Part shown: positions 1-64,000 of the stretch, one piece after another | Layout of the letters: each line of letters begins with the position of its first letter | How positions within the stretch are numbered: the stretch's first letter is position 1 | Source of the DNA: an uncultured Acidimicrobiales bacterium | GTDB lineage: Bacteria > Actinomycetota > Acidimicrobiia > Acidimicrobiales > VFJN01 | Direction: 5' to 3' | Assembly (NCBI GenBank): GCA_963735375.1 | Contig: CAVTKS010000005.1 | Location: forward strand, 256,152-320,151 | Length of the DNA stretch: 64,000 bases | Made by a program: the position numbers and the translations under genes | Notes under the pieces: generated by a model | Told to the model about the DNA's origin: nothing | The model's input: the letters and a program-made list of their open reading frames with translations, nothing else | Databases searched by the model: none

Positions 1-672
1 CGTGACATGTCGTCGCGCTTTCTCGGAGAGTTCGTGACCGGTCAGTCCATCGGCCAGGTCGTGCTGATAGCGCTGAGTGCAATCTCGGGGCTCAGCGTGA
101 TCGGAGCAGTGCGCGCAACTCAAGTGTTCTATGGACCGCTCAACACGGTGCACCAGGGGATCTACCTAGCTCTCGTGCCGGAGGGGGCGCAGGCAGCGAG
201 CCCTGCCCGGCTGCGCCGTCTCATGGTCAAGGCGAGCGTGCTGCTCATGGCTGTTGCCGTCGTGTGGATGTGCATCGGACTCACGCTGCCTGACGCCTGG
301 GGCAGTTGGCTGTTCCGTGACACGTGGGGCCTGGCGGACGATCTCATGTTGCCGATGGGCCTCGCGATGATCGCTGGTAGCGCCTCCACTGGTGGGTTCG
401 CCGGCGTGCGCGCTCTCGGCGCCGCGCGCGAGAGTCTGCGCGCTCGGCTGCTCACGCTCGGTCCTCAGCTAGCTCTGCCGCTCGCTGGTGCTGCGATGGC
501 CGCGGGCACTGGGTTCGCTGTCGGATTCGGCCTCGCGAATGCTGCGTCCGCTGTCATCTGGTGGTCAGCCTTCGGTGCCGCTCTCGCCACGACGAACCGG
601 GCGAAGCTCTCCGAGCGCACGGAGATGGAACTGGCGATCGACGCATCGACGAGGTCAGCAGCCCCGATATGA
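1..672 (+). CDS. Polysaccharide biosynthesis flippase (Wzx/MOP family), C-terminal part; 5' end lies outside the window
   Basis: The reading frame is open back to base 1. The sequence is a multi-helix Ala/Gly/Leu-rich membrane protein typical of MOP-flippase C-termini. Its stop overlaps the next start by 4 bp (ATGA at 669-672). Confidence 0.6.
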   Translation, partial: RDMSSRFLGEFVTGQSIGQVVLIALSAISGLSVIGAVRATQVFYGPLNTVHQGIYLALVPEGAQAASPARLRRLMVKASVLLMAVAVVWMCIGLTLPDAWGSWLFRDTWGLADDLMLPMGLAMIAGSASTGGFAGVRALGAARESLRARLLTLGPQLALPLAGAAMAAGTGFAVGFGLANAASAVIWWSAFGAALATTNRAKLSERTEMELAIDASTRSAAPI

Positions 673-1814
673 CAGCCGATACGAGTGGCACAACGAACCA
701 ATCGAGAGAACCGGTCCGCATAGCGATCCTCTGGCAGCGACTGTCGGGTTACAGCCACGCCGCGTTCACAGCACTCGGTGCATTGGGCGCGGATGTCGTC
801 GTTCACCACCTGGCTGGGGAAGCGCACGCACCCTTCGACGAGGCGGCGATCACCCAGGGTCTGCGCACCCGCGCCTGGAGCGGCGTGCCCGATCCAGATG
901 AGGTCGAGGCGGCAATCGCTGAGTTCGATCCGCACGCCCTCCTTGTCTCGTCGTGGCACATCTCGGCGTACCGGCGAGCGGCCCGGCGACGCCGTGGACG
1001 TTCGCTCCGAGTTCTGTGCATGGACAACCAGTGGTGGGCCACGCCGAAGCAGGTGCTGGGGGTAGCCACCTCGCCGTTGCTGGTTCGGCCGGCCTACGAC
1101 GCGGCCTTCGTCCCGGGGGAGCAGTCCGCTGCGTTCGCACGGCGGCTCGGTTTCCCTGACGAGCGGATCATCCGGGGGATGTACTCCTGTGACCACAGTC
1201 GGTTCGACGGAGTAGCCGAACGTCGGGGTGACGAACTGCCGGCGTCAGCGTTCGTGTTCGTCGGGAGGCTCGTTGCGGAGAAGGGGGTTGACGTTCTTGC
1301 GGACGCGTACCGGGCGTACCGAGAGCTCGTCGACGATCCGTGGCCTCTTCTGGTGGGTGGCGTTGGCCCCGAGAGCGACAGGCTCGCTGGCATAGCGGGG
1401 GTCGACATGCTCGGCTTCGTCCAACCGCACGCGCTTCCAGATCTGCTCGCACGATCGGGCTGCCTCGTGCTGCCCAGCCGCTTTGAGCCGTGGGGTGTGG
1501 TTGTGCACGAGGCGACGTCCGCTGGGCTACCTGTCGTATGCACATCGGTGTGCGGCGCTGCCAGCAGGCTGGTTCTCGATGGCTACAACGGTGTGGTGGT
1601 GTCGCCTGGAGATGTGGGTGGATTGGCACGAGCGTTGGTGCGAATCTCCGGCGCGGCGGATGCCGAGAGGACGTCGATGTCTCGAGCCAGTCGATCACTC
1701 GCGCTGCAGTTCACCCCCGAGCGCTGGGCGAATCACGTTGCCAGGCGGGTGACCGAGCTTCGCGAGATCGTTGGGCTGTCACCGGTGATGCTGTCAGTCG
1801 ACTCAGACGCCTGA
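669..1814 (+). CDS. Glycosyltransferase, GT-B fold (GT4/GT1-type)
   Basis: Carries the C-terminal signature SRFEPWGVVVHEATSAGLPVVCTSVCGAASRLVLDGYNGVVV. The ATG at 669 was chosen because it overlaps the upstream stop (ATGA); the track ORF starts at 561. Confidence 0.85.
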   Translation: MTADTSGTTNQSREPVRIAILWQRLSGYSHAAFTALGALGADVVVHHLAGEAHAPFDEAAITQGLRTRAWSGVPDPDEVEAAIAEFDPHALLVSSWHISAYRRAARRRRGRSLRVLCMDNQWWATPKQVLGVATSPLLVRPAYDAAFVPGEQSAAFARRLGFPDERIIRGMYSCDHSRFDGVAERRGDELPASAFVFVGRLVAEKGVDVLADAYRAYRELVDDPWPLLVGGVGPESDRLAGIAGVDMLGFVQPHALPDLLARSGCLVLPSRFEPWGVVVHEATSAGLPVVCTSVCGAASRLVLDGYNGVVVSPGDVGGLARALVRISGAADAERTSMSRASRSLALQFTPERWANHVARRVTELREIVGLSPVMLSVDSDA

Positions 1815-3037
1815 GCGCTCAACTCTGCACGACGCACTGTCCAGAAGCATTGGATTATTGCGAAGGGAAGCCAAAAGTACCGGTTGAACATCATCGGCTG
1901 AAATAGCGCAAACACGACGGCTGTCACCGCGCTCCCAAACACGGCGGCGACATCAATGTGGATGCTGGTCGAGCGAGTATTGCGGAGAAGCTTCCATGCT
2001 TGTTGGAACGTGATCAGCAGCATTGCTAGAAGGGCCAGTGCCGCGATCAGCCCCGCTTCATAGAGGGCTTTCACGTACATGTTGTGAATTCCGGATCCCG
2101 ACCCTCTGAGTTGGTCCTGTGCGGTTAGATCCAGCCCATGGCCGACCACAAGGAGCTCGTCGAATTGATTGATGACTCGCTGGTTGAGTTCGCCGCGGGT
2201 GTCCACACTGTGGCTGACTGAGCTGTCACCTTCACCAAAGCGAGTCAGTCGTTCGACCACGGGAACATCGCTGCTGAACATCACCGACAAGGCGATACCC
2301 GCAATGACCATGACGCCCATCGCTTTGAGCGGGTGGATCATGCGACGTCCTGCGGATCGACGGGTGAGGGCCAAGCTGATCCCAGATGCAGTGACCCCGA
2401 TCGCTGCCGCAAACAGCGCACTCATAGAGCCCGTCGTCGCCAGAGCAAAGATCACCACCCCCATGGTGATCACCCAACGGATCCCTGGGTTCCGCTGCCC
2501 GCTCCGGGCAGCACGCGGCGCCGCCAGCACGAAGAGCGGCACCGCCACGGCGATATAGCCAGCTAGGTCATTTGGATGGCCGAACCATCCAGTTTGCCGG
2601 TTCTCAGGGTTCGCCCGACCTAGCTCCATGAGACCTGCGTTGGCGGCGAGCGCGCCAAGGCAGCTGATCATCACGCCCCATCGCCACGCGGTCATGAGCA
2701 GTGCTATCGCCCGCCGGTTGACGCTGAGACATCGCAGGATCCAGAACCAAAGCAGGGTGAGGTAGATCAGGCGGAGCACGACACCGGCAGAGGCCAGCGG
2801 ATACCACGATCTGAAGCTCGACACCGTCGCTAGGGCGAGCAACACCATCGTCGCCGCGAGTAGTCGTGGGGAGCTGCGCCGTGCGGTCGGCGACGAGAAG
2901 CTCGACACCCGGCCGGCCAGCATCATCAGCCAGATCAGGCCGGCGACGCCGAAGAACACAACGTCAGAGATCGGTAGGAACCCGATTCCGACGGTGTTGA
3001 ACCCGATGAGCGCGAGGCCGATCAGCGCCACGACCAT
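1733..3037 (-). CDS. O-antigen ligase/polymerase family membrane protein (Wzy-like)
   Basis: About 10 predicted helices with the WFGHPNDLAGYIAVAVPLF region typical of the O-antigen ligase/polymerase family. The track ORF extends to 3262, but that start would overlap the divergent wzz start. The internal ATG at 3037 sits just before the first helix. The start is uncertain. Confidence 0.65.
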   Translation of the reverse strand: MVVALIGLALIGFNTVGIGFLPISDVVFFGVAGLIWLMMLAGRVSSFSSPTARRSSPRLLAATMVLLALATVSSFRSWYPLASAGVVLRLIYLTLLWFWILRCLSVNRRAIALLMTAWRWGVMISCLGALAANAGLMELGRANPENRQTGWFGHPNDLAGYIAVAVPLFVLAAPRAARSGQRNPGIRWVITMGVVIFALATTGSMSALFAAAIGVTASGISLALTRRSAGRRMIHPLKAMGVMVIAGIALSVMFSSDVPVVERLTRFGEGDSSVSHSVDTRGELNQRVINQFDELLVVGHGLDLTAQDQLRGSGSGIHNMYVKALYEAGLIAALALLAMLLITFQQAWKLLRNTRSTSIHIDVAAVFGSAVTAVVFALFQPMMFNRYFWLPFAIIQCFWTVRRAELSAQASESTDSITGDSPTISRSSVTRLAT

Positions 3038-3260
3038 AGGCGTGGCGAGCTTCTCCCGGGGGAGCGCCTCCTGCCCGTCGATGGGGTTGGCCTGCGGGCG
3101 CGCCGATCGCGCAGCCCCAACGTCGTCGACGTGATCGCTGCCACCGGGTGAGATGGGTCGCGGCTGCCCAGAGATGACCGCGAAAGTAACAGCACAGGTG
3201 GCAGGCAGCCGAAGCGGCGAGTCGGTGCGTCGAGTCCCTTGGGGATAACATCTCCGGTCC

Positions 3261-5006
3261 ATGGACCAGCCGCTCGACGAGCCAGACCTTCGGTCCTATC
3301 TGGGGATCATTGCCCGCCGCCGTTGGCTGGTGATCCTGACGACGGTGGCCTTCGTCGGCGTGGCCGTCGCCGCGTCTCTGATTCCGGAGCCGACCTACCG
3401 GGTCCGCGCCCAGGTCGCGACCACGGGCTCGAACGACCCCATCGCGATGGTCTTCGGAGCGAACGACTCAGTCGACCTCGAGCGCCAGGCGTCAAGCCAG
3501 TTCGCGTTCATCGGATCAGCCACCATGAAAGGCCACGTCGCCCGCGCCTACAACGGGACGCTCCCGGACGGAGAGGTCTGGCGAGTCACCACGGCAGAGG
3601 TGTCGCGTGGTGACGCAACGAAGACCAGCGGCATCGTCGAACTCTCGCTGCTGTCGTCCGACCCCGCAGCGGCGACGGACCTCGTCAACGTGTACGCGGA
3701 CACTTACGTCGAGGTCCGCAGGGCTGACGACCAGGAGATGCTGCTCACCACGAAGCAGCGCCTGCAGGGGTTGCTGAGCGAGGTCGAGGGCGAGATCGCC
3801 GAGGTACGGGCCCCGCTGGAGGAGATCGATGCCCGCATCGCAGCCGGCGACGGCGATCCGACCTTCTTGAGGTTGGAGCGCGACAACAAGGCGGCTGACC
3901 TGGATCCCGTGCTCGAGCCGCTTCTGGCCGAGGCGTCAGGCATTCGCACGGAGCTCGGTGATCTGAACCTCGGTGTGGAGCTGGCGACAGGCGGCGGTGC
4001 CGAGGTCATCGGTTATGCGTGGGTTCCCGACGTGCCGGTCAGCCCGAACGTACCCCTCAACCTGGCGATCGGCCTCGTGTTCGGCCTCTTCCTGGGTGCG
4101 GCGTTCGCCTTCATCCGCGACTACTTCGACGACTCGGTGAAGACCAAGGAGATGGTCGATCGCGTCACTGGCGTGTCGACATTGGGGCTCATCCCCAAGC
4201 TCGAGGGCGGCACCGACCTCGTCACCGTCACGCACCCGTCGGCGCCGGCGGCCGAGGCGTTCCGCCTGCTGCGCACGTCGGTCAAGTTCCTGGGCGTCGA
4301 GCGACAGGTACGTGTCGTCCAGGTCACCAGCCCGTCGCCCGGCGAGGGCAAGACCATGGTGGCGGTCAACCTGGCCGTCGCGTTCGCGCAGTCCGGCGAC
4401 CGGGTCGTGCTCGTCGGCGGCGACCTGCGTCGCCCGCGCATGGAAGAGGTCGTCGACGTCCCTCTCACGCCGGGCCTCACGGCGGTGCTCATCGGCGACG
4501 TGACGCTGCCGCAGGCGATCCAGTCGGCGCCGGCGGTGCCCAACCTGTCGGTTCTCCCGGCCGGGTACCCGCCGCCCAACCCGTCCGAGCTGCTCAGTGG
4601 CGAGCGTGCCCGCCGACTGATGGACGTCCTCGGGCAGACGTACGACGTGGTCGTCATCGACTGCCCGCCGGTGCTGCCAGTGACCGACTCGCTGGTGATC
4701 GCCCGCATGGCCGACACCACCCTGCTGGTCACGTCGGCCAACAAGACGTCCAAGCGCAGCCTGACCCGCGCCGTCGAGCTGCTCCGGCAGGTCGATGCCC
4801 CGCTCGTCGGCACGGTCCTCAACAGCCTGTCGGCCGACGAGACGTTCAGCGGCGAGCCGTATCGCTACGAGACGGTGTCCAAGCCGGCCGCTCGGCAGGG
4901 CGGTCGTCGCGGCCAGGAGAACAACGGCAAGGCTCGTCGACGGGACGACGAGGGCGATCCCGACGCCGAATGGGATCCTGTCGGCCCACCCCAGGCCAGG
5001 AGCTGA
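3261..5006 (+). CDS. Polysaccharide co-polymerase (Wzz domain) fused to a BY-kinase tyrosine autokinase
   Basis: N-terminal TM segment plus a coiled-coil periplasmic region. Walker A is SPSPGEGKTMVAVNLA, Walker A' is VVLVGGDLRRP and Walker B is VVVIDCPPVLPVTDS. The C-terminus carries PYRY tyrosines. Confidence 0.85.
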   Translation: MDQPLDEPDLRSYLGIIARRRWLVILTTVAFVGVAVAASLIPEPTYRVRAQVATTGSNDPIAMVFGANDSVDLERQASSQFAFIGSATMKGHVARAYNGTLPDGEVWRVTTAEVSRGDATKTSGIVELSLLSSDPAAATDLVNVYADTYVEVRRADDQEMLLTTKQRLQGLLSEVEGEIAEVRAPLEEIDARIAAGDGDPTFLRLERDNKAADLDPVLEPLLAEASGIRTELGDLNLGVELATGGGAEVIGYAWVPDVPVSPNVPLNLAIGLVFGLFLGAAFAFIRDYFDDSVKTKEMVDRVTGVSTLGLIPKLEGGTDLVTVTHPSAPAAEAFRLLRTSVKFLGVERQVRVVQVTSPSPGEGKTMVAVNLAVAFAQSGDRVVLVGGDLRRPRMEEVVDVPLTPGLTAVLIGDVTLPQAIQSAPAVPNLSVLPAGYPPPNPSELLSGERARRLMDVLGQTYDVVVIDCPPVLPVTDSLVIARMADTTLLVTSANKTSKRSLTRAVELLRQVDAPLVGTVLNSLSADETFSGEPYRYETVSKPAARQGGRRGQENNGKARRRDDEGDPDAEWDPVGPPQARS

Positions 5007-5051
5007 CCGCTCCAACTTAAGCGCGCAGGTATCAACTTTCCTGAGCGGGGG

Positions 5052-5057
5052 TATCCT
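5052..5057 (+). promoter_or_regulatory. Candidate -10 hexamer TATCCT exactly 6 nt upstream of the clpB ATG (leaderless-type promoter)
   Basis: The sequence reads TATCCT-GCTCTC-ATG. The same 10-mer TATCCTGCTC precedes the purL start at 18288. Confidence 0.4.
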
Positions 5058-5063
5058 GCTCTC

Positions 5064-7544
<2,481 letters not shown>

Positions 7545-7619
7545 CGGGAAGGTAGATTCAAGCTCGGCCTGCCGCCGGTCACGTCGAAGGGTCGCTCATC
7601 TCGCCCGGCTCAAGCGGCC

Positions 7620-8675
7620 TCATGGCGCGCCGTGGGTCCGGCCTACGGCGGGGAGGCGCCGTCCCGACTCGTTCGGCTGCCTGGTGACGATCTCCTCGGG
7701 ATACCCGAACTCGTCGAGCAAGCTGGCCGTCGCCGCCAGAACAGCGGTTGGGACAGGGACATGAATGTCGTTGTGTCGGTGGAACTCTGCGTCTGACAGC
7801 GAGGCCCGCCGCGCTTGATCGGCCGAACCGCGCGCGTCGACGAAACCCTGCGAGGCCTTTTGGTTGTAGCCCTCACGACTTCGGTAGATGTAGTGGTTGA
7901 GCACGAGGCGAGGCTTGCGATCAGGCGTCACGAACGAGCCATAGACTCGGCGGCCACCTGCCGTTCGTGCGAGACCGCCGCGGCGGTAATAGAGGTTGTG
8001 AGAGTTGCGATAGGCGCGGACCATGGCGGGGCGGGCGAGCACCTTGACGTGGTAGCACGGCTCGGCATCCGCGCGGTCGAACGCCTCGGTGATGAGCCCC
8101 GTCGGTACGACCTCGTGCCCGGAGCTCCCGTAGTAGCGCCAGTTCACGCCGACCGCCGGCCAGCGACCCGCCGATCGCAGGGTCTCGAGAAGGGCCCCGG
8201 GGGAAGCCTCTACGAGGAATTCGTCGGCATCGAAGAACGCCACCCACTCATTGGCGCGACCGAAGCGCGTGAGAAAGTCGATGTTGCTCGACGGGGACGC
8301 GGGAATCGTCGGCCACGGGATGTACGTGACGAGCCCTCGCTCGACGAACGGTGCGATCACACGGTCGATCGCGTCGGTGCTGTTGTTGTCGTAGACGTAG
8401 ACGTGCTCGATGCCGAGGTTCAGGTGATGGGCGAGCCACTCGGGCAGGAAGCGCGCCTCGTCCTTGACGCGGATCATGGCCGCGAGAAAGTGCGTGTCCG
8501 ACGGGCCAGACACGTCGTCGCATTTGATATGGCCCGCGACAGGGCTGGCGTAGTAGGCGTTCTGCACCGTGAACAGGGCAGCCCGAAGCAGTCGATTGCG
8601 CTTGACGTACGCCCGCAGCGACCCCATCGGCCCACCTCTCGTTCGTTTCCCGTACTGTCGCCGCGACCCAGCCAA
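7620..8675 (-). CDS. Glycosyltransferase (GT2/GT92-like, DUF23-type)
   Basis: Contains the [26 protein letters not shown] motif and a DxD-like FFDADEF. An alternative start at 8627 (MGSLRAYV) is possible. Confidence 0.7.
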
Positions 8676-8866
8676 CTCGACGACCGGCGGGAGCGAGGAT
8701 ACTTCAGCTTCCCGGCCACGAGCGTGCCGAGACCTCTAGCCGCGAGCCGCGCGTCGGGGTCGGACTACGTCTGTTCGTAGCCAGCAGATCTCCCGACTTG
8801 GCCGGGGCCGGCGGGAGGGCGGCTAGCCTCGACAGGCCCCGTTCACGCGAGTGCCAGGAGAGCGAC

Positions 8867-10147
8867 GTGCCGGCGACCATCGTGGTCGGAACCCAGTGGG
8901 GCGACGAGGGCAAGGGCAAGTTCACCGACCTCTTCGCCAAGGAGATGCACCTCGTCGTCCGCTACCAGGGCGGGCACAACGCGGGGCACACGCTCGTCGT
9001 CGACGGCGAGACGTTCGCGCTGCAGCTCGTCCCGTCGGGCGTGCTGTACGACCACATCGTCCCCGTCATCGGCAACGGCGTGGTCGTCGACCCCCAGGTC
9101 CTGCTCGACGAGATCGACATGCTCGAGCGCCGCGGCAAGAGCTGTGATCGGTTGAAGGTGTCGTCCAGCGCTCACCTGATCCTGCCGTACCACCAGCTCA
9201 TGGACCGGGTGACCGAGCGCCACCTCGGTAAGAACAAGCTGGGCACCACCAAGCGGGGCATCGGCCCGGCGTATGCCGACAAGGCCGCCAGGGTGGGTCT
9301 GCGCGTGCAGGACATGTACGACGCCAAGATCTTCCGGCAGAAGCTCGAGGTCGTGCTCAAGGACAAGGGCCAGCTGCTCGCCAAGGTGTACAACCAGCTC
9401 GCCCCCACGGTCGACGAGATCTGCGACCTCTACCTGGGAGAGCTAGCCCCCCGGGTCGAGCCGTACGTGGCCGACACGGTCAATCTCGTCCACGAGGCGC
9501 TCGAGATGAACCAGAACGTGCTGTTCGAGGGCGCGCAGGCCACGTTCCTCGACCTCGACCACGGCACCTATCCCTACGTCACGTCGTCCAATCCGGTGGC
9601 GGGCGGGGCGTGCACCGGCGCGGGAGTCGGGCCCCGCTACATCGACAGCGTCGTCGGGATCGCCAAGGCGTACGTCACACGGGTCGGGTCGGGGCCGTTC
9701 GTCACCGAGCTGTTCGACGACGTGGGCGACGCTCTGGTCGACCGTGGCCACGAGTACGGCACCAACACGGGTCGCCGCCGCCGGGCCGGCTGGTTCGACG
9801 CCGTGATGCTGCGGCACGCGGTCCGGCTCAACTCGCTGTCCGAGATCTCGTTGACGAAGCTCGACGTCCTCGACGCCTTCGACACGGTCAAGGTGTGCGT
9901 GGCGTACGAGGCCGACGGGCGCCGCTTCGACAGGTTCCCTGACGACCAGTCGCTGCTGCACAAGGCGACACCGGTGTACGAGGAGCTGCCCGGCTGGTCG
10001 ACCGACCTGTCGGCGGCCACCGAGCCGGGGGCGCTGCCCGACAACGCGGCCGACTACATCGCCTTCCTCGAGGACCAGGTGGGTGTGCCCATCCGGCTCG
10101 TGGGTGTCGGCCCCGGGCGCGACCAGTACGTGCAGCGCAAGCCGTAG
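8867..10147 (+). CDS. purA: Adenylosuccinate synthase
   Basis: Contains [14 protein letters not shown] (P-loop). The GTG at 8867 is preceded by AGGAGAG; the track ORF starts at 8798. Confidence 0.95.
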
Positions 10148-10159
10148 GCGGAGGTGGCC

Positions 10160-11383
10160 GTGAGGGTCTGTGTCATCGGGTCGGGCGGCCGCGAGCACGC
10201 GCTCGCCCACGTGCTCGCCCGCACGGCCGACGTGGTCGTGACCCCGGGCAGCCCGGGCATCCCCGGCTCGGTGCCGACACCGCCCGCAGAGATCGACGCG
10301 GACCTCTACGTCGTCGGCCCCGAGGCCCCGCTGGTGGCGGGGCTGGCCGACGAGCTGCGCGTGGCCGGCAGGCTGGTGTTCGGCCCCGGCGCCGACGGGG
10401 CGTGGCTCGAGGGCTCGAAGGCGTGGATGAAAGAGGTGGTCCAGGCCGCCGGTGTGCCGACCGCCCGCTACGCCGCTTTCACCGAGGTCGACCCGGCCGT
10501 CGAGTTCCTGCGCTCGTTGCCGGGGCCCTGGGTCACCAAGACGGACGGCCTGGCGGCGGGCAAGGGCGTGCTGGTCGCGACCTCGCTCGACGAGGCCGTC
10601 GCCGACGTGCGAGCCAAGCTCGCGGGCGAGGCGTTCGGCGACGCCGGCCGCACCGTCGTCGTCGAGGAGGGCATGTCCGGTCCCGAGTTGTCGCTGCTGG
10701 CGGTGTGCGACGGCTCCCGTGCCGTCGCGCTGGCGCCGGCGCAGGACTTCAAGCGGGTCGGCGACGGCGACGTCGGCCCCAACACCGGGGGCATGGGCGC
10801 CTTCTCGCCGGTGCCGGGCGTCGACGACGCGCTCGTCGACGACGTGATGCGCCGGTTCGTGGAGCCCACGCTGGCCGAGCTGCGGCGCCGGGGCATCGAC
10901 TACCGCGGTGTGCTCTACGCCGGCCTGATGCTCACGCCCGACGGGCCCAAGCTGGTCGAGTACAACGTCCGCTTCGGTGACCCCGAGGCGCAGGTGGTGC
11001 TGCCCCGCCTCACGACCGACCTCGCCGAGCTCCTGGCGGCCGCAGCCGCCGGCGACCTGACCAAGGCGCCGACGCCGGCCTTCTCGGCCGACGCCTGCGT
11101 GACCGTCGTGCTGGCCACCGAGGGCTACCCGGCGTCGCCTCGCACCGGCGACGTGATCGACGGCATCGCTGCCGCAGAAGCCGCAGGCGCCACCGTGTTC
11201 TGCGCCGGGGTCGCGCGGAGCAATACCGGCGGCCTGGTCACCGCCGGCGGCCGGGTGATGGCCGTCACCGGCACGGGCGCCACCGTCGCCGACGCCCGCG
11301 ACCACGCCTACCGGGCCGCGGCGCTGATCTCATGGCCCGGCCAACACCACCGTTCCGACATCGCACTGGAGGCTTCACGCTGA
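10160..11383 (+). CDS. purD: Phosphoribosylamine-glycine ligase
   Basis: Contains [17 protein letters not shown] and an ATP-grasp body. The GTG at 10160 follows GGAGGTGG; the track start is 10154. Confidence 0.95.
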
Positions 11384-11847
11384 TGGCTCGCAAGAAGGTC
11401 GCCGTCCTCATGGGATCGGCGAGCGACAAGGACAGGATGGCGCCCGCCGGCGACACGCTGGCCCGCTACGGAATCGAGGCCGACGTGCGCATCATGTCGG
11501 CCCACCGCACCCCGTCCGTGGTGGCCGAGTTCGCGTCGTCGGCCCGCGACAACGGATACGCGGCAATCATCTGCGGCGCGGGCATGGCGGCCCACCTGGC
11601 CGGCGCGGTGGCCGGGCACACGACGCTGCCCGTCATCGGGGTGCCCCTGTCGGGCGGGGCGCTCAACGGCGTCGACGCGCTGTACGCCACGGTGCAGATG
11701 CCCAAGGGCATCCCGGTGGCGACGGTGGCGGTCGACGGCGCGATGAACGCGGCCCTGCTGGCCGTGCAGATGCTGGCCATCGACGACGCCGATCTGGTCG
11801 ACGAACTGGTCCGCCACCGCGACGAGATGGCGCCCAAGCCGGCCTGA
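11383..11847 (+). CDS. purE: 5-(carboxyamino)imidazole ribonucleotide mutase
   Basis: Contains [19 protein letters not shown] and [10 protein letters not shown]. The start overlaps the purD stop (TGATG). Confidence 0.95.
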
Positions 11848-11869
11848 CCCACCGGCCCGCCCACGTCGG

Positions 11870-12362
11870 TCAGGCGAGGGCTGCACGGACGTCGACAAGC
11901 GTGATGCGCGTCGTCAGCTTCAGCACGCCGGCGGAGCGCGGCCGCATAGCCGGACTTCGAGAAGAGCACGATCCTCATGTCGGACGCGATGCGCAGGCCT
12001 GCCTGTCGCAGCGCTGGCACCTTGTAGTCGTCGAGCTCGGAGACGATCGACGCATCCAGCGTCCGTCCTGTCCACTTCGCCTCGCCGACCAACGTGACTC
12101 TCCCCCGGGCGGTGCCGACGATGTCGATCTCCTCGCTCGAGCGTTCACCTCGTCGGCGCAGCGAGTTGAGCGACGGGCCCCACCATGCGCCGACCCGGGT
12201 GGCGGACCGACCGAGGTTGGCGCGCACCCATGCCCGGCACCAATCCTCGAAGACGGGAGCGACATGGGCGGCGATCGCCGGCGAGACCTCCGACTGGAAC
12301 AGGTCGTCGCCGCTGAGGCCGGTCTCGAGGTCGATGTGCTCTAGCCCGCTGGGCTCGCTCAC
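11870..12362 (-). CDS. Stand-alone DUF234-type domain protein (PD-(D/E)xK-like) with the frame disrupted near the 3' end
   Basis: Matches the C-terminal module of archaeal-type ATPase/DUF234 proteins ([16 protein letters not shown]...[19 protein letters not shown]). As written the ORF runs on to 11466, antisense through purE. A one-base shift at about 11905-11912 instead gives [12 protein letters not shown]-stop at 11870, 22 nt from the purE stop. The GTG start overlaps the upstream stop by 4 bp. Confidence 0.6.
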
Positions 12363-13021
12363 GAACTACCCGGATGCACCGGGTCGCCGCGCTCCAGGGC
12401 CATCGCCAGCCACGCACCAAACCGCTTGAGCCCGGCGACGTTCGAGTCGACCGGCCACTCGGGGTCGGGACGGGCGACGACGAGGCGGATCATCTCGGCC
12501 AGGACGGGCCGACTGAACCCGCTGTCCTTGATGGCGGCGTCGGTGAGCATCGCCTCGAGGTCGAAGTGCTGGGCGAGCGCGTGGACATCGGCCAGGTCGC
12601 GAGTCTGCACGCGACCGAACAGGGCCACGACCTTGTTGGCGGCCAACTCTCGTGGAGACAGCGTCGGGCCGAGGGAAGTCGTTGTGGTGGGCCACACGAT
12701 GGCGTCTCGGCCGAGGTCGACCTCGAACTGGCTGCGGCGCGCTCGGCCGGCGGTCACAGTCATCGACACAAAGCCGGACGAGCGGCGGGAGACGACGACG
12801 TCGAAGCCCGCCGCTCGCAGCGCGTCCGCCACCGCATCGCCCGCCCTCGCGACGTCGACCTTCTCAGCTGTGAACGCGTCGATGTCGCGTGTCGGTCGTG
12901 GCGACAGGTTCGAGGCGACCAGAGCCGCACCACCAGCGAGGTGGAAGCCCCAGCGGCGGGTCGTGGCGAGCACGATCGTGGCGACGCGGCGCTGGACCCG
13001 TGTGAGCCCACTTGTTCTCAC
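12359..13021 (-). CDS. Nucleotidyltransferase toxin, AbiEii/AbiGii (DUF1814, MenT-like) family
   Basis: NTase motif [25 protein letters not shown] and the later [20 protein letters not shown] motif. The GTG at 13021 overlaps the upstream stop (GTGA). The track ORF extends to 13309 in Arg/Pro-rich junk. Confidence 0.8.
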
Positions 13022-13494
13022 GAGAGGCCGGCGACCATCTCGGCGACGGGCTCGCGCAGGTGCCGGGCGACCGGGACGTCGGGCCACAGGGCGACCAGCT
13101 CGTCCGGGTCGATCCAGATGCGGATGTCGGCGGGGGTGCCCTCGTCGAGCACCTGCGCGTACGCGCCCGCCCGCTGCTCTCGATCGCGGAGGTCGCGTGG
13201 GCCCTGGCGAGGGGTCCAGTCGAGGCGGTTGGGCAACGTGACGACGCGGTCGGCCGTAACGATGGGGGTCCATCCGCCCTCGGGCAACTCGATCGTTCGG
13301 CCACGCCACTCGCCGTAGGTGCGGGTGGGGCCGGAGCGCGTGGCGGCGATGCGGGCCAGAACGGCAGCAGCGGGACCCGTCGGCTGGCGGCGGCCGGCCT
13401 CCCAGGCGGCCACTGCTGGTTGAGTCACGCCGAGCAGGGCCGCCAGGTCGGCCTGGCTGAGCCCGGTCAACTCTCGGATCTCGCGCGGCGTCAT
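13018..13494 (-). CDS. XRE-family HTH protein with a C-terminal extension (putative cognate antitoxin)
   Basis: Contains the HTH MTPREIRELTGLSQADLAALLGVTQPAVAAWEAGRRQP followed by about 100 aa of unknown domain. Lies immediately upstream of, and coupled to, the AbiEii gene. Confidence 0.75.
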   Translation of the reverse strand: MTPREIRELTGLSQADLAALLGVTQPAVAAWEAGRRQPTGPAAAVLARIAATRSGPTRTYGEWRGRTIELPEGGWTPIVTADRVVTLPNRLDWTPRQGPRDLRDREQRAGAYAQVLDEGTPADIRIWIDPDELVALWPDVPVARHLREPVAEMVAGLS

Positions 13495-13511
13495 GTCGTT
13501 ATCATAACGAC
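13495..13511. promoter_or_regulatory. 17-bp perfect palindrome GTCGTTAT-C-ATAACGAC carrying divergent -10-like hexamers (TATGAT toward the HTH gene, TATCAT toward purB)
   Basis: Read directly. On the minus strand TATGAT is followed by 6 nt and then the HTH ATG. The element is AT-rich in a GC-rich background. Confidence 0.5.
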
Positions 13512-13552
13512 CGGTGTCGCCGTTGCCCGGAACCACCGGCGAGAATGGGGGC

Positions 13553-14977
13553 GTGAAACCCGTGCTGCCCGACGTGCTCGCCTCCCGCTATGCGAGCCAG
13601 CCGATGGTCGAGCTGTGGTCGCCCGAGCGCAAGGTGCGGCTCGAGCGCGAGCTGTGGGTCGCGGTGATGGCGGCCCAGCGGGACCTGGGCGTCGACATCC
13701 CGGCCGAGGCCATCGACGACTACCGGGCGGTGATCGACACGGTCGACCTCGGCTCGATCGAGGCCCGCGAGCGCGTCACCCGCCATGACGTCAAGGCCCG
13801 CATCGAGGAGTTCTCCGCCCTCGCCGGTCACGAGCACGCCCACAAGGGCATGACCTCGCGCGACCTCACCGAGAACGTCGAGCAGCTGCAGGTCCGCCTC
13901 GCGCTCGAGCTGGTGCGCGATCGCATGGTCACCGGGCTGGCTCGGCTGGCCGAGCGTGCGGCCGAGTACGCCACGCTGGTCATGGCCGGACGCAGCCACA
14001 ACGTCGCCGCCCAGGCCACGACCCTCGGCAAGCGGTTCGCCAACGCGGGCGAGGAGCTGCTGCAGGCCTACGGCCGGGTCGAGGACCTGCTGGCCCGCTA
14101 TCCGCTGCGCGGCATCAAGGGCCCGGTCGGCACCCAGCAGGACCAGCTCGACCTGCTCGACGGCGACGCCGCCAAGGTCGACCGGCTGGAGCGGGCGGTG
14201 CTCGAGCACCTGGGGTTCACGGGCGCGCTCACCAACGTGGGGCAGGTGTACCCACGCTCGCTGGACTTCGACGTGGTCGCCGCGCTCGTCCAGGCGACCG
14301 CGGGGCCCTCCAGCCTGGCCACGACGATCCGTCTCATGGCCGGCCACGAGCTGGTCACCGAGGGGTTCGCCCCCGGCCAGGTCGGCAGCTCGGCCATGCC
14401 GCACAAGATGAACACCCGCTCGGCCGAGCGGGTCAACGGGCTGGCGGTGGTGGTGCGGGGCTACCTGTCGATGGCCTCCGAGCTCGCGGGCGACCAGTGG
14501 AACGAGGGCGACGTGTCGTGCTCGGTCGTCCGGCGCGTCGCTCTGCCCGGCGCGTTCCTCGCCACCGACGGCCTGTTCGAGACGTTCCTGTCGGTGCTCG
14601 ACGGCTTCGGCGCCTACCCGGCGGTGATCGAGCGGGAGCTCGACCGGTACCTGCCCTTCCTCGCCACGACCAAGGTGCTCATGGCCGCGGTGCGCAACGG
14701 CGTCGGGCGCGAGCAGGCGCACGAGGCCATCAAGCAGCACGCCGTCGCCGTCGCCCTGGCGCTGCGCGAGGGGGCGTCGGGCAACGACCTGGCCGACCGC
14801 CTGGCCGGCGACGAGCGCCTGGGGCTCGACCGGGCGACGATCGACGCCGTCCTGGCCGACCGGGTCGGCTTCGTGGGCACGGCACCTCACCAGGTAGCGG
14901 CATTCGTTCACCAGGTCGAGGCGATAGCCGCCGACCATCCCGACGCCGCCCGCTACCGTCCCGAACCGATCCTGTAG
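13553..14977 (+). CDS. purB: Adenylosuccinate lyase
   Basis: Fumarate-lyase signature GSSAMPHKMNTRSAE. The GTG at 13553 follows GGGGGC; the track ORF starts at 13514. Confidence 0.95.
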   Translation: MKPVLPDVLASRYASQPMVELWSPERKVRLERELWVAVMAAQRDLGVDIPAEAIDDYRAVIDTVDLGSIEARERVTRHDVKARIEEFSALAGHEHAHKGMTSRDLTENVEQLQVRLALELVRDRMVTGLARLAERAAEYATLVMAGRSHNVAAQATTLGKRFANAGEELLQAYGRVEDLLARYPLRGIKGPVGTQQDQLDLLDGDAAKVDRLERAVLEHLGFTGALTNVGQVYPRSLDFDVVAALVQATAGPSSLATTIRLMAGHELVTEGFAPGQVGSSAMPHKMNTRSAERVNGLAVVVRGYLSMASELAGDQWNEGDVSCSVVRRVALPGAFLATDGLFETFLSVLDGFGAYPAVIERELDRYLPFLATTKVLMAAVRNGVGREQAHEAIKQHAVAVALALREGASGNDLADRLAGDERLGLDRATIDAVLADRVGFVGTAPHQVAAFVHQVEAIAADHPDAARYRPEPIL

Positions 14978-15025
14978 TCGGGCCGGTCCGCGCCCGCCGC
15001 ACACCATCCCTCGGAGGATCTCCCC

Positions 15026-15928
15026 ATGACCGACCTCGGTCTGCCCCACGTCCACTCCGGCAAGGTCCGCGAGATCTACGCCGTCGACGGCGACAGGCTG
15101 CTCATGGTCACCAGCGATCGCATCTCGGCGTTCGACGTGGTGATGGACGAGCCGATCCCGCACAAGGGCCGCGTCCTCACCGCCATGTCGGCGTTCTGGT
15201 TCGACCTGTTCGCCGACGTCGTCACCGGGCACCTGCTGTCGACCGACGTGGCCGACCTCCCGCCGGTCGTGCAGAAGGTGGCCAACCAGGCCGACCTGGC
15301 CGGCCGGGTCATGCTCACCCGCCGGGCCGACATGTTGCCGGTCGAGTGCATCGTGCGCGGCTACATCACGGGCTCGGCGTGGAAGGAGTACAGCAAGGCC
15401 GGCACGATGCACGGCGCGGCGTTGCCCGCCGACCTGCAGGAGTCCGACCGGCTGCCCGAGCCCGTGTTCACCCCGTCGACCAAGGCCGAGGTGGGCGGCA
15501 AGGACGAGAACATCTCGTTCGACGCGGCCGCGCAACTGGTGGGCGAGCCGCTGGCGGCCAAGGTGCGTGACGTGTCGCTCGAGCTGTACCTGCGGGGCGC
15601 CGAGTGGGCCCGCGAGCGGGGGATCATCATCGCCGACACCAAGTTCGAGCTCGGCCTCGTCGACGGCGAGCTCGTGCTGTGCGACGAGGTGCTGACGCCC
15701 GACTCGTCGCGCTTCTGGCCGACAGACGCCTGGCAGCCGGGGACGACGCCACCCTCGTTCGACAAGCAGCCGGTGCGCGACTACCTCGACGGGCTCGACT
15801 GGGACAAGACGCCGCCGCCACCGCCGTTGCCCGACGACGTCGTGACCGCGACGAGCGACCGCTACATCGAGGCGTATGAACGCATCACCGGCCGGTCGTT
15901 CGCCGACTGGCCGGGCGTCGGTGGCTGA
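15026..15928 (+). CDS. purC: Phosphoribosylaminoimidazole-succinocarboxamide synthase
   Basis: Contains GKVREIYAV, IIIADTKFELG and TPDSSRFWP. Confidence 0.95.
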   Translation: MTDLGLPHVHSGKVREIYAVDGDRLLMVTSDRISAFDVVMDEPIPHKGRVLTAMSAFWFDLFADVVTGHLLSTDVADLPPVVQKVANQADLAGRVMLTRRADMLPVECIVRGYITGSAWKEYSKAGTMHGAALPADLQESDRLPEPVFTPSTKAEVGGKDENISFDAAAQLVGEPLAAKVRDVSLELYLRGAEWARERGIIIADTKFELGLVDGELVLCDEVLTPDSSRFWPTDAWQPGTTPPSFDKQPVRDYLDGLDWDKTPPPPPLPDDVVTATSDRYIEAYERITGRSFADWPGVGG

Positions 15929-16768
15929 CATCGGCGACCCGGACGACCACCACCCAGGCCCGGCGGCCGGCGACCAGTTCCCGATCAAGGCCGGGCATCG
16001 TCAGGAGGTCTGGGACCTGCGCCTCGACTGGGGCACCGACGGCCTGGTCGCCGTCGCCGACGGTGCGGCCGCTGTCGTCGTGGTCGACGTGCTGCGCTTC
16101 ACGACCGCCGTGTCGGTCGCCGTCGGCCGCGGCGCCGTCGTGCTGCCGTACGTCTGGGCCGCCGGTGACGCCGCCCGGGCCTACGCGGCCCGCCACGACG
16201 CCGAGCTCGCCGGCCGCCGCGAGCACGGGGACTGGTCGCTGTCGCCCACCGACCTCGCCGAGCTTCCGCCGGGCTCCCGCCTCGTGCTGCCGTCGCCCAA
16301 CGGGTCGGCGCTGGCGTTCGGGGCCCAGGACGATGTTCCCGACGCCATCGTGCTGGCCGGCTGCCTGCGCAACGCCTCCGCGGTGGCCGCGGTCGCCGGC
16401 GCACGCCCCGGGCCGGTGGTGGTCGTCGCCGCCGGCGAGCGCTGGCGCGGCAACCTCGGCCCGTTGCGCCCGTCGGTCGAGGACCTGCTCGGGGCGGGAG
16501 CGGTGCTGCGGGCGCTCGTCGACGTCGCCGGGCGCCCGGCCGACTCTGCCTCGCCCGAGGCCCGGGCCGCCATCGCCGCCTTCGACGCCGCCCGCGGCGA
16601 GCTCGGCGCCTGGCTGGCCGGATCCGCGTCGGGCGCGAGCTGATCGAGATCGGCTTCGGCGACGACGTCGAGGCAGCGGCCGTCCTCGACGCCGACGACG
16701 TCGCCCCCGTCCTCGACGGGCGGGCCTTCACGGGGGTCGCGCCCGGCGCCGCCCGCCATCTACGCTGA
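15921..16768 (+). pseudogene. 2-phosphosulfolactate phosphatase (ComB) family gene with a frame disruption near 16633
   Basis: Contains VVVVDVLRFTTAVSVAV typical of the ComB family. The ORF stops at 16643, but the expected C-terminus (RELIEIGFGDDVEAAAVLDADDVAPVLDG) continues in the -1 frame to a TGA at 16766-16768, 4 nt before purS. Confidence 0.7.
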
Positions 16769-16772
16769 GGCC

Positions 16773-17039
16773 ATGCAGTTCTCGGTGCTGGTCGAAACCC
16801 GCCTGCGTGAGGGCGTCGCCGATCCGGAGGGCGCCACCATCGAACGGTCGCTGCCCGCCCTCGGGTTCGACGGCGTCTCGGGCGTCAGGGTCGGCAAGTG
16901 CTTCCGCTTCACCGTCGAGTCCGCCGACGGGGCCTCGGCCCGGGCCGAGGTCGACGACATGTGCAAGCGGTTCCTCACCAACCCCGTCATCGAGGACGCC
17001 ACGGTCACGGTCACCGCCGTCATAGGGGCGACCGCCTGA
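16773..17039 (+). CDS. purS: Phosphoribosylformylglycinamidine synthase subunit PurS
   Basis: An 88-aa protein (VLVETRLREGVADPEGATIERSL...) located directly upstream of purQ. Confidence 0.9.
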   Translation: MQFSVLVETRLREGVADPEGATIERSLPALGFDGVSGVRVGKCFRFTVESADGASARAEVDDMCKRFLTNPVIEDATVTVTAVIGATA

Positions 17040-17716
17040 TGGCCGCCGTCGTCGGCGTCGTCGTGTTCCCCGGGTCGAACTGCGAGCTCGACGTGGTCGA
17101 GGCCGTGCGGTCGCTCGGCGGCGAAGGGCGCCTGCTGTGGCACGGCGACACGTCGCTCGGCGGGGTCGACGCCGTGGTGCTGCCGGGCGGGTTCGCCCAC
17201 GGCGACTACCTCCGTCCCGGCGCCATCGCCCGGTTCTCGCCGGTCATGGCGGCCGTCGGCGAGCATGCTGCGGCCGGCGGCCCGGTCGTGGGCATCTGCA
17301 ACGGCTTCCAGGTGCTGTGCGAGGCCGGGCTGCTGCCCGGTGCGCTGCAGAAGAACGCGGGCCTCAAGTTCCTGTGCCGCCCGGCGACGCTGCGGGTCGA
17401 GGCCGGGGGCACCGCGCTCACCACCGGGGTCGAGGTGGGCACCGAGCTGACGATCCCGATCAACCACTTCGAGGGCAACTACACCTGCGAGCCCGAGACG
17501 CTCGCCGAGCTGCAGGCCGACGACCGCATCGTGCTCCGCTATGTCGACAACCCCAACGGCTCGGTCGACGACATCGCCGGCATCTGCTCGGCGGGCCGCA
17601 ACGTGGTCGGCATGATGCCGCACCCCGAGCGGGCCTCGCACGCGCTGCTGGGGTCGACCGACGGCGTGCCGTTGCTGCGCTCGCTGCTGGTCACCGCCGG
17701 CGCGCTCACCGCCTGA
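17039..17716 (+). CDS. purQ: Phosphoribosylformylglycinamidine synthase glutaminase subunit PurQ
   Basis: Contains GICNGFQVLCEAGLLPG (catalytic Cys) and MMPHPERA. The ATG overlaps the purS stop (TGATG). Confidence 0.95.
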   Translation: MAAVVGVVVFPGSNCELDVVEAVRSLGGEGRLLWHGDTSLGGVDAVVLPGGFAHGDYLRPGAIARFSPVMAAVGEHAAAGGPVVGICNGFQVLCEAGLLPGALQKNAGLKFLCRPATLRVEAGGTALTTGVEVGTELTIPINHFEGNYTCEPETLAELQADDRIVLRYVDNPNGSVDDIAGICSAGRNVVGMMPHPERASHALLGSTDGVPLLRSLLVTAGALTA

Positions 17717-17741
17717 CGGGTGGCACCCTGACGGGTGGCAC
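17712..17741. repeat. Perfect 15-bp tandem duplication CCTGACGGGTGGCAC x2 spanning the purQ stop codon
   Basis: Read directly from the sequence. Confidence 0.9.
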
Positions 17742-17769
17742 CGCCCGACGGCTCGCGCAGGCCGCGGGC

Positions 17770-18186
17770 TCACGAGCTGCGGGTGATACCCGCCTTGTCG
17801 AGCACGTCGGTGGGGACGCCCAACTCGCGCCATGCCGAGTACGAGATGCTCTTGCGCTCGCTGTAGGGCGCAGCCGACTTCACGAAGTCCTTTTGGAGCT
17901 GGGCAAGGTCGACGTTTGACTCGCTCGCGTCGAGCGCCGACTGGAGATCGAGGCGTTCCTGCACCAGGTGAAGGCGCTTGAGCGGGTCGGCCGTGGCGAT
18001 CTCGTCTTCGATGGTCGCGAGGCGCTTCTTCATCGAATCCGGCGAGCGCTTGCGGCCGCGTCGTGGCTTGTTCGCGTCGAGTGCTTCGAGGTACCGCCGC
18101 ACGGCGCGACCTTGATCTCGCCCTTCGGCGAGAGCTGCTTTGTGCTCTTTGCTCATCGGTGTGCGCTTGCGCGTTGATGGGGCCAT
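17770..18186 (-). CDS. Small basic hypothetical protein (Lys/Arg-rich N-terminus, helical centre)
   Basis: A clean 138-aa ORF with non-junk composition (KEHKAALAEGRDQGRAVRRYLEAL...ISYSAWRELGVPTDVLDKAGI), antisense to the surrounding pur genes. No family was recognised. An alternative start lies at 18156. Confidence 0.55.
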   Translation of the reverse strand: MAPSTRKRTPMSKEHKAALAEGRDQGRAVRRYLEALDANKPRRGRKRSPDSMKKRLATIEDEIATADPLKRLHLVQERLDLQSALDASESNVDLAQLQKDFVKSAAPYSERKSISYSAWRELGVPTDVLDKAGITRSS

Positions 18187-18287
18187 GACGCGGAAGCATA
18201 TTTCGATTCGTCGCCGCGTGTCATTTGAGCGCTGTCGGGTGGTCGACCCGGCCTGCTGCCGGTGACGGCGTTCGGTCCGGCCTCGCC

Positions 18288-18293
18288 TATCCT
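18288..18293 (+). promoter_or_regulatory. Candidate -10 hexamer TATCCT 6 nt upstream of the purL GTG (leaderless-type)
   Basis: The sequence reads TATCCT-GCTCCG-GTG. It shares the TATCCTGCTC 10-mer with the clpB upstream region. Confidence 0.4.
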
Positions 18294-18299
18294 GCTCCG

Positions 18300-20540
18300 G
18301 TGTCCGCCGACGAGCCGATCCACCGGGCCCTCGGGCTCACCGACGACGAGGCCGCCTCCATCGAGCGCATCCTCGGCCGGTCCGCCAACCACCTCGAGCT
18401 GGCCATGTACGCCGTCATGTGGTCGGAGCACTGCTCGTACAAGTCGAGCCGCCTCCACCTGCGTCGCCTGCCCAGCGAGGGGCCCGCGGTGCTCGTCGGC
18501 CCGGGAGAGAACGCTGGGGTGGTCGACGCGGGTGATGGCATCGGCGTCGCCTTCCGCATCGAGAGCCACAACCACCCGTCCGCGATCGAGCCGTATCAGG
18601 GCGCGGCGACGGGCATCGGGGGCATCCTGCGTGACGTCTTCACCATGGGTGCCCGCCCCATCGCACTGATGGATCCGCTGCGGTTCGGGCCATTGTCCGA
18701 CGCCCGGAGCCGGTGGATCGCCGAGGGTGTCGTGTCCGGCATCAGCGGTTATGGCAACTCGGTGGGCGTGCCTACCGTCGGCGGCGAGACCGTGTTCGAC
18801 GAGACCTATCAGGACAACCCGCTCGTCAACGTCTTCTGCCTCGGGGTGCTGCCCGTCGAGCGTCTCGTGCTCGGCCAGGCACACGGTGTCGGCAACCTCG
18901 CGGTGCTGTTCGGGTCGACGACGGGTCGCGACGGCATCGGCGGCGTGTCGGTGCTCGCATCGGCCGGTTTCGGCGAGGAGGCCGACGACGCGGCCAAGCG
19001 CCCCAGCGTGCAGGTGGGCGACCCGTTCGAGGAGAAGCGGCTCATCGAGGCGTGCCTCGAGATGCTCGACGCCAACCTCGTCGTCGGCATCCAGGACCTG
19101 GGCGGTGCCGGCCTGACCTGCGCCACCAGCGAGACCGCCAGCCGCGGCGGGGTCGGCATGGACGTGTACGTGTCCGAGGTTCCCAAGCGCGAGACGGGCA
19201 TGGAGGCCTTCGAGGTGCTCACCAGCGAGAGCCAGGAGCGCATGCTGGCCATCGTCGAGCCGCAGAACCTCGACGCGCTGCTGGCCATCACGGGCCGGTG
19301 GGAGATCACGGCGGCGGTGGTCGGCACGGTCACCGCCGGTGGCCAGCTCCGCATCCTCGACGGGCCCGACGGCGAGGTGCTGGCCGACGTGCCCGCCTCC
19401 TCGCTCCACGAGGACGCGCCGCTGCTCGACCGCCCGCGCGCCGAGCCCGCCGACCGGGCCGCCCGGCTGGCCGACAGCGCCGACGCCGCGCTGCCGGCTC
19501 CCGCCGACCCGGGCGCCGACGTGCTCGACCTGCTGTACGACACGTCGTGGGTGTTCAGCCAGTACGACCACCAGCTGTTCCTCAACACGGTCGAAGGCCC
19601 GGGCGGCGACGCCAGCGTGCTGCGGCTCAAGCACCCCACCACCGGCGCCGACACCGGTCGCGCCCTGGCCATGACCAGCGACGGCAACCACCGCTGGTGT
19701 GCGCTCGACCCGCGCAGGGGCACGGCCCTGGTGGTGGCCGAGGCCGTCGCCAACCTGGCGTGCGTCGGAGCCCGCCCGCTGGCGCTGGTGAACTGCCTGA
19801 ACTTCGGCAACCCCGAGCACCCCGAGACGATGTGGCAGCTCTCCGAGGCCATCGACGGCATGGCCGAGGCCTGCCGGGCGCTGTCGCTGCCAGTCGTGGG
19901 TGGCAACGTCAGCCTCTACAACGAGAGCCGGGGTCGCGACATCGACCCCACGCCCGTTGTGGCCGTCGTCGGTATGGTCGACCGGCTGGTGTCGCCGCCG
20001 CCGGGGGCCGGCCTGGTGGCCGGTACGCGGCTGGTCGTGCTGGGCGCCGAGCCCGACACGCTGTCGGGCTCGCAGTGGGCCTGGCGCCAGGGGCACAAGG
20101 CGGGGTCGCCCCCTGCCCTCGACCTCGACGCCCACGGAGCCGTCTGCGACCTCGTGCGTGACCTGGTGGCCGACGGCCTGGTGCTGGGCGTGCACGACAC
20201 GGCCGACGGTGGCTTCGGCCCGGCGCTGGCCGAGATGGTGGCCGCCAGCGGCGTCGGTGCGTCGGTGCGTGCGCCAGAGGGCGCCGACCACCGGTGGCTG
20301 TTCGGCGAGTCGCCCAGCCGCTTCGTGCTCTCGGTCGACCCGGCGGCGATCGGCGAGTTGCACCGCCGGCACGTCGCTGCCGATGTACCCGCGGCGATCG
20401 TGGGCGAGGCGGGCGGCGACACGCTCACGATCGATGGGCTGGCCGGGGGCGTCAACGTCGACCTGGCCGTCGCTGACGTCGTGGCTGCGTGGCGGGGCCG
20501 GCTGCCCGCCCTCCTCGGTCAGGGCACGACCCAGGGCTGA
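18300..20540 (+). CDS. purL: Phosphoribosylformylglycinamidine synthase subunit PurL
   Basis: Contains [20 protein letters not shown] and [18 protein letters not shown], with duplicated AIR-synthase-like domains. The track ORF starts at a TTG at 18225. Confidence 0.95.
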
Positions 20541-20574
20541 CCGACTGCCGGCACCACGGCGGCAGCGGTGGGGC

Positions 20575-21159
20575 CTACGAGCTCGGGTCGGCCCGGGTGC
20601 CTCCCGGGGCCGAGGACCGCACCCCACCCGGCGTCGTGCCGTCGCGATGCTGGTCGGGCGTCGGCGCCTCGTCGTCGGAGCCGTCGAGCGACAGCGCACC
20701 GACCAGGCCGGCCTCTGCCTCGTCGATGGCGACGTCGGGCTGCAGGTCGTGGACGATCTTCCACATGACCTTGTCGAGGACCAGGAACTTGGCCAACCAC
20801 AGCACGCCGAAGCCGCTGAGCTGGGCGATCGAGTTGATCACCGTCGAGTCCCACCGGGCGTCGGCGTAGTCGACCGCGATGAGCGACAGGATCATGCCCA
20901 GCGCCGACATCACCCAGAAGGGGACGACCTCGCCCCACAGCCGGTTCTTGCCCGTCTGGCTCCACGTCCACCGGCGGTTGATCAGGTAGTTGGGCACGGC
21001 GCCCACTGACACCGACACGAGGTTGGCGGCGACGGCGTCCCACCCGAGGGCACCGTCGAGGATCCAGAACACGGGCTGACCCACGCTGACGGCGACGATC
21101 GAGGCCGTGGAGTACTTGAGCAGCTTCTGGATGGTGGGTGACCGCAGGTCGAGAGCCAT
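20575..21159 (-). CDS. GtrA-family membrane protein with an acidic C-terminal tail
   Basis: Contains PNYLINRRWTW and four helices. The ATG at 21159 (MALDLRSPTIQKLLKYST) was chosen over the track start at 21384. Confidence 0.75.
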   Translation of the reverse strand: MALDLRSPTIQKLLKYSTASIVAVSVGQPVFWILDGALGWDAVAANLVSVSVGAVPNYLINRRWTWSQTGKNRLWGEVVPFWVMSALGMILSLIAVDYADARWDSTVINSIAQLSGFGVLWLAKFLVLDKVMWKIVHDLQPDVAIDEAEAGLVGALSLDGSDDEAPTPDQHRDGTTPGGVRSSAPGGTRADPSS

Positions 21160-21175
21160 CAGCCGGGCAGCGTAG

Positions 21176-22885
21176 GTGACCGGTGCGGATGTGTCCGATG
21201 CAACACGGAGCCGGCAGGGCGGGTTCGCCGCGTGGGGGGTCCGGCACGGCAGACTGTGGCCCGTGATCGACGCGCACCACCCGAGGGCGGCGACAGCCGA
21301 CGAGGACGGCAGCGACGACCACCCGAAGGAAGCGTGCGGCGTCTTCGCCGTGCACGCTCCCGGGCAGTCGGTCGCGCACCTCACCTACCTCGGCCTGTTC
21401 GCCCTGCAGCACCGCGGGCAGGAGGCGGCCGGCATGGCGGTCAGCGACGGCGAGCAGCTCACGGTGGTCAAGGACCAGGGCCTCGTCGCCAGCGTCTTCG
21501 ACGACCGCACCCTCGCCGGCCTCGTCGGACACCTCGCCATCGGCCACTGCCGCTACTCGACCACCGGCTCGTCGACGTGGCGCAACGCCCAGCCCGCCTA
21601 CCGGTCGGTGGGCGAGCACATGTTCGCCCTCGGCCACAACGGCAACCTGGTCAACACCGAAGCGCTCGCCAAGGAGGCGGGCATGCTCGAGGGCACGGTC
21701 ACCAGCGACAGCGATCTGGTCGCCGAACTGATGGCCGCCGAGCTGGCCGTGCACACCCAGCCCGACGATGCGGTGGCCGAGATCCTCGCCGCCGATCCGG
21801 CCCACGATCCCGGGCCCGATCCCGGTGCGGCGGGGCTGAGCGTCGCCGCCGACGCGAGCAGCGTGCCGATCTCGGGCCTCGAGCTCGCCGTGGCCGCGGT
21901 CATCCCCCGGCTCGAGGGCGCGTTCTCGCTCGTGATCATGGACGAGAGCCGGGCCATCGGCGTGCGCGACCCGCAGGGCTTCCGTCCGCTGTGCCTGGGC
22001 CGGCTCGAGAACGGTTGGGTGCTGGCCTCCGAGACACCACGCTCGACATCGTGGGCGCCGACTTCGTCCGCGAGCTCGAGCCCGGCGAGATGGTGATCAT
22101 CGACGACGAGGGCGTGCGGTCGCTGCACCCCTTCGGCACCGATGCCATCGACCCGCACCTGTGCCTGTTCGAGTTCGTCTACTTCGCCCGGCCCGACAGC
22201 CGGCTCTACGGCCGGAGCGTGCACCAGGCCCGCATCCACATGGGCGAGCAGCTGGCCGAGCAGGCGCCGGTCGAGGCCGACATGGTGATGGGTGTGCCCG
22301 AGTCGGGCGTGCCGGCGGCCGAGGGTTTCGCCCGGGCCAGCGGCACCCCGTTCGGCCAGGGCCTCGTCAAGAACCGCTACGTCGGCCGCAGCTTCATCGC
22401 CCCCAACCAGGAGATGCGGCGCGCGCGCGGTGCGCATGAAGCTGAACCCCCTGCGCGAGAACGTGAAGGACAAGCGGCTGGTGGTCGTCGACGATTCGAT
22501 CGTGCGGGGCACCACGCAGCGCCAGCTCGTGCGCATGCTGCGCGAGGCCGGGGCCCGCGAGGTGCACCTGCGCATCACGTCGCCCCCGGTCACGTGGTCG
22601 TGCTTCTACGGCATCGACACGGGTGATCGCAGCGAGCTCATCGCCCGCAACCTCGAGATCGACCACGTCCGCGAGTACCTCAACGCCGACAGCCTGGCGT
22701 ACCTCAGCCTCGACCGGCTGGTCGCCGCCACCGGGGCGCCGGGGGCCGGGTTCTGCGACGCCTGCTTCACCGGCCATTACCCGGTCGAGGTGCCGCTCAC
22801 GCTGCGCAAGCACGTGCTGGAAGACAACGAGATGCCCACCAGCGAAGAGATCGTGCAGCCGGCGCTCGACGGCACCGCCACCTGA
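21176..22885 (+). pseudogene. purF: Amidophosphoribosyltransferase carrying two compensating frame shifts
   Basis: The N-terminal part (EACGVFAV...GWVLASET) is in frame 2 up to about 22035. The middle part (LDIVGADFVRELEPGEMVII...FIAPNQEMR) is in frame 1. The C-terminal part (VRMKLNPLRENVKDKRLVVVDDSIVRGTT...CDACFTGHYP) is back in frame 2 from about 22425. The start could be 21176 or 21263. Confidence 0.85.
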
Positions 22886-23925
22886 TGGGCGAGACCTACA
22901 GCGGTGCCGGGGTCGACATCGCCGCCGGCGAGGCCGCCGTCGACCGCATCAAGGCCAAGGTCCGCTCCACGTACCGGCCTGAGGTGCTGGGCGACATCGG
23001 CGGGTTCGGCGGCCTGGTCTCGCTACCCGCGGGCTACCGGCAGCCGGTGCTGGTCTCGTCGACCGACGGTGTCGGCACCAAGGCGATGGTGGCCCGGGCG
23101 GCGGGGCGCTACGACACCATCGGCATCGACCTGGTGGCCATGTGCGTCGACGACATCGTGTGCCAGGGCGCCGAGCCGCTGTTCTTCCTCGACTACATCT
23201 CGGTCGGCAGCCTCGATCCCGACCAAATCGACGCGCTGGTCACGGGCGTGGTCGAGGGCTGCGGCCAGGCCGGTTGCGCCTTGGTGGGCGGCGAGATGGC
23301 CGAGCACCCAGGCGCCATGGAGCCCGGCGAGTTCGACCTGGTCGGCTTCGTGGTCGGCGTCGCCGAGCGCGATCGCATCCTGACCGGCGACGCCGCCCGC
23401 GCCGGCGACGTGCTCATCGGCCTGCCGTCGCCCGGCCTCCGCTCGAACGGCTACTCCCTCGCCCGCCGCGTCCTGCTCGAGCGGGCGGGCCTGGGCCTCG
23501 ACGACGAGCTGTTCGCCGGGCACACGGTGGCCGACGAGCTGCTGCGCCCGTCGGTCATCTACGCCCCGGCCGTCGCCCGGCTGCTGGGCGACGTCGACGT
23601 GCGGGCGGTGGCCCACATCACCGGAGGCGGCATCGTGGGCAACCTGCCCCGCGTGCTGCCGGCCGGGGTCGACGCGGACCTCGAACGCTCGGCGTGGGAG
23701 GTTCCCCGGGTGTTCACCGAGATCCAGCGCCACGGCGAGGTCAGCGACGACGAGATGGCCCGCGTGTTCAACCTGGGCCTGGGCATGGTCGTCGTGGTGC
23801 CGGCCGAGGACACGTCGCGGGCGCTGCGCGTGCTCCGCGACGCAGGCCACGCGGCCACCGAGATCGGTCGCCTGGTCGACACCGCCGACCCCGGGGGAGA
23901 GGGACGCGAGGTGCACCTGCGATGA
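22885..23925 (+). CDS. purM: Phosphoribosylformylglycinamidine cyclo-ligase
   Basis: Contains IGGFGGLV, DGVGTK and GGEMAEHPG. The start overlaps the purF stop (TGATG). Confidence 0.95.
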   Translation: MGETYSGAGVDIAAGEAAVDRIKAKVRSTYRPEVLGDIGGFGGLVSLPAGYRQPVLVSSTDGVGTKAMVARAAGRYDTIGIDLVAMCVDDIVCQGAEPLFFLDYISVGSLDPDQIDALVTGVVEGCGQAGCALVGGEMAEHPGAMEPGEFDLVGFVVGVAERDRILTGDAARAGDVLIGLPSPGLRSNGYSLARRVLLERAGLGLDDELFAGHTVADELLRPSVIYAPAVARLLGDVDVRAVAHITGGGIVGNLPRVLPAGVDADLERSAWEVPRVFTEIQRHGEVSDDEMARVFNLGLGMVVVVPAEDTSRALRVLRDAGHAATEIGRLVDTADPGGEGREVHLR

Positions 23926-24494
23926 CGACCAGCACCACGATCAACCAGGCGCTGATCGACCACCTGCTGCGCCACTCGGTGCGCCGGGGCGACTTCGTGC
24001 TCAAGTCGGGTAAGCGCAGCGAGTGGTTCATCGACGCCAAGCAGACGACCTGCCGGCCTGACGGCATGCTGCTCGTCGCCGAGGCCCTGCTGGCCGTGCT
24101 GCCCGAGGACGTGACCGCGCTGGGTGGACTCACCATGGGCGCTGACGCCGCCGCCTTCGCGACCGCCGGCGTCGCCGCCGCCCGAGGGCGCCGGCTCAAG
24201 GCGTTCAGCGTACGGAAAGAGGCCAAGGATCACGGCGGCGGCGGCCGACTCGCCGGTGCGCTCGACCCCGGCGACCGCGTGGCGATCACCGAGGACGCCG
24301 TCACCCGCGGCGTGTCGATGCTCGAGGCCGCGGAGGTCGTGCGCGAGTGTGGCGCCGAGCCGGTGCTGTTGGTGCCGGTCGTCGACCGCGGGGGCACGGT
24401 GGCCGCGCTGGCGGCCGAGGCCGGCATCGCCCTGCGGGCGCTGGTGACGGCCCCTGAGCTGGGCTTTCCGTACGAGAAGGACGTCCCCGGCTAG
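23922..24494 (+). CDS. pyrE: Orotate phosphoribosyltransferase
   Basis: Contains FVLKSGKRSEWFIDAK and the PRPP motif VAITEDAVTRGVS. ATGA overlap with purM. Confidence 0.9.
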   Translation: MTTSTTINQALIDHLLRHSVRRGDFVLKSGKRSEWFIDAKQTTCRPDGMLLVAEALLAVLPEDVTALGGLTMGADAAAFATAGVAAARGRRLKAFSVRKEAKDHGGGGRLAGALDPGDRVAITEDAVTRGVSMLEAAEVVRECGAEPVLLVPVVDRGGTVAALAAEAGIALRALVTAPELGFPYEKDVPG

Positions 24495-24498
24495 GGCA

Positions 24499-26397
24499 CT
24501 AGTTGCCGTCGCTCGGGCGCTCGTCGACGAAGACCGCGACGTCGTCGGCGTTCGTCTCCGGGCCGGACGCGTCCCCCGGAAGCGCGGTCACCGCGTCCAG
24601 GTAGTCGGTGTCGCTGATCTCGCCTGCCTGCAGCTCAGCGGTCAGCTCGGCCAGGCGTCGAGCGTTCCGCTCGGACTCCGCGCTGGGTGGGGCCGTCCAG
24701 CGCGAGAGCAGCTGCAGGTCCGGGTCGTCGAGCAGTGTCTCGACGTCATCACCGGTGGCGACGAGCAGGCGCGCCGCAACCGGGCCACCGTCGTGGACGC
24801 GGTTCGGCGAGAAGTAGAGCCAGCGGTTGGCCGGTACCCGGGCATCGATGCCGTGGCGTTCGAGTTGGAGCACGAGCGTGCGCGAGTACCACGGGCCCGG
24901 AACCCCGGGGAGGTCGTCGACGACCACGGCGCCCTCTGCATCCGCGAACTCGTCGAGGGCCGGCTCGGAGAGCGTGGTGGCGACCTCGGAGTCGTCGGCA
25001 TGGGGCGTCCCGGCCCGCACGGCGCTCACCACCGTGACGCCCGCCAGCACGGATGCCGTCGCCACCGCCACCCCGGTCATGGCGCGCTCGGCCCGGGGCC
25101 ACCGCCCGGCGCAGGCCAGCCAGAGCGCCCAGAGGACCACGATGGCCGCGAGCACCGGCGGCACCCACGTGTAGCGCAGCCGGTAGTCGACGACCAGCCC
25201 GACGGTGCGCAGGATCGACAACCCGACCAGACCCGACACCAGGGCTAGAGCCACCACGAGCCCGCGGCCGTCACGACCCCTCCGCCAGAGCACCGCGGCG
25301 GCCACGACGAGGGGCACGATCAGGACGGGCAGCGGCGACGAGTAGAGGTACGGCGACTCACCGGTGACGGGGTTCATCGGCAGCTTGCCGGTCAGCCACT
25401 CGGAGGTCAGCCCGAACTGGCCCGTCGTCACCCTCCACGCATCGCCGAGCGACCGTCCCGCGTCGCCCGGATCGCGGAAGTACCGCACCACGCGGCCCGC
25501 GTTGCTGGGCGAGTTCACGAGCCCGTCGATGACCGGCGGCAACCACACCACGACGAGCACCGCCACCGACAACCCGGCCGACCGGAGGATCCGACGCGTC
25601 GCCGCCCGGTCGCTCCGGCCGCGCCACGCCCGCACCCCGAGCGCCACGGCGCCGCACACGAACAGCGGCCCCGCGGTGACGACGAAGCTGACATGGGTCT
25701 GGATCAGGAAGCTGGCCACCAGCGCACCCACCGGCAGCGCCCACGCGTCGCCGCTGAACATCGACCACGTCACGAAGGCCAGCAGGGCGAAGGGGAGCAC
25801 CGTGAGCGTCAGGTTCCACGCGTCACCCAGGAACTCGGGGCCCAGCGAGCGCACCAGCAGCAGGCAGGCGATGAGGGTGCAGAGCAGGAGCGGTGTTCCG
25901 CCGCGGCGGCGGGCGATCGTCAGGATGCCCGCCACGGACGCCCCATTGATCGCGAGCGCACCCAGCACCATGCCGATCGAGCTGCTCCCGGTCAGCCAGT
26001 AGAAGGGCGCGACCAGGTAGAACTGCAGCGGGCCGAGGTGGCTCCACACCGGGCGTGAGTGGAGGCCGATGAGCACCTCGTGACGGCCGACGTCGCGGAT
26101 GTGCATCTCGGTCATCGCCAGGTCGCCGGTCGGGTGGTAGTCGCCCCCCACGAACAGCACGACGGCGACCGCCGCCACGGCGAACGGCATCAGTCCCAGA
26201 GCCAGTGCGAGCCGGAACAGACGGTCGCGGGTGTCGGTCGGCGCCGCGACCATGTCCCGATCGTCGGCCTGTTCGGGAGTCGGCCCGCCGTCCGCGTCGG
26301 GCCCGCCGTCCGCGTCGGGCCCGTCGTCGGATGAGGGTTTCGTGGTCGGGCCGCTGTCGCCGTCTCCCGTCCGTCGCCTCAGCCGCAGAGGGAGCAC
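24499..26397 (-). CDS. Polytopic membrane protein with a C-terminal soluble domain, tandem paralog A (GT-C-like architecture, function unknown)
   Basis: About 10 helices. Shares long identical blocks with the next gene (DLAMTEMH.RDVGRHEVL, RRRGGTPLLLC, RSLGPEFLGDAWNLTL, NSPSNAG, WRVTTGQF, LRYTWVPP, GPWYSR). An alternative ATG start lies at 26253. Confidence 0.75.
   Translation of the reverse strand: MLPLRLRRRTGDGDSGPTTKPSSDDGPDADGGPDADGGPTPEQADDRDMVAAPTDTRDRLFRLALALGLMPFAVAAVAVVLFVGGDYHPTGDLAMTEMHIRDVGRHEVLIGLHSRPVWSHLGPLQFYLVAPFYWLTGSSSIGMVLGALAINGASVAGILTIARRRGGTPLLLCTLIACLLLVRSLGPEFLGDAWNLTLTVLPFALLAFVTWSMFSGDAWALPVGALVASFLIQTHVSFVVTAGPLFVCGAVALGVRAWRGRSDRAATRRILRSAGLSVAVLVVVWLPPVIDGLVNSPSNAGRVVRYFRDPGDAGRSLGDAWRVTTGQFGLTSEWLTGKLPMNPVTGESPYLYSSPLPVLIVPLVVAAAVLWRRGRDGRGLVVALALVSGLVGLSILRTVGLVVDYRLRYTWVPPVLAAIVVLWALWLACAGRWPRAERAMTGVAVATASVLAGVTVVSAVRAGTPHADDSEVATTLSEPALDEFADAEGAVVVDDLPGVPGPWYSRTLVLQLERHGIDARVPANRWLYFSPNRVHDGGPVAARLLVATGDDVETLLDDPDLQLLSRWTAPPSAESERNARRLAELTAELQAGEISDTDYLDAVTALPGDASGPETNADDVAVFVDERPSDGN
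26282..26317. repeat. 18-bp perfect tandem repeat GGCCCGCCGTCCGCGTCG x2 (with a degenerate third unit) encoding DGGPDA repeats in the paralog A N-terminus
   Basis: Read directly from the sequence. Confidence 0.85.
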
Positions 26398-26454
26398 GTC
26401 GGGACCCTACGCGATCAGTTCGAGGCGCACCCCCGGTCGCCCTGACCGGACGCC

Positions 26455-28260
26455 TCAGGTCGGCCGCTCGTCGAGGAACACGGCGACATCGGTCGCCGAC
26501 GTCTCCGGCTCGTCGCTCCGCTGGTCGTCCTCGGCCATGGCGGCCATCTCCATGAAGAACTCGGCGTCGCCGAGCTCGCCCGCCTCGTGCGCGGCGGTCA
26601 ACCGTTCCTCTTCGGCGCGGCGCCGCTCGCGCTGCTCCGGGGGGACCTCGGACCAGCGCGCGAGCAGCCGGACGCCGGGCTGGTCGATGAGCGCAGGGAC
26701 CTCGTCCTCGCTGGCCACGACCAGCCGGGCTGCGACCGCGCCGCCGTCGTAGACGCGGCCGGGTGAGGCCGTGAACCCGAGGTAGGGGTCGAACCTGACG
26801 TCGATGCCGGACCGTTCGAGCTGGAGCACCAGAGCCCGCGAGTACCAAGGCCCCGCGGCGCCGACGATCTCGGTCACGACGACCTGGCCGTCGGCGTCGC
26901 GATAGGCATCGATCACGGGGACCGCCAACGTCTCGACCACCGCGACGTCGCTCTCGTGGGGGGTGCCCGCCCGGGCGCCGCTGGCGGCGTTGAGCCCCGC
27001 CAGGGCAACGGCGACCGCCAGCCCGGCCGGTACCAGGGCCCGCCCGAGACCGGGCCAGCGCCGGGTAACGACCAGCCAGCCTGCCCACAGCACGGCCACG
27101 GAGGCGACCAGGGGTGGTACCCAGGTGTAGCGCAACCGGTAGTCCCACACGGGCCCCGCCGTGCGCATGACCGACACGACGACGAACCCCAGGAGCAATG
27201 CCGTCGTCACCGCCAGGCCCCGGGTCTCGCGACCGAGGCGCCACAGGGCGATCGCTGCGGCCGCCACCGGCACGAGCAGCACCGGCAGGGGTGACGTGTA
27301 GAGGTACCGCGACTGTCCGAGGAAGCCGGCGGGCAGCTTGCCGGTCAGCCACTCGGGCGGCAGCGCGAACTGCCCCGTGGTCACGCGCCAGCCCTCGGCC
27401 AGGCTGTGGCCGGCCTCTCCGGGGTCGCGGAAGTACCGGTAGATGTCGCCGGCGTTGCTGGGGCTGTTGGTCACCAGGTCGATCGCCGGCGGCAGCCAGA
27501 GCACGGCGAGCACGCCGACTGTGAAGGCGGCTGGCCTGAGCAGGGGCCGTCCCCACCCGGGCCCGTGCTCGCGCCGGGCGGAGAGCACCAGGCCCAGCGC
27601 CCCACAGGCGAAGAGCGCTCCGGCCGTGGCCAGATAGCCGATGTGTGTCTGCACGAGGAAGGTGGCGAGCGCCGCGCCCGCGGGCAGCGCCCAGGTCTCG
27701 CCCGCGAGCATCGACCAGACCACGAACGCCATCAGGGCGAACGGCAGCACCGGCAACGTCAGGTTCCACGCGTCGCCCAGGAACTCGGGCCCGAGCGAGC
27801 GGGTGAGCAGCAGGCACGCCACCAGCGAGCACAGGAGGAGGGGCGTGCCGCCCCGCCGCCGGGCGACGGCGAGGATGCCGACGACCGCCGCCAGGTTGAC
27901 CGCCAGCGCGCCGAGCACCATGCCGAGCGACGAACTGCCGGCGAGCCGGTAGAAGGGTGCGATGAGGTAGAACTGCAACGGCCCCGGGTGGTTCCAGTGG
28001 AAGCGCGACCACAGGCCGGTGAGCACCTCGTGGCGCCCGACGTCCCGTACGTGCATCTCGGTCATGGCCAGGTCGCCGGAGGGCAGGTACTCGCCCCCGC
28101 CGCCGAAGATCAACGCCGCCGCGGTGACCACGAACGGCGCCGCGGCGATGACCACCGCCGCCCGGAACACACGGCGGTCGCTCACCAGGCCGTCGGGTGG
28201 ATCGACCGCGGCCAGGTCGGGGTCACCGTCGCTGTCGAGCATGGTCCGCGCCCCCGCCAT
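26455..28260 (-). CDS. Polytopic membrane protein with a C-terminal soluble domain, tandem paralog B
   Basis: Colinear with paralog A throughout. The two genes are 57 nt apart on the same strand. Confidence 0.8.
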   Translation of the reverse strand: MAGARTMLDSDGDPDLAAVDPPDGLVSDRRVFRAAVVIAAAPFVVTAAALIFGGGGEYLPSGDLAMTEMHVRDVGRHEVLTGLWSRFHWNHPGPLQFYLIAPFYRLAGSSSLGMVLGALAVNLAAVVGILAVARRRGGTPLLLCSLVACLLLTRSLGPEFLGDAWNLTLPVLPFALMAFVVWSMLAGETWALPAGAALATFLVQTHIGYLATAGALFACGALGLVLSARREHGPGWGRPLLRPAAFTVGVLAVLWLPPAIDLVTNSPSNAGDIYRYFRDPGEAGHSLAEGWRVTTGQFALPPEWLTGKLPAGFLGQSRYLYTSPLPVLLVPVAAAAIALWRLGRETRGLAVTTALLLGFVVVSVMRTAGPVWDYRLRYTWVPPLVASVAVLWAGWLVVTRRWPGLGRALVPAGLAVAVALAGLNAASGARAGTPHESDVAVVETLAVPVIDAYRDADGQVVVTEIVGAAGPWYSRALVLQLERSGIDVRFDPYLGFTASPGRVYDGGAVAARLVVASEDEVPALIDQPGVRLLARWSEVPPEQRERRRAEEERLTAAHEAGELGDAEFFMEMAAMAEDDQRSDEPETSATDVAVFLDERPT

Positions 28261-28279
28261 CCCCCGACCCCGCTGCCCG

Positions 28280-29116
28280 TCAGGCCGACGAGGGCTGGCG
28301 CACGCGCGGGTGCAGCACCAGCCGTACCTGCTCGTGGCCCATCTCGACGGGCTCGAGCACGACGCCGGCGGCCGCGGCCCGATCGCAGACGACGGCCAGC
28401 TCGCCCGCCGGGTCCAGCCAGCCGTCGCCGGTCACCACGAGGGGGTCGCCGACATCGACAGTCACCCGCTGCGCCGACGTGGCGAGCACGCCCAGCAGCT
28501 CGACGGCCGCGACCAGCACGGCCACCGGCGGGGTCGGGGCCGCGACGGAGCCCGGCCCGCCCACGTGCGGCGGCCGCGCGGCGGAAGGCGTCGCGGTCAC
28601 CTCGACGTCGACGCCCACTTCCTCGCGCAGTCGCTCGGCCTCCCGGGCGAGCGCCTGGGCGAGCTGGCCGGCGGTGTCGCCCTCGATCATGTGCCGGTTT
28701 TCGGGTGGCACGCCCACGACCGCCGCCCACCGGCGAGTCACATGCCCCAGCAGCAGGTGCCAGAGGCCGGCCGCCGTGGCGGCGTCGAGGTCGGGAGGCG
28801 GGTCGTCGCCAGGTTGGAGACCAGGGCTCGCGCCCGGCCCGGTGGTGACGGCCTCGAGCAGGTGCGCCAGTTCGTCGGCGCGGTCGCGCTGGGTCTCGAC
28901 GTCGGCGGCCATCCGGTCGTTGGCCGCAGAGAGCCAGGCCTCTCGGTCGCGCAGGGCGTCGCGCTCACCGGTGGTGTGGGTCAGCTGCTGGTCCAGCTGC
29001 GAGGCTTCGGCGTGCGCCGTGTCAAGGTCGCGCCGCAGCCCACTGCGGGCGATCAGGAGCGCCACGGCGGCCCCCGACGCCGCGACCGTGAGCACCGACA
29101 TCAGGGCGAGAATCAC
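28280..29116 (-). CDS. Membrane-anchored coiled-coil hypothetical protein
   Basis: One N-terminal TM helix (ILALMSVLTVAASGAAVALLIA), then a heptad-like acidic/basic stretch, then a roughly 150-aa globular C-terminus. Lies 19 nt upstream of paralog B on the same strand. Confidence 0.6.
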   Translation of the reverse strand: MILALMSVLTVAASGAAVALLIARSGLRRDLDTAHAEASQLDQQLTHTTGERDALRDREAWLSAANDRMAADVETQRDRADELAHLLEAVTTGPGASPGLQPGDDPPPDLDAATAAGLWHLLLGHVTRRWAAVVGVPPENRHMIEGDTAGQLAQALAREAERLREEVGVDVEVTATPSAARPPHVGGPGSVAAPTPPVAVLVAAVELLGVLATSAQRVTVDVGDPLVVTGDGWLDPAGELAVVCDRAAAAGVVLEPVEMGHEQVRLVLHPRVRQPSSA

Positions 29117-29198
29117 GCGGCGACCCTAGCGAGGCCGGTGACTCCGTCGAAACCCCGGACGTTACGTCCGCGCGAACCCCAGGTGGCGGTTCAGGGCG

Positions 29199-30272
29199 TC
29201 AGCCTCCCGTGCGGATGAGGCGGGTGTGGCTCACCGACGCGATGCGCTCCTCGGCGAGCCGGTCGGCGGCCGCTGCCGTGGTCACGCCGTCAGCGTCCGC
29301 CCGGTCGAAGACCCGCAGCAGCGTGTCGTGGATCGAGCGGATGCGGTCGTAGGCGCGGGCGTGATCGTAACCGTGGGGCTCCTCGGCGATGTTGATCACC
29401 CCGCCGGCGTTGGCCACGAAGTCGGGTGCGTAGACGACGCCGCGGTGCCGCAGGCGCTCGGCGTCGGCGAGCGAGGCGAGCTGGTTGTTCGCCGAGCCCA
29501 CCACGGCGTCGCACCTCAGCTCGGGGATGGTCGTCGAGTTGAGCACGGCGCCGAGGGCGCACGGGGAGAAGATGTCGCACGGCACGGTGTGGGCCGCCTC
29601 GGGAGCGACGGCCACGGCGCCGTGCTGGACGACCAGGGTGTCGACGGCGTCCTGGCGCACGTCCGACACCGTGAGCTTGGCGCCCTCGTCGGCCAGGTGC
29701 TGGGCGAGGGCGCTGCCCACCTTGCCGACGCCCGAGATGCAGACGTGCCGGCCGGCGAGCGACGGGCCGCCCCACAGCCGCTCGGCCACCGCCTTCATGG
29801 CCCACAGCACGCCCCAGGCGGTGGCAGGCGACGGGTCGCCCGAGCCACCGAGCGACTCGCTGACCCCGGTGACGTGCGCGGTCTCGCGGCGGATCAGATC
29901 CATGTCGGCCTGGGTGGTGCCCACGTCCTCGGCCGTGAGGTACCGCCCGCTCAGCCCTTCGACGAACCGCCCGTAGGCGCGCAACAGCGCCTCGGAGCGC
30001 AGCGTCGCCGGGTCGCCGATGATCACGGCCTTGCCGCCGCCCTGGTCGTTGCCACACACCGCGTGCTTGTACGTCATGCCCTGGGCCAGGCGGCACACAT
30101 CGACCAGGGCGTCGTCCTCGGACGCGTAGGGGTAGAAGCGGGTGCCCCCCAACGCGGGGCCAAGCGCGGTCGAGTGGATGGCCACGATGGCCTTGAGACC
30201 GGTGGCTGCGTCGTGGCAGTAGGCCACCTGTTCGAACCCGTCGGTCGTCACGATGTCGAAGACTCCGGCCAC
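29199..30272 (-). CDS. Leu/Val/Phe dehydrogenase family enzyme (valine dehydrogenase-like)
   Basis: Contains LGGTRFYPY, GGGKAVIIGDP (catalytic Lys region) and the Rossmann motif ISGVGKVGSALA. Only the 3' 358 codons of the 938-aa track ORF are coding; the rest is antisense to the malic enzyme gene. Confidence 0.9.
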   Translation of the reverse strand: MAGVFDIVTTDGFEQVAYCHDAATGLKAIVAIHSTALGPALGGTRFYPYASEDDALVDVCRLAQGMTYKHAVCGNDQGGGKAVIIGDPATLRSEALLRAYGRFVEGLSGRYLTAEDVGTTQADMDLIRRETAHVTGVSESLGGSGDPSPATAWGVLWAMKAVAERLWGGPSLAGRHVCISGVGKVGSALAQHLADEGAKLTVSDVRQDAVDTLVVQHGAVAVAPEAAHTVPCDIFSPCALGAVLNSTTIPELRCDAVVGSANNQLASLADAERLRHRGVVYAPDFVANAGGVINIAEEPHGYDHARAYDRIRSIHDTLLRVFDRADADGVTTAAAADRLAEERIASVSHTRLIRTGG

Positions 30273-30395
30273 GTCCCGAGGGTAGTGCCGTGCCCTCCCG
30301 CCGACGTGCCCGCTGCGCCGCCACGCAGGGCACTCGCTCGTGCGCAGGGGGCATCCGGTTACCGTGACCACGGTCCGCGCGGCTACTTTCCGGCC

Positions 30396-31814
<1,419 letters not shown>

Positions 31815-32173
31815 CCTGACGACTTCCCGCAGCGCCGGTCGCGTCCTCGACCGGTCCTGTTGCCGCGTGACCACGTCGCTACGTCGCCGCGCCGCCGCGC
31901 CGCCGCATCCACCGTGTGGGCGGGCGTTGGTAGCGTGCCCGACCGAGGCACGCCTCCACGGCCGGGGCGGGCGGGTGCGAACCGGGCGGGCGCACCGCGC
32001 ACTGGGGCCGTCCACACCTCGAGAGGTCCGACGATGACCGACCGCGACGGCGCCCCCGGCGGAGCGCCTTCCGCCACGGACCGCGTCCCATCCGCGTTCC
32101 CCCGAGGACGATGGCCCGACCCACCGCCGGCGGGCGGCCGCCCGCCCGCGGCGGCCACACCGCGGGATCCCGC

Positions 32174-32219
32174 GACCAGGACCAGGGCGGGCGCCAGTGG
32201 GCTCGCCCTGGTCCTGGTC
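32174..32219. other. Perfect 16-bp inverted repeat GACCAGGACCAGGGCG / CGCCCTGGTCCTGGTC with a 14-nt loop
   Basis: Read directly. Lies in the 450-bp gap between the malic enzyme gene and the next CDS, 45 nt upstream of its GTG. No T-tract follows it. Confidence 0.8.
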
Positions 32220-32263
32220 GGCTGCGTCATGGGCACCCGCACCGAGCGGGCGGCCGCGTACGG

Positions 32264-33655
32264 GTGAGCGATCCCTCGGGCGGCGCCGGGGCGGAGGTCT
32301 GGCCCCGCGACGAGCTGGCGGCGGCGCTGCAGGGTGACGTCGCCGGGCTCGAGACGATCCGCATGCTGATCGCTCATCCCCAGTGGGTGCACCGTCGGGT
32401 CGACGCGCTCGAGTACCGCGACGACACGACCTTCCGCCGCCGCCAGAGCGTCCACTTCACGGTGCCGGCTGTCGCGCCGGAGATCTGCGTCGCCGCCGCC
32501 CGCTTCCGCCTCGTCCCGCTGACCACGCTGCGCAAGGAGACGCTGGTCAACTTCGACTGCCGCGACGAGGCGGGGACCGCTCTGCCGGTGCTCACCCGTA
32601 CCCAGCAGGGCCTGCTGGCGGTGCGGGGCATGACGTTGTGGGCCGAGGCCGTGATCGACGCCGCCCTCGGCGAGCCGCTCCTCCCCGATGTCGCAGCCGA
32701 CATCGCCGCGCTGCTGACCGGCGAGGACGCTCCCACCCGCGAGGCGGTGCGCTGCCAGTTCTCCGCCGGGCCCGGCCAGCGGGCGGCGCTGCGTGACGAC
32801 GAGTTCTACTCGCTGGTGCTCGACCGCCTGACCGAACAGTTCATCCTGCTCACCCTGGTCGACGACGTGCCGGGCACCCAGCGGGTCGTGAAGTTCTCGT
32901 ACGAGGAGCTGGGCGAGCTGGCCGTCGAGCCGTGGCCGAGGGCGCCGCTGGCCGCCCTCGGGTGGATCCCGCGCCGGGCCGCCTCGGCCGCCGAGAGCCT
33001 GTTCGGCGCCGAGAGCTACCACTTCGAGGCCGACCTGCCGCCGGGCATCGACGTTCCCGTGGCCAGCCTGTGGGTGGGCGCGGACGAGGACCACATGGCG
33101 TGCGTCGACGTCGACCCCGGCGACCACCAGCGCATCGCCCTGCGCTCGCCCGGCTACGAGCGGGGCGTGGCCGAGGTGCGGTGGTCGGTGTGGCCCGGCC
33201 GGCGGGCCTGGTTGCGCAAGGCGTGGTTCGCGACGGTGCTGGCGGCCCTGACCCTGAGCCTGGGGGCATGGCGGCTCGACACGATCACTGCGGCGGCGCC
33301 CGACGACGTCGGCGCCGCCGGCGGCAACGTGCCGGCGGGCACCCGTACCGAGCTGGCCGCGGCGGTGATCCTCGCGGTCATCGGCGCGCTCGGTGGCCTC
33401 GTCGCCCGCATCGAGGAGCATCCGCTCGTGACCCACATCCTCGCCTGGCCGCGGCGGTTGGCGGCCCTGGCGGCCCTGCTCCCGTTCGTGGCCGCGGGCA
33501 GCCTGGTCGTCGGCCCGTCGGGCGAGGGTCGCCGCACGTTGTGGATCGCGTTGGCGGTCGTGGCCGCCGCCATCGCCGCGGTGTTCACCGTGGCGTTCGC
33601 CCGTCCGGCCAGGCGCACCCACATGCCGACGGTGGCAGTCCCTGCTCCGGGTTGA
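32264..33655 (+). CDS. Hypothetical protein: about 370-aa soluble N-terminal region plus 3-4 C-terminal TM helices
   Basis: Long ORF with ordinary coding composition (LETIRMLIAHPQWVHRRVDALEYRDDTTFRRRQSVHFTVP...). The C-terminus is hydrophobic. No family was recognised. The start is uncertain (GTG 32264 or ATG 32362). Confidence 0.6.
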   Translation: MSDPSGGAGAEVWPRDELAAALQGDVAGLETIRMLIAHPQWVHRRVDALEYRDDTTFRRRQSVHFTVPAVAPEICVAAARFRLVPLTTLRKETLVNFDCRDEAGTALPVLTRTQQGLLAVRGMTLWAEAVIDAALGEPLLPDVAADIAALLTGEDAPTREAVRCQFSAGPGQRAALRDDEFYSLVLDRLTEQFILLTLVDDVPGTQRVVKFSYEELGELAVEPWPRAPLAALGWIPRRAASAAESLFGAESYHFEADLPPGIDVPVASLWVGADEDHMACVDVDPGDHQRIALRSPGYERGVAEVRWSVWPGRRAWLRKAWFATVLAALTLSLGAWRLDTITAAAPDDVGAAGGNVPAGTRTELAAAVILAVIGALGGLVARIEEHPLVTHILAWPRRLAALAALLPFVAAGSLVVGPSGEGRRTLWIALAVVAAAIAAVFTVAFARPARRTHMPTVAVPAPG

Positions 33656-34057
33656 CCGTTCGCGGCTGCCACCAACTCCCGCCGGCCGGTTTGGTCGAGG
33701 TCACCTCCGCACGGCGGCCCTGCCCTCGTATGCTCACGGCGTGCCGTCCTCCGACGCCGCTCGATCGCCCGACCACACGACGGACCCTGCGCACGAGCGG
33801 GCGAGCGTCGTCCGCAAGCGATCCCGGGGCGTGACCGTGATGCCCAGCGCCGAGGGGCCGTCCCTGCGGTCCGATCCGCGGTGGACGCCGGAACGGGCGC
33901 ACCGCGCCGACCGGCTGCTCGGGCGCCTCGTCGCACGACGCACCGGCATGCCGGCCCGGGGCTGACGCCCGAGCGCGCTCGCGCCCCGGCAGGCACCTCG
34001 CGAGGACTCTCGTCCGCTCTCCCTCGAACGGATGAGCTCATCACTCCGGGTGGCCGC

Positions 34058-35302
34058 ATGCGACCATGGAGTGTGCGCATCAGCACACGTCTGGGGATCC
34101 TGCTCGTCGCGGGGGTCGTTGCGATCGTCGGCGCGCTCGCGCTGGCACGGGACGACGACGTCGAGTCGCTCGACAACGGCGAGCAGGCTGGTGCCCCGGG
34201 GCCCACCGGGCCCGGCGACACGACCGCGCCGCCACCTGCGTCGACCATCCCCGCGCCCGCCCTGCCCGCCTCGGCCGGCCTGCGGCTGCAGGAGCGCACG
34301 ACGATCACTGCCACGGACGACACGGGCCCGCTGTCGCCGAAGTCGATCGTCGCCTCGGGCCACGGCGTCGTCTACGCGCAGAACATGATCTACAACCACT
34401 CGGTCACCGCGTTCGATGCCGACGGCAACCACCTCGCCACCATCCCCGACCGCGTCGACCTGGCCGACTTCGGCATCACCGGCCACCCGCCCGGCACGGT
34501 GCAGGGCGGTCCGGTCGAGCTGGCGTTCTCACCAGACCGCACCAAGGCCTACACCTCCAACTACTCGATGTACGGGCCCGGGTTCGACCGACCGGGCGAC
34601 GACACGTGCTCACCGGACAGCGGCTACGACCCGAGCTTCGTCTACCGCCTCGACGTGGCCACCCACACGATCGACCAGCTGATCCCCGTCGGGTCGGTGC
34701 CCAAGTCCGTGGCGACGACACCTGACGGCCACTACGTGCTGGTGACCAACTGGTGCACCTACGACCTGAGCGTCATCGACGTGGCCTCGGGCACCGAGGT
34801 GCGTCGGGTGCCGCTGGCCGGCTCGTACCCGCGGGGCGTCGCGGTGTCGCCCGACTCGCGCACCGCGTACGTGGCGATGATGGGCGAGTCGCACCTGGTG
34901 ACCGTCGACCTGATCACCTTCGCCACCGGGACGATCGACGGCGTCGGCCGGGGGCCACGCCACATCGTGATCAGCCCCGACGGCGCGTTCCTGTACGTGA
35001 CGCTCAACAAGGACGGCGAGATCGTCAAGGTCGACACCCGCACCGGCGCCGTCGTCGGCCGGGTGGCGACGGGGTCGGCGCCCCGCAGCATGGACATCGC
35101 CGCGGACGGCGAGTCGCTGTACGTCGCCCACTACGAGTCGTCGACGCTGTCCAAGGTCACGACCGCCGACATGGCCGAGATCCAGGAGCTCGAGACCGGC
35201 CACCACCCGATCGGCATCACCTACGACCGCGGCACCGGTCGCGTGTGGGTGGCCTGCTACGGCGGCGAGATCGAGATCTTCGACGAGGTCCCGGCCGGCT
35301 GA
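34058..35302 (+). CDS. YVTN-family beta-propeller repeat protein with an N-terminal signal/anchor
   Basis: Repeated units YPRGVAVSPDSRTAYV, GPRHIVISPDGAFLYV, APRSMDIAADGESLYV and HPIGITYDRGTGRVWV. The ATG at 34058 precedes a hydrophobic helix. Confidence 0.8.
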   Translation: MRPWSVRISTRLGILLVAGVVAIVGALALARDDDVESLDNGEQAGAPGPTGPGDTTAPPPASTIPAPALPASAGLRLQERTTITATDDTGPLSPKSIVASGHGVVYAQNMIYNHSVTAFDADGNHLATIPDRVDLADFGITGHPPGTVQGGPVELAFSPDRTKAYTSNYSMYGPGFDRPGDDTCSPDSGYDPSFVYRLDVATHTIDQLIPVGSVPKSVATTPDGHYVLVTNWCTYDLSVIDVASGTEVRRVPLAGSYPRGVAVSPDSRTAYVAMMGESHLVTVDLITFATGTIDGVGRGPRHIVISPDGAFLYVTLNKDGEIVKVDTRTGAVVGRVATGSAPRSMDIAADGESLYVAHYESSTLSKVTTADMAEIQELETGHHPIGITYDRGTGRVWVACYGGEIEIFDEVPAG

Positions 35303-35335
35303 CGAAGGCGACGGCGCGGCCCTGAGACGCGAGAC

Positions 35336-35378
35336 GGCCTCGGCCCCGGGTGGTGGTGCACCACCCCGGGCCGAGGCC
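35336..35378. terminator. Strong GC hairpin (18-bp stem with one mismatch) between the convergent YVTN and yceI genes; likely a bidirectional terminator
   Basis: GGCCTCGGCCCCGGGTGG-TGGTGCA-CCACCCCGGGCCGAGGCC, read directly. There is no clear U-tract, as in many actinobacterial terminators. Confidence 0.55.
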
Positions 35379-35433
35379 GCTGTGCGTCCGATCCGGCGGG
35401 AGGATCGGGGTGAGAGGCTCGAACCTGGTGGGG

Positions 35434-36000
35434 TCAGTGCTGGTCCGACGCCTTGATGGCGGAGACCTCGAACTCGAGGGTGACCTTCTCGCTCACGAGG
35501 ACGCCGCCCGTCTCGAGCGAGGCGTTCCAGGTGATGCCCCAGTCCTTGCGGTTGACGACGACGCTGCCCTCGAGGCCGAGGCGGTGGTTGCCGAACGGGT
35601 CGACGGCGGTGCCGGCGTACTCGAAGTCGACGGATACGGGCTTGGTGACGCCCTTGATCGTCAGGTCGCCGGTGACGCGGTAGGTGCTGTCGTCGAGCGC
35701 CTCGACCGAGGTGCTGGCGAAGCTGATCTGTGGGTACGCCTCCATGTCGAAGAAGTCGTTGGTGCGCAGGTGGGCGTCACGGTCGGCGTTGCGGGTGTCG
35801 ATGCTGGCGGCCTCGATCGTGAGCTCCAGGTGCGACTGCGCCGGGTTCTCGGCGTCGAAGTAGCCGGTGCCGACGAACTCGTTGAACGAGCCCCGGACCT
35901 TGGTGACCATGGCGTGCCGGGCCACGAAGCCGATGCGGCTGTGGGTGGGGTCGACGGCGTAGGTGCCGGTGGCGGTGACAGGTGCGGTGGTGGTGCTCAT
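35434..36000 (-). CDS. YceI-family polyisoprenoid-binding protein
   Basis: Contains YAVDPTHSRIGFVARHAMVTKVRGSF and GDLTIKGVTKPVSVDF. AGGAG lies 9 nt before the ATG at 36000. Confidence 0.88.
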   Translation of the reverse strand: MSTTTAPVTATGTYAVDPTHSRIGFVARHAMVTKVRGSFNEFVGTGYFDAENPAQSHLELTIEAASIDTRNADRDAHLRTNDFFDMEAYPQISFASTSVEALDDSTYRVTGDLTIKGVTKPVSVDFEYAGTAVDPFGNHRLGLEGSVVVNRKDWGITWNASLETGGVLVSEKVTLEFEVSAIKASDQH

Positions 36001-36028
36001 GGCGTATGGCTCCTGTGGCGGTGAGATG

Positions 36029-36075
36029 GTTGATACGTCAACTGCGATCCGTTGCAACATGGGTGACGTATCAAC
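36029..36075. promoter_or_regulatory. Inverted repeat GTTGATACGTCA-N23-TGACGTATCAAC in the yceI/marR divergent intergenic region (candidate MarR operator)
   Basis: Perfect 12-bp arms, read directly. Each arm has a TTGA....TCAA half-palindrome. The right arm overlaps the -35 position relative to TACCCT at 36095. Confidence 0.55.
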
Positions 36076-36094
36076 TATTCCCGGGTGTCCCGGA

Positions 36095-36100
36095 TACCCT
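36095..36100 (+). promoter_or_regulatory. Candidate -10 hexamer TACCCT 6 nt upstream of the marR ATG (leaderless-type)
   Basis: The sequence reads TACCCT-CACGTC-ATG, read directly. Confidence 0.35.
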
Positions 36101-36106
36101 CACGTC

Positions 36107-36607
36107 ATGGACGAGGTCCGTTGGCTCGACGAACGAGAAGCCGCGGCGTGGCGCGGCCTGCAGTTCATGCACCTGCAGTTGACCGCCCGCCTGGCCCGCG
36201 AGCTCGCGGACGATTCCGAGCTGTCGTATCCCGACTATGAGGTCCTCGTCACCCTGACCGCCCAGCCGGCCGGCCGCCTGCGGGCGTTCGAGTTGGGTCG
36301 AGCCCTCGGGTGGGAGAAGAGCCGGCTGTCCCACCATGTGTCGCGCATGGTGGCGCGCGGGCTGGTCGCCCGTGAGACGTGCCCCAGCGACCAGCGGGGC
36401 GCGTTCGTGGTCGTCACCGCGCAGGGTCGGGCGGCGATCACGGCTGCGGCCCCGGGGCACGTCGCCGCGGTCCGCCGCTACGTCATCGACCGGCTCACGC
36501 CCGCCCAGCTCGACACCCTCGCATCCGTCGCCGACACCGTCCTTGCCGCGCTCGCGGACGACGACGCGCCGGCGACACCCGCTGCGCAGGGAGAGTCCGC
36601 CGCATGA
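36107..36607 (+). CDS. MarR-family transcriptional regulator
   Basis: Winged HTH YEVLVTLTAQPAGRLRAFELGRALGWEKSRLSHHVSRMVARGLVARE. Confidence 0.88.
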   Translation: MDEVRWLDEREAAAWRGLQFMHLQLTARLARELADDSELSYPDYEVLVTLTAQPAGRLRAFELGRALGWEKSRLSHHVSRMVARGLVARETCPSDQRGAFVVVTAQGRAAITAAAPGHVAAVRRYVIDRLTPAQLDTLASVADTVLAALADDDAPATPAAQGESAA

Positions 36608-37476
36608 CCGAGTCCGTCGGCGCCGACCGTCCCATGCCCGCCGCCTTCCTGGGGCACGGCACCCCGATGAACGCGCTCGACCACAACCGTTACACCGAGG
36701 CATGGCAGGCGTTCGGGCTGAGCGTCCCCACCCCGAGGGCGATCCTCGTCGTCTCGGCCCACTGGTACATCAACGCCACCGCCGTCACGGCGATGGCCAG
36801 GCCGAAGACGATCCACGACTTCTACGGCTTCCCCGACGAGCTGTTCGCCGTCGACTATCCGGCCCCGGGTGATCCGGCGCTGGCCGACGAGATCGCCGAG
36901 GTGGTCAAGCCCACCTGGGTCGGCCTCGACGCCGACAGCTGGGGGCTCGATCACGGCACCTGGTCGGTGCTGGTGCACGCGTTCCCCGAGGCCGACATCC
37001 CCGTCGTGCAGCTGTCGATCAACGCGCAGAAGCCGTTCGACTACCACCTCGCCCTCGGGGCGAAGCTGGCGCCGCTGCGCGAACGAGGCGTCCTCGTGGT
37101 GGGCAGCGGCAACGTGGTCCACAACCTGAGACGCATCGACTGGAGCCGCCCCGACGACGGGTTCGCCTGGGCTCATGCCTTCGACGACGACGCCCGCTCC
37201 CTCATGGAATCGACCCCCGACGAGCTGGGGCGCCTGCAGCGCCACGGGGCCTTCGCCCAGGCGGTGCCGACCCCCGACCACTTCATCCCGCTGCTCTACC
37301 TGGCCGGCCTGGCGTCGGCCGCGGGCCGTCCCGCCCGGGCGCTGGTGGACGGCTACGCCATGGGCTCGCTGTCGATGACGTCATACACCCTCGACGCCGG
37401 CGCACCCGCGGAGCTGCACGACCACCACGGGGCGCCCCCACTGCCGGACACGCCGGCCGACGAGACCAACATCTGA
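36604..37476 (+). CDS. Class III extradiol dioxygenase (LigB family, 4,5-DOPA dioxygenase/YgiD-like)
   Basis: Contains PAAFLGHGTPMNAL, VVSAHW and HDFYGFP. ATGA overlap with marR. Confidence 0.85.
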   Translation: MTESVGADRPMPAAFLGHGTPMNALDHNRYTEAWQAFGLSVPTPRAILVVSAHWYINATAVTAMARPKTIHDFYGFPDELFAVDYPAPGDPALADEIAEVVKPTWVGLDADSWGLDHGTWSVLVHAFPEADIPVVQLSINAQKPFDYHLALGAKLAPLRERGVLVVGSGNVVHNLRRIDWSRPDDGFAWAHAFDDDARSLMESTPDELGRLQRHGAFAQAVPTPDHFIPLLYLAGLASAAGRPARALVDGYAMGSLSMTSYTLDAGAPAELHDHHGAPPLPDTPADETNI

Positions 37477-37511
37477 CCGGCCGGCGACAGTCCCGTGGTT
37501 CCTCACGGAGG

Positions 37512-37646
37512 TCAGTCGCCGGTTCGCTGGTACACGGTTGGCTTGCCGGGTCCACCGATCTGATCCACCAGCCCGACCGCTCGTAGGGCCCGTAGTGCCT
37601 TGCGGATGTTCGGACCGGCGAGATCGCAAATGTAACCGGCCGCTGG
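37512..37646 (-). pseudogene. Start-less 44-codon remnant resembling the C-terminus of a winged-helix DNA-binding protein
   Basis: The minus-strand frame reads PAAGYICDLAGPNIRKALRALRAVGLVDQIGGPGKPTVYQRTGD-stop. It has no ATG/GTG/TTG after the upstream in-frame TAA. Its 5' end runs into the AT-rich repeat element. Confidence 0.3.
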
Positions 37647-37664
37647 TTACATTTGGTTACATTT
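37628..37664. repeat. AT-rich element: inverted repeat AAATGTAACC-N7-GGTTACATTT immediately followed by a direct copy GGTTACATTT
   Basis: Read directly. It stands out from the surrounding GC-rich DNA and lies 100 nt upstream of the metzincin gene. Confidence 0.85.
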
Positions 37665-37763
37665 GCTGGCTGGCGGTGCCCCCGGATGCGATCACATCAA
37701 CCGAGATGCCGCCCGACGCTGTCCGGTTCCGCGTGATGTCGACGCGCCGCTAGGTTCCACGGC

Positions 37764-38825
37764 GTGGCGACCGGCGGGGGGACGGATGACGACGACCCGT
37801 TTGCGGGGCTGTCGCTCGACGACGACTTCGTCCGCGGCGCCGAGATCCAGGAGGCCTCGGCCGCGGACCGGATCGAGCGCCTCCGTCGCATCGACGCCGA
37901 GCACAGCCGGCTCGCCGACGAACGTCTCGCCCAGCAACGGGCGGCCGAGCGCACGGTCCGCCGCGAGGGGCGCCGACCCCGTCGGGTCGTGCTCGTCGTG
38001 GTCGTCGCCGTCGCGGCGTTGATCGCCTGGTCCGTCATGTTCGAGGACGGCGGCGGCTCCGGTTCCGCAGACAACGCGGGCGGGCTCGGGGTCGACGATG
38101 CGTCCGATGCGCCGCCGGGGCGCGACCTCGTGACGGGCGAGGCCGACGCCCGCGGGCTGCCCTCGCCCAGTGACGAGCAGCAGGACGCGCCGCTGGGCGC
38201 GCCGGCACCGTTGACCGCAGAGTCCTCAGCGTTCCGGTTCAGCCAGATCCAGCCCAGGACGGCCGAGCCGGTCGCCTACGACCCGTGCCGCCCGGTCCAT
38301 GTCGTGCAGAACCTCCGCGAGGCGCCCGCCGGCGCCGAGACCCTCCTCGCCGAGGCGCTCGACGACGTGGGCCGGGCCACGGGCCTGCAGTTCGAGCTGG
38401 ACGGCGAGACCGACGAGCGCCCGGACGTGGCCCGTCCCGCGTTCCAGCCCGACCGCTACGGCGACCGGTGGGCGCCGGTGCTCGTCGCCTGGTCCGACCC
38501 TGCCGAGGTGCCGGACCTCGACGGCGAGACGGTAGGTGTGGGCGGGAGCACCTGGGCGGTGGTCGACGACACGGCCCGGGTCTATGTCACCGGTGTGGTC
38601 GTCCTCGACGCCCCCGACCTGGACGACGTGACGGACGCGCAGGGCCGCGACGCGGTGGCGGCCGTCATCCGGCACGAGCTGGCCCATGTCGTCGGGCTCG
38701 ATCACGTCGACGACGACGACGAGCTGATGCATCCGGTGGCCACACCGGACGTCGTCACGTTCGGGGCCGGCGACCTGACAGGCCTCGCCGAGCTCGGGCG
38801 CGGGCGCTGCTTCCCCGAGATCTGA
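37764..38825 (+). CDS. Membrane-anchored zinc metalloprotease (metzincin-type)
   Basis: HELAHVVGLDH matches HExxHxxGxxH. One TM helix (VVLVVVVAVAALIAWSV). The GTG at 37764 is preceded by TAGGTT 7 nt upstream. Confidence 0.75.
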   Translation: MATGGGTDDDDPFAGLSLDDDFVRGAEIQEASAADRIERLRRIDAEHSRLADERLAQQRAAERTVRREGRRPRRVVLVVVVAVAALIAWSVMFEDGGGSGSADNAGGLGVDDASDAPPGRDLVTGEADARGLPSPSDEQQDAPLGAPAPLTAESSAFRFSQIQPRTAEPVAYDPCRPVHVVQNLREAPAGAETLLAEALDDVGRATGLQFELDGETDERPDVARPAFQPDRYGDRWAPVLVAWSDPAEVPDLDGETVGVGGSTWAVVDDTARVYVTGVVVLDAPDLDDVTDAQGRDAVAAVIRHELAHVVGLDHVDDDDELMHPVATPDVVTFGAGDLTGLAELGRGRCFPEI

Positions 38826-38851
38826 CGGCCGGCGCGCAGCCGAAAACGGCG

Positions 38852-38878
38852 GATGACCAGGCATGTCGCCTGGTCATC
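38852..38878. terminator. Perfect 11-bp hairpin GATGACCAGGC-ATGTC-GCCTGGTCATC between the metzincin gene and the tRNA-Phe 3' end
   Basis: Read directly. On the minus strand it is followed by CCGCCGTTTTCGG (a T-run), consistent with termination of the tRNA operon. Confidence 0.6.
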
Positions 38879-38880
38879 TC

Positions 38881-38956
38881 TGGTGGTCGGGACCGGCGTC
38901 GATCCGGTGACCTTCCGCTTTTCAGGCGGACGCTCTGCCAACTGAGCTACCCGACC
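38881..38956 (-). tRNA. tRNA-Phe (anticodon GAA), CCA encoded
   Basis: The reverse complement GGTCGGGTAGCTCAGTTGGCAGAGCGTCCGCCTGAAAAGCGGAAGGTCACCGGATCGACGCCGGTCCCGACCACCA folds as a cloverleaf with anticodon loop CTGAAAA. Confidence 0.95.
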
Positions 38957-39015
38957 GTGCCTGCCACCCTTGCGAGCGGTGAGGCTGTCCTTCGCCCCCG
39001 GGGAGAGAGCGAAGA

Positions 39016-39093
39016 TGGCGGTCCCGACGGGATTTGAACCCGCGGCCTCCGGCTTGACAGGCCGGCGTGCACTCCAAACTGCACCACGGGACC
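39016..39093 (-). tRNA. tRNA-Asp (anticodon GTC), CCA encoded
   Basis: The reverse complement GGTCCCGTGGTGCAG...CCGGCCTGTCAAGCCGG...GGTTCAAATCCCGTCGGGACCGCCA has anticodon loop CTGTCAA. Confidence 0.95.
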
Positions 39094-39108
39094 GTGATCT
39101 TGGCGACG

Positions 39109-39181
39109 CACCCCCAACGGGATTCGAACCCGTGTTACCGCCTTGAAAGGGCGGCGTCCTAGGCCACTGGACGATGGGGGC
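39109..39181 (-). tRNA. tRNA-Glu (anticodon TTC), CCA not encoded
   Basis: The reverse complement GCCCCCATCGTCCAGTGGCCTAGGACGCCGCCCTTTCAAGGCGGTAACACGGGTTCGAATCCCGTTGGGGGTG has anticodon loop CTTTCAA. Confidence 0.95.
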
Positions 39182-39300
39182 TCGACTCCGCCGGCGGGGC
39201 GTCGGAACACAGTAGCAGCCGCCCCGCTCCGGCCAAACCCGGAGGTCAGGCGGTCCCGGGCGAGGTGTTGCGGTCGTGACGCGCCTAGGATTCGCCGCGC

Positions 39301-39681
39301 ATGAAGGGGACTGGGGCCGTTGCTGCACTCGTTGTGATACTTGTCGCCGGTTGCGCCGACGGCGGCCCCGCGGCGCCGTCGGCCGACAACCAGCCACCCA
39401 ACGACCTGCCGCCGTGCGAGGAGATCTACGCCGAGGGCGTGGATGTCGCCAACGACACCTTCGGCCTCGCCTGCGTCAAGGGCGAGGAGCTCGTGTCGCC
39501 CCGACCCGTGCGCCTCGACTGCACCGACGGCCGCGAGCTGCTGTACAACGACCTCGCCTGGGGCTACATCGGCGAGACCATGACCGTCACGGCTGATGAC
39601 GACCCGTCGAAGATGCCCGAGGCCGCGGTCGACGAGTGCCTCGCGCCCGCGGGCACCCCCACCACCCAGGCCGGGGCCTGA
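39301..39681 (+). CDS. Small lipoprotein, function unknown
   Basis: Signal peptide with lipobox LVAGC (MKGTGAVAALVVILVAGCADGG). The mature part carries four Cys. Confidence 0.7.
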   Translation: MKGTGAVAALVVILVAGCADGGPAAPSADNQPPNDLPPCEEIYAEGVDVANDTFGLACVKGEELVSPRPVRLDCTDGRELLYNDLAWGYIGETMTVTADDDPSKMPEAAVDECLAPAGTPTTQAGA

Positions 39682-39692
39682 CGCGCGCCGGC

Positions 39693-40193
39693 TCAGCCGC
39701 GGGCGTCGGGGTTGGGCGGCGGCAGGTCGGTGCTGAGCGTGTCGACCACCTGTGACAGCAGCCAGCCCAGGTACTCGTACACCGCGTAGGCCGGGGCCAG
39801 CGGGTCGGTGTCGTCGAGTGGCGGTAGCTCCTCGTCGACGTCGAGCCGCGTGCCGAGGACGAGCCGCAACGAGTTGAGGGTGTGCATCCAGGCGGTCATG
39901 CCGGCGTCGTCGAGCTCGCTGCCGTCGAGCGTGGCCTCGACCGTGTCGAGGGCGGCGAGGCGATGCTCCAGCAGCTCGTCGCGCGTGAGCACCTGGTAGC
40001 CGGCGTCGCGCTCGGCATCGTCGGGGTAGGCGGGCGGGAACAGGCGCCGCACCGACGGGTCGTCGGTCGACGCCACCAGCTGCTCGCGCAGTTGGCCCAC
40101 CAGGTCGGCGACCAGCATCCGCTCGTTGGGGCGCAGCTTCACCTGGTAGCGGCTCTTGCCGCGGCGCCTGACCCTGTCTCGGTCGAAGACCAT
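39693..40193 (-). CDS. DUF2017-domain protein (ClpS-associated in Actinobacteria)
   Basis: The sequence pattern (KLRPNERMLVADLVGQLREQL...RLFPPAYPDDAERDAGYQVLTRDELLEHRL) and its position directly downstream of clpS, with a 1-nt overlap. Confidence 0.75.
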   Translation of the reverse strand: MVFDRDRVRRRGKSRYQVKLRPNERMLVADLVGQLREQLVASTDDPSVRRLFPPAYPDDAERDAGYQVLTRDELLEHRLAALDTVEATLDGSELDDAGMTAWMHTLNSLRLVLGTRLDVDEELPPLDDTDPLAPAYAVYEYLGWLLSQVVDTLSTDLPPPNPDARG

Positions 40194-40513
40194 CAGTCCT
40201 GCTGCATCGTGGCCCAGAGGCCGTGCTCGTGGAGGCGGAAGACGTCGAGCTCGGCCTTCTCACGGGTGCCGTTCGACACGACGGCGCGCCCGTCGTAGTG
40301 CACCTGGAGCATGAGCTTCTCGGCCACCTCGAGTGGGTACCCGAACAGCTTCTGCAGCACGAAGGTGACGTACGACATCAGGTTGATGGGGTCGTTCCAC
40401 ACGATGACCACCCACGGGCGGTCGGGATCGACGTCGGTGTCACCGACGGGCTGGTCGGTCTCGACGGGCGCCGTCAGCGGCGCGGTTGGACCAGCGGTCA
40501 CCACGAGGTTCAT
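40193..40513 (-). CDS. clpS: ATP-dependent Clp protease adaptor ClpS
   Basis: Contains [24 protein letters not shown] and [16 protein letters not shown]. Confidence 0.92.
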
Positions 40514-40526
40514 TGTCGCGCGCCCG

Positions 40527-41528
40527 CTATCGGGTCGTCGCCACCGGGGTGGCCGCGCCCTCGTCGGTCACCGCGATGACCTCTGGCTGCGGGGTGGCGT
40601 CGACCGCTGCCTGGCGGGCGATCGCCTGGGTCGCCTCGGTGGTGCCGAGCGACAGCCACAGGCGCAGCACGGCGATCCACACGAGGGTCGCACCGAGGAC
40701 GTGGAACGCCACGAGCAGCGCCGGCACCCCGACGAAGTACTGCCAGTAGCCGATCGCCGCCTGGGCCAGGAGCACCACCAGCAGCTCGTGGCTGCGGCGG
40801 ACGACGGACGGTGCCGCGTCGCCACGGTGGGCCATGCGCACGACGACGACCGTCAGGGCGAGGAACACGATCATCGACAGGCCGTGGACCCGGGCCACCG
40901 TGCCCACCTCCAGAGCGAGGCGGTCGGCCCGGTCGTCGCCGGCGTGGGGGCCGCTGCCGGTCACCAGGGTGCCGGTGATCAGCACCAGACCCGCTGCCAC
41001 GAGGAGAAGCTTGCACGCCGTGACGAACCCGTCGGTGGCCGCCCGCCGGCGCGGCTGGTCGGGCGCGGCGTCGCCCTCGGCGCCGGCGCGCTCGTAGAGC
41101 AGGAGGGCGTTCCAGATGGCGCCCAGCGCCAGCACGAAGTGGCCGATCACCGAGACGGGCGACAGGTGGAGCCAGACGACGAGCGCTCCCACCAGGCCGT
41201 TGGACAGCACCCAGGCGAACACACCCAGGGCCAGGCGGAACAGGTCGGAGCGCCGGGGGCGCCGCAGGTGGGCGCCCACCACCGCGGCGATGGCGAGGAG
41301 GCCGACGGCGGCGTTGGCCAACCGGTTGGCGAACTCGATCATCGCGTGGGTGTCCGACGCCGACCGGGGGGTGAAGCTGTCGGGCTCGCACGACGGCCAG
41401 GTGGAACAGCCGAGGCCCGAACCGGTCAGCCGCACGCCGGCGCCGGCGACCGTGATGAGCACCAGCGACACGAGGGTGGCCAGCGCGATCGAGCGGTAGG
41501 TGGCGGGAGAGAGGCGGGGGAGCCGCAC
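40527..41528 (-). CDS. ctaA: Heme A synthase (COX15/CtaA)
   Basis: Contains [12 protein letters not shown], eight helices and conserved His positions ([16 protein letters not shown]). Confidence 0.9.
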
Positions 41529-41647
41529 GACGCTCAGGGTAGGAGCCGCGCCCCCGGCGAGCCGAATACGGGTCGCCGTCGGCCGGCCGGGAGCCGGTGC
41601 GCTGCGTTGGCTCCCCTCGGGAGGCCAGACCTAGGCTGCGCCGCGTT

Positions 41648-42553
<906 letters not shown>

Positions 42554-42635
42554 TGGCCTGCCTGCTCATTCGTAGCCTCAAGACGCATGTGACTAGATTC
42601 CCGAGCACAGCCAGTCTCCTGACCAGGGTGCGTTC

Positions 42636-44286
42636 ATGACCGTGACCGAAGCTCCCCGCGACGCCGCCGTCGAGGCCGCCGCTGCGCCGTCCCTGTCGGC
42701 TCCGCCGACCGGGTTGGCCGCCGTGGTCGGCTCGGGCGACCCGCGCACCATCGGCAAACTGTTCGTCGGCACGTCGCTGCTGTTCCTGATCGCCGCCGGG
42801 GTCGCCGGTGCACTGGTCGGGATCGAGCAGTACGACGTATCCGGCAGCGAGATCTTCGGCGCCGACACCGCGCTCCGGGTCTTCACCCTCCACTCCACCG
42901 CGGCGCTGTTCCTCGGGGTGGTGCCCCTGCTGATCGGGCTCGCCACCGCCATCGTGCCGTTGCAGGTGGGAGCGTCCACGGTCGCCTTCCCCCGGGCCAG
43001 CGCCGCCGCCTACTGGGTGTGGCTGGCGTCGAGCGGCCTCGTCCTCGCCTCCTACGCCATCGATGGCGGCCCGTTCGGCACCGAGCTCGACGCGGTGGGC
43101 CTGTACGTGGCCGGCCTCATCGCCGTCGTCATCGCCCTGGCGGTGGCCACCCTGTCGGTCGTGACCACGGTGCTCACGCTGCGGGCGCCGGGTATGAGCC
43201 TGCGCCGCACGCCGCTGTTCTCGTGGTCGATCCTGGCGGCGGGCACGGTGTGGCTGCTGACGCTGCCCGTCCTCGCCGGCGTGCTGCTGCTCACCTACCT
43301 CGACCTGCGCTACGGCCAGCAGTTCCTCGGGGGCAGCGGCGGCGTGTGGGATCGCATCGCCTGGCTGTTCTGGCAGCCCTCGCTCTACCTCGTGGCCGTG
43401 CCGGCGCTCGGCATCATCGCCGACATCGTGCCGGTCTTCGGCCGGCGCCGGCACCAGCGCCACGGTGCCGCCATGTTCCTCATCGGCCTCGCCGCCGCGC
43501 TGGGCTTCGGTGCGTGGGCGCAGATCGGCGCCAGCGTCGACGGCAGCGAGTCCCCGACGCCGTGGTTGTTCGAGGGCCCGTGGATCGTCGTCGGGTTCCT
43601 GGCCATCGTGCCGGTGCTCGGCCTGCTGGGTCTGTGGAGCGCCACCCTCGCCAAGGGCAAGGTCAAGGTCGGCACGCCGCTGATCCTCGCCCAGCTCTCC
43701 GGGCTGCTCGTGCTCCTCGGCGTCGCCGCCGGTGGCGCCACGGTCATCGAGGACCTCGATCTCGACAACACCACGTGGATGACCGCCCAGGCCGACCTCG
43801 TGCTGGTGGGCGCTGCGCTCGGCGGGCTCGCCGGTGTCGGCGTTCTGGGCGCCCAAGCTCTACGGCAAGCTGCTGCCCGACGCGGTCACCCGGTTGGGCG
43901 GCACCATCGTGTTCCTCGGTGCGCTCGTCGCCGCCGTGCCGCAGGCCATCGCCGGGCTCAGCTACGGCCAGGCCCGCCTCGTCGCGGGCGGCGCCGGCAC
44001 GGTCGATGCCGGTGACCTCGAGACGGTCGAGACGCTCAACCTGGTGTCGGGCATCGGCCTCGCCGTCGTCGTGCTGGGTGGCGTCGTCGTCGCCCTGGCG
44101 CTGCTGAAGCCCCGCGCCGGCGACGGCCCCGGCGACGACCCGTGGGACGGCCACACCCTCGAGTGGGCCACAACCTCACCACCGGCGGTCGGCCATTTCG
44201 CCTCGCTGCCGGAGATCACGTCCGAGGCCCCGGTCTACGACGCCCGCCACGCCGCCGCGGCCGAGAACACGGAGGCATCCGCCTGA
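42636..44286 (+). pseudogene. Heme-copper oxidase subunit I paralog lacking most metal ligands; reading frame broken near 43833
   Basis: Colinear with CtaD in this window. However FGHPEVY becomes FWQPSLY, WAHHMF becomes WAQIGA and VAHFHYV becomes TAQADLV. Only the first His (FTLHST) is kept. The C-terminal part (SAFWAPKLYGK...DPWDGHTLEWATTSPP) continues in the +1 frame from 43834. Confidence 0.75.
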
Positions 44287-44897
44287 TGGCCACCGCCACC
44301 ACCGACCTGGAGATCTTCTCCGCGGCGCCGCCCGCGCCGCCGGCCCGCCCCCGCGTGTTGCTCGTCGGCACCGCGTTGGCTGCCGGCAGTGCCGCGATGG
44401 TGATCCTCTCGCTCATCGGCTTCTACGCCAAGCTGCGCTCCGACGTGATCGCCAGCGGCGAGATCTGGCTGCCGGATGAGGGCAACCTGCAGCTCACGCC
44501 CGGCAGCATGGGCATGGTCACCCTGCTCCTGTCACTGCTGACCGTCGCCTGGGTGGTGCAGGCCCTGCGCAACGAGGATCGCGGCCACGCCCTCATGGCG
44601 TTCGGTATCACGCTGCTCCTCGGCGCCGCCTACATCAACGGCGTCGCCTACGGCTGGCAGCAGTTCGGGCTCGGCGTCACCAGCTCGACGCAGGCGCTGC
44701 TGATCTACACGATCACCGCCCTGCACGTCGCCATGGTCGGCGTCGGCATGCTCTATCTGGCCGTCATGGCGTTCCGCGCCGTGGGCGGCCAGTACACCGG
44801 CCGCGCCGCCGAAGGCGTCAGCGCCGCCGCCCTGTACTGGTTCGTGACCGTGGCCGTGTACGCCGCGGTCTGGTACACGATCACCATCATCAAGTGA
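44286..44897 (+). CDS. Heme-copper oxidase subunit III-like membrane protein
   Basis: A five-helix protein with a subunit-III-like C-terminus (AALYWFVTVAVYAAVWYTI). TGATG overlap with the preceding gene. Confidence 0.65.
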   Translation: MATATTDLEIFSAAPPAPPARPRVLLVGTALAAGSAAMVILSLIGFYAKLRSDVIASGEIWLPDEGNLQLTPGSMGMVTLLLSLLTVAWVVQALRNEDRGHALMAFGITLLLGAAYINGVAYGWQQFGLGVTSSTQALLIYTITALHVAMVGVGMLYLAVMAFRAVGGQYTGRAAEGVSAAALYWFVTVAVYAAVWYTITIIK

Positions 44898-44901
44898 GGC
44901 C

Positions 44902-45720
44902 ATGAGGATGATCACCACCGGTTCCAAGTGGTTCTTCGGCCTCGGGTTCGTCACGCTCGTCCTGGCGGCCGCCTACGGCTGGACGACTGGCGGCAACGGC
45001 CTCGGCCCGTTGACGGTCGGCTACAAGGGGGCCGTCGGCGATCACTTCGGCTACGGCGTCCTGGTGTCGGCTGCCGTCGTCAGCCTCGTCCTCGGCCTGG
45101 TGGCCTCGGCCTCCCGTGACGCCGAGGCCGTCTCGGTCGCCCAGGTGGCCGGCACCGACACCGTCCCGCCGGTCACGCCGGCCGGCGCCAGCTACTGGCC
45201 GCCGATCGCCGCGTTCGGCGCGGCGCTGGTCGTCGTCGGCCTGGTGGCCGAGCCCCTGATGTTCGTCTTCGGCCTGATCGTGCTCGGCATCGTGCTGGTC
45301 GAGTGGGCAGCGCAGGCGTGGGCCGACCGCGCCACGGGCGACGCCGAGACCAACCGGCGCATCCGCAACCGCCTGATGAACCCGATCGAGTACCCGGCGG
45401 CCGGCGTGCTGGCGCTCGCCGTGCTGGCGGTGGCGTTCTCCCGTGTGTTCCTGGCGCTGTCGCCCGACGTCGCGGTGTGGATCGCGCTGGTCGCTTCAGT
45501 TGTCATCGTCGGCGCGGGCTTCCTGATCGCCTCGCGCCCCAAGATCAGCTCGAACGTGGTCGTGGGCCTGCTGGTCGTCGGTGCCCTCGTGGTCATCGGC
45601 ATCGGCGTCGGTGGCGCTGTCGCCGGCACCCGCGAGTTCCACGAGCACGAGGAAGAGCCCGGTGGCGACCACGGCGCCTTTCCGCCGGCCGCCCCGGTGA
45701 TCGTCGAGGTGGCCCGGTGA
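44902..45720 (+). CDS. Membrane protein with a CtaF (actinobacterial subunit IV)-like helix pair plus extra helices and a His/Glu-rich tail
   Basis: ASYWPPIAAFGAALVVVGLV...LIVLGIVLVEWA resembles the SYWP helix pair at the CtaD C-terminus in this window. Lies 4 nt after the previous gene. Confidence 0.55.
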   Translation: MRMITTGSKWFFGLGFVTLVLAAAYGWTTGGNGLGPLTVGYKGAVGDHFGYGVLVSAAVVSLVLGLVASASRDAEAVSVAQVAGTDTVPPVTPAGASYWPPIAAFGAALVVVGLVAEPLMFVFGLIVLGIVLVEWAAQAWADRATGDAETNRRIRNRLMNPIEYPAAGVLALAVLAVAFSRVFLALSPDVAVWIALVASVVIVGAGFLIASRPKISSNVVVGLLVVGALVVIGIGVGGAVAGTREFHEHEEEPGGDHGAFPPAAPVIVEVAR

Positions 45721-45764
45721 TCCGTCGTAGCTCGCGTCCTGCACGAGGACCTCAAGGAGAAGGC

Positions 45765-46970
45765 ATGTCCAACGGCCAGCAGCCGGGCCGCGAGTCCGGA
45801 GGCCCGCGCCGCCGTCGCTTCGCGCCCCTGGCGCTCGTCCTGCCGCTGGTGCTGTTCCTCGGCGCCTGTGCGTCGGACGCCCCGCAGTCCACGCTCGAGC
45901 CCAAGGGGCCCATCGCCCGCAGCATCGACAGCCTGTGGGACGGGGTGTTCCTCATCGCCGTGGTGGTGTTCATCCTGGTCGAGTTCGGCACCCTGGCGCT
46001 GGTCATCAGGTTCCGTCGCCGCCGCAACGACAGCGACGACGACCTGCCCACCCAGACGCACGGCAACACCAAGCTCGAGATCGCCTGGACGATCCTGCCG
46101 GCGGTCATGCTCGCCGTGGTCGGGTTCTTCACGCTGCGCACGCTGTTCGACATCAACGAGCGCAACGACGACGACCTGACCGTCCAGGTCACCGGCCAGC
46201 AGTGGTGGTGGGAGTTCGCCTACGACACCAACGGCGACGGCGAGTTCGACGACGAGCCGGTGCTCACGGCCAATGACCTCGTCATCCCGGCGGGTGTGGA
46301 CGTCAACCTCGACATCCAGTCCAACGACGTCATCCATTCGTTCTGGATCCCCGCCCTCAACGGCAAGAAGGACGCCGTGCCGGGCCGCACGCACCCGCTC
46401 CGCATCAACGCCGACGAACCCGGCACCTACGTCGGGCAGTGCACCGAGTTCTGTGGTCTGTCCCACGCCTACATGCGCCAGCGGGTCGTCGCCCTCGAGC
46501 CCGACGAGTTCGAGGCGTGGCTCGAGGAGCAGCAGGACGACGCGGAGATGCCCACCGAGGAGCGTGCCGCCGGCGGCGCCGAGCTGTTCACCACCCAGTG
46601 CTCGGGGTGCCACCTGGCCCGGGGCATCAACGACTCGGAGTTCGAGGAGCAGGGCGACGGCACCGAGCTGATCGTGTCCGAGAACGCGCCCGACCTGACG
46701 CACTTCGCCAGCCGCGGCACCTTCGCCGGGGCCATCTTCGACCTGTGGGTCGACCAGGACGGCGACGAGATCATCGAGGCGGACGAGATCGGCGTCGAGC
46801 TGAACCGCGGGGCCCTCGAGGCCTGGCTCCGCAACCCGCCGGCCGAGAAGCCCATGGACGCCCCACACGTGCCCGAGCCGGGCGGCGACAAGGTGCGGGG
46901 CATGCCCAACTTCAACCTGCAGGAGGACCAGATCGACCAGCTGGTCGACTTCCTCGCGGGCCTGGACTGA
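45765..46970 (+). CDS. ctaC: Cytochrome c oxidase subunit II with a fused C-terminal cytochrome c domain (caa3 type)
   Basis: Lipobox LGAC, CuA site HSFWIPALNGKKD...CTEFCGLSHAYM and heme c motif CSGCH. AAGGAGA precedes the ATG at 45765. Confidence 0.93.
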   Translation: MSNGQQPGRESGGPRRRRFAPLALVLPLVLFLGACASDAPQSTLEPKGPIARSIDSLWDGVFLIAVVVFILVEFGTLALVIRFRRRRNDSDDDLPTQTHGNTKLEIAWTILPAVMLAVVGFFTLRTLFDINERNDDDLTVQVTGQQWWWEFAYDTNGDGEFDDEPVLTANDLVIPAGVDVNLDIQSNDVIHSFWIPALNGKKDAVPGRTHPLRINADEPGTYVGQCTEFCGLSHAYMRQRVVALEPDEFEAWLEEQQDDAEMPTEERAAGGAELFTTQCSGCHLARGINDSEFEEQGDGTELIVSENAPDLTHFASRGTFAGAIFDLWVDQDGDEIIEADEIGVELNRGALEAWLRNPPAEKPMDAPHVPEPGGDKVRGMPNFNLQEDQIDQLVDFLAGLD

Positions 46971-46985
46971 GTAGTAGGAATCCAC

Positions 46986-49109
46986 ATGGCGATCGTCGAA
47001 CGCCCGACTGCACCCCTCGAGCTGACCACAGGGGCAACCACCGTCAACCGGCCGCTGGGCGGCTTCTCGCGCCCGACCGCGACCACCGGCTGGAAGAGCT
47101 GGCTCACCAGCGTCGACCACAAGCGCATCGGCATCATGTACGCCGCCGCCGCGCTGTTCTTCTTCACCCTCGGCGGGTTCGAGGCCGTGCTCATCCGGCT
47201 GCAGCTGGCGGCACCCGGGCAGAAGCTCTACTCGGCCGACCTGTACAACCAGCTGTTCACCATGCACGGCGTGACGATGATCTTCCTGGTCGTCATCCCG
47301 CTCGGCGCGGCGTTCATGAACTACCTGATGCCGCTGCAGATCGGCGCCCGTGACGTCGCGTTCCCGCGGCTCAACGCGTTCAGCTTCTGGTGCTTCCTCG
47401 GCGGCGGCCTCATGCTGAACACGTCGTGGTTCCTGGGCGGCGGTGCCGACGGCGGCTGGTTCGCGTATGCCCCCAACACGGGCGTGACGTTCTCACCCAG
47501 CCACGGCATGGACTTCTACGCCCTTGGCCTGCAGATCACCGGCATCGCCTCGCTCGTCGGTGCCATCAACCTGGTGGTCACGGTGCTCAACATGCGGGCG
47601 CCCGGCATGACGATGATGAAGATGCCGGTCTTCACCTGGATGGGCCTCGTCACCCAGCTGCTGCTGGTGTTCGCCCTGCCGGTCCTCTCGATCGCGTTGT
47701 TCCTGCTCACCTTCGACCGGCTGTTCGACGCCAACTTCTTCAACGTGTCGCAGGGCGCCGACCCGTTGTTGTGGGAGCACCTGTTCTGGATCTTCGGCCA
47801 CCCGGAGGTCTACATCCTGATCCTGCCCGCCTTCGGCATCGTGTCCGAGATCATCCCGGTGTTCTCCCGCAAGCCCATCTTCGGTTACCCGTTCATGGTG
47901 TTCTCGGGCATCGCCATCGGCTTCATGGGCTGGGGCGTGTGGGCCCACCACATGTTCGCCTCCGGCATGGGGCCGCTGTCGGTGGCCGCGTTCTCGATGT
48001 CGACCATGTTCATCGCCGTGCCCACCGGCGTGAAGATCCTGAACTGGCTGGCGACCATGTGGGGCGGCAAGTTGCGCTTCACCACGCCGATGCTGTTCGC
48101 CATCGGCCTGGTCACGATGTTCACCATCGGCGGCCTGTCGGGCGTCACCCACGCGGTGGCCCCGTCCGACACGCAGCAGACCGACACGTACTACATCGTC
48201 GCCCACTTCCACTACGTGATCTTCGGTGGTGCTCTGCTGGGCTTCCTGGGCGGCTTCTACTTCTGGTGGCCCAAGGTGTTCGGGTGGATGCTCGACGAGA
48301 AGTTGGGCAAATGGCACTTCTGGACGATCCTGATCGGGTTCAACCTGACGTTCGGGCCCATGCACATCCTGGGCCTGCAGGGCATGCCCAGGCGCATGCA
48401 CACCTACGTCGCCGGCTACGGGTTCGACTTCTGGAACATGGCGTCGACCGTGGGCGCGCTCGTCATCGCCGTGTCGATGCTGATCTTCGCCTGGAACATC
48501 CTGAGGAGCTGGCGGGCCCACAAGGCCAACCCGGTCGACCCAGGGCCCGACCCGTGGGACGCACGCAGCCTCGAGTGGATGGTCCCGTCGCCGGTGCCCG
48601 CCCACAACTTCGACGAGACGCCCACCGTGTCGCACCTCGACGAGTTCTGGCACCGCAAGTACCAGGAAGACGAGACCGGCAAGGTCGTGCGGGTGGCCAC
48701 CGGCGCCGAGGTCGCCCAGAAGGGTGACGCCACCGACGTCCACCTGCCGTCGCCCTCCTACTGGCCGCTCGTCATGGCCGCCGGGCTGCCCATCATCGGC
48801 TACGGCCTGATCTTCAACCTGGGCTTCGCCGCCCTGGGCGGGCTGATCGTGGTGATCGGCGGCTTCGGGTGGGGCTACGAGCCCGCGGACGACCCGGAGG
48901 CCCACCACGGCCCCAACGGGCACGATGGTCACGACGACGGCCACGACGGCGCCGAGGCCGAGCCCGACGAGGTCGACGGCGGCGACGAGACCGCGGGCGA
49001 CGCGACCGCCGGCGCCGGCGAGCCGCAGCCCGCCGGTGTGTCGGCGTCCACCGCCTCCACTCCGTCCACCGCCTCCGAGTCCGACGAGAAGGCTCCCTCC
49101 GATGACTGA
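46986..49109 (+). CDS. ctaD: Cytochrome c oxidase subunit I with a C-terminal CtaF-like helix pair and a His/Asp-rich tail
   Basis: All canonical ligands are present (FTMHGV, FGHPEVY, WAHHMF, AHFHYV). It has an extra roughly 130 aa (PSPSYWPLVMAAGLPIIGYGLIF..., HHGPNGHDGHDDGHDG). Confidence 0.95.
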   Translation: MAIVERPTAPLELTTGATTVNRPLGGFSRPTATTGWKSWLTSVDHKRIGIMYAAAALFFFTLGGFEAVLIRLQLAAPGQKLYSADLYNQLFTMHGVTMIFLVVIPLGAAFMNYLMPLQIGARDVAFPRLNAFSFWCFLGGGLMLNTSWFLGGGADGGWFAYAPNTGVTFSPSHGMDFYALGLQITGIASLVGAINLVVTVLNMRAPGMTMMKMPVFTWMGLVTQLLLVFALPVLSIALFLLTFDRLFDANFFNVSQGADPLLWEHLFWIFGHPEVYILILPAFGIVSEIIPVFSRKPIFGYPFMVFSGIAIGFMGWGVWAHHMFASGMGPLSVAAFSMSTMFIAVPTGVKILNWLATMWGGKLRFTTPMLFAIGLVTMFTIGGLSGVTHAVAPSDTQQTDTYYIVAHFHYVIFGGALLGFLGGFYFWWPKVFGWMLDEKLGKWHFWTILIGFNLTFGPMHILGLQGMPRRMHTYVAGYGFDFWNMASTVGALVIAVSMLIFAWNILRSWRAHKANPVDPGPDPWDARSLEWMVPSPVPAHNFDETPTVSHLDEFWHRKYQEDETGKVVRVATGAEVAQKGDATDVHLPSPSYWPLVMAAGLPIIGYGLIFNLGFAALGGLIVVIGGFGWGYEPADDPEAHHGPNGHDGHDDGHDGAEAEPDEVDGGDETAGDATAGAGEPQPAGVSASTASTPSTASESDEKAPSDD

Positions 49110-49731
49110 CACCGCGTTCGCCACGCACGATCCCGATCCGGCGCTCCATCCCAAGGGCGTGCCCACCCACGACACGAGCACCGGCGTCTCCAACGAGAAG
49201 CTGGCCATGTGGGTGTTCCTCGGGTCGGACTGCCTGCTCTTCGGTGGGCTCATCTCGACGTACCTGCTGCTGCGGCACCGCTCCGTTGCCGGCCCGGGGC
49301 CCGAGGACGTGTTCGACATCCCGTTCACGTCGGTGTCGAGCTTCGTGCTGCTGTTCAGCTCGCTGACCATGGCGCTCGCCGTCGGTGCGATCCACCGGGG
49401 CGACGAGCGCCGCTGCCGCACCTTCCTGCTCACCACCTCGCTGCTGGGCGGGGTGTTCATCGCCGGGCAGGTCTACGAGTTCACGTCCTTCGTCAAGGAG
49501 GGGCTGGGCTACACGACCAACATCTTCGGGTCGGCCTTCTACACGCTCACCGGCTTCCACGGCGTGCACGTCAGCGTGGGCATCATCCTCCTGCTGACGT
49601 TGTTCGTGATGTCGCTACGGGGCAACCTGGGGGCAGAGCGAGCCGAGACCGTCGAGATCTTCGGCCTCTACTGGCACTTCGTCGACATCGTGTGGATCCT
49701 GATCTTCACGATCGTCTACCTGATCCCGTGA
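49102..49731 (+). CDS. ctaE: Cytochrome c oxidase subunit III
   Basis: Contains FYTLTGFHGVHVSVG and YWHFVDIVW. The ATG at 49102 overlaps the ctaD stop by 8 nt. Confidence 0.92.
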   Translation: MTDTAFATHDPDPALHPKGVPTHDTSTGVSNEKLAMWVFLGSDCLLFGGLISTYLLLRHRSVAGPGPEDVFDIPFTSVSSFVLLFSSLTMALAVGAIHRGDERRCRTFLLTTSLLGGVFIAGQVYEFTSFVKEGLGYTTNIFGSAFYTLTGFHGVHVSVGIILLLTLFVMSLRGNLGAERAETVEIFGLYWHFVDIVWILIFTIVYLIP

Positions 49732-49747
49732 GTGTGGGGAGCGAACG

Positions 49748-50113
49748 ATGAGCACCGCCACCGAACCCGAATACGCCGGCGAGGCGCCGCAGGCCGGGGC
49801 CGACCACGAGGCCCACCAGCACACGCACCCCAGCGACCGCAGCTACGTCATCGTCGCCCTCATCCTCGCGGCCATCACGGCGCTCGAGGTCGGCACCTAT
49901 TTCATCGAGGACGCCAGCACGACGCTGCTGGTCGCCTCGCTGTTCCCGATGATGATCGCCAAGTTCGCCATCGTGTGCGGCTGGTTCATGCACCTCCGCT
50001 ACGACAACCCGCTGTTCAAGCGCGTGTTCGTCGGGGGCCTCGTGCTGGCCGTGTTCGTCTACACGATCGTGCTCACCACGATGGAGTTCTGGGACTCGGG
50101 CTACGGGACGTGA
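49748..50113 (+). CDS. ctaF: Cytochrome c oxidase subunit IV (Bacillus-type COX4_pro family)
   Basis: A three-helix small protein (YVIVALILAAITALEV...FAIVCGWFMHLRYD) directly after ctaE. Confidence 0.8.
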   Translation: MSTATEPEYAGEAPQAGADHEAHQHTHPSDRSYVIVALILAAITALEVGTYFIEDASTTLLVASLFPMMIAKFAIVCGWFMHLRYDNPLFKRVFVGGLVLAVFVYTIVLTTMEFWDSGYGT

Positions 50114-50119
50114 TCTGAG

Positions 50120-51055
50120 ATGAGCCTGCTCGCCGCCGGAACCGACTTCTGGCGCTGGCAGCCGCACCCGGAGGTCTGGGTGCTGGTGGGGGGTGTCGCC
50201 GTCCTGGCCGTCTACGCGATCCGCGTGGTGGGCCCCAAGGTGGTGCCCGCAGGCCAGGCTGTCGTGTCACGACAGCAGCTCGCCTGGTTCGGGCTGGGCC
50301 TCGTGCTGCTGTGGCTGGCATCCGACTGGCCGATGCACGACATCGGCGAGGAGTACCTCTTCTCGGTGCACATGACACAGCACATGGTGCTCACCTACCT
50401 GGTCCCGCCCGTGATGCTGTTGGCCACCCCCCAGTGGCTGGCCCGGCTGGTGCTCGGTCGGGGGCGGGTGAAGCAGGCCTTCTACTTCCTGGCCAGGCCC
50501 GTGCCGGCGGCCCTGCTGTTCAACGGCTTCCTGCTGTTCACGCACGCGCCCGGCGTCGTGAACATGTCGGTCGGGAACCCGCTCGTGCACTACCTCGTGC
50601 ACACGGCGCTGGTGTTCACGTCGTTCCTGCTGTGGATGCCCGTGGTGGGCCCGCTGCCCGAGCTGCGCATCTCCTACCCGGCGCAGATGCTGTACCTGTT
50701 CGTCACCTCGATCATCCCGACCGTGCCGGCCGGGTGGCTCACCTTCGCCGAGGGGTCGATCTACTCCGCCTACGACGTGCCCGACCGCCTGTGGGGCCTG
50801 ACCATCACCGACGACCAGCAGATGGCCGGCGTCATCATGAAGCTCGTCGGCGGCGGGTTCCTGTGGATCGTCATCACCACACGGTTCTTCCAGTGGGCGG
50901 CCAAGTTCAGCGACAGCGACAAGGCGATCGACCAGGCCGGGCCGGCGACCGACCTGACCTGGGCCGACGTCGAGCGCGAGTTCGACAAGCACCCGCCGGC
51001 ACAGGAGCCCACCGCCGATGTCCGGCCGGGCACAGATCCGGCCGACCCGGGCTGA
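50120..51055 (+). CDS. ctaG: Cytochrome c oxidase assembly factor CtaG (caa3-type)
   Basis: Contains WPMHDIGEEYLFSVHMTQHMVLTYLVPP and MAGVIMKL. It completes a ctaBCDEFG-like order. Confidence 0.85.
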   Translation: MSLLAAGTDFWRWQPHPEVWVLVGGVAVLAVYAIRVVGPKVVPAGQAVVSRQQLAWFGLGLVLLWLASDWPMHDIGEEYLFSVHMTQHMVLTYLVPPVMLLATPQWLARLVLGRGRVKQAFYFLARPVPAALLFNGFLLFTHAPGVVNMSVGNPLVHYLVHTALVFTSFLLWMPVVGPLPELRISYPAQMLYLFVTSIIPTVPAGWLTFAEGSIYSAYDVPDRLWGLTITDDQQMAGVIMKLVGGGFLWIVITTRFFQWAAKFSDSDKAIDQAGPATDLTWADVEREFDKHPPAQEPTADVRPGTDPADPG

Positions 51056-51107
51056 CCCGCGCTGACACCGCAGCCCGGCGCACCCCCCGGTCTCGCGGTC
51101 GCGCCGG

Positions 51108-52049
51108 CTACCAGGCGTAGGTGACGCCCGTGAGCTCCTCGGACAGGGCCCAAAGTCGCGCGGCCGCCTCGTCGTCGCGCGCCGCGGACGACATGCCGAC
51201 CGTCTTGGGGCCGCCACGCATCTCGAACGGGCCGTCCGGGCCGACGTAGTCGCCGGAGGCCACGTCGTCCATGGTGGCCGCGTAGAGCTGGGGCAGCGCC
51301 CCGGCGGCGTCGGACTGGGCGACCAGGCCGTTGCCGATCGCCATGATCGCTCCCGTCGCCCGCGACAGCAGCCACCCACCCGACTGATCGGCGCTCGCAC
51401 CCTGGAGGTGGGTGGAGGCGTAGCCGGGGTGGGCCGCGGCCGACGTCAGGTCGACGCCGGCGTCGCGGGCGCGGCGGTCGAGCTCGCGCATGAACAACAG
51501 GTTGGCGAGCTTCGACCGACCGTACGCGGCCCACTTGCGGTAGCGGGTGCGCTCGTAGTTGGGGTCGTCCCACTCGTTGCGGCCCTGGCGGTGCATGTTC
51601 GACGACGTCGTGACGACGCGCGGAGAGCCCGCACGGCGCAACGCGGGCAGCAGCAGACCGGTGAGCGCGAAGTGGCCGAGGTGGTTGGTGCCGAACTGCA
51701 TCTCGAACCCGTCGGCCGTGCGGGTGAGCGGTGGCGCCATCACACCGGCGTTGTTCATCAGCACGTCGAGCCGGTCGACCGCCGCATCGACCTCGGCGGC
51801 GGCCTTGCGCACCGACTCGAGGTCGGCGAGGTCGAGCGGGACGACCACCGGATCGGGTCCGGTGGCCACCGCGGCAACCTGCGCCCGCGCCACCTCGGCG
51901 CGTTCGGCGCTGCGGCACGCCATCACCACCGTCGCGCCGCGCCGGGCCAGCGCCTCGGCCGACCGCAGGCCGAGCCCACTGTTGGCGCCCGTCACGAGGA
52001 CGGTGCGGCCGGTCTGGTCGGGGATGTCGGACGATGCCCAGCGAGCCAT
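51108..52049 (-). CDS. Short-chain dehydrogenase/reductase
   Basis: Contains VLVTGANSGLG, NNAG and the catalytic YGRSK. Confidence 0.9.
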   Translation of the reverse strand: MARWASSDIPDQTGRTVLVTGANSGLGLRSAEALARRGATVVMACRSAERAEVARAQVAAVATGPDPVVVPLDLADLESVRKAAAEVDAAVDRLDVLMNNAGVMAPPLTRTADGFEMQFGTNHLGHFALTGLLLPALRRAGSPRVVTTSSNMHRQGRNEWDDPNYERTRYRKWAAYGRSKLANLLFMRELDRRARDAGVDLTSAAAHPGYASTHLQGASADQSGGWLLSRATGAIMAIGNGLVAQSDAAGALPQLYAATMDDVASGDYVGPDGPFEMRGGPKTVGMSSAARDDEAAARLWALSEELTGVTYAW

Positions 52050-52111
52050 GCCGCCAGCCTGCCAGACGCAACGGCACCCGCGGCACCCTGCCGGGTCGGC
52101 GACGCGTCAGA

Positions 52112-52840
52112 TCAGTCGCTCGGTTCCCAGCGGAAGAGGGCGATGGCCAGAGCGACCGCGGCCAGTGCCCACACGCCGAGCACGGGCCACACCCGGCCGG
52201 GGACGTCGGCGCCCGCCGTGAGGGCCCCGCGGGCCGCCTCGGCCAGGGCTGTGGACGGCAGCGACCGGGCGCCTGCCCGCAGCCCGGGCGGCAGCTCCTC
52301 GAGCGGGAAGACCATGCCCGACAGGAGCAGGAGGCCGACGAAGACGGCGTTGGCAGCGGCCAGCGCCACGAGCGCTCGGAGGCGCCCGGCCACGACCAGC
52401 GCCATGCCGGTGAACGCGGCGATGGCGAGCACCACGGCGCCGGCGAGCGGCAGGGGTTCGATGTCCGGCTCCCAGCCCAGCGCCAGCGCCGTGGCTGCGA
52501 GCACGACCGCCTGGACGGCGATCACGACCAACACGGCGACCGCCTTGGCCGCCACCAGACGGGGCCGGCCCAGGGGTGTGGCGCCGAGGCGCTTGAGCAC
52601 GCCGTACGACCGGTCGAACCCGGTGGAGATGGCCAGGTTCGTGAACGCCGTGGCCAGCACCGCCATCGCCAGGACCCCGGGGGCCAGGAAGTCGACGGCC
52701 TCGCCGTCGATCGGCAACACGTCGACCAGCGAGAAGAAGACCAGCACCACGACGGGGATGCCCAGCGTGAGCAGCAGCGACTCGCCGTTGCGCAGCGTCA
52801 ACGCCAGCTCCAGCCGCAGCTGGGCGATCAGGGGCCTCAT
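52112..52840 (-). CDS. ABC-2 type transporter permease
   Basis: A six-helix ABC-2 family profile. ATGA overlap with the upstream ATPase gene. Confidence 0.85.
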   Translation of the reverse strand: MRPLIAQLRLELALTLRNGESLLLTLGIPVVVLVFFSLVDVLPIDGEAVDFLAPGVLAMAVLATAFTNLAISTGFDRSYGVLKRLGATPLGRPRLVAAKAVAVLVVIAVQAVVLAATALALGWEPDIEPLPLAGAVVLAIAAFTGMALVVAGRLRALVALAAANAVFVGLLLLSGMVFPLEELPPGLRAGARSLPSTALAEAARGALTAGADVPGRVWPVLGVWALAAVALAIALFRWEPSD

Positions 52841-54261
52841 CGCTCGCCTCCGGGGCGGGGCCCGGTCTCGTCGCCGGACGTCCAGTCCGCTGCGTCGTCG
52901 TTCCGGCGCTTGCCCCAGAACGCCTCGAACGCCGACGCCACGCTGCCGTCCGTCGCGTCGGTGTCCCCGTCCGCCGTGTCCGTGTCCGCCGTGTCCGCCG
53001 TGTCCGTGTCCGCCGTGTCCGTGTCCACGGCCTGCCGCGGCGGGCTGGCCAGTCGCTCACCGCCATCGGATTCTTCGCGCCCACCGTGCTCGGGTGGCGC
53101 TGGTGCGGGCGCGGGGCTCGTCCCACCATCGGGTGGCTCGGGCGTGTCCGGGCGGGCGGGCGTCTGCTCGATGCCCGGTGATTCTGGTGCGGTGGCCGAG
53201 TCCGGGGCACCGGGAGCCTGCTCGGTGCGGGCCGGGTCGGGCGTCGCCGAGGGATCTGTCGCGGTCGGCGGACCGCTCGAGGCGGGTCCGGTGTCGTCGG
53301 GCCCGGTGACGCGGGCAGGACCGGCGGGCGCCGCAGCGCCGCCCTCACCCGGCGGCTGATCGGCCGTGAGCTGCAGGTAGATGTCCTCGAGGCGCTGGCG
53401 GCCGGCGCGCAGGTCGGACAAGGGCAGGTCGTGGTCGGCGAGCCAGGCGGTGACGGCGGCGACGGCCTGCGGCGTCGGGGCGGTGGCGACGGTGTAGTCG
53501 CCGGGGGCGGTCTCGACGACGTCGACGCCGCCGAGTCGACGCGCCAGCGACTCCCGGTCGAGCCCCGCCGGCGCGCGGAAGCGCACCCGCTCGTCCGCGC
53601 CGCTGGCGCGGGTGAGCTCGTCGACCGTGCCCGCTGCGACGAGCCGGCCGGCGACGACGATGACGACGCGGTCGGCGACGCGCTCGGCCTCGTCGAGGTC
53701 GTGGGTGGTGAGCAGCACGGTCACGCCGTCGTTGCGCAGGTCGGCGATCACCTGGCGTATGACCTGACGGCCGGCGGGGTCGACGCCGGCCGTCGGCTCG
53801 TCGAGGAACGCGACCTGTGGCCGGCCGACGAGCGCCAGTGCCAGCGCGAGCCGCCGTTGCTCGCCGCCGGACAGCTGGCGGTAGGTCCGCCGCTCGAGCC
53901 CCGACAACCCCAGCCGGTCGATCAACGCCGCCGGTTCGACCGGGTCGTGGTAGAGCGCGGCGGCGTGCCGCAGAGCCTCGTTCACCCGCACCGCCGGGTG
54001 GATGCCGCCCTCCTGCAACATGACGCCGATGCGCTCGGTGAGCGCGCCGTGGTCGACCCGGGGATCGAGCCCCGCCACCGACAGGCGCCCCGACGTGGGT
54101 CTGCGCAGCCCTTCGAGGGCCTCGACCGTCGACGTCTTGCCGGCGCCGTTGGGCCCGAGCACACAGGTGACCTGGCCGGCGTCGGCGTGGAACGACAGGT
54201 CGTCGACCGCCGTCACGCTCCCGTAGGTGATGGTGAGCGACTCGACGTCGACGGCGGCCAT
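52837..54261 (-). CDS. ABC transporter ATP-binding protein (DrrA-like) with a roughly 190-aa acidic low-complexity C-terminal tail
   Basis: Contains GPNGAGKT, LSGGEQRR and FLDEPT, then a Pro/Thr/Asp-rich tail with DTDTADTDTADTADTDTADGDTDATDG. The ATG at 54261 (MAAVDVESLTITYG) is preferred over the track start at 54357. Confidence 0.88.
   Translation of the reverse strand: MAAVDVESLTITYGSVTAVDDLSFHADAGQVTCVLGPNGAGKTSTVEALEGLRRPTSGRLSVAGLDPRVDHGALTERIGVMLQEGGIHPAVRVNEALRHAAALYHDPVEPAALIDRLGLSGLERRTYRQLSGGEQRRLALALALVGRPQVAFLDEPTAGVDPAGRQVIRQVIADLRNDGVTVLLTTHDLDEAERVADRVVIVVAGRLVAAGTVDELTRASGADERVRFRAPAGLDRESLARRLGGVDVVETAPGDYTVATAPTPQAVAAVTAWLADHDLPLSDLRAGRQRLEDIYLQLTADQPPGEGGAAAPAGPARVTGPDDTGPASSGPPTATDPSATPDPARTEQAPGAPDSATAPESPGIEQTPARPDTPEPPDGGTSPAPAPAPPEHGGREESDGGERLASPPRQAVDTDTADTDTADTADTDTADGDTDATDGSVASAFEAFWGKRRNDDAADWTSGDETGPRPGGER
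52961..53026. repeat. GTGTCC / GCCGTGTCC microsatellite-like tandem repeat encoding the Thr-Asp repeats on the minus strand
   Basis: Read directly: gtgtccccgtccgccgtgtccgtgtccgccgtgtccgccgtgtccgtgtccgccgtgtccgtgtcc. Confidence 0.85.
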
Positions 54262-54377
54262 GGCGGCAGCGACGCTACCCGGCCGGCTCGCAGCCACGCC
54301 CACCCCGGCCCGAGCGCGCCGCGGCGGAGCGCAACCTGTGCCGGCCCACCTGGCCACCGCCGGTAGCCTCGTCTCCC

Positions 54378-55688
54378 ATGCTCGACCTCCGACGCATCCG
54401 CACCGAGCCCGAGGCCGTCAAGGCTGCGCTCGACCGTCGGGGCCCGGGCACGTCCGATGCGATCGACCAGATCCTCGCCCTCGACGCCGAGCAGCGGCGG
54501 CTCACCGCCGAGCGCGACGACGTGCGCAGCCAGGTCAAGGCCATCTCCAAGCAGGTGGGCCGGTTGCGGGGACAGGGCCAGGCCGACGAGGCCGAGACCA
54601 AGATGGCGGAGAGCCGTGCGCTCGGCGAGAGCGAGAAGGTGCTCGCGGCCGATGCCGAGCGCCTGGCCGACGAGATCCGCGATCTGTTGCTCGCCGTGCC
54701 CAACACGCCGAGCGTCGACGCGCCTGACGGGGCGGGCGAGGCCGACAACGTCGTCCTCCGCACCGAGGGCTACGACCCCGCCACCTACGGCGAGCACCAG
54801 CGCGTCCCCCACTGGGACATCGGCGACGAGCTGGGCCTGTTCGACTTCGCCCGGGCCACCAAGATCTCGGGCTCGATGTTCACGATGTACCGGGGGTGGG
54901 GCGCCCGCCTGCTGCGCGCGCTGGTGCAGCTCAGCCTCGACCGCAACGCCGATGCGTACGAAGAGGTGCGGCCGCCCACGCTGGTGCTCACCGAGACCAT
55001 GGTCTCGACGGGTCACCTGCCCAAGTTCGCCGACGACGCCTACCACGTCGAACGAGACGACCTGTGGGCGATCCCCACGGCCGAGGTGCCGCTCACGTCG
55101 CTGCACCGCGACGAGATCCTCGACGCCGCCGACCTGCCGCTGCGCTACACGGCCTACACGTCGTGCTTCCGGCGCGAGGCGGGCTCGGCGGGCAAGGACA
55201 CCCGCGGCCTGCTGCGGGCCCACGAGTTCGACAAGGTCGAGCTGCTGGCCGTCGCCGCGGACGCCGAGGCCGCCATCCGCTGCCAGCAGGACGTCCTGGC
55301 CCGCAGCGAGGGCCTGCTGCGCGACCTGGGCCTGGCCTACCGCGTGCTCGACCTGTGCACCGGCGACCTGGGCAACTCGGCGGCCCGGACCTGGGACATC
55401 GAGGCGTACGCACCGGGTGTCGACCAATGGCTCGAGGTGTCGTCGGTGTCGTGGTTCGCCGACTACCAGGCCCGGCGCGCCAACATCCGCTACCGCCCGA
55501 CGCCCGACGAGGGCGGCAAGCCGAAGGGCACCGCCGTCGCCCACACGGTCAACGGCTCCGCGATGGGCTGGCCCCGCACCGTCGCCGCGTACCTCGAGAC
55601 CCACCGCCGTCCCGACGGCTCGGTCACCATCGTCGAGGCCCTGCGCCCGTACCTCGGCGGCGCCGAGGCCATCACCGCCCGCGCCTGA
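54378..55688 (+). CDS. serS: Seryl-tRNA synthetase
   Basis: N-terminal coiled-coil arm and class II motifs (FRREAGSAGKDTRGLLRAHEF, GSAMGWPR). Confidence 0.95.
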   Translation: MLDLRRIRTEPEAVKAALDRRGPGTSDAIDQILALDAEQRRLTAERDDVRSQVKAISKQVGRLRGQGQADEAETKMAESRALGESEKVLAADAERLADEIRDLLLAVPNTPSVDAPDGAGEADNVVLRTEGYDPATYGEHQRVPHWDIGDELGLFDFARATKISGSMFTMYRGWGARLLRALVQLSLDRNADAYEEVRPPTLVLTETMVSTGHLPKFADDAYHVERDDLWAIPTAEVPLTSLHRDEILDAADLPLRYTAYTSCFRREAGSAGKDTRGLLRAHEFDKVELLAVAADAEAAIRCQQDVLARSEGLLRDLGLAYRVLDLCTGDLGNSAARTWDIEAYAPGVDQWLEVSSVSWFADYQARRANIRYRPTPDEGGKPKGTAVAHTVNGSAMGWPRTVAAYLETHRRPDGSVTIVEALRPYLGGAEAITARA

Positions 55689-55726
55689 CGCCGGCGCTCT
55701 TGCCTCGCCGGCCGCCGCACCGCAGC

Positions 55727-56155
55727 TCAGGCGCAGGCCCGGCAGCGGCCCGAGAGCGCAAAGTGCTGCGGCGACAGCTCGAACCCGTGCTCGTCGCGCA
55801 GACCGGCGGCCAGGTCGTCGAGCGCATCGAGCGGCACCTCGACGACCGCCCCGCACGACGAGCACACCGCGTGGTGGTGGGGCCGGTCGTTGAGGTGGAA
55901 CGTGGACGGCCCGTGGCCAAGGTGGACATGTGTGACGACGCCCACCTCCTCCAACCGGTCGAGTGTGCGGTAGACGGTCGCCCGGTGCACCTCAGGGTGG
56001 CGCTCGGCCACCCGGGCGGCGATCTGGTCGGCGGTCACGTGATGGTCGCCCGCCAGCAGCGCCTCGACGACGGCCCGGCGGGATGCCGTCAGCCGGTCGC
56101 CGCGCGAGCGCAACAGCGACAGGATCTCGTCAGCTGAAGGGGGGCTGCCGTTCAC
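55727..56155 (-). CDS. Fur-family metalloregulator
   Basis: Contains RATVYRTLDRLEEVGVV, HHHAVCSSCG and CRAC. Only the 3' end of the 835-aa track ORF is coding. Confidence 0.85.
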   Translation of the reverse strand: MNGSPPSADEILSLLRSRGDRLTASRRAVVEALLAGDHHVTADQIAARVAERHPEVHRATVYRTLDRLEEVGVVTHVHLGHGPSTFHLNDRPHHHAVCSSCGAVVEVPLDALDDLAAGLRDEHGFELSPQHFALSGRCRACA

Positions 56156-56233
56156 CCGGACGACACTAGTAACCTCGCTTCGTTTCCTCCGCTCTCCTCG
56201 GAGGGGGTTCGAGCCAGGAAGGCGAGATCTTCG

Positions 56234-58726
56234 ATGCGACGCGTCTGGGCCTGGATGGCCCTCAACTTCGGCAAGCACGCCGGCATCGTCGGCGTGATCG
56301 GCCTGGCGATCACGCTGGTGCTCGGGCTGGGCATCACCAAGCTCGACTTCGCCACCGGGCAGGACTCGTACCTCAACAAGGACGAGCAGGTCTACAAGGA
56401 CAGCGTCGCCTACCAGAGCCTGTTCGGCGGCCAGGCCATGGTCAGCCTGTTCACGATGGACGAGGGGCAGACGGTCACCGACCTGTTCACGCCCGACAAC
56501 GTCGAGCACATGGGCCAGGTCGAGGAGGACCTGCGTGCGACCGAGGGCGTGGTCACCGTCATCAGCCCTCTCACCGCCCTCCAGTTCACCCAGAACATGG
56601 TCACCGGGCCACCCGAGGCGCCGGACGACGTCACCGCGAGCGTGGCGGGCCAGGCGTTGCTCGGGGCCCGCGAGCGTGACCCCGACCCGGCCGCGCAGGA
56701 GGTCCGACTCGACGACTCCTTCCTGACCCTCGAGCGCATCAACGCGGTGCAGGGCGAGCGCAGCTTCGACAACCCCGAGTGGGTCGACTTCCTGCTCTTC
56801 GACAACCGGGGCGAGATCCGCAAGTCGCTGCGCCCGTTCTTCCCCGACGAGGGGCACGCCCAGATGATCACCCGCCTCGAGGGCAACGCGTCGCTCGAGG
56901 ACGAGGGCAACGCGGCCGACCGGGTGACGACTGTGGTCCAGGCCGAGCCGTTCGAGAATGCGTCCACCGTCACCACCGGCGCCGCGGTGCTGCTCAAGGA
57001 CCTGAACGACTACCTGCGGGGCGGCATGCTCACGCTGGGTGCCATCGCGGTGGCGATCATGGTCGTCATCCTGGTGCTGCTGTTCGGCGTGCGCTGGCGG
57101 CTGTTGCCGCTGTTCGTGATTCTCGTGGGCGTCACCTGGGCCTTCGGCCTGGCCGGCTACCTCGGCATCCCCCTGTCGGTGGTCACGATCGCCGGCCTGC
57201 CCGTGATGCTGGGCGTGGGCATCGATTACGCGATCCAGATGCACTCGCGCATCGAGGAGGAGGTGGTGATCGACCGGTCGAGCCACCCCCTCCAAGAGGC
57301 GTCCGTCAACCTGGGGCCCGCCCTGCTGGTGGTCACGTTCGACGCCATCTTCGCCTTCCTGGCCCTGCGCTTCGCCAAGGTGCCGATGATCCGCGACTTC
57401 GGCCTGCTGCTGGCCGTGGGCATCGCCGTGATCTGCATCGCCAGCATCGTGCTGCCGCTGGCCGCGCTGGGCATCCGCGAGTTCCGCTCGCCCACCAAGG
57501 GCAAGGACTTCAGCCACGGCACGCTGGCCAAGCTGGTCGTTTGGCTCGGCCACCTGCCCAAGGCGACCGCCGTGCCCCTGGCGGTGGCCAGCGTGCTGAT
57601 CTTCGCCGGCGGCATCCTGGTCGAGGACCAGCTGAAGATCCAGAGCGACCCCGAGGAGTGGGTCAACCAGGACTCGCAGGTCATCCGCGACATCGACACC
57701 CTCAAGGCCGAGACGGGCTCGTCGGCCGAGCTGGGCATCTTCGTCGAGAGCGACGACGTCTTCAGCGACGAGACGGCCCAGTTCGTCACCGACTTCGCCA
57801 ACGAGCAGCTCGCCGAGCGTCCCGAGGACCTGCTCACCGCGTCGTCGATCGTCACCACCGTGGCGTTCCTCATCGAGCAGCCCGACACCACCACGCTCGC
57901 GCCCACCGGCGCGGACGTGCAGCGCGCCTACGAGGTGGCGCCGCCCGACATCCAGCAGGCCCTGGTCAACCCCGACCAGGGCGCCCTGAACCTGGTGTTC
58001 CGCACCGGCCCCGGCTCGCTCGACGAGCGCGCCGTCTACATCAACGAGATCCGCGACGAGCTCGATGCGGGCGAGACCGCCGGCGGCGTCGCCATCCCCC
58101 CGGGCGTGCGGGCCACACCGTCGGGCCTGGCGGTGGTGGGCGTCGGCCTGCTCGACAACATCGAGGCCAACCGCATCCTGCTCACCTACCTGGCCGTGGC
58201 GTTCGTGTTCCTGTTCCTCACCGTGCGGCTGCACAGCGTCGTGCGAGCCCTGCTGTCGATGGTGCCCGTGCTCATCGCCGTGGGCGTGGCGTCGCTCGTG
58301 GCGTGGATCTTCGACCTGCAGCTCAGCCCCATGACCGCCGTCGGTGGCCCGCTGGTGGTGGCGCTGTGCACCGAGTTCACGTCGCTGATCCTGTTGCGGT
58401 TCATCGAGGAGCGACAGCGGGGCTACTCGCCCCAGGAGGCCGTCGAGGTCACGGCGTCGCGCACGGGCCGTGCTTTCATCGTCTCCGCGCTCACTGCAGT
58501 ATCGGGCGTGGCGGTCATCGCCTTCTCGTCACTGCCGCTGCTGCAGGACTTCGGCCTGATCGTCGCCATGAACGTGGCCGTGGCCCTCCTGTCGGCGCTC
58601 GTGTTCCTGCCGCCGATGCTCGTGTGGGCCGAGGAGCGGGGCTGGGTGACCCGGGGCATGAAGGTGCACCACGACGCGACGGTCGGGTCTCGGCCCTCGG
58701 TGCCGGCCCCCGCAGAACAGGCCTGA
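56234..58726 (+). CDS. MMPL/RND-superfamily transporter
   Basis: Two blocks of 6 helices, each preceded by a large extracytoplasmic loop. AGGAAGG lies before the ATG. Confidence 0.85.
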   Translation: MRRVWAWMALNFGKHAGIVGVIGLAITLVLGLGITKLDFATGQDSYLNKDEQVYKDSVAYQSLFGGQAMVSLFTMDEGQTVTDLFTPDNVEHMGQVEEDLRATEGVVTVISPLTALQFTQNMVTGPPEAPDDVTASVAGQALLGARERDPDPAAQEVRLDDSFLTLERINAVQGERSFDNPEWVDFLLFDNRGEIRKSLRPFFPDEGHAQMITRLEGNASLEDEGNAADRVTTVVQAEPFENASTVTTGAAVLLKDLNDYLRGGMLTLGAIAVAIMVVILVLLFGVRWRLLPLFVILVGVTWAFGLAGYLGIPLSVVTIAGLPVMLGVGIDYAIQMHSRIEEEVVIDRSSHPLQEASVNLGPALLVVTFDAIFAFLALRFAKVPMIRDFGLLLAVGIAVICIASIVLPLAALGIREFRSPTKGKDFSHGTLAKLVVWLGHLPKATAVPLAVASVLIFAGGILVEDQLKIQSDPEEWVNQDSQVIRDIDTLKAETGSSAELGIFVESDDVFSDETAQFVTDFANEQLAERPEDLLTASSIVTTVAFLIEQPDTTTLAPTGADVQRAYEVAPPDIQQALVNPDQGALNLVFRTGPGSLDERAVYINEIRDELDAGETAGGVAIPPGVRATPSGLAVVGVGLLDNIEANRILLTYLAVAFVFLFLTVRLHSVVRALLSMVPVLIAVGVASLVAWIFDLQLSPMTAVGGPLVVALCTEFTSLILLRFIEERQRGYSPQEAVEVTASRTGRAFIVSALTAVSGVAVIAFSSLPLLQDFGLIVAMNVAVALLSALVFLPPMLVWAEERGWVTRGMKVHHDATVGSRPSVPAPAEQA

Positions 58727-58915
58727 CGCCTCGAACGCCGGCGCCGTCGTACGAATACTCCGCGGGTCTGCGGAGCACCGGCGATAACGTGACCCACACC
58801 TACAAGACCCAGGGTCGCCGCCGCGGCCCGACGGAAGCTCCCGGGGCCGCACCAGCGGGGAGGGGACCGTTATGCGCACGACAACCCACGACACCGAGTT
58901 GCGAGCGCGAACCGC

Positions 58916-60181
58916 GTGACCGACCGACGGGCGTCGGTCGACACCGACGTCACCCCAGCAGAGCCGGGCGACCATGCGGTCGCGACGGTCCCGACCGACG
59001 CACCCGTCGACACGGGTGGAGCAGCTGCACCCGGTGCCGCCGCTGACGTCACGGGCGACGCCTCCATCCGCCTCGAGGACCTGACCAAGGTCTACCCCGG
59101 CGCGGCCCGCCCGGCGGTGGGCGGCCTGAACCTCGTGATCCCCCACGGCGAGCTCGTGGCGCTCGTGGGGCCGTCGGGGTGCGGCAAGACGACCACGCTC
59201 AAGATGATCAACCGTCTGGTCGAGCCCACCGACGGCACCGTCTGGCTCGAGGGCACCGACATCCGCACGCTGCCGGCGCACGAGCTCCGCCGCGGCATCG
59301 GCTACGTCATCCAGCAGGCGGGGCTGTTCCCGCACCGCAAGGTGCGCGACAACATCGCCACGGTCCCGCAGCTGCTCGGCTGGTCCAAGAGCCGCATCAA
59401 CGAGCGGGTCGGCGAGCTGGCCGAGCTGCTCGACCTCGACAACGTGCTGCTCAACCGGTACCCGGCCGCGCTGTCCGGGGGGCAGCAGCAGCGGGTCGGT
59501 GTGGCCCGGGCGCTGGCGGCCGATCCGCCCGTGCTGCTCATGGACGAGCCGTACTCGGCGGTCGACCCCATCGTGCGAGCTCGGCTGCAGGACGAGCTGC
59601 TGGCGCTGCAGCGCCGGGTCCAGAAGACCATCGTGCTCGTCACCCACGACATCGACGAGGCCATCAAGCTCGCCGACCGCATCGCCATCCTCAAGGTGGG
59701 CGGGGTCCTCGAACAGGTGGGCCCGCCCGAGGAGCTGCTGCGGGCACCGGCCAACGAGTTCGTCGCCGACTTCCTGGGCGACGACCGCGGCATCAAGCGG
59801 CTGTCGCTCATGCGGGTCGAGCAGACCCGGCTCACCCCGGGCCCGGTGGTGGCGCGCACGGCGACGGCCGACGACGCGCGCGCCGTCATGGACGCCGAGG
59901 GCACCGACTGGGTGGCGGTGTGCGCAGGCGACGGCGACGAGCTGTGGGGCTGGGTCGGCGCCGACGAGATCGACGGCGCGGCCACGCTGGCCGACGTGGA
60001 GGCCCGACCGTTCGCCGCGGTGGTGCACCCCGACACGACCCTCAAGGCGGCCCTCGACGTCATCGTCACGTCGCGGACCCGCGTGGCCGTCGTGGTGGCC
60101 GACGACCCCGACGCCGCCGGGGGCCGCCGCTACCTGGGCATGCTCACCCTCGACGACCTGGCCGAGGGGATCACCAAGTGA
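58916..60181 (+). CDS. Osmoprotectant (glycine betaine/choline-type) ABC transporter ATP-binding protein with tandem CBS domains
   Basis: Contains GPSGCGKTT, LSGGQQQRV and LLMDEP, with a CBS pair at the C-terminus. The GTG at 58916 is the only in-frame start upstream of the P-loop region. Confidence 0.88.
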   Translation: MTDRRASVDTDVTPAEPGDHAVATVPTDAPVDTGGAAAPGAAADVTGDASIRLEDLTKVYPGAARPAVGGLNLVIPHGELVALVGPSGCGKTTTLKMINRLVEPTDGTVWLEGTDIRTLPAHELRRGIGYVIQQAGLFPHRKVRDNIATVPQLLGWSKSRINERVGELAELLDLDNVLLNRYPAALSGGQQQRVGVARALAADPPVLLMDEPYSAVDPIVRARLQDELLALQRRVQKTIVLVTHDIDEAIKLADRIAILKVGGVLEQVGPPEELLRAPANEFVADFLGDDRGIKRLSLMRVEQTRLTPGPVVARTATADDARAVMDAEGTDWVAVCAGDGDELWGWVGADEIDGAATLADVEARPFAAVVHPDTTLKAALDVIVTSRTRVAVVVADDPDAAGGRRYLGMLTLDDLAEGITK

Positions 60182-60912
60182 CCGCGCCGGTGCTGGCGGC
60201 CGACGAGCCCTTCATCCGCTGGGACTGGGTGAGCGACCACACCGACGACATCACCGAGCTGTTCTGGCAGCACGTCACGCTGACGGTCGTCTCGGTCGCC
60301 ATCGGCTTCGCCATCTCGATGGTCCTGGCGCTGGTCGCTGTCCGCTGGCGGTGGACGTACGAGCCGCTCGCCGGGTTCTGCAGCGTCCTGTACGCCATCC
60401 CCAGTCTGGCCCTGTTCGGCGTGCTGATCACGATCCCGGCGTTCGGCTTCGGGTTCCGCAGCGCCGTCGTGGCGTTGGTCAGCTACACCCTGCTGATCTT
60501 GCTGCGGAACATCGTGGCCGGGCTCGACGGGGTGCCGGCGGCGGCACGCGAGGCCGCCGACGGCATGGGCTACGAACGGTGGCGACGGCTGCTGCGGGTG
60601 GACCTGCCCCTGGCGACGCCGGCCATCGTGGCGGGGCTGCGCATCGCGACGGTGACGACGGTCGGCCTGGTGACGGTCACCTCGCTGATCGGTGAGGGCG
60701 GCTTCGGCGACCTCATCAACGATGGGCTCAGCCGCGACTTCCCGACGCCGATCGTCGTCGGCGCCGTGCTCTCGGTCGCGCTCGCCATCGCGTTCGACCT
60801 TCTGTTCGTCGTCGTCGAGCGGCTGCTCACCCCCTGGACGCGGGCCCGGACGCCGCGTGGCTCCGGTGCCGTCCCCGCCGGTGGGTTGGCCGGTGCAGGG
60901 GTGCGACCGTGA
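60178..60912 (+). CDS. ABC transporter permease (BPD/OpuBB-like)
   Basis: Contains the EAA-type loop AAREAADGMGYERWRRLLRVDLPLA. GTGA overlap with the ATPase gene. Confidence 0.85.
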   Translation: MTAPVLAADEPFIRWDWVSDHTDDITELFWQHVTLTVVSVAIGFAISMVLALVAVRWRWTYEPLAGFCSVLYAIPSLALFGVLITIPAFGFGFRSAVVALVSYTLLILLRNIVAGLDGVPAAAREAADGMGYERWRRLLRVDLPLATPAIVAGLRIATVTTVGLVTVTSLIGEGGFGDLINDGLSRDFPTPIVVGAVLSVALAIAFDLLFVVVERLLTPWTRARTPRGSGAVPAGGLAGAGVRP

Positions 60913-61649
60913 GCGAGTCGCTCCGGCAGATGTGGGACTACCTGCAGTCCGACGCCGCCTGGTCGGGCCGATCGAGCCTGCCGGCGCTCACCTGGGCACA
61001 CATCCAGATCTCGGTGGTGTCGGTGCTGATCGCGGCCCTGATCGCCGTGCCCATCGCCGTGGTGCTGGGACACGTCCGCCGTGGGGCGCTGGCGGCCGTG
61101 TCGGTGGTGAACATCGGGCGGGCGGTCCCGTCATTCGCCATCATGGCGCTCGTCCTGCCGTTCTCGCTCCGGTACGGGTTCGGCCTCGGTTTCTGGCCCA
61201 CCGTCATCGCACTGGTGCTGCTCGCCATCCCGCCGATCTTCACGAACACCTACACCGGTGTGCGCGACGTGCCCGACGACGTCGTCGAGGCGGCCCGCGG
61301 CGTGGGGATGCAGGCCGGCGAGCTGGTGCGCAAGGTCGAGATCCCGGTGGCGCTGCCGCTCATCCTCACCGGTCTGCGCGTGTCCGCGGTGCAGGTGGTG
61401 GCCACGGCCACGCTCGGTGCGCTCGTGGGCTTCCGCGACCTCGGCACGCTGATCGTCACCGGGTTCACCAGTCCCGACAAGGGGCCCATGCTCGCGGGGG
61501 CGATCGCGGTCGCCCTGCTGGCGCTTCTCACGGACGCCCTGTTCGCCTTGGCCGGCCGGGCACTCGTGCCCTGGCGCCGGGCCGTGGGCCGCACTGGGGA
61601 CGCCACGGTGGTGGCCGAGGAGGCCGCCCCGGCAGTGGCGGTGCCATGA
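60909..61649 (+). CDS. ABC transporter permease (second subunit)
   Basis: Contains VVEAARGVGMQAGELVRKVEIPVALP. GTGA overlap with the previous permease. Confidence 0.85.
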   Translation: MSESLRQMWDYLQSDAAWSGRSSLPALTWAHIQISVVSVLIAALIAVPIAVVLGHVRRGALAAVSVVNIGRAVPSFAIMALVLPFSLRYGFGLGFWPTVIALVLLAIPPIFTNTYTGVRDVPDDVVEAARGVGMQAGELVRKVEIPVALPLILTGLRVSAVQVVATATLGALVGFRDLGTLIVTGFTSPDKGPMLAGAIAVALLALLTDALFALAGRALVPWRRAVGRTGDATVVAEEAAPAVAVP

Positions 61650-61699
61650 CCGACGATCCCGATTCCGACAGCAATCCCCGCAGGGGAAAGGACAGATCC

Positions 61700-62668
61700 A
61701 TGAACACACGACCTCTCAAGGTGCTCGCCGCCGTGCTGGCGCTCAGCCTGATCGGCGCGGCGTGCGGCGACGACGACGACGCGGAGACCGGCAGCGACAG
61801 CGACACCGGGGGCGGCGCCGCGCCCGCGCCCGCCGACATCCCCGACGGCCCGGCGCTCACGCTCGGCGCGCAGGACTTCGGCGAGTCGCTGATCCTGGCC
61901 GAGATCTACGAGGGCGCCCTCGCCGACGCCGGCTACGACACCGGCATCCAGGAGGTCGGGGGCTTCCGCGACCTGCTGTTCGGCGGGTTCGAATCGGGCG
62001 ACGTGAACCTGGCGATCGACTACGTGGCGTCGCAGCTCGAGTTCCTCAACGGCGGGGCGGGCGAGGCCACGAGCGACGTCGACGCCACGCTTGCGCTCCT
62101 CGAGCCGCTGCTCGAGGAGAAGGGCATCGTGGCCGCTGCCCCGTCCGAGGCGGTCGACACGAACGCCTTCGTCGTCACGCAGGAGACGTCCGACGACCTG
62201 GGCATCACCACCCTGTCCGACCTGGCCGAGAAGGGGTCCGACCTCACACTCGGCGGACCGCAGGACTGCGAGTCCAACGGCTTCTGCATCCCCGGCCTGC
62301 AGCGGGTCTACGACCTCGACATGTCGGGGAACTTCACACCGCTTGACGCAGGCGTGGTCGCCACGTCGCTGGGTGAGGGCGCCATCGACGTCGGCGTGCT
62401 CTTCTCGACCGACGGCCGGATCGCATCGGAGGGCTGGGTCCTGCTGGAGGACGACCAGCAGATGCTGGCGGCCGACAACGTGTTCCCCGTGCTGTCCCAG
62501 GAGGTGTTCGACACCTACGGCGACGACCTGATCGCCGTTCTCGACAGCGTCTCGGGCGAGCTGACCACCGACGACCTGATCGACCTCAACAAGCGCTACG
62601 ACGTCGATCGTGAGGACGCCGAGGACATCGCCGCCGACTGGCTCACCGAGCACGGCTTCGGCGGCTGA
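61700..62668 (+). CDS. Glycine betaine-type ABC substrate-binding lipoprotein (OpuAC family)
   Basis: Lipobox LIGAACG and LGAQDFGESLILAEIYEGAL. An alternative ATG at 61646 overlaps the permease stop. Confidence 0.85.
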   Translation: MNTRPLKVLAAVLALSLIGAACGDDDDAETGSDSDTGGGAAPAPADIPDGPALTLGAQDFGESLILAEIYEGALADAGYDTGIQEVGGFRDLLFGGFESGDVNLAIDYVASQLEFLNGGAGEATSDVDATLALLEPLLEEKGIVAAAPSEAVDTNAFVVTQETSDDLGITTLSDLAEKGSDLTLGGPQDCESNGFCIPGLQRVYDLDMSGNFTPLDAGVVATSLGEGAIDVGVLFSTDGRIASEGWVLLEDDQQMLAADNVFPVLSQEVFDTYGDDLIAVLDSVSGELTTDDLIDLNKRYDVDREDAEDIAADWLTEHGFGG

Positions 62669-62689
62669 CCGACAGAGCTGACGAACCTG

Positions 62690-62735
62690 CCGGCGTCTCT
62701 CGCCCTCCCCCGACGGGGCGGGGGAGAGACGCCGG
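62690..62735 (+). terminator. GC-rich hairpin downstream of the substrate-binding protein gene
   Basis: CCGGCGTCTCTC...GAGAGACGCCGG forms the outer 12-bp stem. Additional inner C/G pairs are present, and GTTCGC follows. Confidence 0.5.
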
Positions 62736-62782
62736 TTCGCGTCCGACTGCGTGACGCCGGCCCGACGCAGTAGACCCTGACC

Positions 62783-63436
62783 GTGGATCTCTCCGAGCTG
62801 GCCGACCTGCGCCAGGAGTACACGTACGCCGGGCTCGACGAGGCCGACCTGGCGCCTGACCCGGTCGCGCAGTTCCGCCGGTGGTTCGCCGCGTGGCACG
62901 AGGTGGCTGTCGGCGACCCGAACGCGATGGTGGTCACCACCGCCACACCCGAGGGCCGCCCCTCGGTCCGCACGGTGTTGCTGCGGGCGCTCGACGCCGA
63001 CGGCTTCGTGTTCTTCTCGAACCACGAGAGCCGCAAGGGCCGCGAGCTGACCGCCAACCCGCACGCGGCGCTGCTGTTCCCGTGGCATCCGCTCGGCCGT
63101 CAGGTGATCGTCGAGGGCACGACCGCGCCGCTCGACGACCCCGCGTCCGACGACTACTGGGTCACCCGCCCCCGGGGCAGCCAGATCGCCGCGCTGGCGT
63201 CGCCACAGAGCCAGGTCATCGCCGACCGCTCGGTGATCGATCAACGGTGGGCCCAGCTCGAGGCCGAGCTGGAGGGCCACGAGGTGCCCCGCCCGGCGCA
63301 CTGGGCCGGCATCCGTGTCCGCCACGAGCGGGTCGAGTTCTGGCAGGGCCGTGAGCGGCGCATGCACGACCGGCTCGTCTACCGCCGCGACCCGGCCTCC
63401 ACGTCGGGCTGGCGCATCGAGCGCCTGGCGCCCTGA
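62783..63436 (+). CDS. pdxH: Pyridoxamine 5'-phosphate oxidase
   Basis: Contains RTVLLRALDADGFVFFSNHESRKG and RVEFWQGRERRMHDRLVY. Confidence 0.93.
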   Translation: MDLSELADLRQEYTYAGLDEADLAPDPVAQFRRWFAAWHEVAVGDPNAMVVTTATPEGRPSVRTVLLRALDADGFVFFSNHESRKGRELTANPHAALLFPWHPLGRQVIVEGTTAPLDDPASDDYWVTRPRGSQIAALASPQSQVIADRSVIDQRWAQLEAELEGHEVPRPAHWAGIRVRHERVEFWQGRERRMHDRLVYRRDPASTSGWRIERLAP

Positions 63437-63515
63437 CACTGGGCCGGACCCCCGCAGCCATGACGTCGACGACGATCCGCGCTGACGCCGGTCACCGGCA
63501 CTGACCGAGGGGCGC

Positions 63516-64000
63516 TCAGGCGGGGTCGCTGGTGCGGGTGCGGCCGTAGCGCACGCCCACGATGGTGCCGGCCAGCAGCACCGCCACGACCACGCCGATG
63601 CGCACCGCGCCCACATCGCTGATCCACTGGGTCACGTCCGACGACCAGCCGGACACCACGTCCGTGACGTTCGAGTCGGGCACCTCGCCCGTGCGGCCGA
63701 GGCGCACCTCGAGCCAGCCGTAGTAGGCGACGTAGGCACCCGCCACCGCGACCAGGCCGCCGGCGACGCGGCCGATGTAGGGCTGTGCCCGCCGAAGGAA
63801 CCGCACGATCGACGTACGGGCCAACGCCATGCCCACCGTCAGGGCGAGTAGCACGATGGTCATGCCCAGCCCGTACACGGCGAACACCAACGTGCCGTCG
63901 ACCAGCGAGTCGCGGGTCATCGTGCCGGCCACGGCGCTGAGGAAGAGGGGGAGCGTGCAGCCGATCGAGGCGATGGCATATGACACGCCGAACACGAACA
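63516..64000 (-). CDS. ccdA: Cytochrome c biogenesis CcdA/DsbD-family membrane protein; 5' end outside the window
   Basis: Contains SYAIASIGCTLPLFLSAV and multiple helices. The ORF is open to the window end. Confidence 0.75.
   Translation of the reverse strand, partial: FVFGVSYAIASIGCTLPLFLSAVAGTMTRDSLVDGTLVFAVYGLGMTIVLLALTVGMALARTSIVRFLRRAQPYIGRVAGGLVAVAGAYVAYYGWLEVRLGRTGEVPDSNVTDVVSGWSSDVTQWISDVGAVRIGVVVAVLLAGTIVGVRYGRTRTSDPA

Follow-up and report, generated by a model that had tools for sequence, protein, structure and literature searches.

Nucleotidyltransferases of the DUF1814 family carry four motifs, namely motif I (hG[GS]x9-13Dh[DE]h), motif II, motif III with a Lys and motif IV with an Asp residue (PMC7450476), and a Ser or Thr phosphoacceptor is found two residues ahead of the first motif-I Asp in MenT1 (T39), MenT3 (S78) and AbiEii (T65), being part, in MenT1, of the T39-R40-D41 phosphoacceptor loop (PMC11375011; bioRxiv 10.64898/2026.01.19.700257). 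In the AbiE systems (AbiEi/AbiEii of Streptococcus agalactiae and Lactococcus; MenAT3/4) the DUF1814 toxin is encoded in a two-gene operon after an antitoxin with an N-terminal DNA-binding domain, a winged HTH, and a C-terminal neutralising domain, and autoregulation takes place via inverted repeats (PMC7319586). Partners of DUF1814 toxins other than those of the COG5340 type are already known, namely MenA1, COG4861 and JHP932 (PMC7450476). MenA1, which is small and has no DNA-binding domain (PMC7450476), is the antitoxin encoded upstream of a short DUF1814 toxin in MenAT1 of M. tuberculosis (Rv0078B/Rv0078A; PMC10435456, PMC11375011), and the neutralisation proposed for it consists of binding and induced auto-phosphorylation. 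The JHP932/JHP933 pair of Helicobacter pylori (PDB 4O8S/4OK0; PMC4125220, PMC7450476), found in the plasticity zone of this proteobacterium, consists of a 232-aa protein and an overlapping upstream gene. Finally, abiEii-HTH_XRE and abiEii-higA modules have been counted bioinformatically in P. aeruginosa genomes and left unclassified (PMC9424990).

The locus discussed here lies within the 64-kb window, i.e. the whole stretch of DNA that was analysed, and comprises the following features:

11332..11847, plus strand: purE (AIR carboxylase; PF00731, E 2e-55)
11466..11869, minus strand: part of the gene C ORF that is read through after the frameshift, antisense to purE and non-coding for the cassette
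11870..12362, minus strand: gene C, relic of an ATPase_2 + wHTH + DUF234 gene (PF03008 match; orthologue in locus L011)
12359..13021, minus strand: gene B (GTG 13021, stop 12359; 220 aa; AbiEii PF08843 match)
13018..13494, minus strand: gene A (ATG 13494, stop 13018; 158 aa; HTH_3 match)
13495..13511, no strand: palindrome of 17 bp, from direct reading of the sequence
13553..14977, plus strand: purB (adenylosuccinate lyase; Lyase_1 and ADSL_C)

The cassette is flanked by purE, convergent with gene C, and by purB, divergent from gene A, and it interrupts an ancestrally contiguous purA-D-E-B-C cluster, in agreement with the sequence-only reading, which had placed it among purine genes. The three minus-strand ORFs of that reading are borne out, with GTGA seen at 13018-13021 and 12359-12362, and its assignment of HTH_3, AbiEii and DUF234 domains to A, B and C, respectively, was upheld by profile search. 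Of the 4-bp overlaps from which it derived a coupling, that of A and B recurs in related loci (L001, L003 and L011), and that of B and C is found in the window only, at a deletion junction. The locus is probably a two-gene, autoregulated toxin-antitoxin (TA)-type module of the DUF1814 (AbiEii/MenT) class next to which the third ORF is an unrelated relic. The A-B pair is a variant of the MenAT/AbiE family and not a novel three-part system.

Gene B matches PF08843 with 54.4 bits (gathering cut-off 22.5; E 2e-14) over profile positions 15-186 of 238, and the AbiEii models of PADLOC down to E 4e-7. The nearest solved structure by sequence is 4O8S/4OK0 (E 5e-8), which we take to be JHP933, the molecule being given in the PDB table as 'Putative' only. 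The two proteins are of similar size, and we know of no XRE HTH in the JHP932/JHP933 system. Motif I (GG30-31...T44-R45-D46-I-D48), motif II (VDLGRD106), motif III (K130..A..R137) and motif IV (R-D142-LA-D145) consist of residues that are invariant or nearly so in 27 homologues, T44 being conserved in at least 90% of them; the strings GGAAL...RPTRDIDAF and K..AL..R...RDLAD, initially singled out by eye of the sequence-only reader, fall indeed on invariant columns of the homologue alignment. The 27-sequence alignment was too diverse for the locus scan, and a 13-sequence alignment was used instead. MenT1 was not reached by the gene B profile when it was run against the PDB by sequence; the pattern of T44-R45-D46 matches that of MenT1 T39-R40-D41, to which it would be equivalent, and the motif III Lys and the motif IV Asp are also shared. 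From these features gene B is presumed to be the toxin, as a short DUF1814/AbiEii/MenT-type nucleotidyltransferase, about 70 residues shorter than a typical AbiEii.

The N-terminus of gene A (about residues 1-52) is an XRE-type HTH (HTH_3, E 5e-11), and comparison with its homologues shows that they begin at the same ATG (13494). The remainder is a highly conserved C-terminal domain of ~100 aa with no match in Pfam, NCBIfam or the PDB, so that the earlier description of an HTH followed by a domain of no assigned family is confirmed. Sequence profiles of this domain and of full-length A gave no PDB matches other than to the HTH (MenA1 was not reached by that of the domain), and the full-length AF2 model (pLDDT 94) matched the HTH alone in Foldseek searches of the PDB and BFVD; the AF2 model of the C-terminal domain by itself, of poor quality (pLDDT 54), was left out of the fold search. 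None of the AbiEi models of Pfam, NCBIfam and PADLOC matched gene A, which was recognised by XRE-type HTH models only, in keeping with the suggestion of an antitoxin candidate of the XRE HTH rather than the COG5340 type. The C-terminal-domain profile led to about 442 representatives (clusters at 50% identity), many of which stand alone, are 100-135 aa long and match no Pfam or NCBIfam model. In L022-L024 and L106, and on one plasmid each of Curtobacterium and Rhodococcus, a stand-alone or HTH-fused homologue is found immediately 5' of an AbiEii gene, and in ORF P0211 the gene A C-terminal domain and an AbiEii domain are part of one protein. Because family members, whether HTH-fused or not, are encoded next to short AbiEii genes and on their 5' side, the C-terminal domain is likely to be the antitoxin (partner) domain, and gene A is presumed to be both antitoxin and autorepressor.

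Gene A would be the counterpart of the two-domain AbiE antitoxin, from which it differs in the XRE instead of the winged HTH and in a C-terminal domain unrelated by sequence, while it differs from MenA1 in its length (158 aa), in the XRE HTH and in the different ~100-aa domain. The P. aeruginosa modules also pair an AbiEii-type gene with a gene for an XRE-type HTH protein; those HTH proteins are not known to carry the ~100-aa domain of A, nor is any of them known to have been characterised. A PADLOC check showed that neither A nor the A-B pair fits a whole catalogued system, only B matching AbiEii models. The C-terminal domain of A may represent a new kind of antitoxin domain for tRNA-modifying toxins of the MenT/AbiEii type, which can be fused to an XRE HTH or not and is accompanied by a well-delimited operator, and it would provide a fourth or fifth unrelated class of partners with which to test the proposed universality of antitoxin-induced auto-phosphorylation.

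The presumed operator is a perfect palindrome, GTCGTTAT-G-ATAACGAC (8+1+8), which abuts the gene A ATG and was confirmed by pattern search, having been missed by the inverted-repeat tool with the settings used. Its core, CGTTAT-N-ATAACG, occurs once within the 64-kb window (0 expected by chance) and exactly once in 16/16 fetched A-bearing locus records of this level of similarity, as opposed to 0/89 other loci, with a central base that may be G, C, T or A depending on the locus. A TATNAT -10-like hexamer is contained in the palindrome in both orientations, and 41-43 nt separate the palindrome from the likely purB start. The organisation of a type II/VII TA operon is found, with A upstream of and overlapping B and the palindrome at the presumed promoter of the A-B operon, to which A would bind.

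In the mechanism that we propose, B would modify the 3' ends of tRNA by nucleotide addition, by analogy with MenT1, MenT3 and AbiEii, leading to a block of translation. A would bind B via its conserved C-terminal domain and neutralise it, probably by inducing auto-phosphorylation at T44 of the T-R-D loop. The XRE HTH of A, as a dimer, would bind CGTTAT-N-ATAACG, which overlaps both the -10 region of the A-B operon and its leaderless start. The neutralisation mode is one that we infer by analogy alone because the C-terminal domain resembles no solved structure in its fold and the model of the domain by itself is poor.

At least 13 distinct loci of Acidimicrobiales-type MAGs have the A-B pair at the purB/purE junction. 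It is kept where purB identity is 86-94%, and purE and purB are contiguous, with the pair absent, at purB identity of 84% or less (L028, L029, L049, L060, L090 and L101). In relatives A is ~150-170 aa and B ~210-227 aa long. A and B were found side by side in all contexts examined, whether within the pur cluster or elsewhere, and their divergence is correlated (rho 0.90), as is that of A and purB (rho 0.84). Since at least 13 loci share the site and more distant relatives have contiguous purE-purB, the pair is an old insertion with mostly vertical inheritance, the module having entered the purE/purB junction in an ancestor within Acidimicrobiales. The alternative of a recent strain-specific island is rejected on account of this shared site and of divergence that tracks purB. 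The initial view of an accessory insertion stands in that the pur cluster is interrupted, and has to be abandoned as far as a recent strain-specific indel is concerned; conservation of the cassette as core genome across the clade, which would have counted against such a view, is not seen, L031 lacking the pair and having a different gene at that site.

Gene C has a different history. It matches DUF234 (PF03008) with E 5e-8 over profile positions 19-91 of 100, and it corresponds, with 81% identity and with homology from about 12332, to residues 330-482 of the L011 orthologue, a full-length 482-aa gene (ATPase_2, AAA_22, wHTH and DUF234) at the same position, which is separate from B and starts 90 nt after it. 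Gene C is therefore homologous to the C-terminal third of ATPase_2 (PF01637) + DUF234 (PF03008) proteins, which it differs from in the lack of the ATPase, the wHTH and the first ~18 DUF234 model positions, along with the conserved FWFRFVFP start of the domain; no ATPase remnant was found elsewhere within the window. DNA alignment with L011 also revealed a 1-nt insertion at about 11910 (GACGAC|GCGC versus GACGA-GCGC), which could be an assembly error. Because of this insertion the frame with the DUF234 motifs passes 11870 without a stop and extends over 298 codons to 11466, antisense through purE, with the translation of the read-through tail having no counterpart in any homologue. The TGA at 11872-11870, in the +1 frame, is the ancestral stop, that frame encoding the conserved C-terminus of the homologues (RITLVDV end), so that the last 13 codons are out of frame. 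The ORF with the DUF234 motifs, previously reported to end at 11870, actually ends at 11466, its apparent end having been read across the frameshift.

Of the stand-alone DUF234 module described earlier, the absence of the ATPase and the position of EEIDIVG...GEAKW on invariant columns are correct, and what was taken for a module is the remnant of a truncated and frameshifted gene. Gene C as a bona fide stand-alone nuclease gene was considered and rejected. By comparison with L011 it is a 5'-truncated and 3'-frameshifted relic rather than a system component, and the GTGA overlap of B and C results from the deletion that removed the first 329 codons. A DUF234 sequence is found downstream of B in the window (relic) and in L011 (full-length), with a 54-aa scrap of the same ATPase-DUF234 gene in L001, and none was found near the A-B pair in L002-L007, L012-L021 and L026. 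The ATPase-wHTH-DUF234 gene was acquired downstream of the pair at a later time, and it has here lost its first 329 codons and become frameshifted 13 codons before the stop. For annotation, this case indicates that what looks like a translationally coupled third gene of a TA system can be the scar of a deletion.

It had been proposed that the stand-alone DUF234 protein is a (PD-(D/E)xK-like) nuclease coupled to, and acting with, the HTH/AbiEii pair in a tripartite system, which now appears very improbable. The D...ExK core residues of gene C are intact, DUF234-only short ORFs recur in other Acidimicrobiia contigs and the dN/dS value against L011 is low (0.21). The low dN/dS value points either to a recent truncation or to continuing constraint on the fragment. 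However, the arrangement was seen in no other A-B locus examined, L011 being the only one of them with a downstream DUF234, there as a separate full-length gene, and the neighbourhoods of gene C homologues contain neither an HTH nor an AbiEii gene; the loss of FWFRFVFP and of the reading frame of the final codons also speaks against a functional component, and the GTGA overlap of B and C is weak evidence by itself because TGA stops are often preceded by a G where the genome is GC-rich. A main role of the pair in abortive-infection phage defence, similar to that of lactococcal AbiE and as opposed to one as a housekeeping TA or regulator, is quite unlikely. The homology of gene B with the PADLOC AbiEii models would agree with it, as would the downstream slot having repeatedly gained genes of the defence-neighbourhood type (ATPase-DUF234, AAA_14-DUF4143 and Uma2), but the site is a stable chromosomal one within a core biosynthetic cluster with which the pair co-diverges, no prophage or mobile-element signatures were found at the locus, and PADLOC, as stated above, gave no whole-system match for A or for the pair.

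The pair may also have been domesticated as a regulator once the insertion had separated purB from purE, with the palindrome doubling as promoter of purB and of the downstream pur genes under the control of A, perhaps with B, and with toxicity secondary or lost. The TATNAT hexamers in both orientations, the spacing of the core from the purB start, fixed at 42-43 nt in 8 loci despite a variable spacer sequence, and the retention of the pair at this site across the 86-94% range of purB identity are consistent with this possibility. In addition, both motif-I aspartates of gene B are replaced (A-I/V-N) in the subclade formed by L018, L019 and L026, yet purifying selection acts on both ORFs there (gene B dN/dS 0.14-0.21), and therefore the pair may be kept for something besides toxin activity. 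On the other hand, purB is split from the palindrome in L001, by a Uma2 gene, and in L012, by about 420 bp; in L004 and L006 the same module with the same palindrome lies apart from pur genes; L031 does without the pair; and a scan of 11700-13700 for sigma-70 promoters and intrinsic terminators gave no match, the consensus being a poor fit to high-GC Actinomycetota. On balance domestication is considered rather unlikely, and the two-gene TA-type module is preferred. A bolder and doubtful proposal is that short MenT-like nucleotidyltransferases have a so far undescribed family of antitoxins, defined by the C-terminal domain of A, and that, at the same time, the module is domesticated in this Acidimicrobiales clade, the A/B state gating purine biosynthesis. 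If this were true, the palindromic operator would be a bidirectional -10 element driving purB and the downstream purine genes, and such gating would explain retention of the pair where B lacks the catalytic aspartates. The fixed purB-side position, along with the subclade in which a catalytically disabled nucleotidyltransferase is constrained, makes the locus a tractable case for the study of TA retention or co-option.

With respect to the surroundings of the cassette, Rfam matched three tRNAs alone, all of them far from the locus. The purB start is likely to be the GTG at 13553 (VKPVLPDVLASRYAS), with the earlier in-frame GTG at 13514 being disfavoured, and comparison of the loci shows that the purB start region, AATGGGGGCGTGAAGCCC, is kept across them.

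Three consecutive ORFs are read on the minus strand between 11466 and 13536, flanked by purE and purB, with GTGA at both the A/B and the B/C junction as the sequence-only reading had it. Its HTH, AbiEii and DUF234 assignments are each backed by Pfam:

ATG 13494 to TGA 13020-13018, minus strand: gene A, HTH_3 (Pfam, E 5e-11)
GTG 13021 to TGA 12361-12359, minus strand: gene B, AbiEii PF08843 (Pfam, E 2e-14)
From GTG 12362, minus strand: gene C, the third ORF, DUF234 PF03008 (Pfam, E 5e-8)
One flank of the ORF trio, plus strand: purE, AIRC (Pfam)
Other flank of the ORF trio, plus strand: purB, Lyase_1 and ADSL_C (Pfam)

ATG 13494 is the best start for gene A, being shared by all homologues. The match of gene B to the PADLOC AbiEii models is weak (best E 4e-7), and gene A was not assigned as AbiEi by Pfam, NCBIfam or PADLOC. 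While ORFs, overlaps and domains stood, the end of gene C, placed at 11870, did not: the frame that encodes EEIDIVG...GEAKW is open for 298 codons and continues antisense through purE to 11466, and TGA 11872-11870 sits in the +1 frame relative to it. It is to this +1 frame that the ending shared by gene C homologues (...DD.R I.LVDV...L) aligns, and most of these homologues also conserve an N-terminal extension with an FWFRFVFPFQ motif and a winged-helix region.

The origin of gene C became apparent from a scan with the gene B alignment, limited to one genome per species, which yielded 15 loci. One of them, an Acidimicrobiaceae MAG (L011) with a B protein 77% identical to that of the window, has an additional same-strand gene between B and purE. 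This gene starts 90 nt after B and encodes a 482-aa protein with ATPase_2, AAA_22/AAA_14 and DUF234 domains. Frame-corrected gene C corresponds to residues 330-482 of this protein (81% identity), the homology starting near 12332, approximately 30 nt past the B stop codon, and the B/C GTGA overlap coincides with the deletion junction. The DNA alignment places one extra base in the window at approximately 11910 (GACGAC/GCGC versus GACGA-GCGC). No remnant of the ATPase was found elsewhere in the 64-kb window. In L001, where B is 79% identical, just a 54-aa scrap of the L011-type gene is left (residues 263-316), adjoining an unrelated AAA_14-DUF4143 gene on the opposite strand. The full gene, the window fragment and the scrap together indicate that an ATPase-wHTH-DUF234 gene lay downstream of B in the ancestor of this subgroup and has been decaying separately in different lineages; gene C is a pseudogene-like relic. 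With respect to L011, dN/dS is 0.21 for the surviving part of C (0.16 for A, 0.14 for B), from which the damage would be recent or the fragment still under constraint. The inserted base itself may be either biological or an assembly error: in two MFD nanopore-type MAG contigs (L002, L020) purA, purB, purC and purD seem to be split by frameshifts, so that part of the assemblies compared suffer from frequent indel errors, a point that bears on the reality of the insertion. On longer contigs, the nearest homologues of the DUF234 fragment are likewise short, ATPase-less forms (L008 1435-1989, L009 4107-4658, L010 4759-5567); in L008 and L009, of unrelated context, homology begins at about L011 residue 298, before any codon that could serve as a start, and these forms may have arisen by recurrent decay or represent a genuine short version. 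Among the compared loci DUF234 follows B in L011 only, and the proposed tripartite HTH/NTase/DUF234 system is therefore unsupported.

What is conserved is the A-B pair. In the gene contexts of B homologues an HTH_3 gene (approx. 150-170 aa) always lies directly upstream of the AbiEii gene (approx. 210-227 aa). The pair was found between purB and purE by gene-context look-up in L001, L002 and L003, by tblastn of the window proteins against all loci in L001-L003, L011-L016 and L018-L021 (L017 and L003 being one contig), and in L026, which comes from a sample selected on purB only. Outside the pur cluster it adjoins ABC transporter genes (L004/L005) or an AMP-ligase and a DcuA/B transporter (L006/L007).

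The AF2 model of A (pLDDT 94, pTM 0.88) consists of the HTH, a β-hairpin and a helical C-terminal part; the C-terminal domain alone gave a poor model. Structural and sequence searches with A returned no match beyond the HTH, which bears out the approximately 100-aa unassigned C-terminal domain. A profile of this domain retrieved 442 proteins at E <=1e-3 from 1.84 billion representatives, many of them stand-alone (100-135 aa) and others with an N-terminal extension of approximately 55-70 aa; no Pfam or NCBIfam family was found for the sampled members. The gene for the cluster representative P0206 (106 aa) precedes a 211-aa AbiEii gene by 5 nt, and the domain is likewise encoded directly upstream of an AbiEii-like gene in L022, L023, L024 and a Rhodococcus plasmid, and upstream of an 'AbiEii/AbiGii toxin family protein' in a Curtobacterium plasmid ('hypothetical protein', weaker E 5e-5). 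A metagenomic representative, P0211 (280 aa), joins the A-type domain (6-90) and an AbiEii NTase domain (122-245) in one ORF, being either a natural fusion or two neighbouring genes merged by a frameshift. In the sampled contexts the pairing with short AbiEii genes is obligate. These positions identify the domain as the conserved partner of this short-NTase subfamily and probably as the toxin-neutralising domain. In L106 a 246-aa gene (2234-2974) with a faint PP2C_2 (Ser/Thr phosphatase) match is divergent to a stand-alone A-type domain gene and an AbiEii gene; such a neighbour could matter if neutralisation were reversible toxin phosphorylation.

The solved structure nearest to B by sequence (E 5e-8) is 4O8S/4OK0, which we take to be H. 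pylori JHP933 (for the protein, PMC4125220). The four DUF1814 motifs defined for AbiEii/MenT (PMC7450476) are all present in B and invariant or nearly so among homologues: GG30-31, D46-x-D48, VDLGRD106, K130...R137 and R-D142-x-x-D145. T44, two residues before the first Asp, is at least 90% conserved, and the T44-R-D46 triplet corresponds to T39-R40-D41 of MenT1, where T39 is auto-phosphorylated upon antitoxin binding (PMC11375011) and has equivalents in S78 of MenT3 and T65 of AbiEii (bioRxiv 10.64898/2026.01.19.700257). Catalytic and phosphoacceptor residues are intact in the B protein of the window. In one subclade of purB-linked pairs both motif-I Asp residues are substituted (RPTRA[IV]N in place of RPTRDID), both A and B ORFs are intact, and the dN/dS of B within the group is 0.14-0.21:

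L018, approx. 8013-8636, minus strand: B gene lacking both motif-I Asp residues
L019, approx. 1476-2099, minus strand: B gene lacking both motif-I Asp residues
L026, 858-1481, minus strand: B gene lacking both motif-I Asp residues

DUF1814 toxins are known to pair with unrelated antitoxins, namely COG5340 (AbiEi, MenA3, MenA4), COG4861 (MenA2), the small MenA1 and JHP932 (PMC7450476), and in P. aeruginosa AbiEii genes adjoining HTH_XRE genes were counted and left unclassified (PMC9424990). Gene B groups with the DUF1814/AbiEii/MenT toxin family, whereas A falls outside AbiE, so that the pair is best described as a MenAT/AbiE family variant in which an XRE HTH is fused to an undescribed partner domain. 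Gene order, the A/B overlap and an operator-like palindrome are observed. By extension from the characterised family (PMC7450476, PMC10435456, PMC11375011, PMC7319586), B would nucleotidylate tRNA 3' ends and stop translation; A would bind and neutralise B through its C-terminal domain, the mode being sequestration, induced T44 auto-phosphorylation or a combination of the two, and the HTH of A would repress the A-B operon at the palindrome. The initial interpretation retains its insertion and its domain calls and loses the three-component system; the points of interest are the probable antitoxin domain, which has no annotation, the sharply defined putative operator and a possible co-option beside purB.

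The putative operator was read directly upstream of the ATG of A:

13495-13511: perfect palindrome GTCGTTAT-G-ATAACGAC

All A-bearing loci share its core, CGTTAT-N-ATAACG; they include the loci outside the pur cluster as well as L001, in which a Uma2 gene parts A from purB. The core is found a single time in the 64-kb window (chance expectation 0) and a single time in each of 16 fetched locus records, and the remaining 89 lack it. The central base varies between loci, as expected of two half-sites. A TATNAT within the palindrome, six bases before the ATG of A, fits a putative -10 element of a leaderless transcript by analogy with actinobacterial promoter architecture, and a similar hexamer is present in the purB direction. 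The purB start is likely GTG 13553, inside the conserved AATGGGGGCGTGAAGCCC; the core lies 42-43 nt from the purB start codon, with a variable spacer sequence, in eight loci (the window, 13495-13553, L002, L003, L013, L014, L016, L018 and L020). Thus, the palindrome may possibly serve as a shared bidirectional promoter/operator for A and purB.

In a metagenome sample chosen by purB similarity only, purA-purD-purE-purB-purC is contiguous, without the pair, where purB is at most 84% identical (L028, L029, L049, L060, L090 and L101 as examples), in agreement with the proposed insertion into the pur cluster; pair-bearing loci have purB 86-94% identical to that of the window. Since, moreover, the identity of A follows that of purB (Spearman 0.84; A with B, 0.90), the pair is an old insertion, mostly vertically inherited. 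Not all relatives carry it: in L031 (purB 88%) the gene between purE and purB encodes an LPXTG-type surface protein (265-1050), and further relatives have yet other genes there, so that the content of the junction varies within the lineage. The junction genes of L001 (4858-5493, 7418-8566) are a Uma2-family gene and the AAA_14-DUF4143 gene; others include L069 2785-5001 and L076 3765-5001, and one 404-aa ORF resembles, by eye, a secreted glycoside hydrolase. The fixed palindrome-purB spacing and the B proteins that lack both motif-I Asp residues, yet are constrained, are compatible with a possible domestication of the pair as a regulator tied to the expression of purB, and the separation of purB from the palindrome in L001 and L012 argues against a universal dependence of purB on it. 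Elsewhere in the window, a gene between purC and purS (15876-16643), whose position is kept in relatives, has orthologues in L001/L003 matching PF04029 (2-phosphosulfolactate phosphatase family), and the sole Rfam matches are a minus-strand tRNA trio (38881-39181; Phe-GAA, Asp-GTC, Glu-TTC).

Follow-up and report, generated by a model that had tools for sequence, protein, structure and literature searches.

Three tightly packed genes that read in the same direction, at positions 42636–45720 of the window (the whole stretch of DNA analyzed, 64,000 nucleotides), encode a paralogous copy of the membrane core of the oxidase. From this module, the genes of which we call I*, III*, and IV*, the canonical ligands for heme a, heme a3, and CuB have been lost, together with both proton channels. 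Purifying selection maintains the module, which is a constant component of the cta cluster in all the related loci that were recovered. Its likeliest role, which is inferred, is that of a noncatalytic partner to the caa3 oxidase, in its structure or its assembly.

Gene layout, reading frame, and conservation of the module

The module lies between ctaB and an ordinary cytochrome c oxidase operon. Upstream are ctaA, encoding heme A synthase on the minus strand (40527–41528; PF02628, 1.4e-21) and found in the same position in related loci, and ctaB, encoding heme O synthase (41597–42553; PF01040, 1.3e-66), which, like all the features that follow, is on the plus strand. The stop codon TGA of I* (44284–44286) and the ATG of III* at 44286 have one A in common. 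III* ends at 44897, followed by a 4-nt gap before the ATG of IV* at 44902 (44908 in the public annotation, P0277), and IV* ends at 45720, 44 nt before the start of ctaC at 45765. These coordinates agree with the TGATG overlap and the two spacings given in a preliminary description of this DNA. The genuine operon consists of ctaC (45765–46970), for subunit II with a fused cytochrome c (PF00116, PF02790, and PF00034); ctaD (46986–49109), for subunit I (PF00115, 3.3e-158; TIGR02891, 696.9 bits, above the cut-off); ctaE (49102–49731), for subunit III (PF00510, 1.2e-18); ctaF (49748–50113), for prokaryotic subunit IV (PF03626, 1.7e-10); and ctaG (50120–51055), for the caa3 assembly factor (PF09678, 2.4e-43). 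The genuine ctaD product has six of six His, with the site pattern HDHEYHHKHH, a two-helix C-terminal extension, and a His/Asp-rich tail. The module has no COX2-like gene, the sole one being the genuine ctaC downstream; the module was rightly said to have no subunit II or CuA partner. A scan of 41300–51400 gave no promoters or terminators above shuffled expectation.

In the window, I* reads in two frames. The first 400 codons (42636–43835, frame 0) match positions 2–359 of PF00115 (3.4e-43), begin with an N-terminus, MTVTEAP, that is kept in relatives, and have the high third-position GC of a coding frame. The C-terminal 149 codons (43837–44286, frame +1) match positions 365–434 of PF00115 (8.7e-5) and 388–503 of TIGR02891 (1.2e-13) and, with no gap, are colinear with CtaD. 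The window reads GGTGTCGGCG, where eight relatives read GGCGT-GGCG, so that there is one extra C at 43838; dropping it restores AGVAFWAPK, which is the family consensus. As far as can be judged from sequence comparison, this frameshift is probably an assembly error, because the relatives do not have the base, purF in the same window is also split, across three frames by two further frameshifts (near 22050 and 22400), and the codon changes after the shift in the lineage of the window are mostly synonymous (10 synonymous and 2 nonsynonymous). The codons past the shift keep a coding-type third-position GC. A programmed frameshift was considered and rejected; every relative reads straight through.

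The frameshift could also be read as a mark of a decaying duplicate or pseudogene, either here or family-wide. However, I* is intact, in the same order ctaA(−) ctaB I* III* IV* ctaC ctaD ctaE ctaF ctaG, in 84 of 87 related loci, and the three broken copies are all in long-read MAGs in which genuine cta genes are broken as well. The values of dN/dS are well below 1, at 0.14–0.29 for I*, 0.15–0.34 for III*, and 0.18–0.34 for IV*, to be compared with 0.16–0.33 for ctaC and 0.14–0.24 for ctaD. The two further frameshifts in purF and the character of the codons after the shift in I* also argue against decay. On the strength of dN/dS, the intact genes, and the post-shift substitution pattern, we reject the pseudogene reading, which is largely refuted for the family and to which we give almost no credence. 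The preliminary description had named homologues riddled with disruptions as evidence of decay, and the relatives are not of this kind.

The gene order is invariant in 91 loci, each departure being attributable to the end of a contig or to artefactual merging of ORFs, so the survey of synteny that had been called for finds ctaB-I*-III*-IV*-ctaC recurring across related loci. The overlap of the I* stop with the III* start occurs in all of these, and in three loci (L002, L003, and L091) the IV* stop overlaps the ctaC start as well. Named carriers among the recovered loci are Acidimicrobiales or unclassified Actinomycetota. No copy of the module was seen outside the cta cluster in related loci. 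When 1.84 billion proteins were searched by profile for subunit I paralogues, a large radiation of ligand-poor forms came to light, with no ligand His at all in 73 of 129 full-length representatives; the organism-named members are all Acidimicrobiia or unclassified Actinomycetota.

Fold and lost ligands of the subunit I paralogue

I* meets the family match to PF00115 (cut-off 34.8 bits), with 148.5 bits for residues 39–398 and 22 bits for the C-terminal piece, and it falls far under the equivalog cut-offs of TIGR02891, NF050116, QoxB, and CyoB. An AlphaFold2 model of P0001, a protein 92% identical to that of the window, has 12 long helices (pLDDT 79, pTM 0.82). In Foldseek, this model gives TM scores of 0.76–0.79 to CtaD chains, as expected for the 12-helix subunit I fold. 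The TM score is 0.78 to actinobacterial aa3 CtaD (6adq_F of M. smegmatis and 7q21_D of C. glutamicum) and to subunit I of Thermus caa3 (2yev_A), A-family proteins with which I* has 22–28% identity.

The ligand positions were tabulated from a MAFFT alignment with the CtaD of the window and from an independent HMMER alignment with M. smegmatis CtaD (6adq_F). One of the six canonical ligand His is left in the I* of the window. This is the low-spin heme His of helix II, in FTLHST, where CtaD has FTMHGV. At the first CuB site, FGHPEVY of CtaD is FWQPSLY in I*, with His replaced by Gln and Glu by Ser, and with Trp in place of the Gly that precedes the His. Both His of the HH pair are gone (WAHHMF in CtaD and WAQIGA in I*), and neither His of VAHFHYV remains in TAQADLV. 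The two alignments agree on these losses, which had been proposed earlier; histidines at the canonical positions in an alignment to PF00115 and CtaD would have refuted the proposal, and none was found at the five lost positions. The proton channels were scored at Asp132, Glu286, and Lys362 (R. sphaeroides numbering). The D-channel Asp is Thr in 119 of 119 close relatives, the channel Glu is replaced by Thr, Ser, or Ala in the I* family, and the K-channel Lys is gone, with no Lys in the helix VIII segment of I*. One of the two heme-propionate arginines is also lost, and the III–IV periplasmic loop has a 13-residue deletion. Since the ligands of CuB and heme a3 are absent, the module is unable to act as an oxidase or to respire, and the alignments bear out the earlier conclusion to this effect.

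The helix II His is not a trait of the family. Among 119 close relatives, this position is His in 85, Gln in 33, and Ser in 1, and in the Microthrixaceae loci it is Arg, leaving none of the six ligand His. Thus, the statement that the low-spin heme His is kept is correct for the I* of the window and does not extend to its family. Because the residue is not conserved, its retention cannot be taken as a sign of continued heme binding. One may nevertheless ask whether the module is still redox active with unconventional ligands, for example with one heme held by the remaining His and another residue, given that most of the close relatives have this His and that low-spin heme with His/Met or His/Lys ligands occurs in other families of the superfamily (PMC11214002). 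We consider this very unlikely. The partner position, 421, is free to vary in close relatives (T, L, V, I, E, D, N, Y, W, and F), the His itself is replaced as described, one propionate Arg is missing, and IV* has here no cupredoxin domain that could deliver electrons.

Other positions of the former active site are nearly fixed in the close family. Gln occupies the former H333 and H419 in 119 of 119 relatives and the former H284 in 118 of 119, and Tyr288 is present in all 119. A His-Tyr cross-linked cofactor is impossible in I*, because the partner His has been replaced by Gln. A purely structural role leaves unexplained why Gln is invariant at these three former ligand sites of the close family.

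What is conserved in I* is the skeleton of subunit I. At least 93% conservation is found in 77 columns of an alignment of 85 sequences, and 55 of these are in common with genuine CtaD. The other 22, which are specific to the ghost proteins, consist largely of small hydrophobic or polar residues, with a single charged one, R272, in a cytoplasmic loop; the column analysis of the 85 sequences showed no new conserved charged residue within the membrane. The identity of the I* consensus to genuine CtaD is 47% in cytoplasmic loops, 28% in helices, and 21% in periplasmic loops. At the level of sequence, conservation is thus seen in the Gly, Pro, and Trp residues of helix packing and above all in the loops of the cytoplasmic face, with motifs common to I* and CtaD at the N-terminus, in the II–III and IV–V loops, and in the C-terminal DPW..LEW tail (DDPW..LEWAT..PPP..NF..LP.I.SE.P, as in A-family subunit I). 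The part that has diverged most is the periplasmic face, which is the side on which subunit II docks in real oxidases.

These features bear on a further possibility, that the module has been repurposed and that the emptied cavity, with its three Gln, Tyr, and Trp in the close family, binds or conducts a small ligand or cation, either alone or in regulating the oxidase. The near-invariance of the three Gln and Tyr288, the substitution of Trp for Gly before the first CuB position, and the strongly conserved extramembrane motifs of IV* described below, which suggest a specific binding surface, would fit such a function. However, the former ligand positions vary across the wider I* family (with Q, P, T, A, and V among the residues found), those of the D and K channels are lost with no new conserved charge within the membrane, and the module has not been seen off the cta cluster. 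We regard this function as improbable.

Subunits III* and IV* and the cupredoxin-bearing sister modules

III* (44286–44897, 203 aa) meets the subunit III match to PF00510 with 34.2 bits (cut-off 23.8) and is below the NCBIfam equivalog cut-offs, its match to NF050119 (aa3_CtaE_Actin) being 3.1e-12. It is 28% identical to the CtaE of the window over 173 residues (E 1e-12), and its description as subunit III-like stands. IV* (44902–45720, 270–272 aa) is a seven-helix membrane protein with no Pfam or NCBIfam family. Its structure is predicted only with low confidence (pLDDT 64, pTM 0.42). It has more than 120 homologue clusters, of which the named ones are nearly all called 'hypothetical protein'. 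The SYWP helix pair of IV* (residues 78–134) resembles the C-terminal extension of CtaD, with an hhalign probability of 90% (E 1.5e-6) and E 0.003 in pairwise BLASTP. This extension in turn weakly resembles PF12270, the CtaF family (20.8 bits). By contrast, a Pfam scan of 37 members of the IV* family at E up to 1 gave scattered chance hits only and no PF12270, and IV* has about seven helices and conserved loops that are missing from CtaF. The reported similarity of the helix pair to CtaD is upheld, and it is only this one pair, of the seven helices of IV*, that is common to IV* and the subunit IV-like extension of CtaD. The extramembrane motifs YGWTTGG..GYKGxVGDHxGY and WADRATGDPxxNRxIRNRLMxPIExP are very strongly conserved in IV*.

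Deeper relatives of the module, L088 and L090, have the order ctaB-I'-III'-IV'-ctaC-ctaD-ctaE, as in the window. The whole membrane domain of IV* is homologous to that of the L088 protein (E 3e-13), and both have the motifs SRV.LA and G.RE. The sister modules differ from that of the window in that I' retains both low-spin heme His and IV' has a type-1 copper domain fused to its outward-facing C-terminus. The copper ligands His, Cys, His, and Met are kept in 117 of 117 full-length cupredoxin-bearing IV' proteins. The end of IV* in the window, APVIVEVAR, corresponds by inference to the place where the sister copper domain starts, with a loose resemblance to EPVEMVAQ of L088. In public databases, IV' is named 'cupredoxin domain-containing protein' or 'plastocyanin', and its hosts are Acidimicrobiia or Actinomycetota MAGs. 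The sister modules appear to be undescribed as well.

Since a blue-copper domain is present in the deeper relatives of IV*, its lineage did formerly have an electron-entry domain. In an NJ tree, the ligand-poor forms make one clade with heme-retaining forms at its base. The module of the window is consistent with the cofactor-free end of a stepwise loss, the polarity of which rests on this unsupported tree. The other genuine COX1 sequences nearest to I* in the tree are P0242 and P0269. Since I* scores alike against the CtaD of its own operon (about 171 bits) and that of M. smegmatis (about 174 bits), the lineage from which it came is unresolved.

Function and significance

We suggest that the module is a permanent, cofactor-free structural subcomplex packed against the genuine CtaC/D/E/F oxidase, a proposal that may well be right but that we would stop short of calling probable, and in which the association itself is inferred. 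The starting point would have been a redox-active accessory complex of the caa3 oxidase, in which electrons passed from external blue copper to a low-spin heme within the membrane. In the lineage of the window, every cofactor would then have been lost, and the module would have persisted as a noncatalytic partner, made in amounts matching CtaC/D/E/F from one transcript. The basis for physical association is operon linkage and the overlapping stop and start codons only, and these would be just as compatible with a transient assembly factor. Direct evidence is lacking that the I*, III*, and IV* proteins are produced, form a complex, or contact the genuine oxidase.

A transient role would have I*/III*/IV* mimic the core and hold CtaC, newly made CtaD and CtaE, or heme O or A until maturation and then dissociate. 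The module lies right after ctaB, near ctaA, and before the structural genes, ctaG closes the cluster, and the cytoplasmic motifs that it has in common with CtaD could dock shared biogenesis factors. There is also the precedent of NifEN, a paralogue of the catalytic subunits NifDK that acts as a scaffold and is likewise a duplicated catalytic core with altered ligands beside the genes for the active enzyme. Unlike NifEN, which still binds metal clusters, the module has no recognizable cofactor site, and so no metal or heme ligands by which a cofactor could be retained. The known assembly factors of oxidases are small, unrelated proteins (PMC9145763). Scanning I*, III*, and IV* with Pfam and NCBIfam gave COX1 and COX3 only, with no homology to Surf1, CtaG, Sco, PCuAC, or CtaM. 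Furthermore, three large membrane proteins, one-to-one with the structural genes, would be a costly chaperone, and the relatives with heme and copper sites resemble electron carriers, not chaperones. We therefore think a transient platform unlikely, if still to be taken seriously, and prefer the permanent structural subcomplex.

In a 2024 survey, the active-site His are completely conserved in all families of the superfamily except gNOR (PMC11214002). In gNOR, one His is replaced by Asp, both hemes are kept, and the protein is a predicted NO reductase, whereas the I* module has lost essentially its whole cofactor set. The literature searched contained no description of a ligand-less subunit I module and no transcript, proteome, or structure data for it, in keeping with the earlier remark that no described family is known to have this ligand pattern. 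Public annotation names the I* proteins 'cbb3-type cytochrome c oxidase subunit I' or 'heme/copper-type oxidase subunit 1'. Because of this, counts of terminal oxidases from Acidimicrobiia genomes are inflated, including those of Ca. Microthrix in wastewater and of abundant soil and aquatic lineages.

Invariance of the six His of subunit I is taken to define the heme-copper superfamily. The proteins described here, a large clade that purifying selection maintains, have discarded these His, yet they have kept the fold and the place in the operon, which raises the question of what an oxidase core does without cofactors. Direct testing is possible, because there is a cultured carrier of the module, Salinilacustrithrix flava EGI L10123 (L061). 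Tentatively, and with more doubt than conviction, we propose that these proteins are an undescribed branch of the superfamily in Acidimicrobiia, in which a complex for input from blue copper to a single heme on the caa3 oxidase became, in most Acidimicrobiales, a cofactor-free 'dummy' core that is an obligate structural half of the active enzyme. If this is true, it would be the first pseudoenzyme form of a respiratory oxidase and a supercomplex that retains a fossil partner. The proteins with two heme ligand sets, with one heme and blue copper, with one His, and with none make a natural series in which the transition from redox enzyme to structural protein may be studied.

Layout of the cta cluster and the reading frame of I*

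The three close-packed genes I*, III* and IV* (42636-45720, +), which encode paralogues of oxidase subunits I and III and a protein of seven predicted helices, lie between ctaB (41597-42553, +; PF01040) and ctaC (45765-46970, +; COX2 plus cytochrome c). The divergent ctaA (40527-41528, -) is upstream of ctaB. After IV*, ctaC and the genes for genuine subunit I, ctaD (46986-49109, +), genuine subunit III, ctaE (49102-49731, +), COX4_pro, ctaF (49748-50113, +), and Caa3_CtaG, ctaG (50120-51055, +), form a complete caa3-type oxidase cluster. The spacings given in the preliminary description are exact: the I* stop codon and the III* ATG have one base in common at 44286, 4 bases precede the IV* ATG at 44902, and IV* ends 44 bases short of ctaC. 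ClpS and a DUF2017 protein (39693-40513, -) directly adjoin ctaA, and this pair is at the same place in nearly all related loci, including a distant one (L090). A cluster of tRNA-Phe(GAA), tRNA-Asp(GTC) and tRNA-Glu(TTC) (38881-39181, -) is found just upstream of the cta neighbourhood. In a published classification, the CtaA of Acidimicrobiaceae is a subtype with a His60-to-Asn change in heme A synthase (PMC8239418).

The reading frame of I* is 0 until about 43835 and +1 starting at 43837, and third-position GC gives a coding signal in both halves. Alignment with eight relatives shows one additional base in the window (GGTGT[C]GGCG vs GGCGT-GGCG), and deleting C 43838 gives back AGVAFWAPK, the family consensus. 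Every relative reads through this site without a break. The purF gene for amidophosphoribosyltransferase (21176-22885, +) matches consecutive parts of TIGR01134 (1-196, 198-322 and 312-432) in three frames, so there are two further indels in the window, which suggests that its assembly is error-prone and probably long-read. Indels are also present in the genuine ctaC and ctaD of other long-read MAGs in the I* family, and the window-lineage codons after the shift show 10 synonymous and 2 nonsynonymous changes, with the sister lineage much alike. On these grounds, we treat the frameshift as a presumed assembly error, without read-level confirmation.

An oxidase-core paralogue without cofactor ligands and proton channels

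PF00115 recognizes I* in two pieces (3.4e-43 for the first), with a score far under all equivalog cut-offs for CtaD, QoxB and CyoB. III* scores over the PF00510 cut-off and has 28% identity to the CtaE of the window. The structural model of a 92%-identical homologue of I* (P0001) has 12 long helices (pLDDT 79, pTM 0.82) and can be superposed on the CtaD of actinobacterial aa3 and on subunit I of Thermus caa3 with a TM of ~0.78.

The ligand sites were read from two independent alignments, by MAFFT to the CtaD of the window and by HMMER to M. smegmatis CtaD, which agree. The first CuB His is replaced by Gln, the HH pair by Gln-Ile, and the helix X His pair by Gln and Asp, which bears out the losses noted from the sequence alone. 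Furthermore, Thr replaces the D-channel Asp and Ser replaces the Glu of HPEVY, and there is no K-channel Lys. The helix II His, previously described as a retained low-spin heme ligand, is indeed present in the window, but it is not conserved across the family. Among 119 close relatives (64-92% identity), this residue is His in 85, Gln in 33 and Ser in 1, and the Microthrixaceae loci have no His at any of the six canonical sites (low-spin heme, heme a3 and CuB). Thus, the lone His of the window is not a conserved heme ligand. In the same 119 sequences, Gln is invariant at 333 and 419 and present at 284 in 118, the Asp132 position is always Thr, and Tyr288 is always retained.

We built a profile from 40 I* sequences and ran it against 1.84 billion representatives of 50%-identity clusters. 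This gave 515 matches under 1e-30, with genuine subunit I appearing only from about 258 bits down. For 129 full-length proteins among the best 150 of the 515 matches, the number of His at the six sites is zero in 73, one in 25, two in 21, three in 3, four in 2 and six in 5. The members with a named organism come from Acidimicrobiales, Ilumatobacteraceae or an "Actinomycetota bacterium". They are labeled "cbb3-type cytochrome c oxidase subunit I" at NCBI and "heme/copper-type oxidase subunit 1" at JGI. The "cbb3-type" name, given to the I* of the window and to P0015, P0025, P0028 and other homologues, is wrong in both type and function, and counting such mislabeled proteins would overstate the number of oxidases in metabolic reconstructions.

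IV* has 272 residues and belongs to no Pfam or NCBIfam family; it has more than 120 homologue clusters, the named ones nearly all "hypothetical protein". From hydrophobicity and the positive-inside rule, we read the alignment as a seven-helix topology in which the N-terminus is inside and the C-terminus outside. Two extramembrane motifs are strongly conserved: YGWTTGG..GP..GYKGxVGDHxGY, predicted to lie outside, and WADRATGDPxxNRxIRNRLMxPIExP, predicted to lie inside. The SYWP helix pair that was reported to be common to IV* and the CtaD C-terminus holds at the profile level: residues 78-134 (..AQVAGT..VP..P..SYWP and two helices) match the genuine CtaD extension with a probability of 90% and E 1.5e-6. 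This extension is itself weakly like actinobacterial subunit IV (PF12270, 20.8 bits, under the cut-off). In the genuine CtaD C-terminus (48740-49106, +), the two-helix extension is followed by a His/Asp-rich acidic tail (HHGPNGHDGHDDGHDG...), which may bind metal, and then by a long low-complexity Ala/Ser/Thr/Glu stretch.

Conservation of the module within the cta cluster

Related loci were scanned with one genome per species, and the best 80 of 144 confirmed loci were retained; with look-ups, the I* gene was available from 87 loci. It is a single intact ORF in 84, and the 3 split genes all come from MAGs with genuine cta genes that are likewise split. The order ctaA(-) ctaB I* III* IV* ctaC ctaD ctaE ctaF ctaG is invariant, all departures being contig ends or ORF-merging artefacts of the analysis script, so the synteny with ctaB and ctaC noted earlier extends to the relatives. 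All but one of the loci with a named lineage belong to Acidimicrobiales, among them Microthrixaceae (Ca. Microthrix parvicella RN1), Iamiaceae and Salinilacustrithrix flava, which is cultured; the exception is a MAG labeled Jiangellaceae (L072). The loci without a named lineage are labeled merely Actinomycetota or "bacterium". In two MAGs, JBKJIL ant_bin.159 (L043 and L045) and JBKHVG B_bin_1_strict (L048 and L052), the cluster from ctaA to ctaC is found twice on separate contigs, from either whole-unit duplication or a strain mixture in the bin.

The dN/dS values (NG86, window vs four relatives) are 0.14-0.29 for I*, 0.15-0.34 for III* and 0.18-0.34 for IV*, and 0.16-0.33, 0.14-0.24 and 0.11-0.12 for ctaC, ctaD and ctaE. 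Since NG86 is crude at so high a GC content, these are meaningful only as a comparison between genes. A decaying duplicate, for which relatives full of disruptions would have spoken, is rejected for the family by the intact genes, the split genuine cta genes in the other three loci, and dN/dS comparable to that of genuine cta genes. The module is thus under purifying selection and fixed within the cta cluster of every related locus recovered, the named ones being Acidimicrobiales or unclassified Actinomycetota.

In 85 I* sequences with identity down to 40%, 77 columns are ≥93% conserved, and 55 of these are identical to genuine CtaD. The shared columns are mostly helix-packing Gly, Pro and Trp, the II-III loop (PLQ.GA...AFPR), the IV-V loop (R.PG....P.F.W) and the C-terminal tail (DPW...LEW). 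The 22 columns specific to I* are chiefly small hydrophobic or polar residues; R272, the only charged one, is in a cytoplasmic loop outside the membrane. Identity to the genuine CtaD consensus is highest in cytoplasmic loops (47%), lower in helices (28%) and lowest in periplasmic loops (21%), with few columns for the loops, and the periplasmic III-IV loop has a 13-residue deletion. Hence, the face that in genuine oxidases meets subunit II is the most eroded, while the structural skeleton and cytoplasmic face are conserved.

We favor the view that the module serves the oxidase as a permanent structural partner, since the skeleton is kept, the order is fixed, several relatives have overlapping stop and start codons all the way from I* to ctaC, and there is no new active-site signature; there is no evidence of expression or physical association. 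The main rival is a transient assembly platform. An independent ligand- or ion-binding role ranks third.

Distant relatives with heme and copper sites

Distant members were found on three contigs. In an Actinomycetota MAG (L088), the genes run ctaB, I', III', one for a 324-aa protein, ctaC, ctaD, ctaE, COX4_pro and CtaG, where I' and III' are the counterparts of I* and III*. This I' retains both low-spin heme His (HRYTWSELMH). The 324-aa protein (5549-6523) is homologous to IV* across the entire membrane domain (E 3e-13) and has a C-terminal cupredoxin domain (PF13473, 1.3e-10; PF00127 over the cut-off) with a type-1 copper pattern, His...Cys-x2-His-x2-Met. L090 shares this arrangement, with a cupredoxin-bearing IV' at 8363-9403; a thioredoxin/Redoxin-family gene (TlpA/Sco-like, 9400-9984) lies between it and ctaC. 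In L091, I' retains the ligand His for both hemes and none for CuB, and IV' is without the cupredoxin. The cupredoxin-bearing IV' family has 170 matches, with names including Acidimicrobiales and Acidimicrobiaceae, and the four copper ligands are invariant in all 117 full-length members. Next to an I' that retains both low-spin heme His, this form suggests an as yet undescribed membrane complex of blue copper and a single heme within cta operons.

The end of the window IV* (...APVIVEVAR) loosely resembles EPVEMVAQ, the L088 stretch just before the cupredoxin, so IV* may end roughly where that domain begins, judging from motif likeness without an alignment. In a rough NJ tree, which has no support values, the ligand-poor paralogues all fall into a single clade, with the heme-ligand- and copper-retaining forms basal and the group of the window most derived.

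In the literature searched, we found no description of the ligand-less module, in keeping with the preliminary description; most subscription journals were not covered, so this absence is not proof. Neither a review of oxidase assembly proteins (PMC9145763) nor a study of COX operon evolution (PMC8239418) mentions such a protein. We rate I* as homologous to the heme-copper superfamily and as failing the cofactor features that define it. The module is related to ones that still have a low-spin heme site and a blue-copper domain, and we infer that the ancestor would have been an accessory electron-transfer complex alongside the caa3 oxidase. The version in the window would then be an end-point of cofactor loss, kept for a nonredox role.
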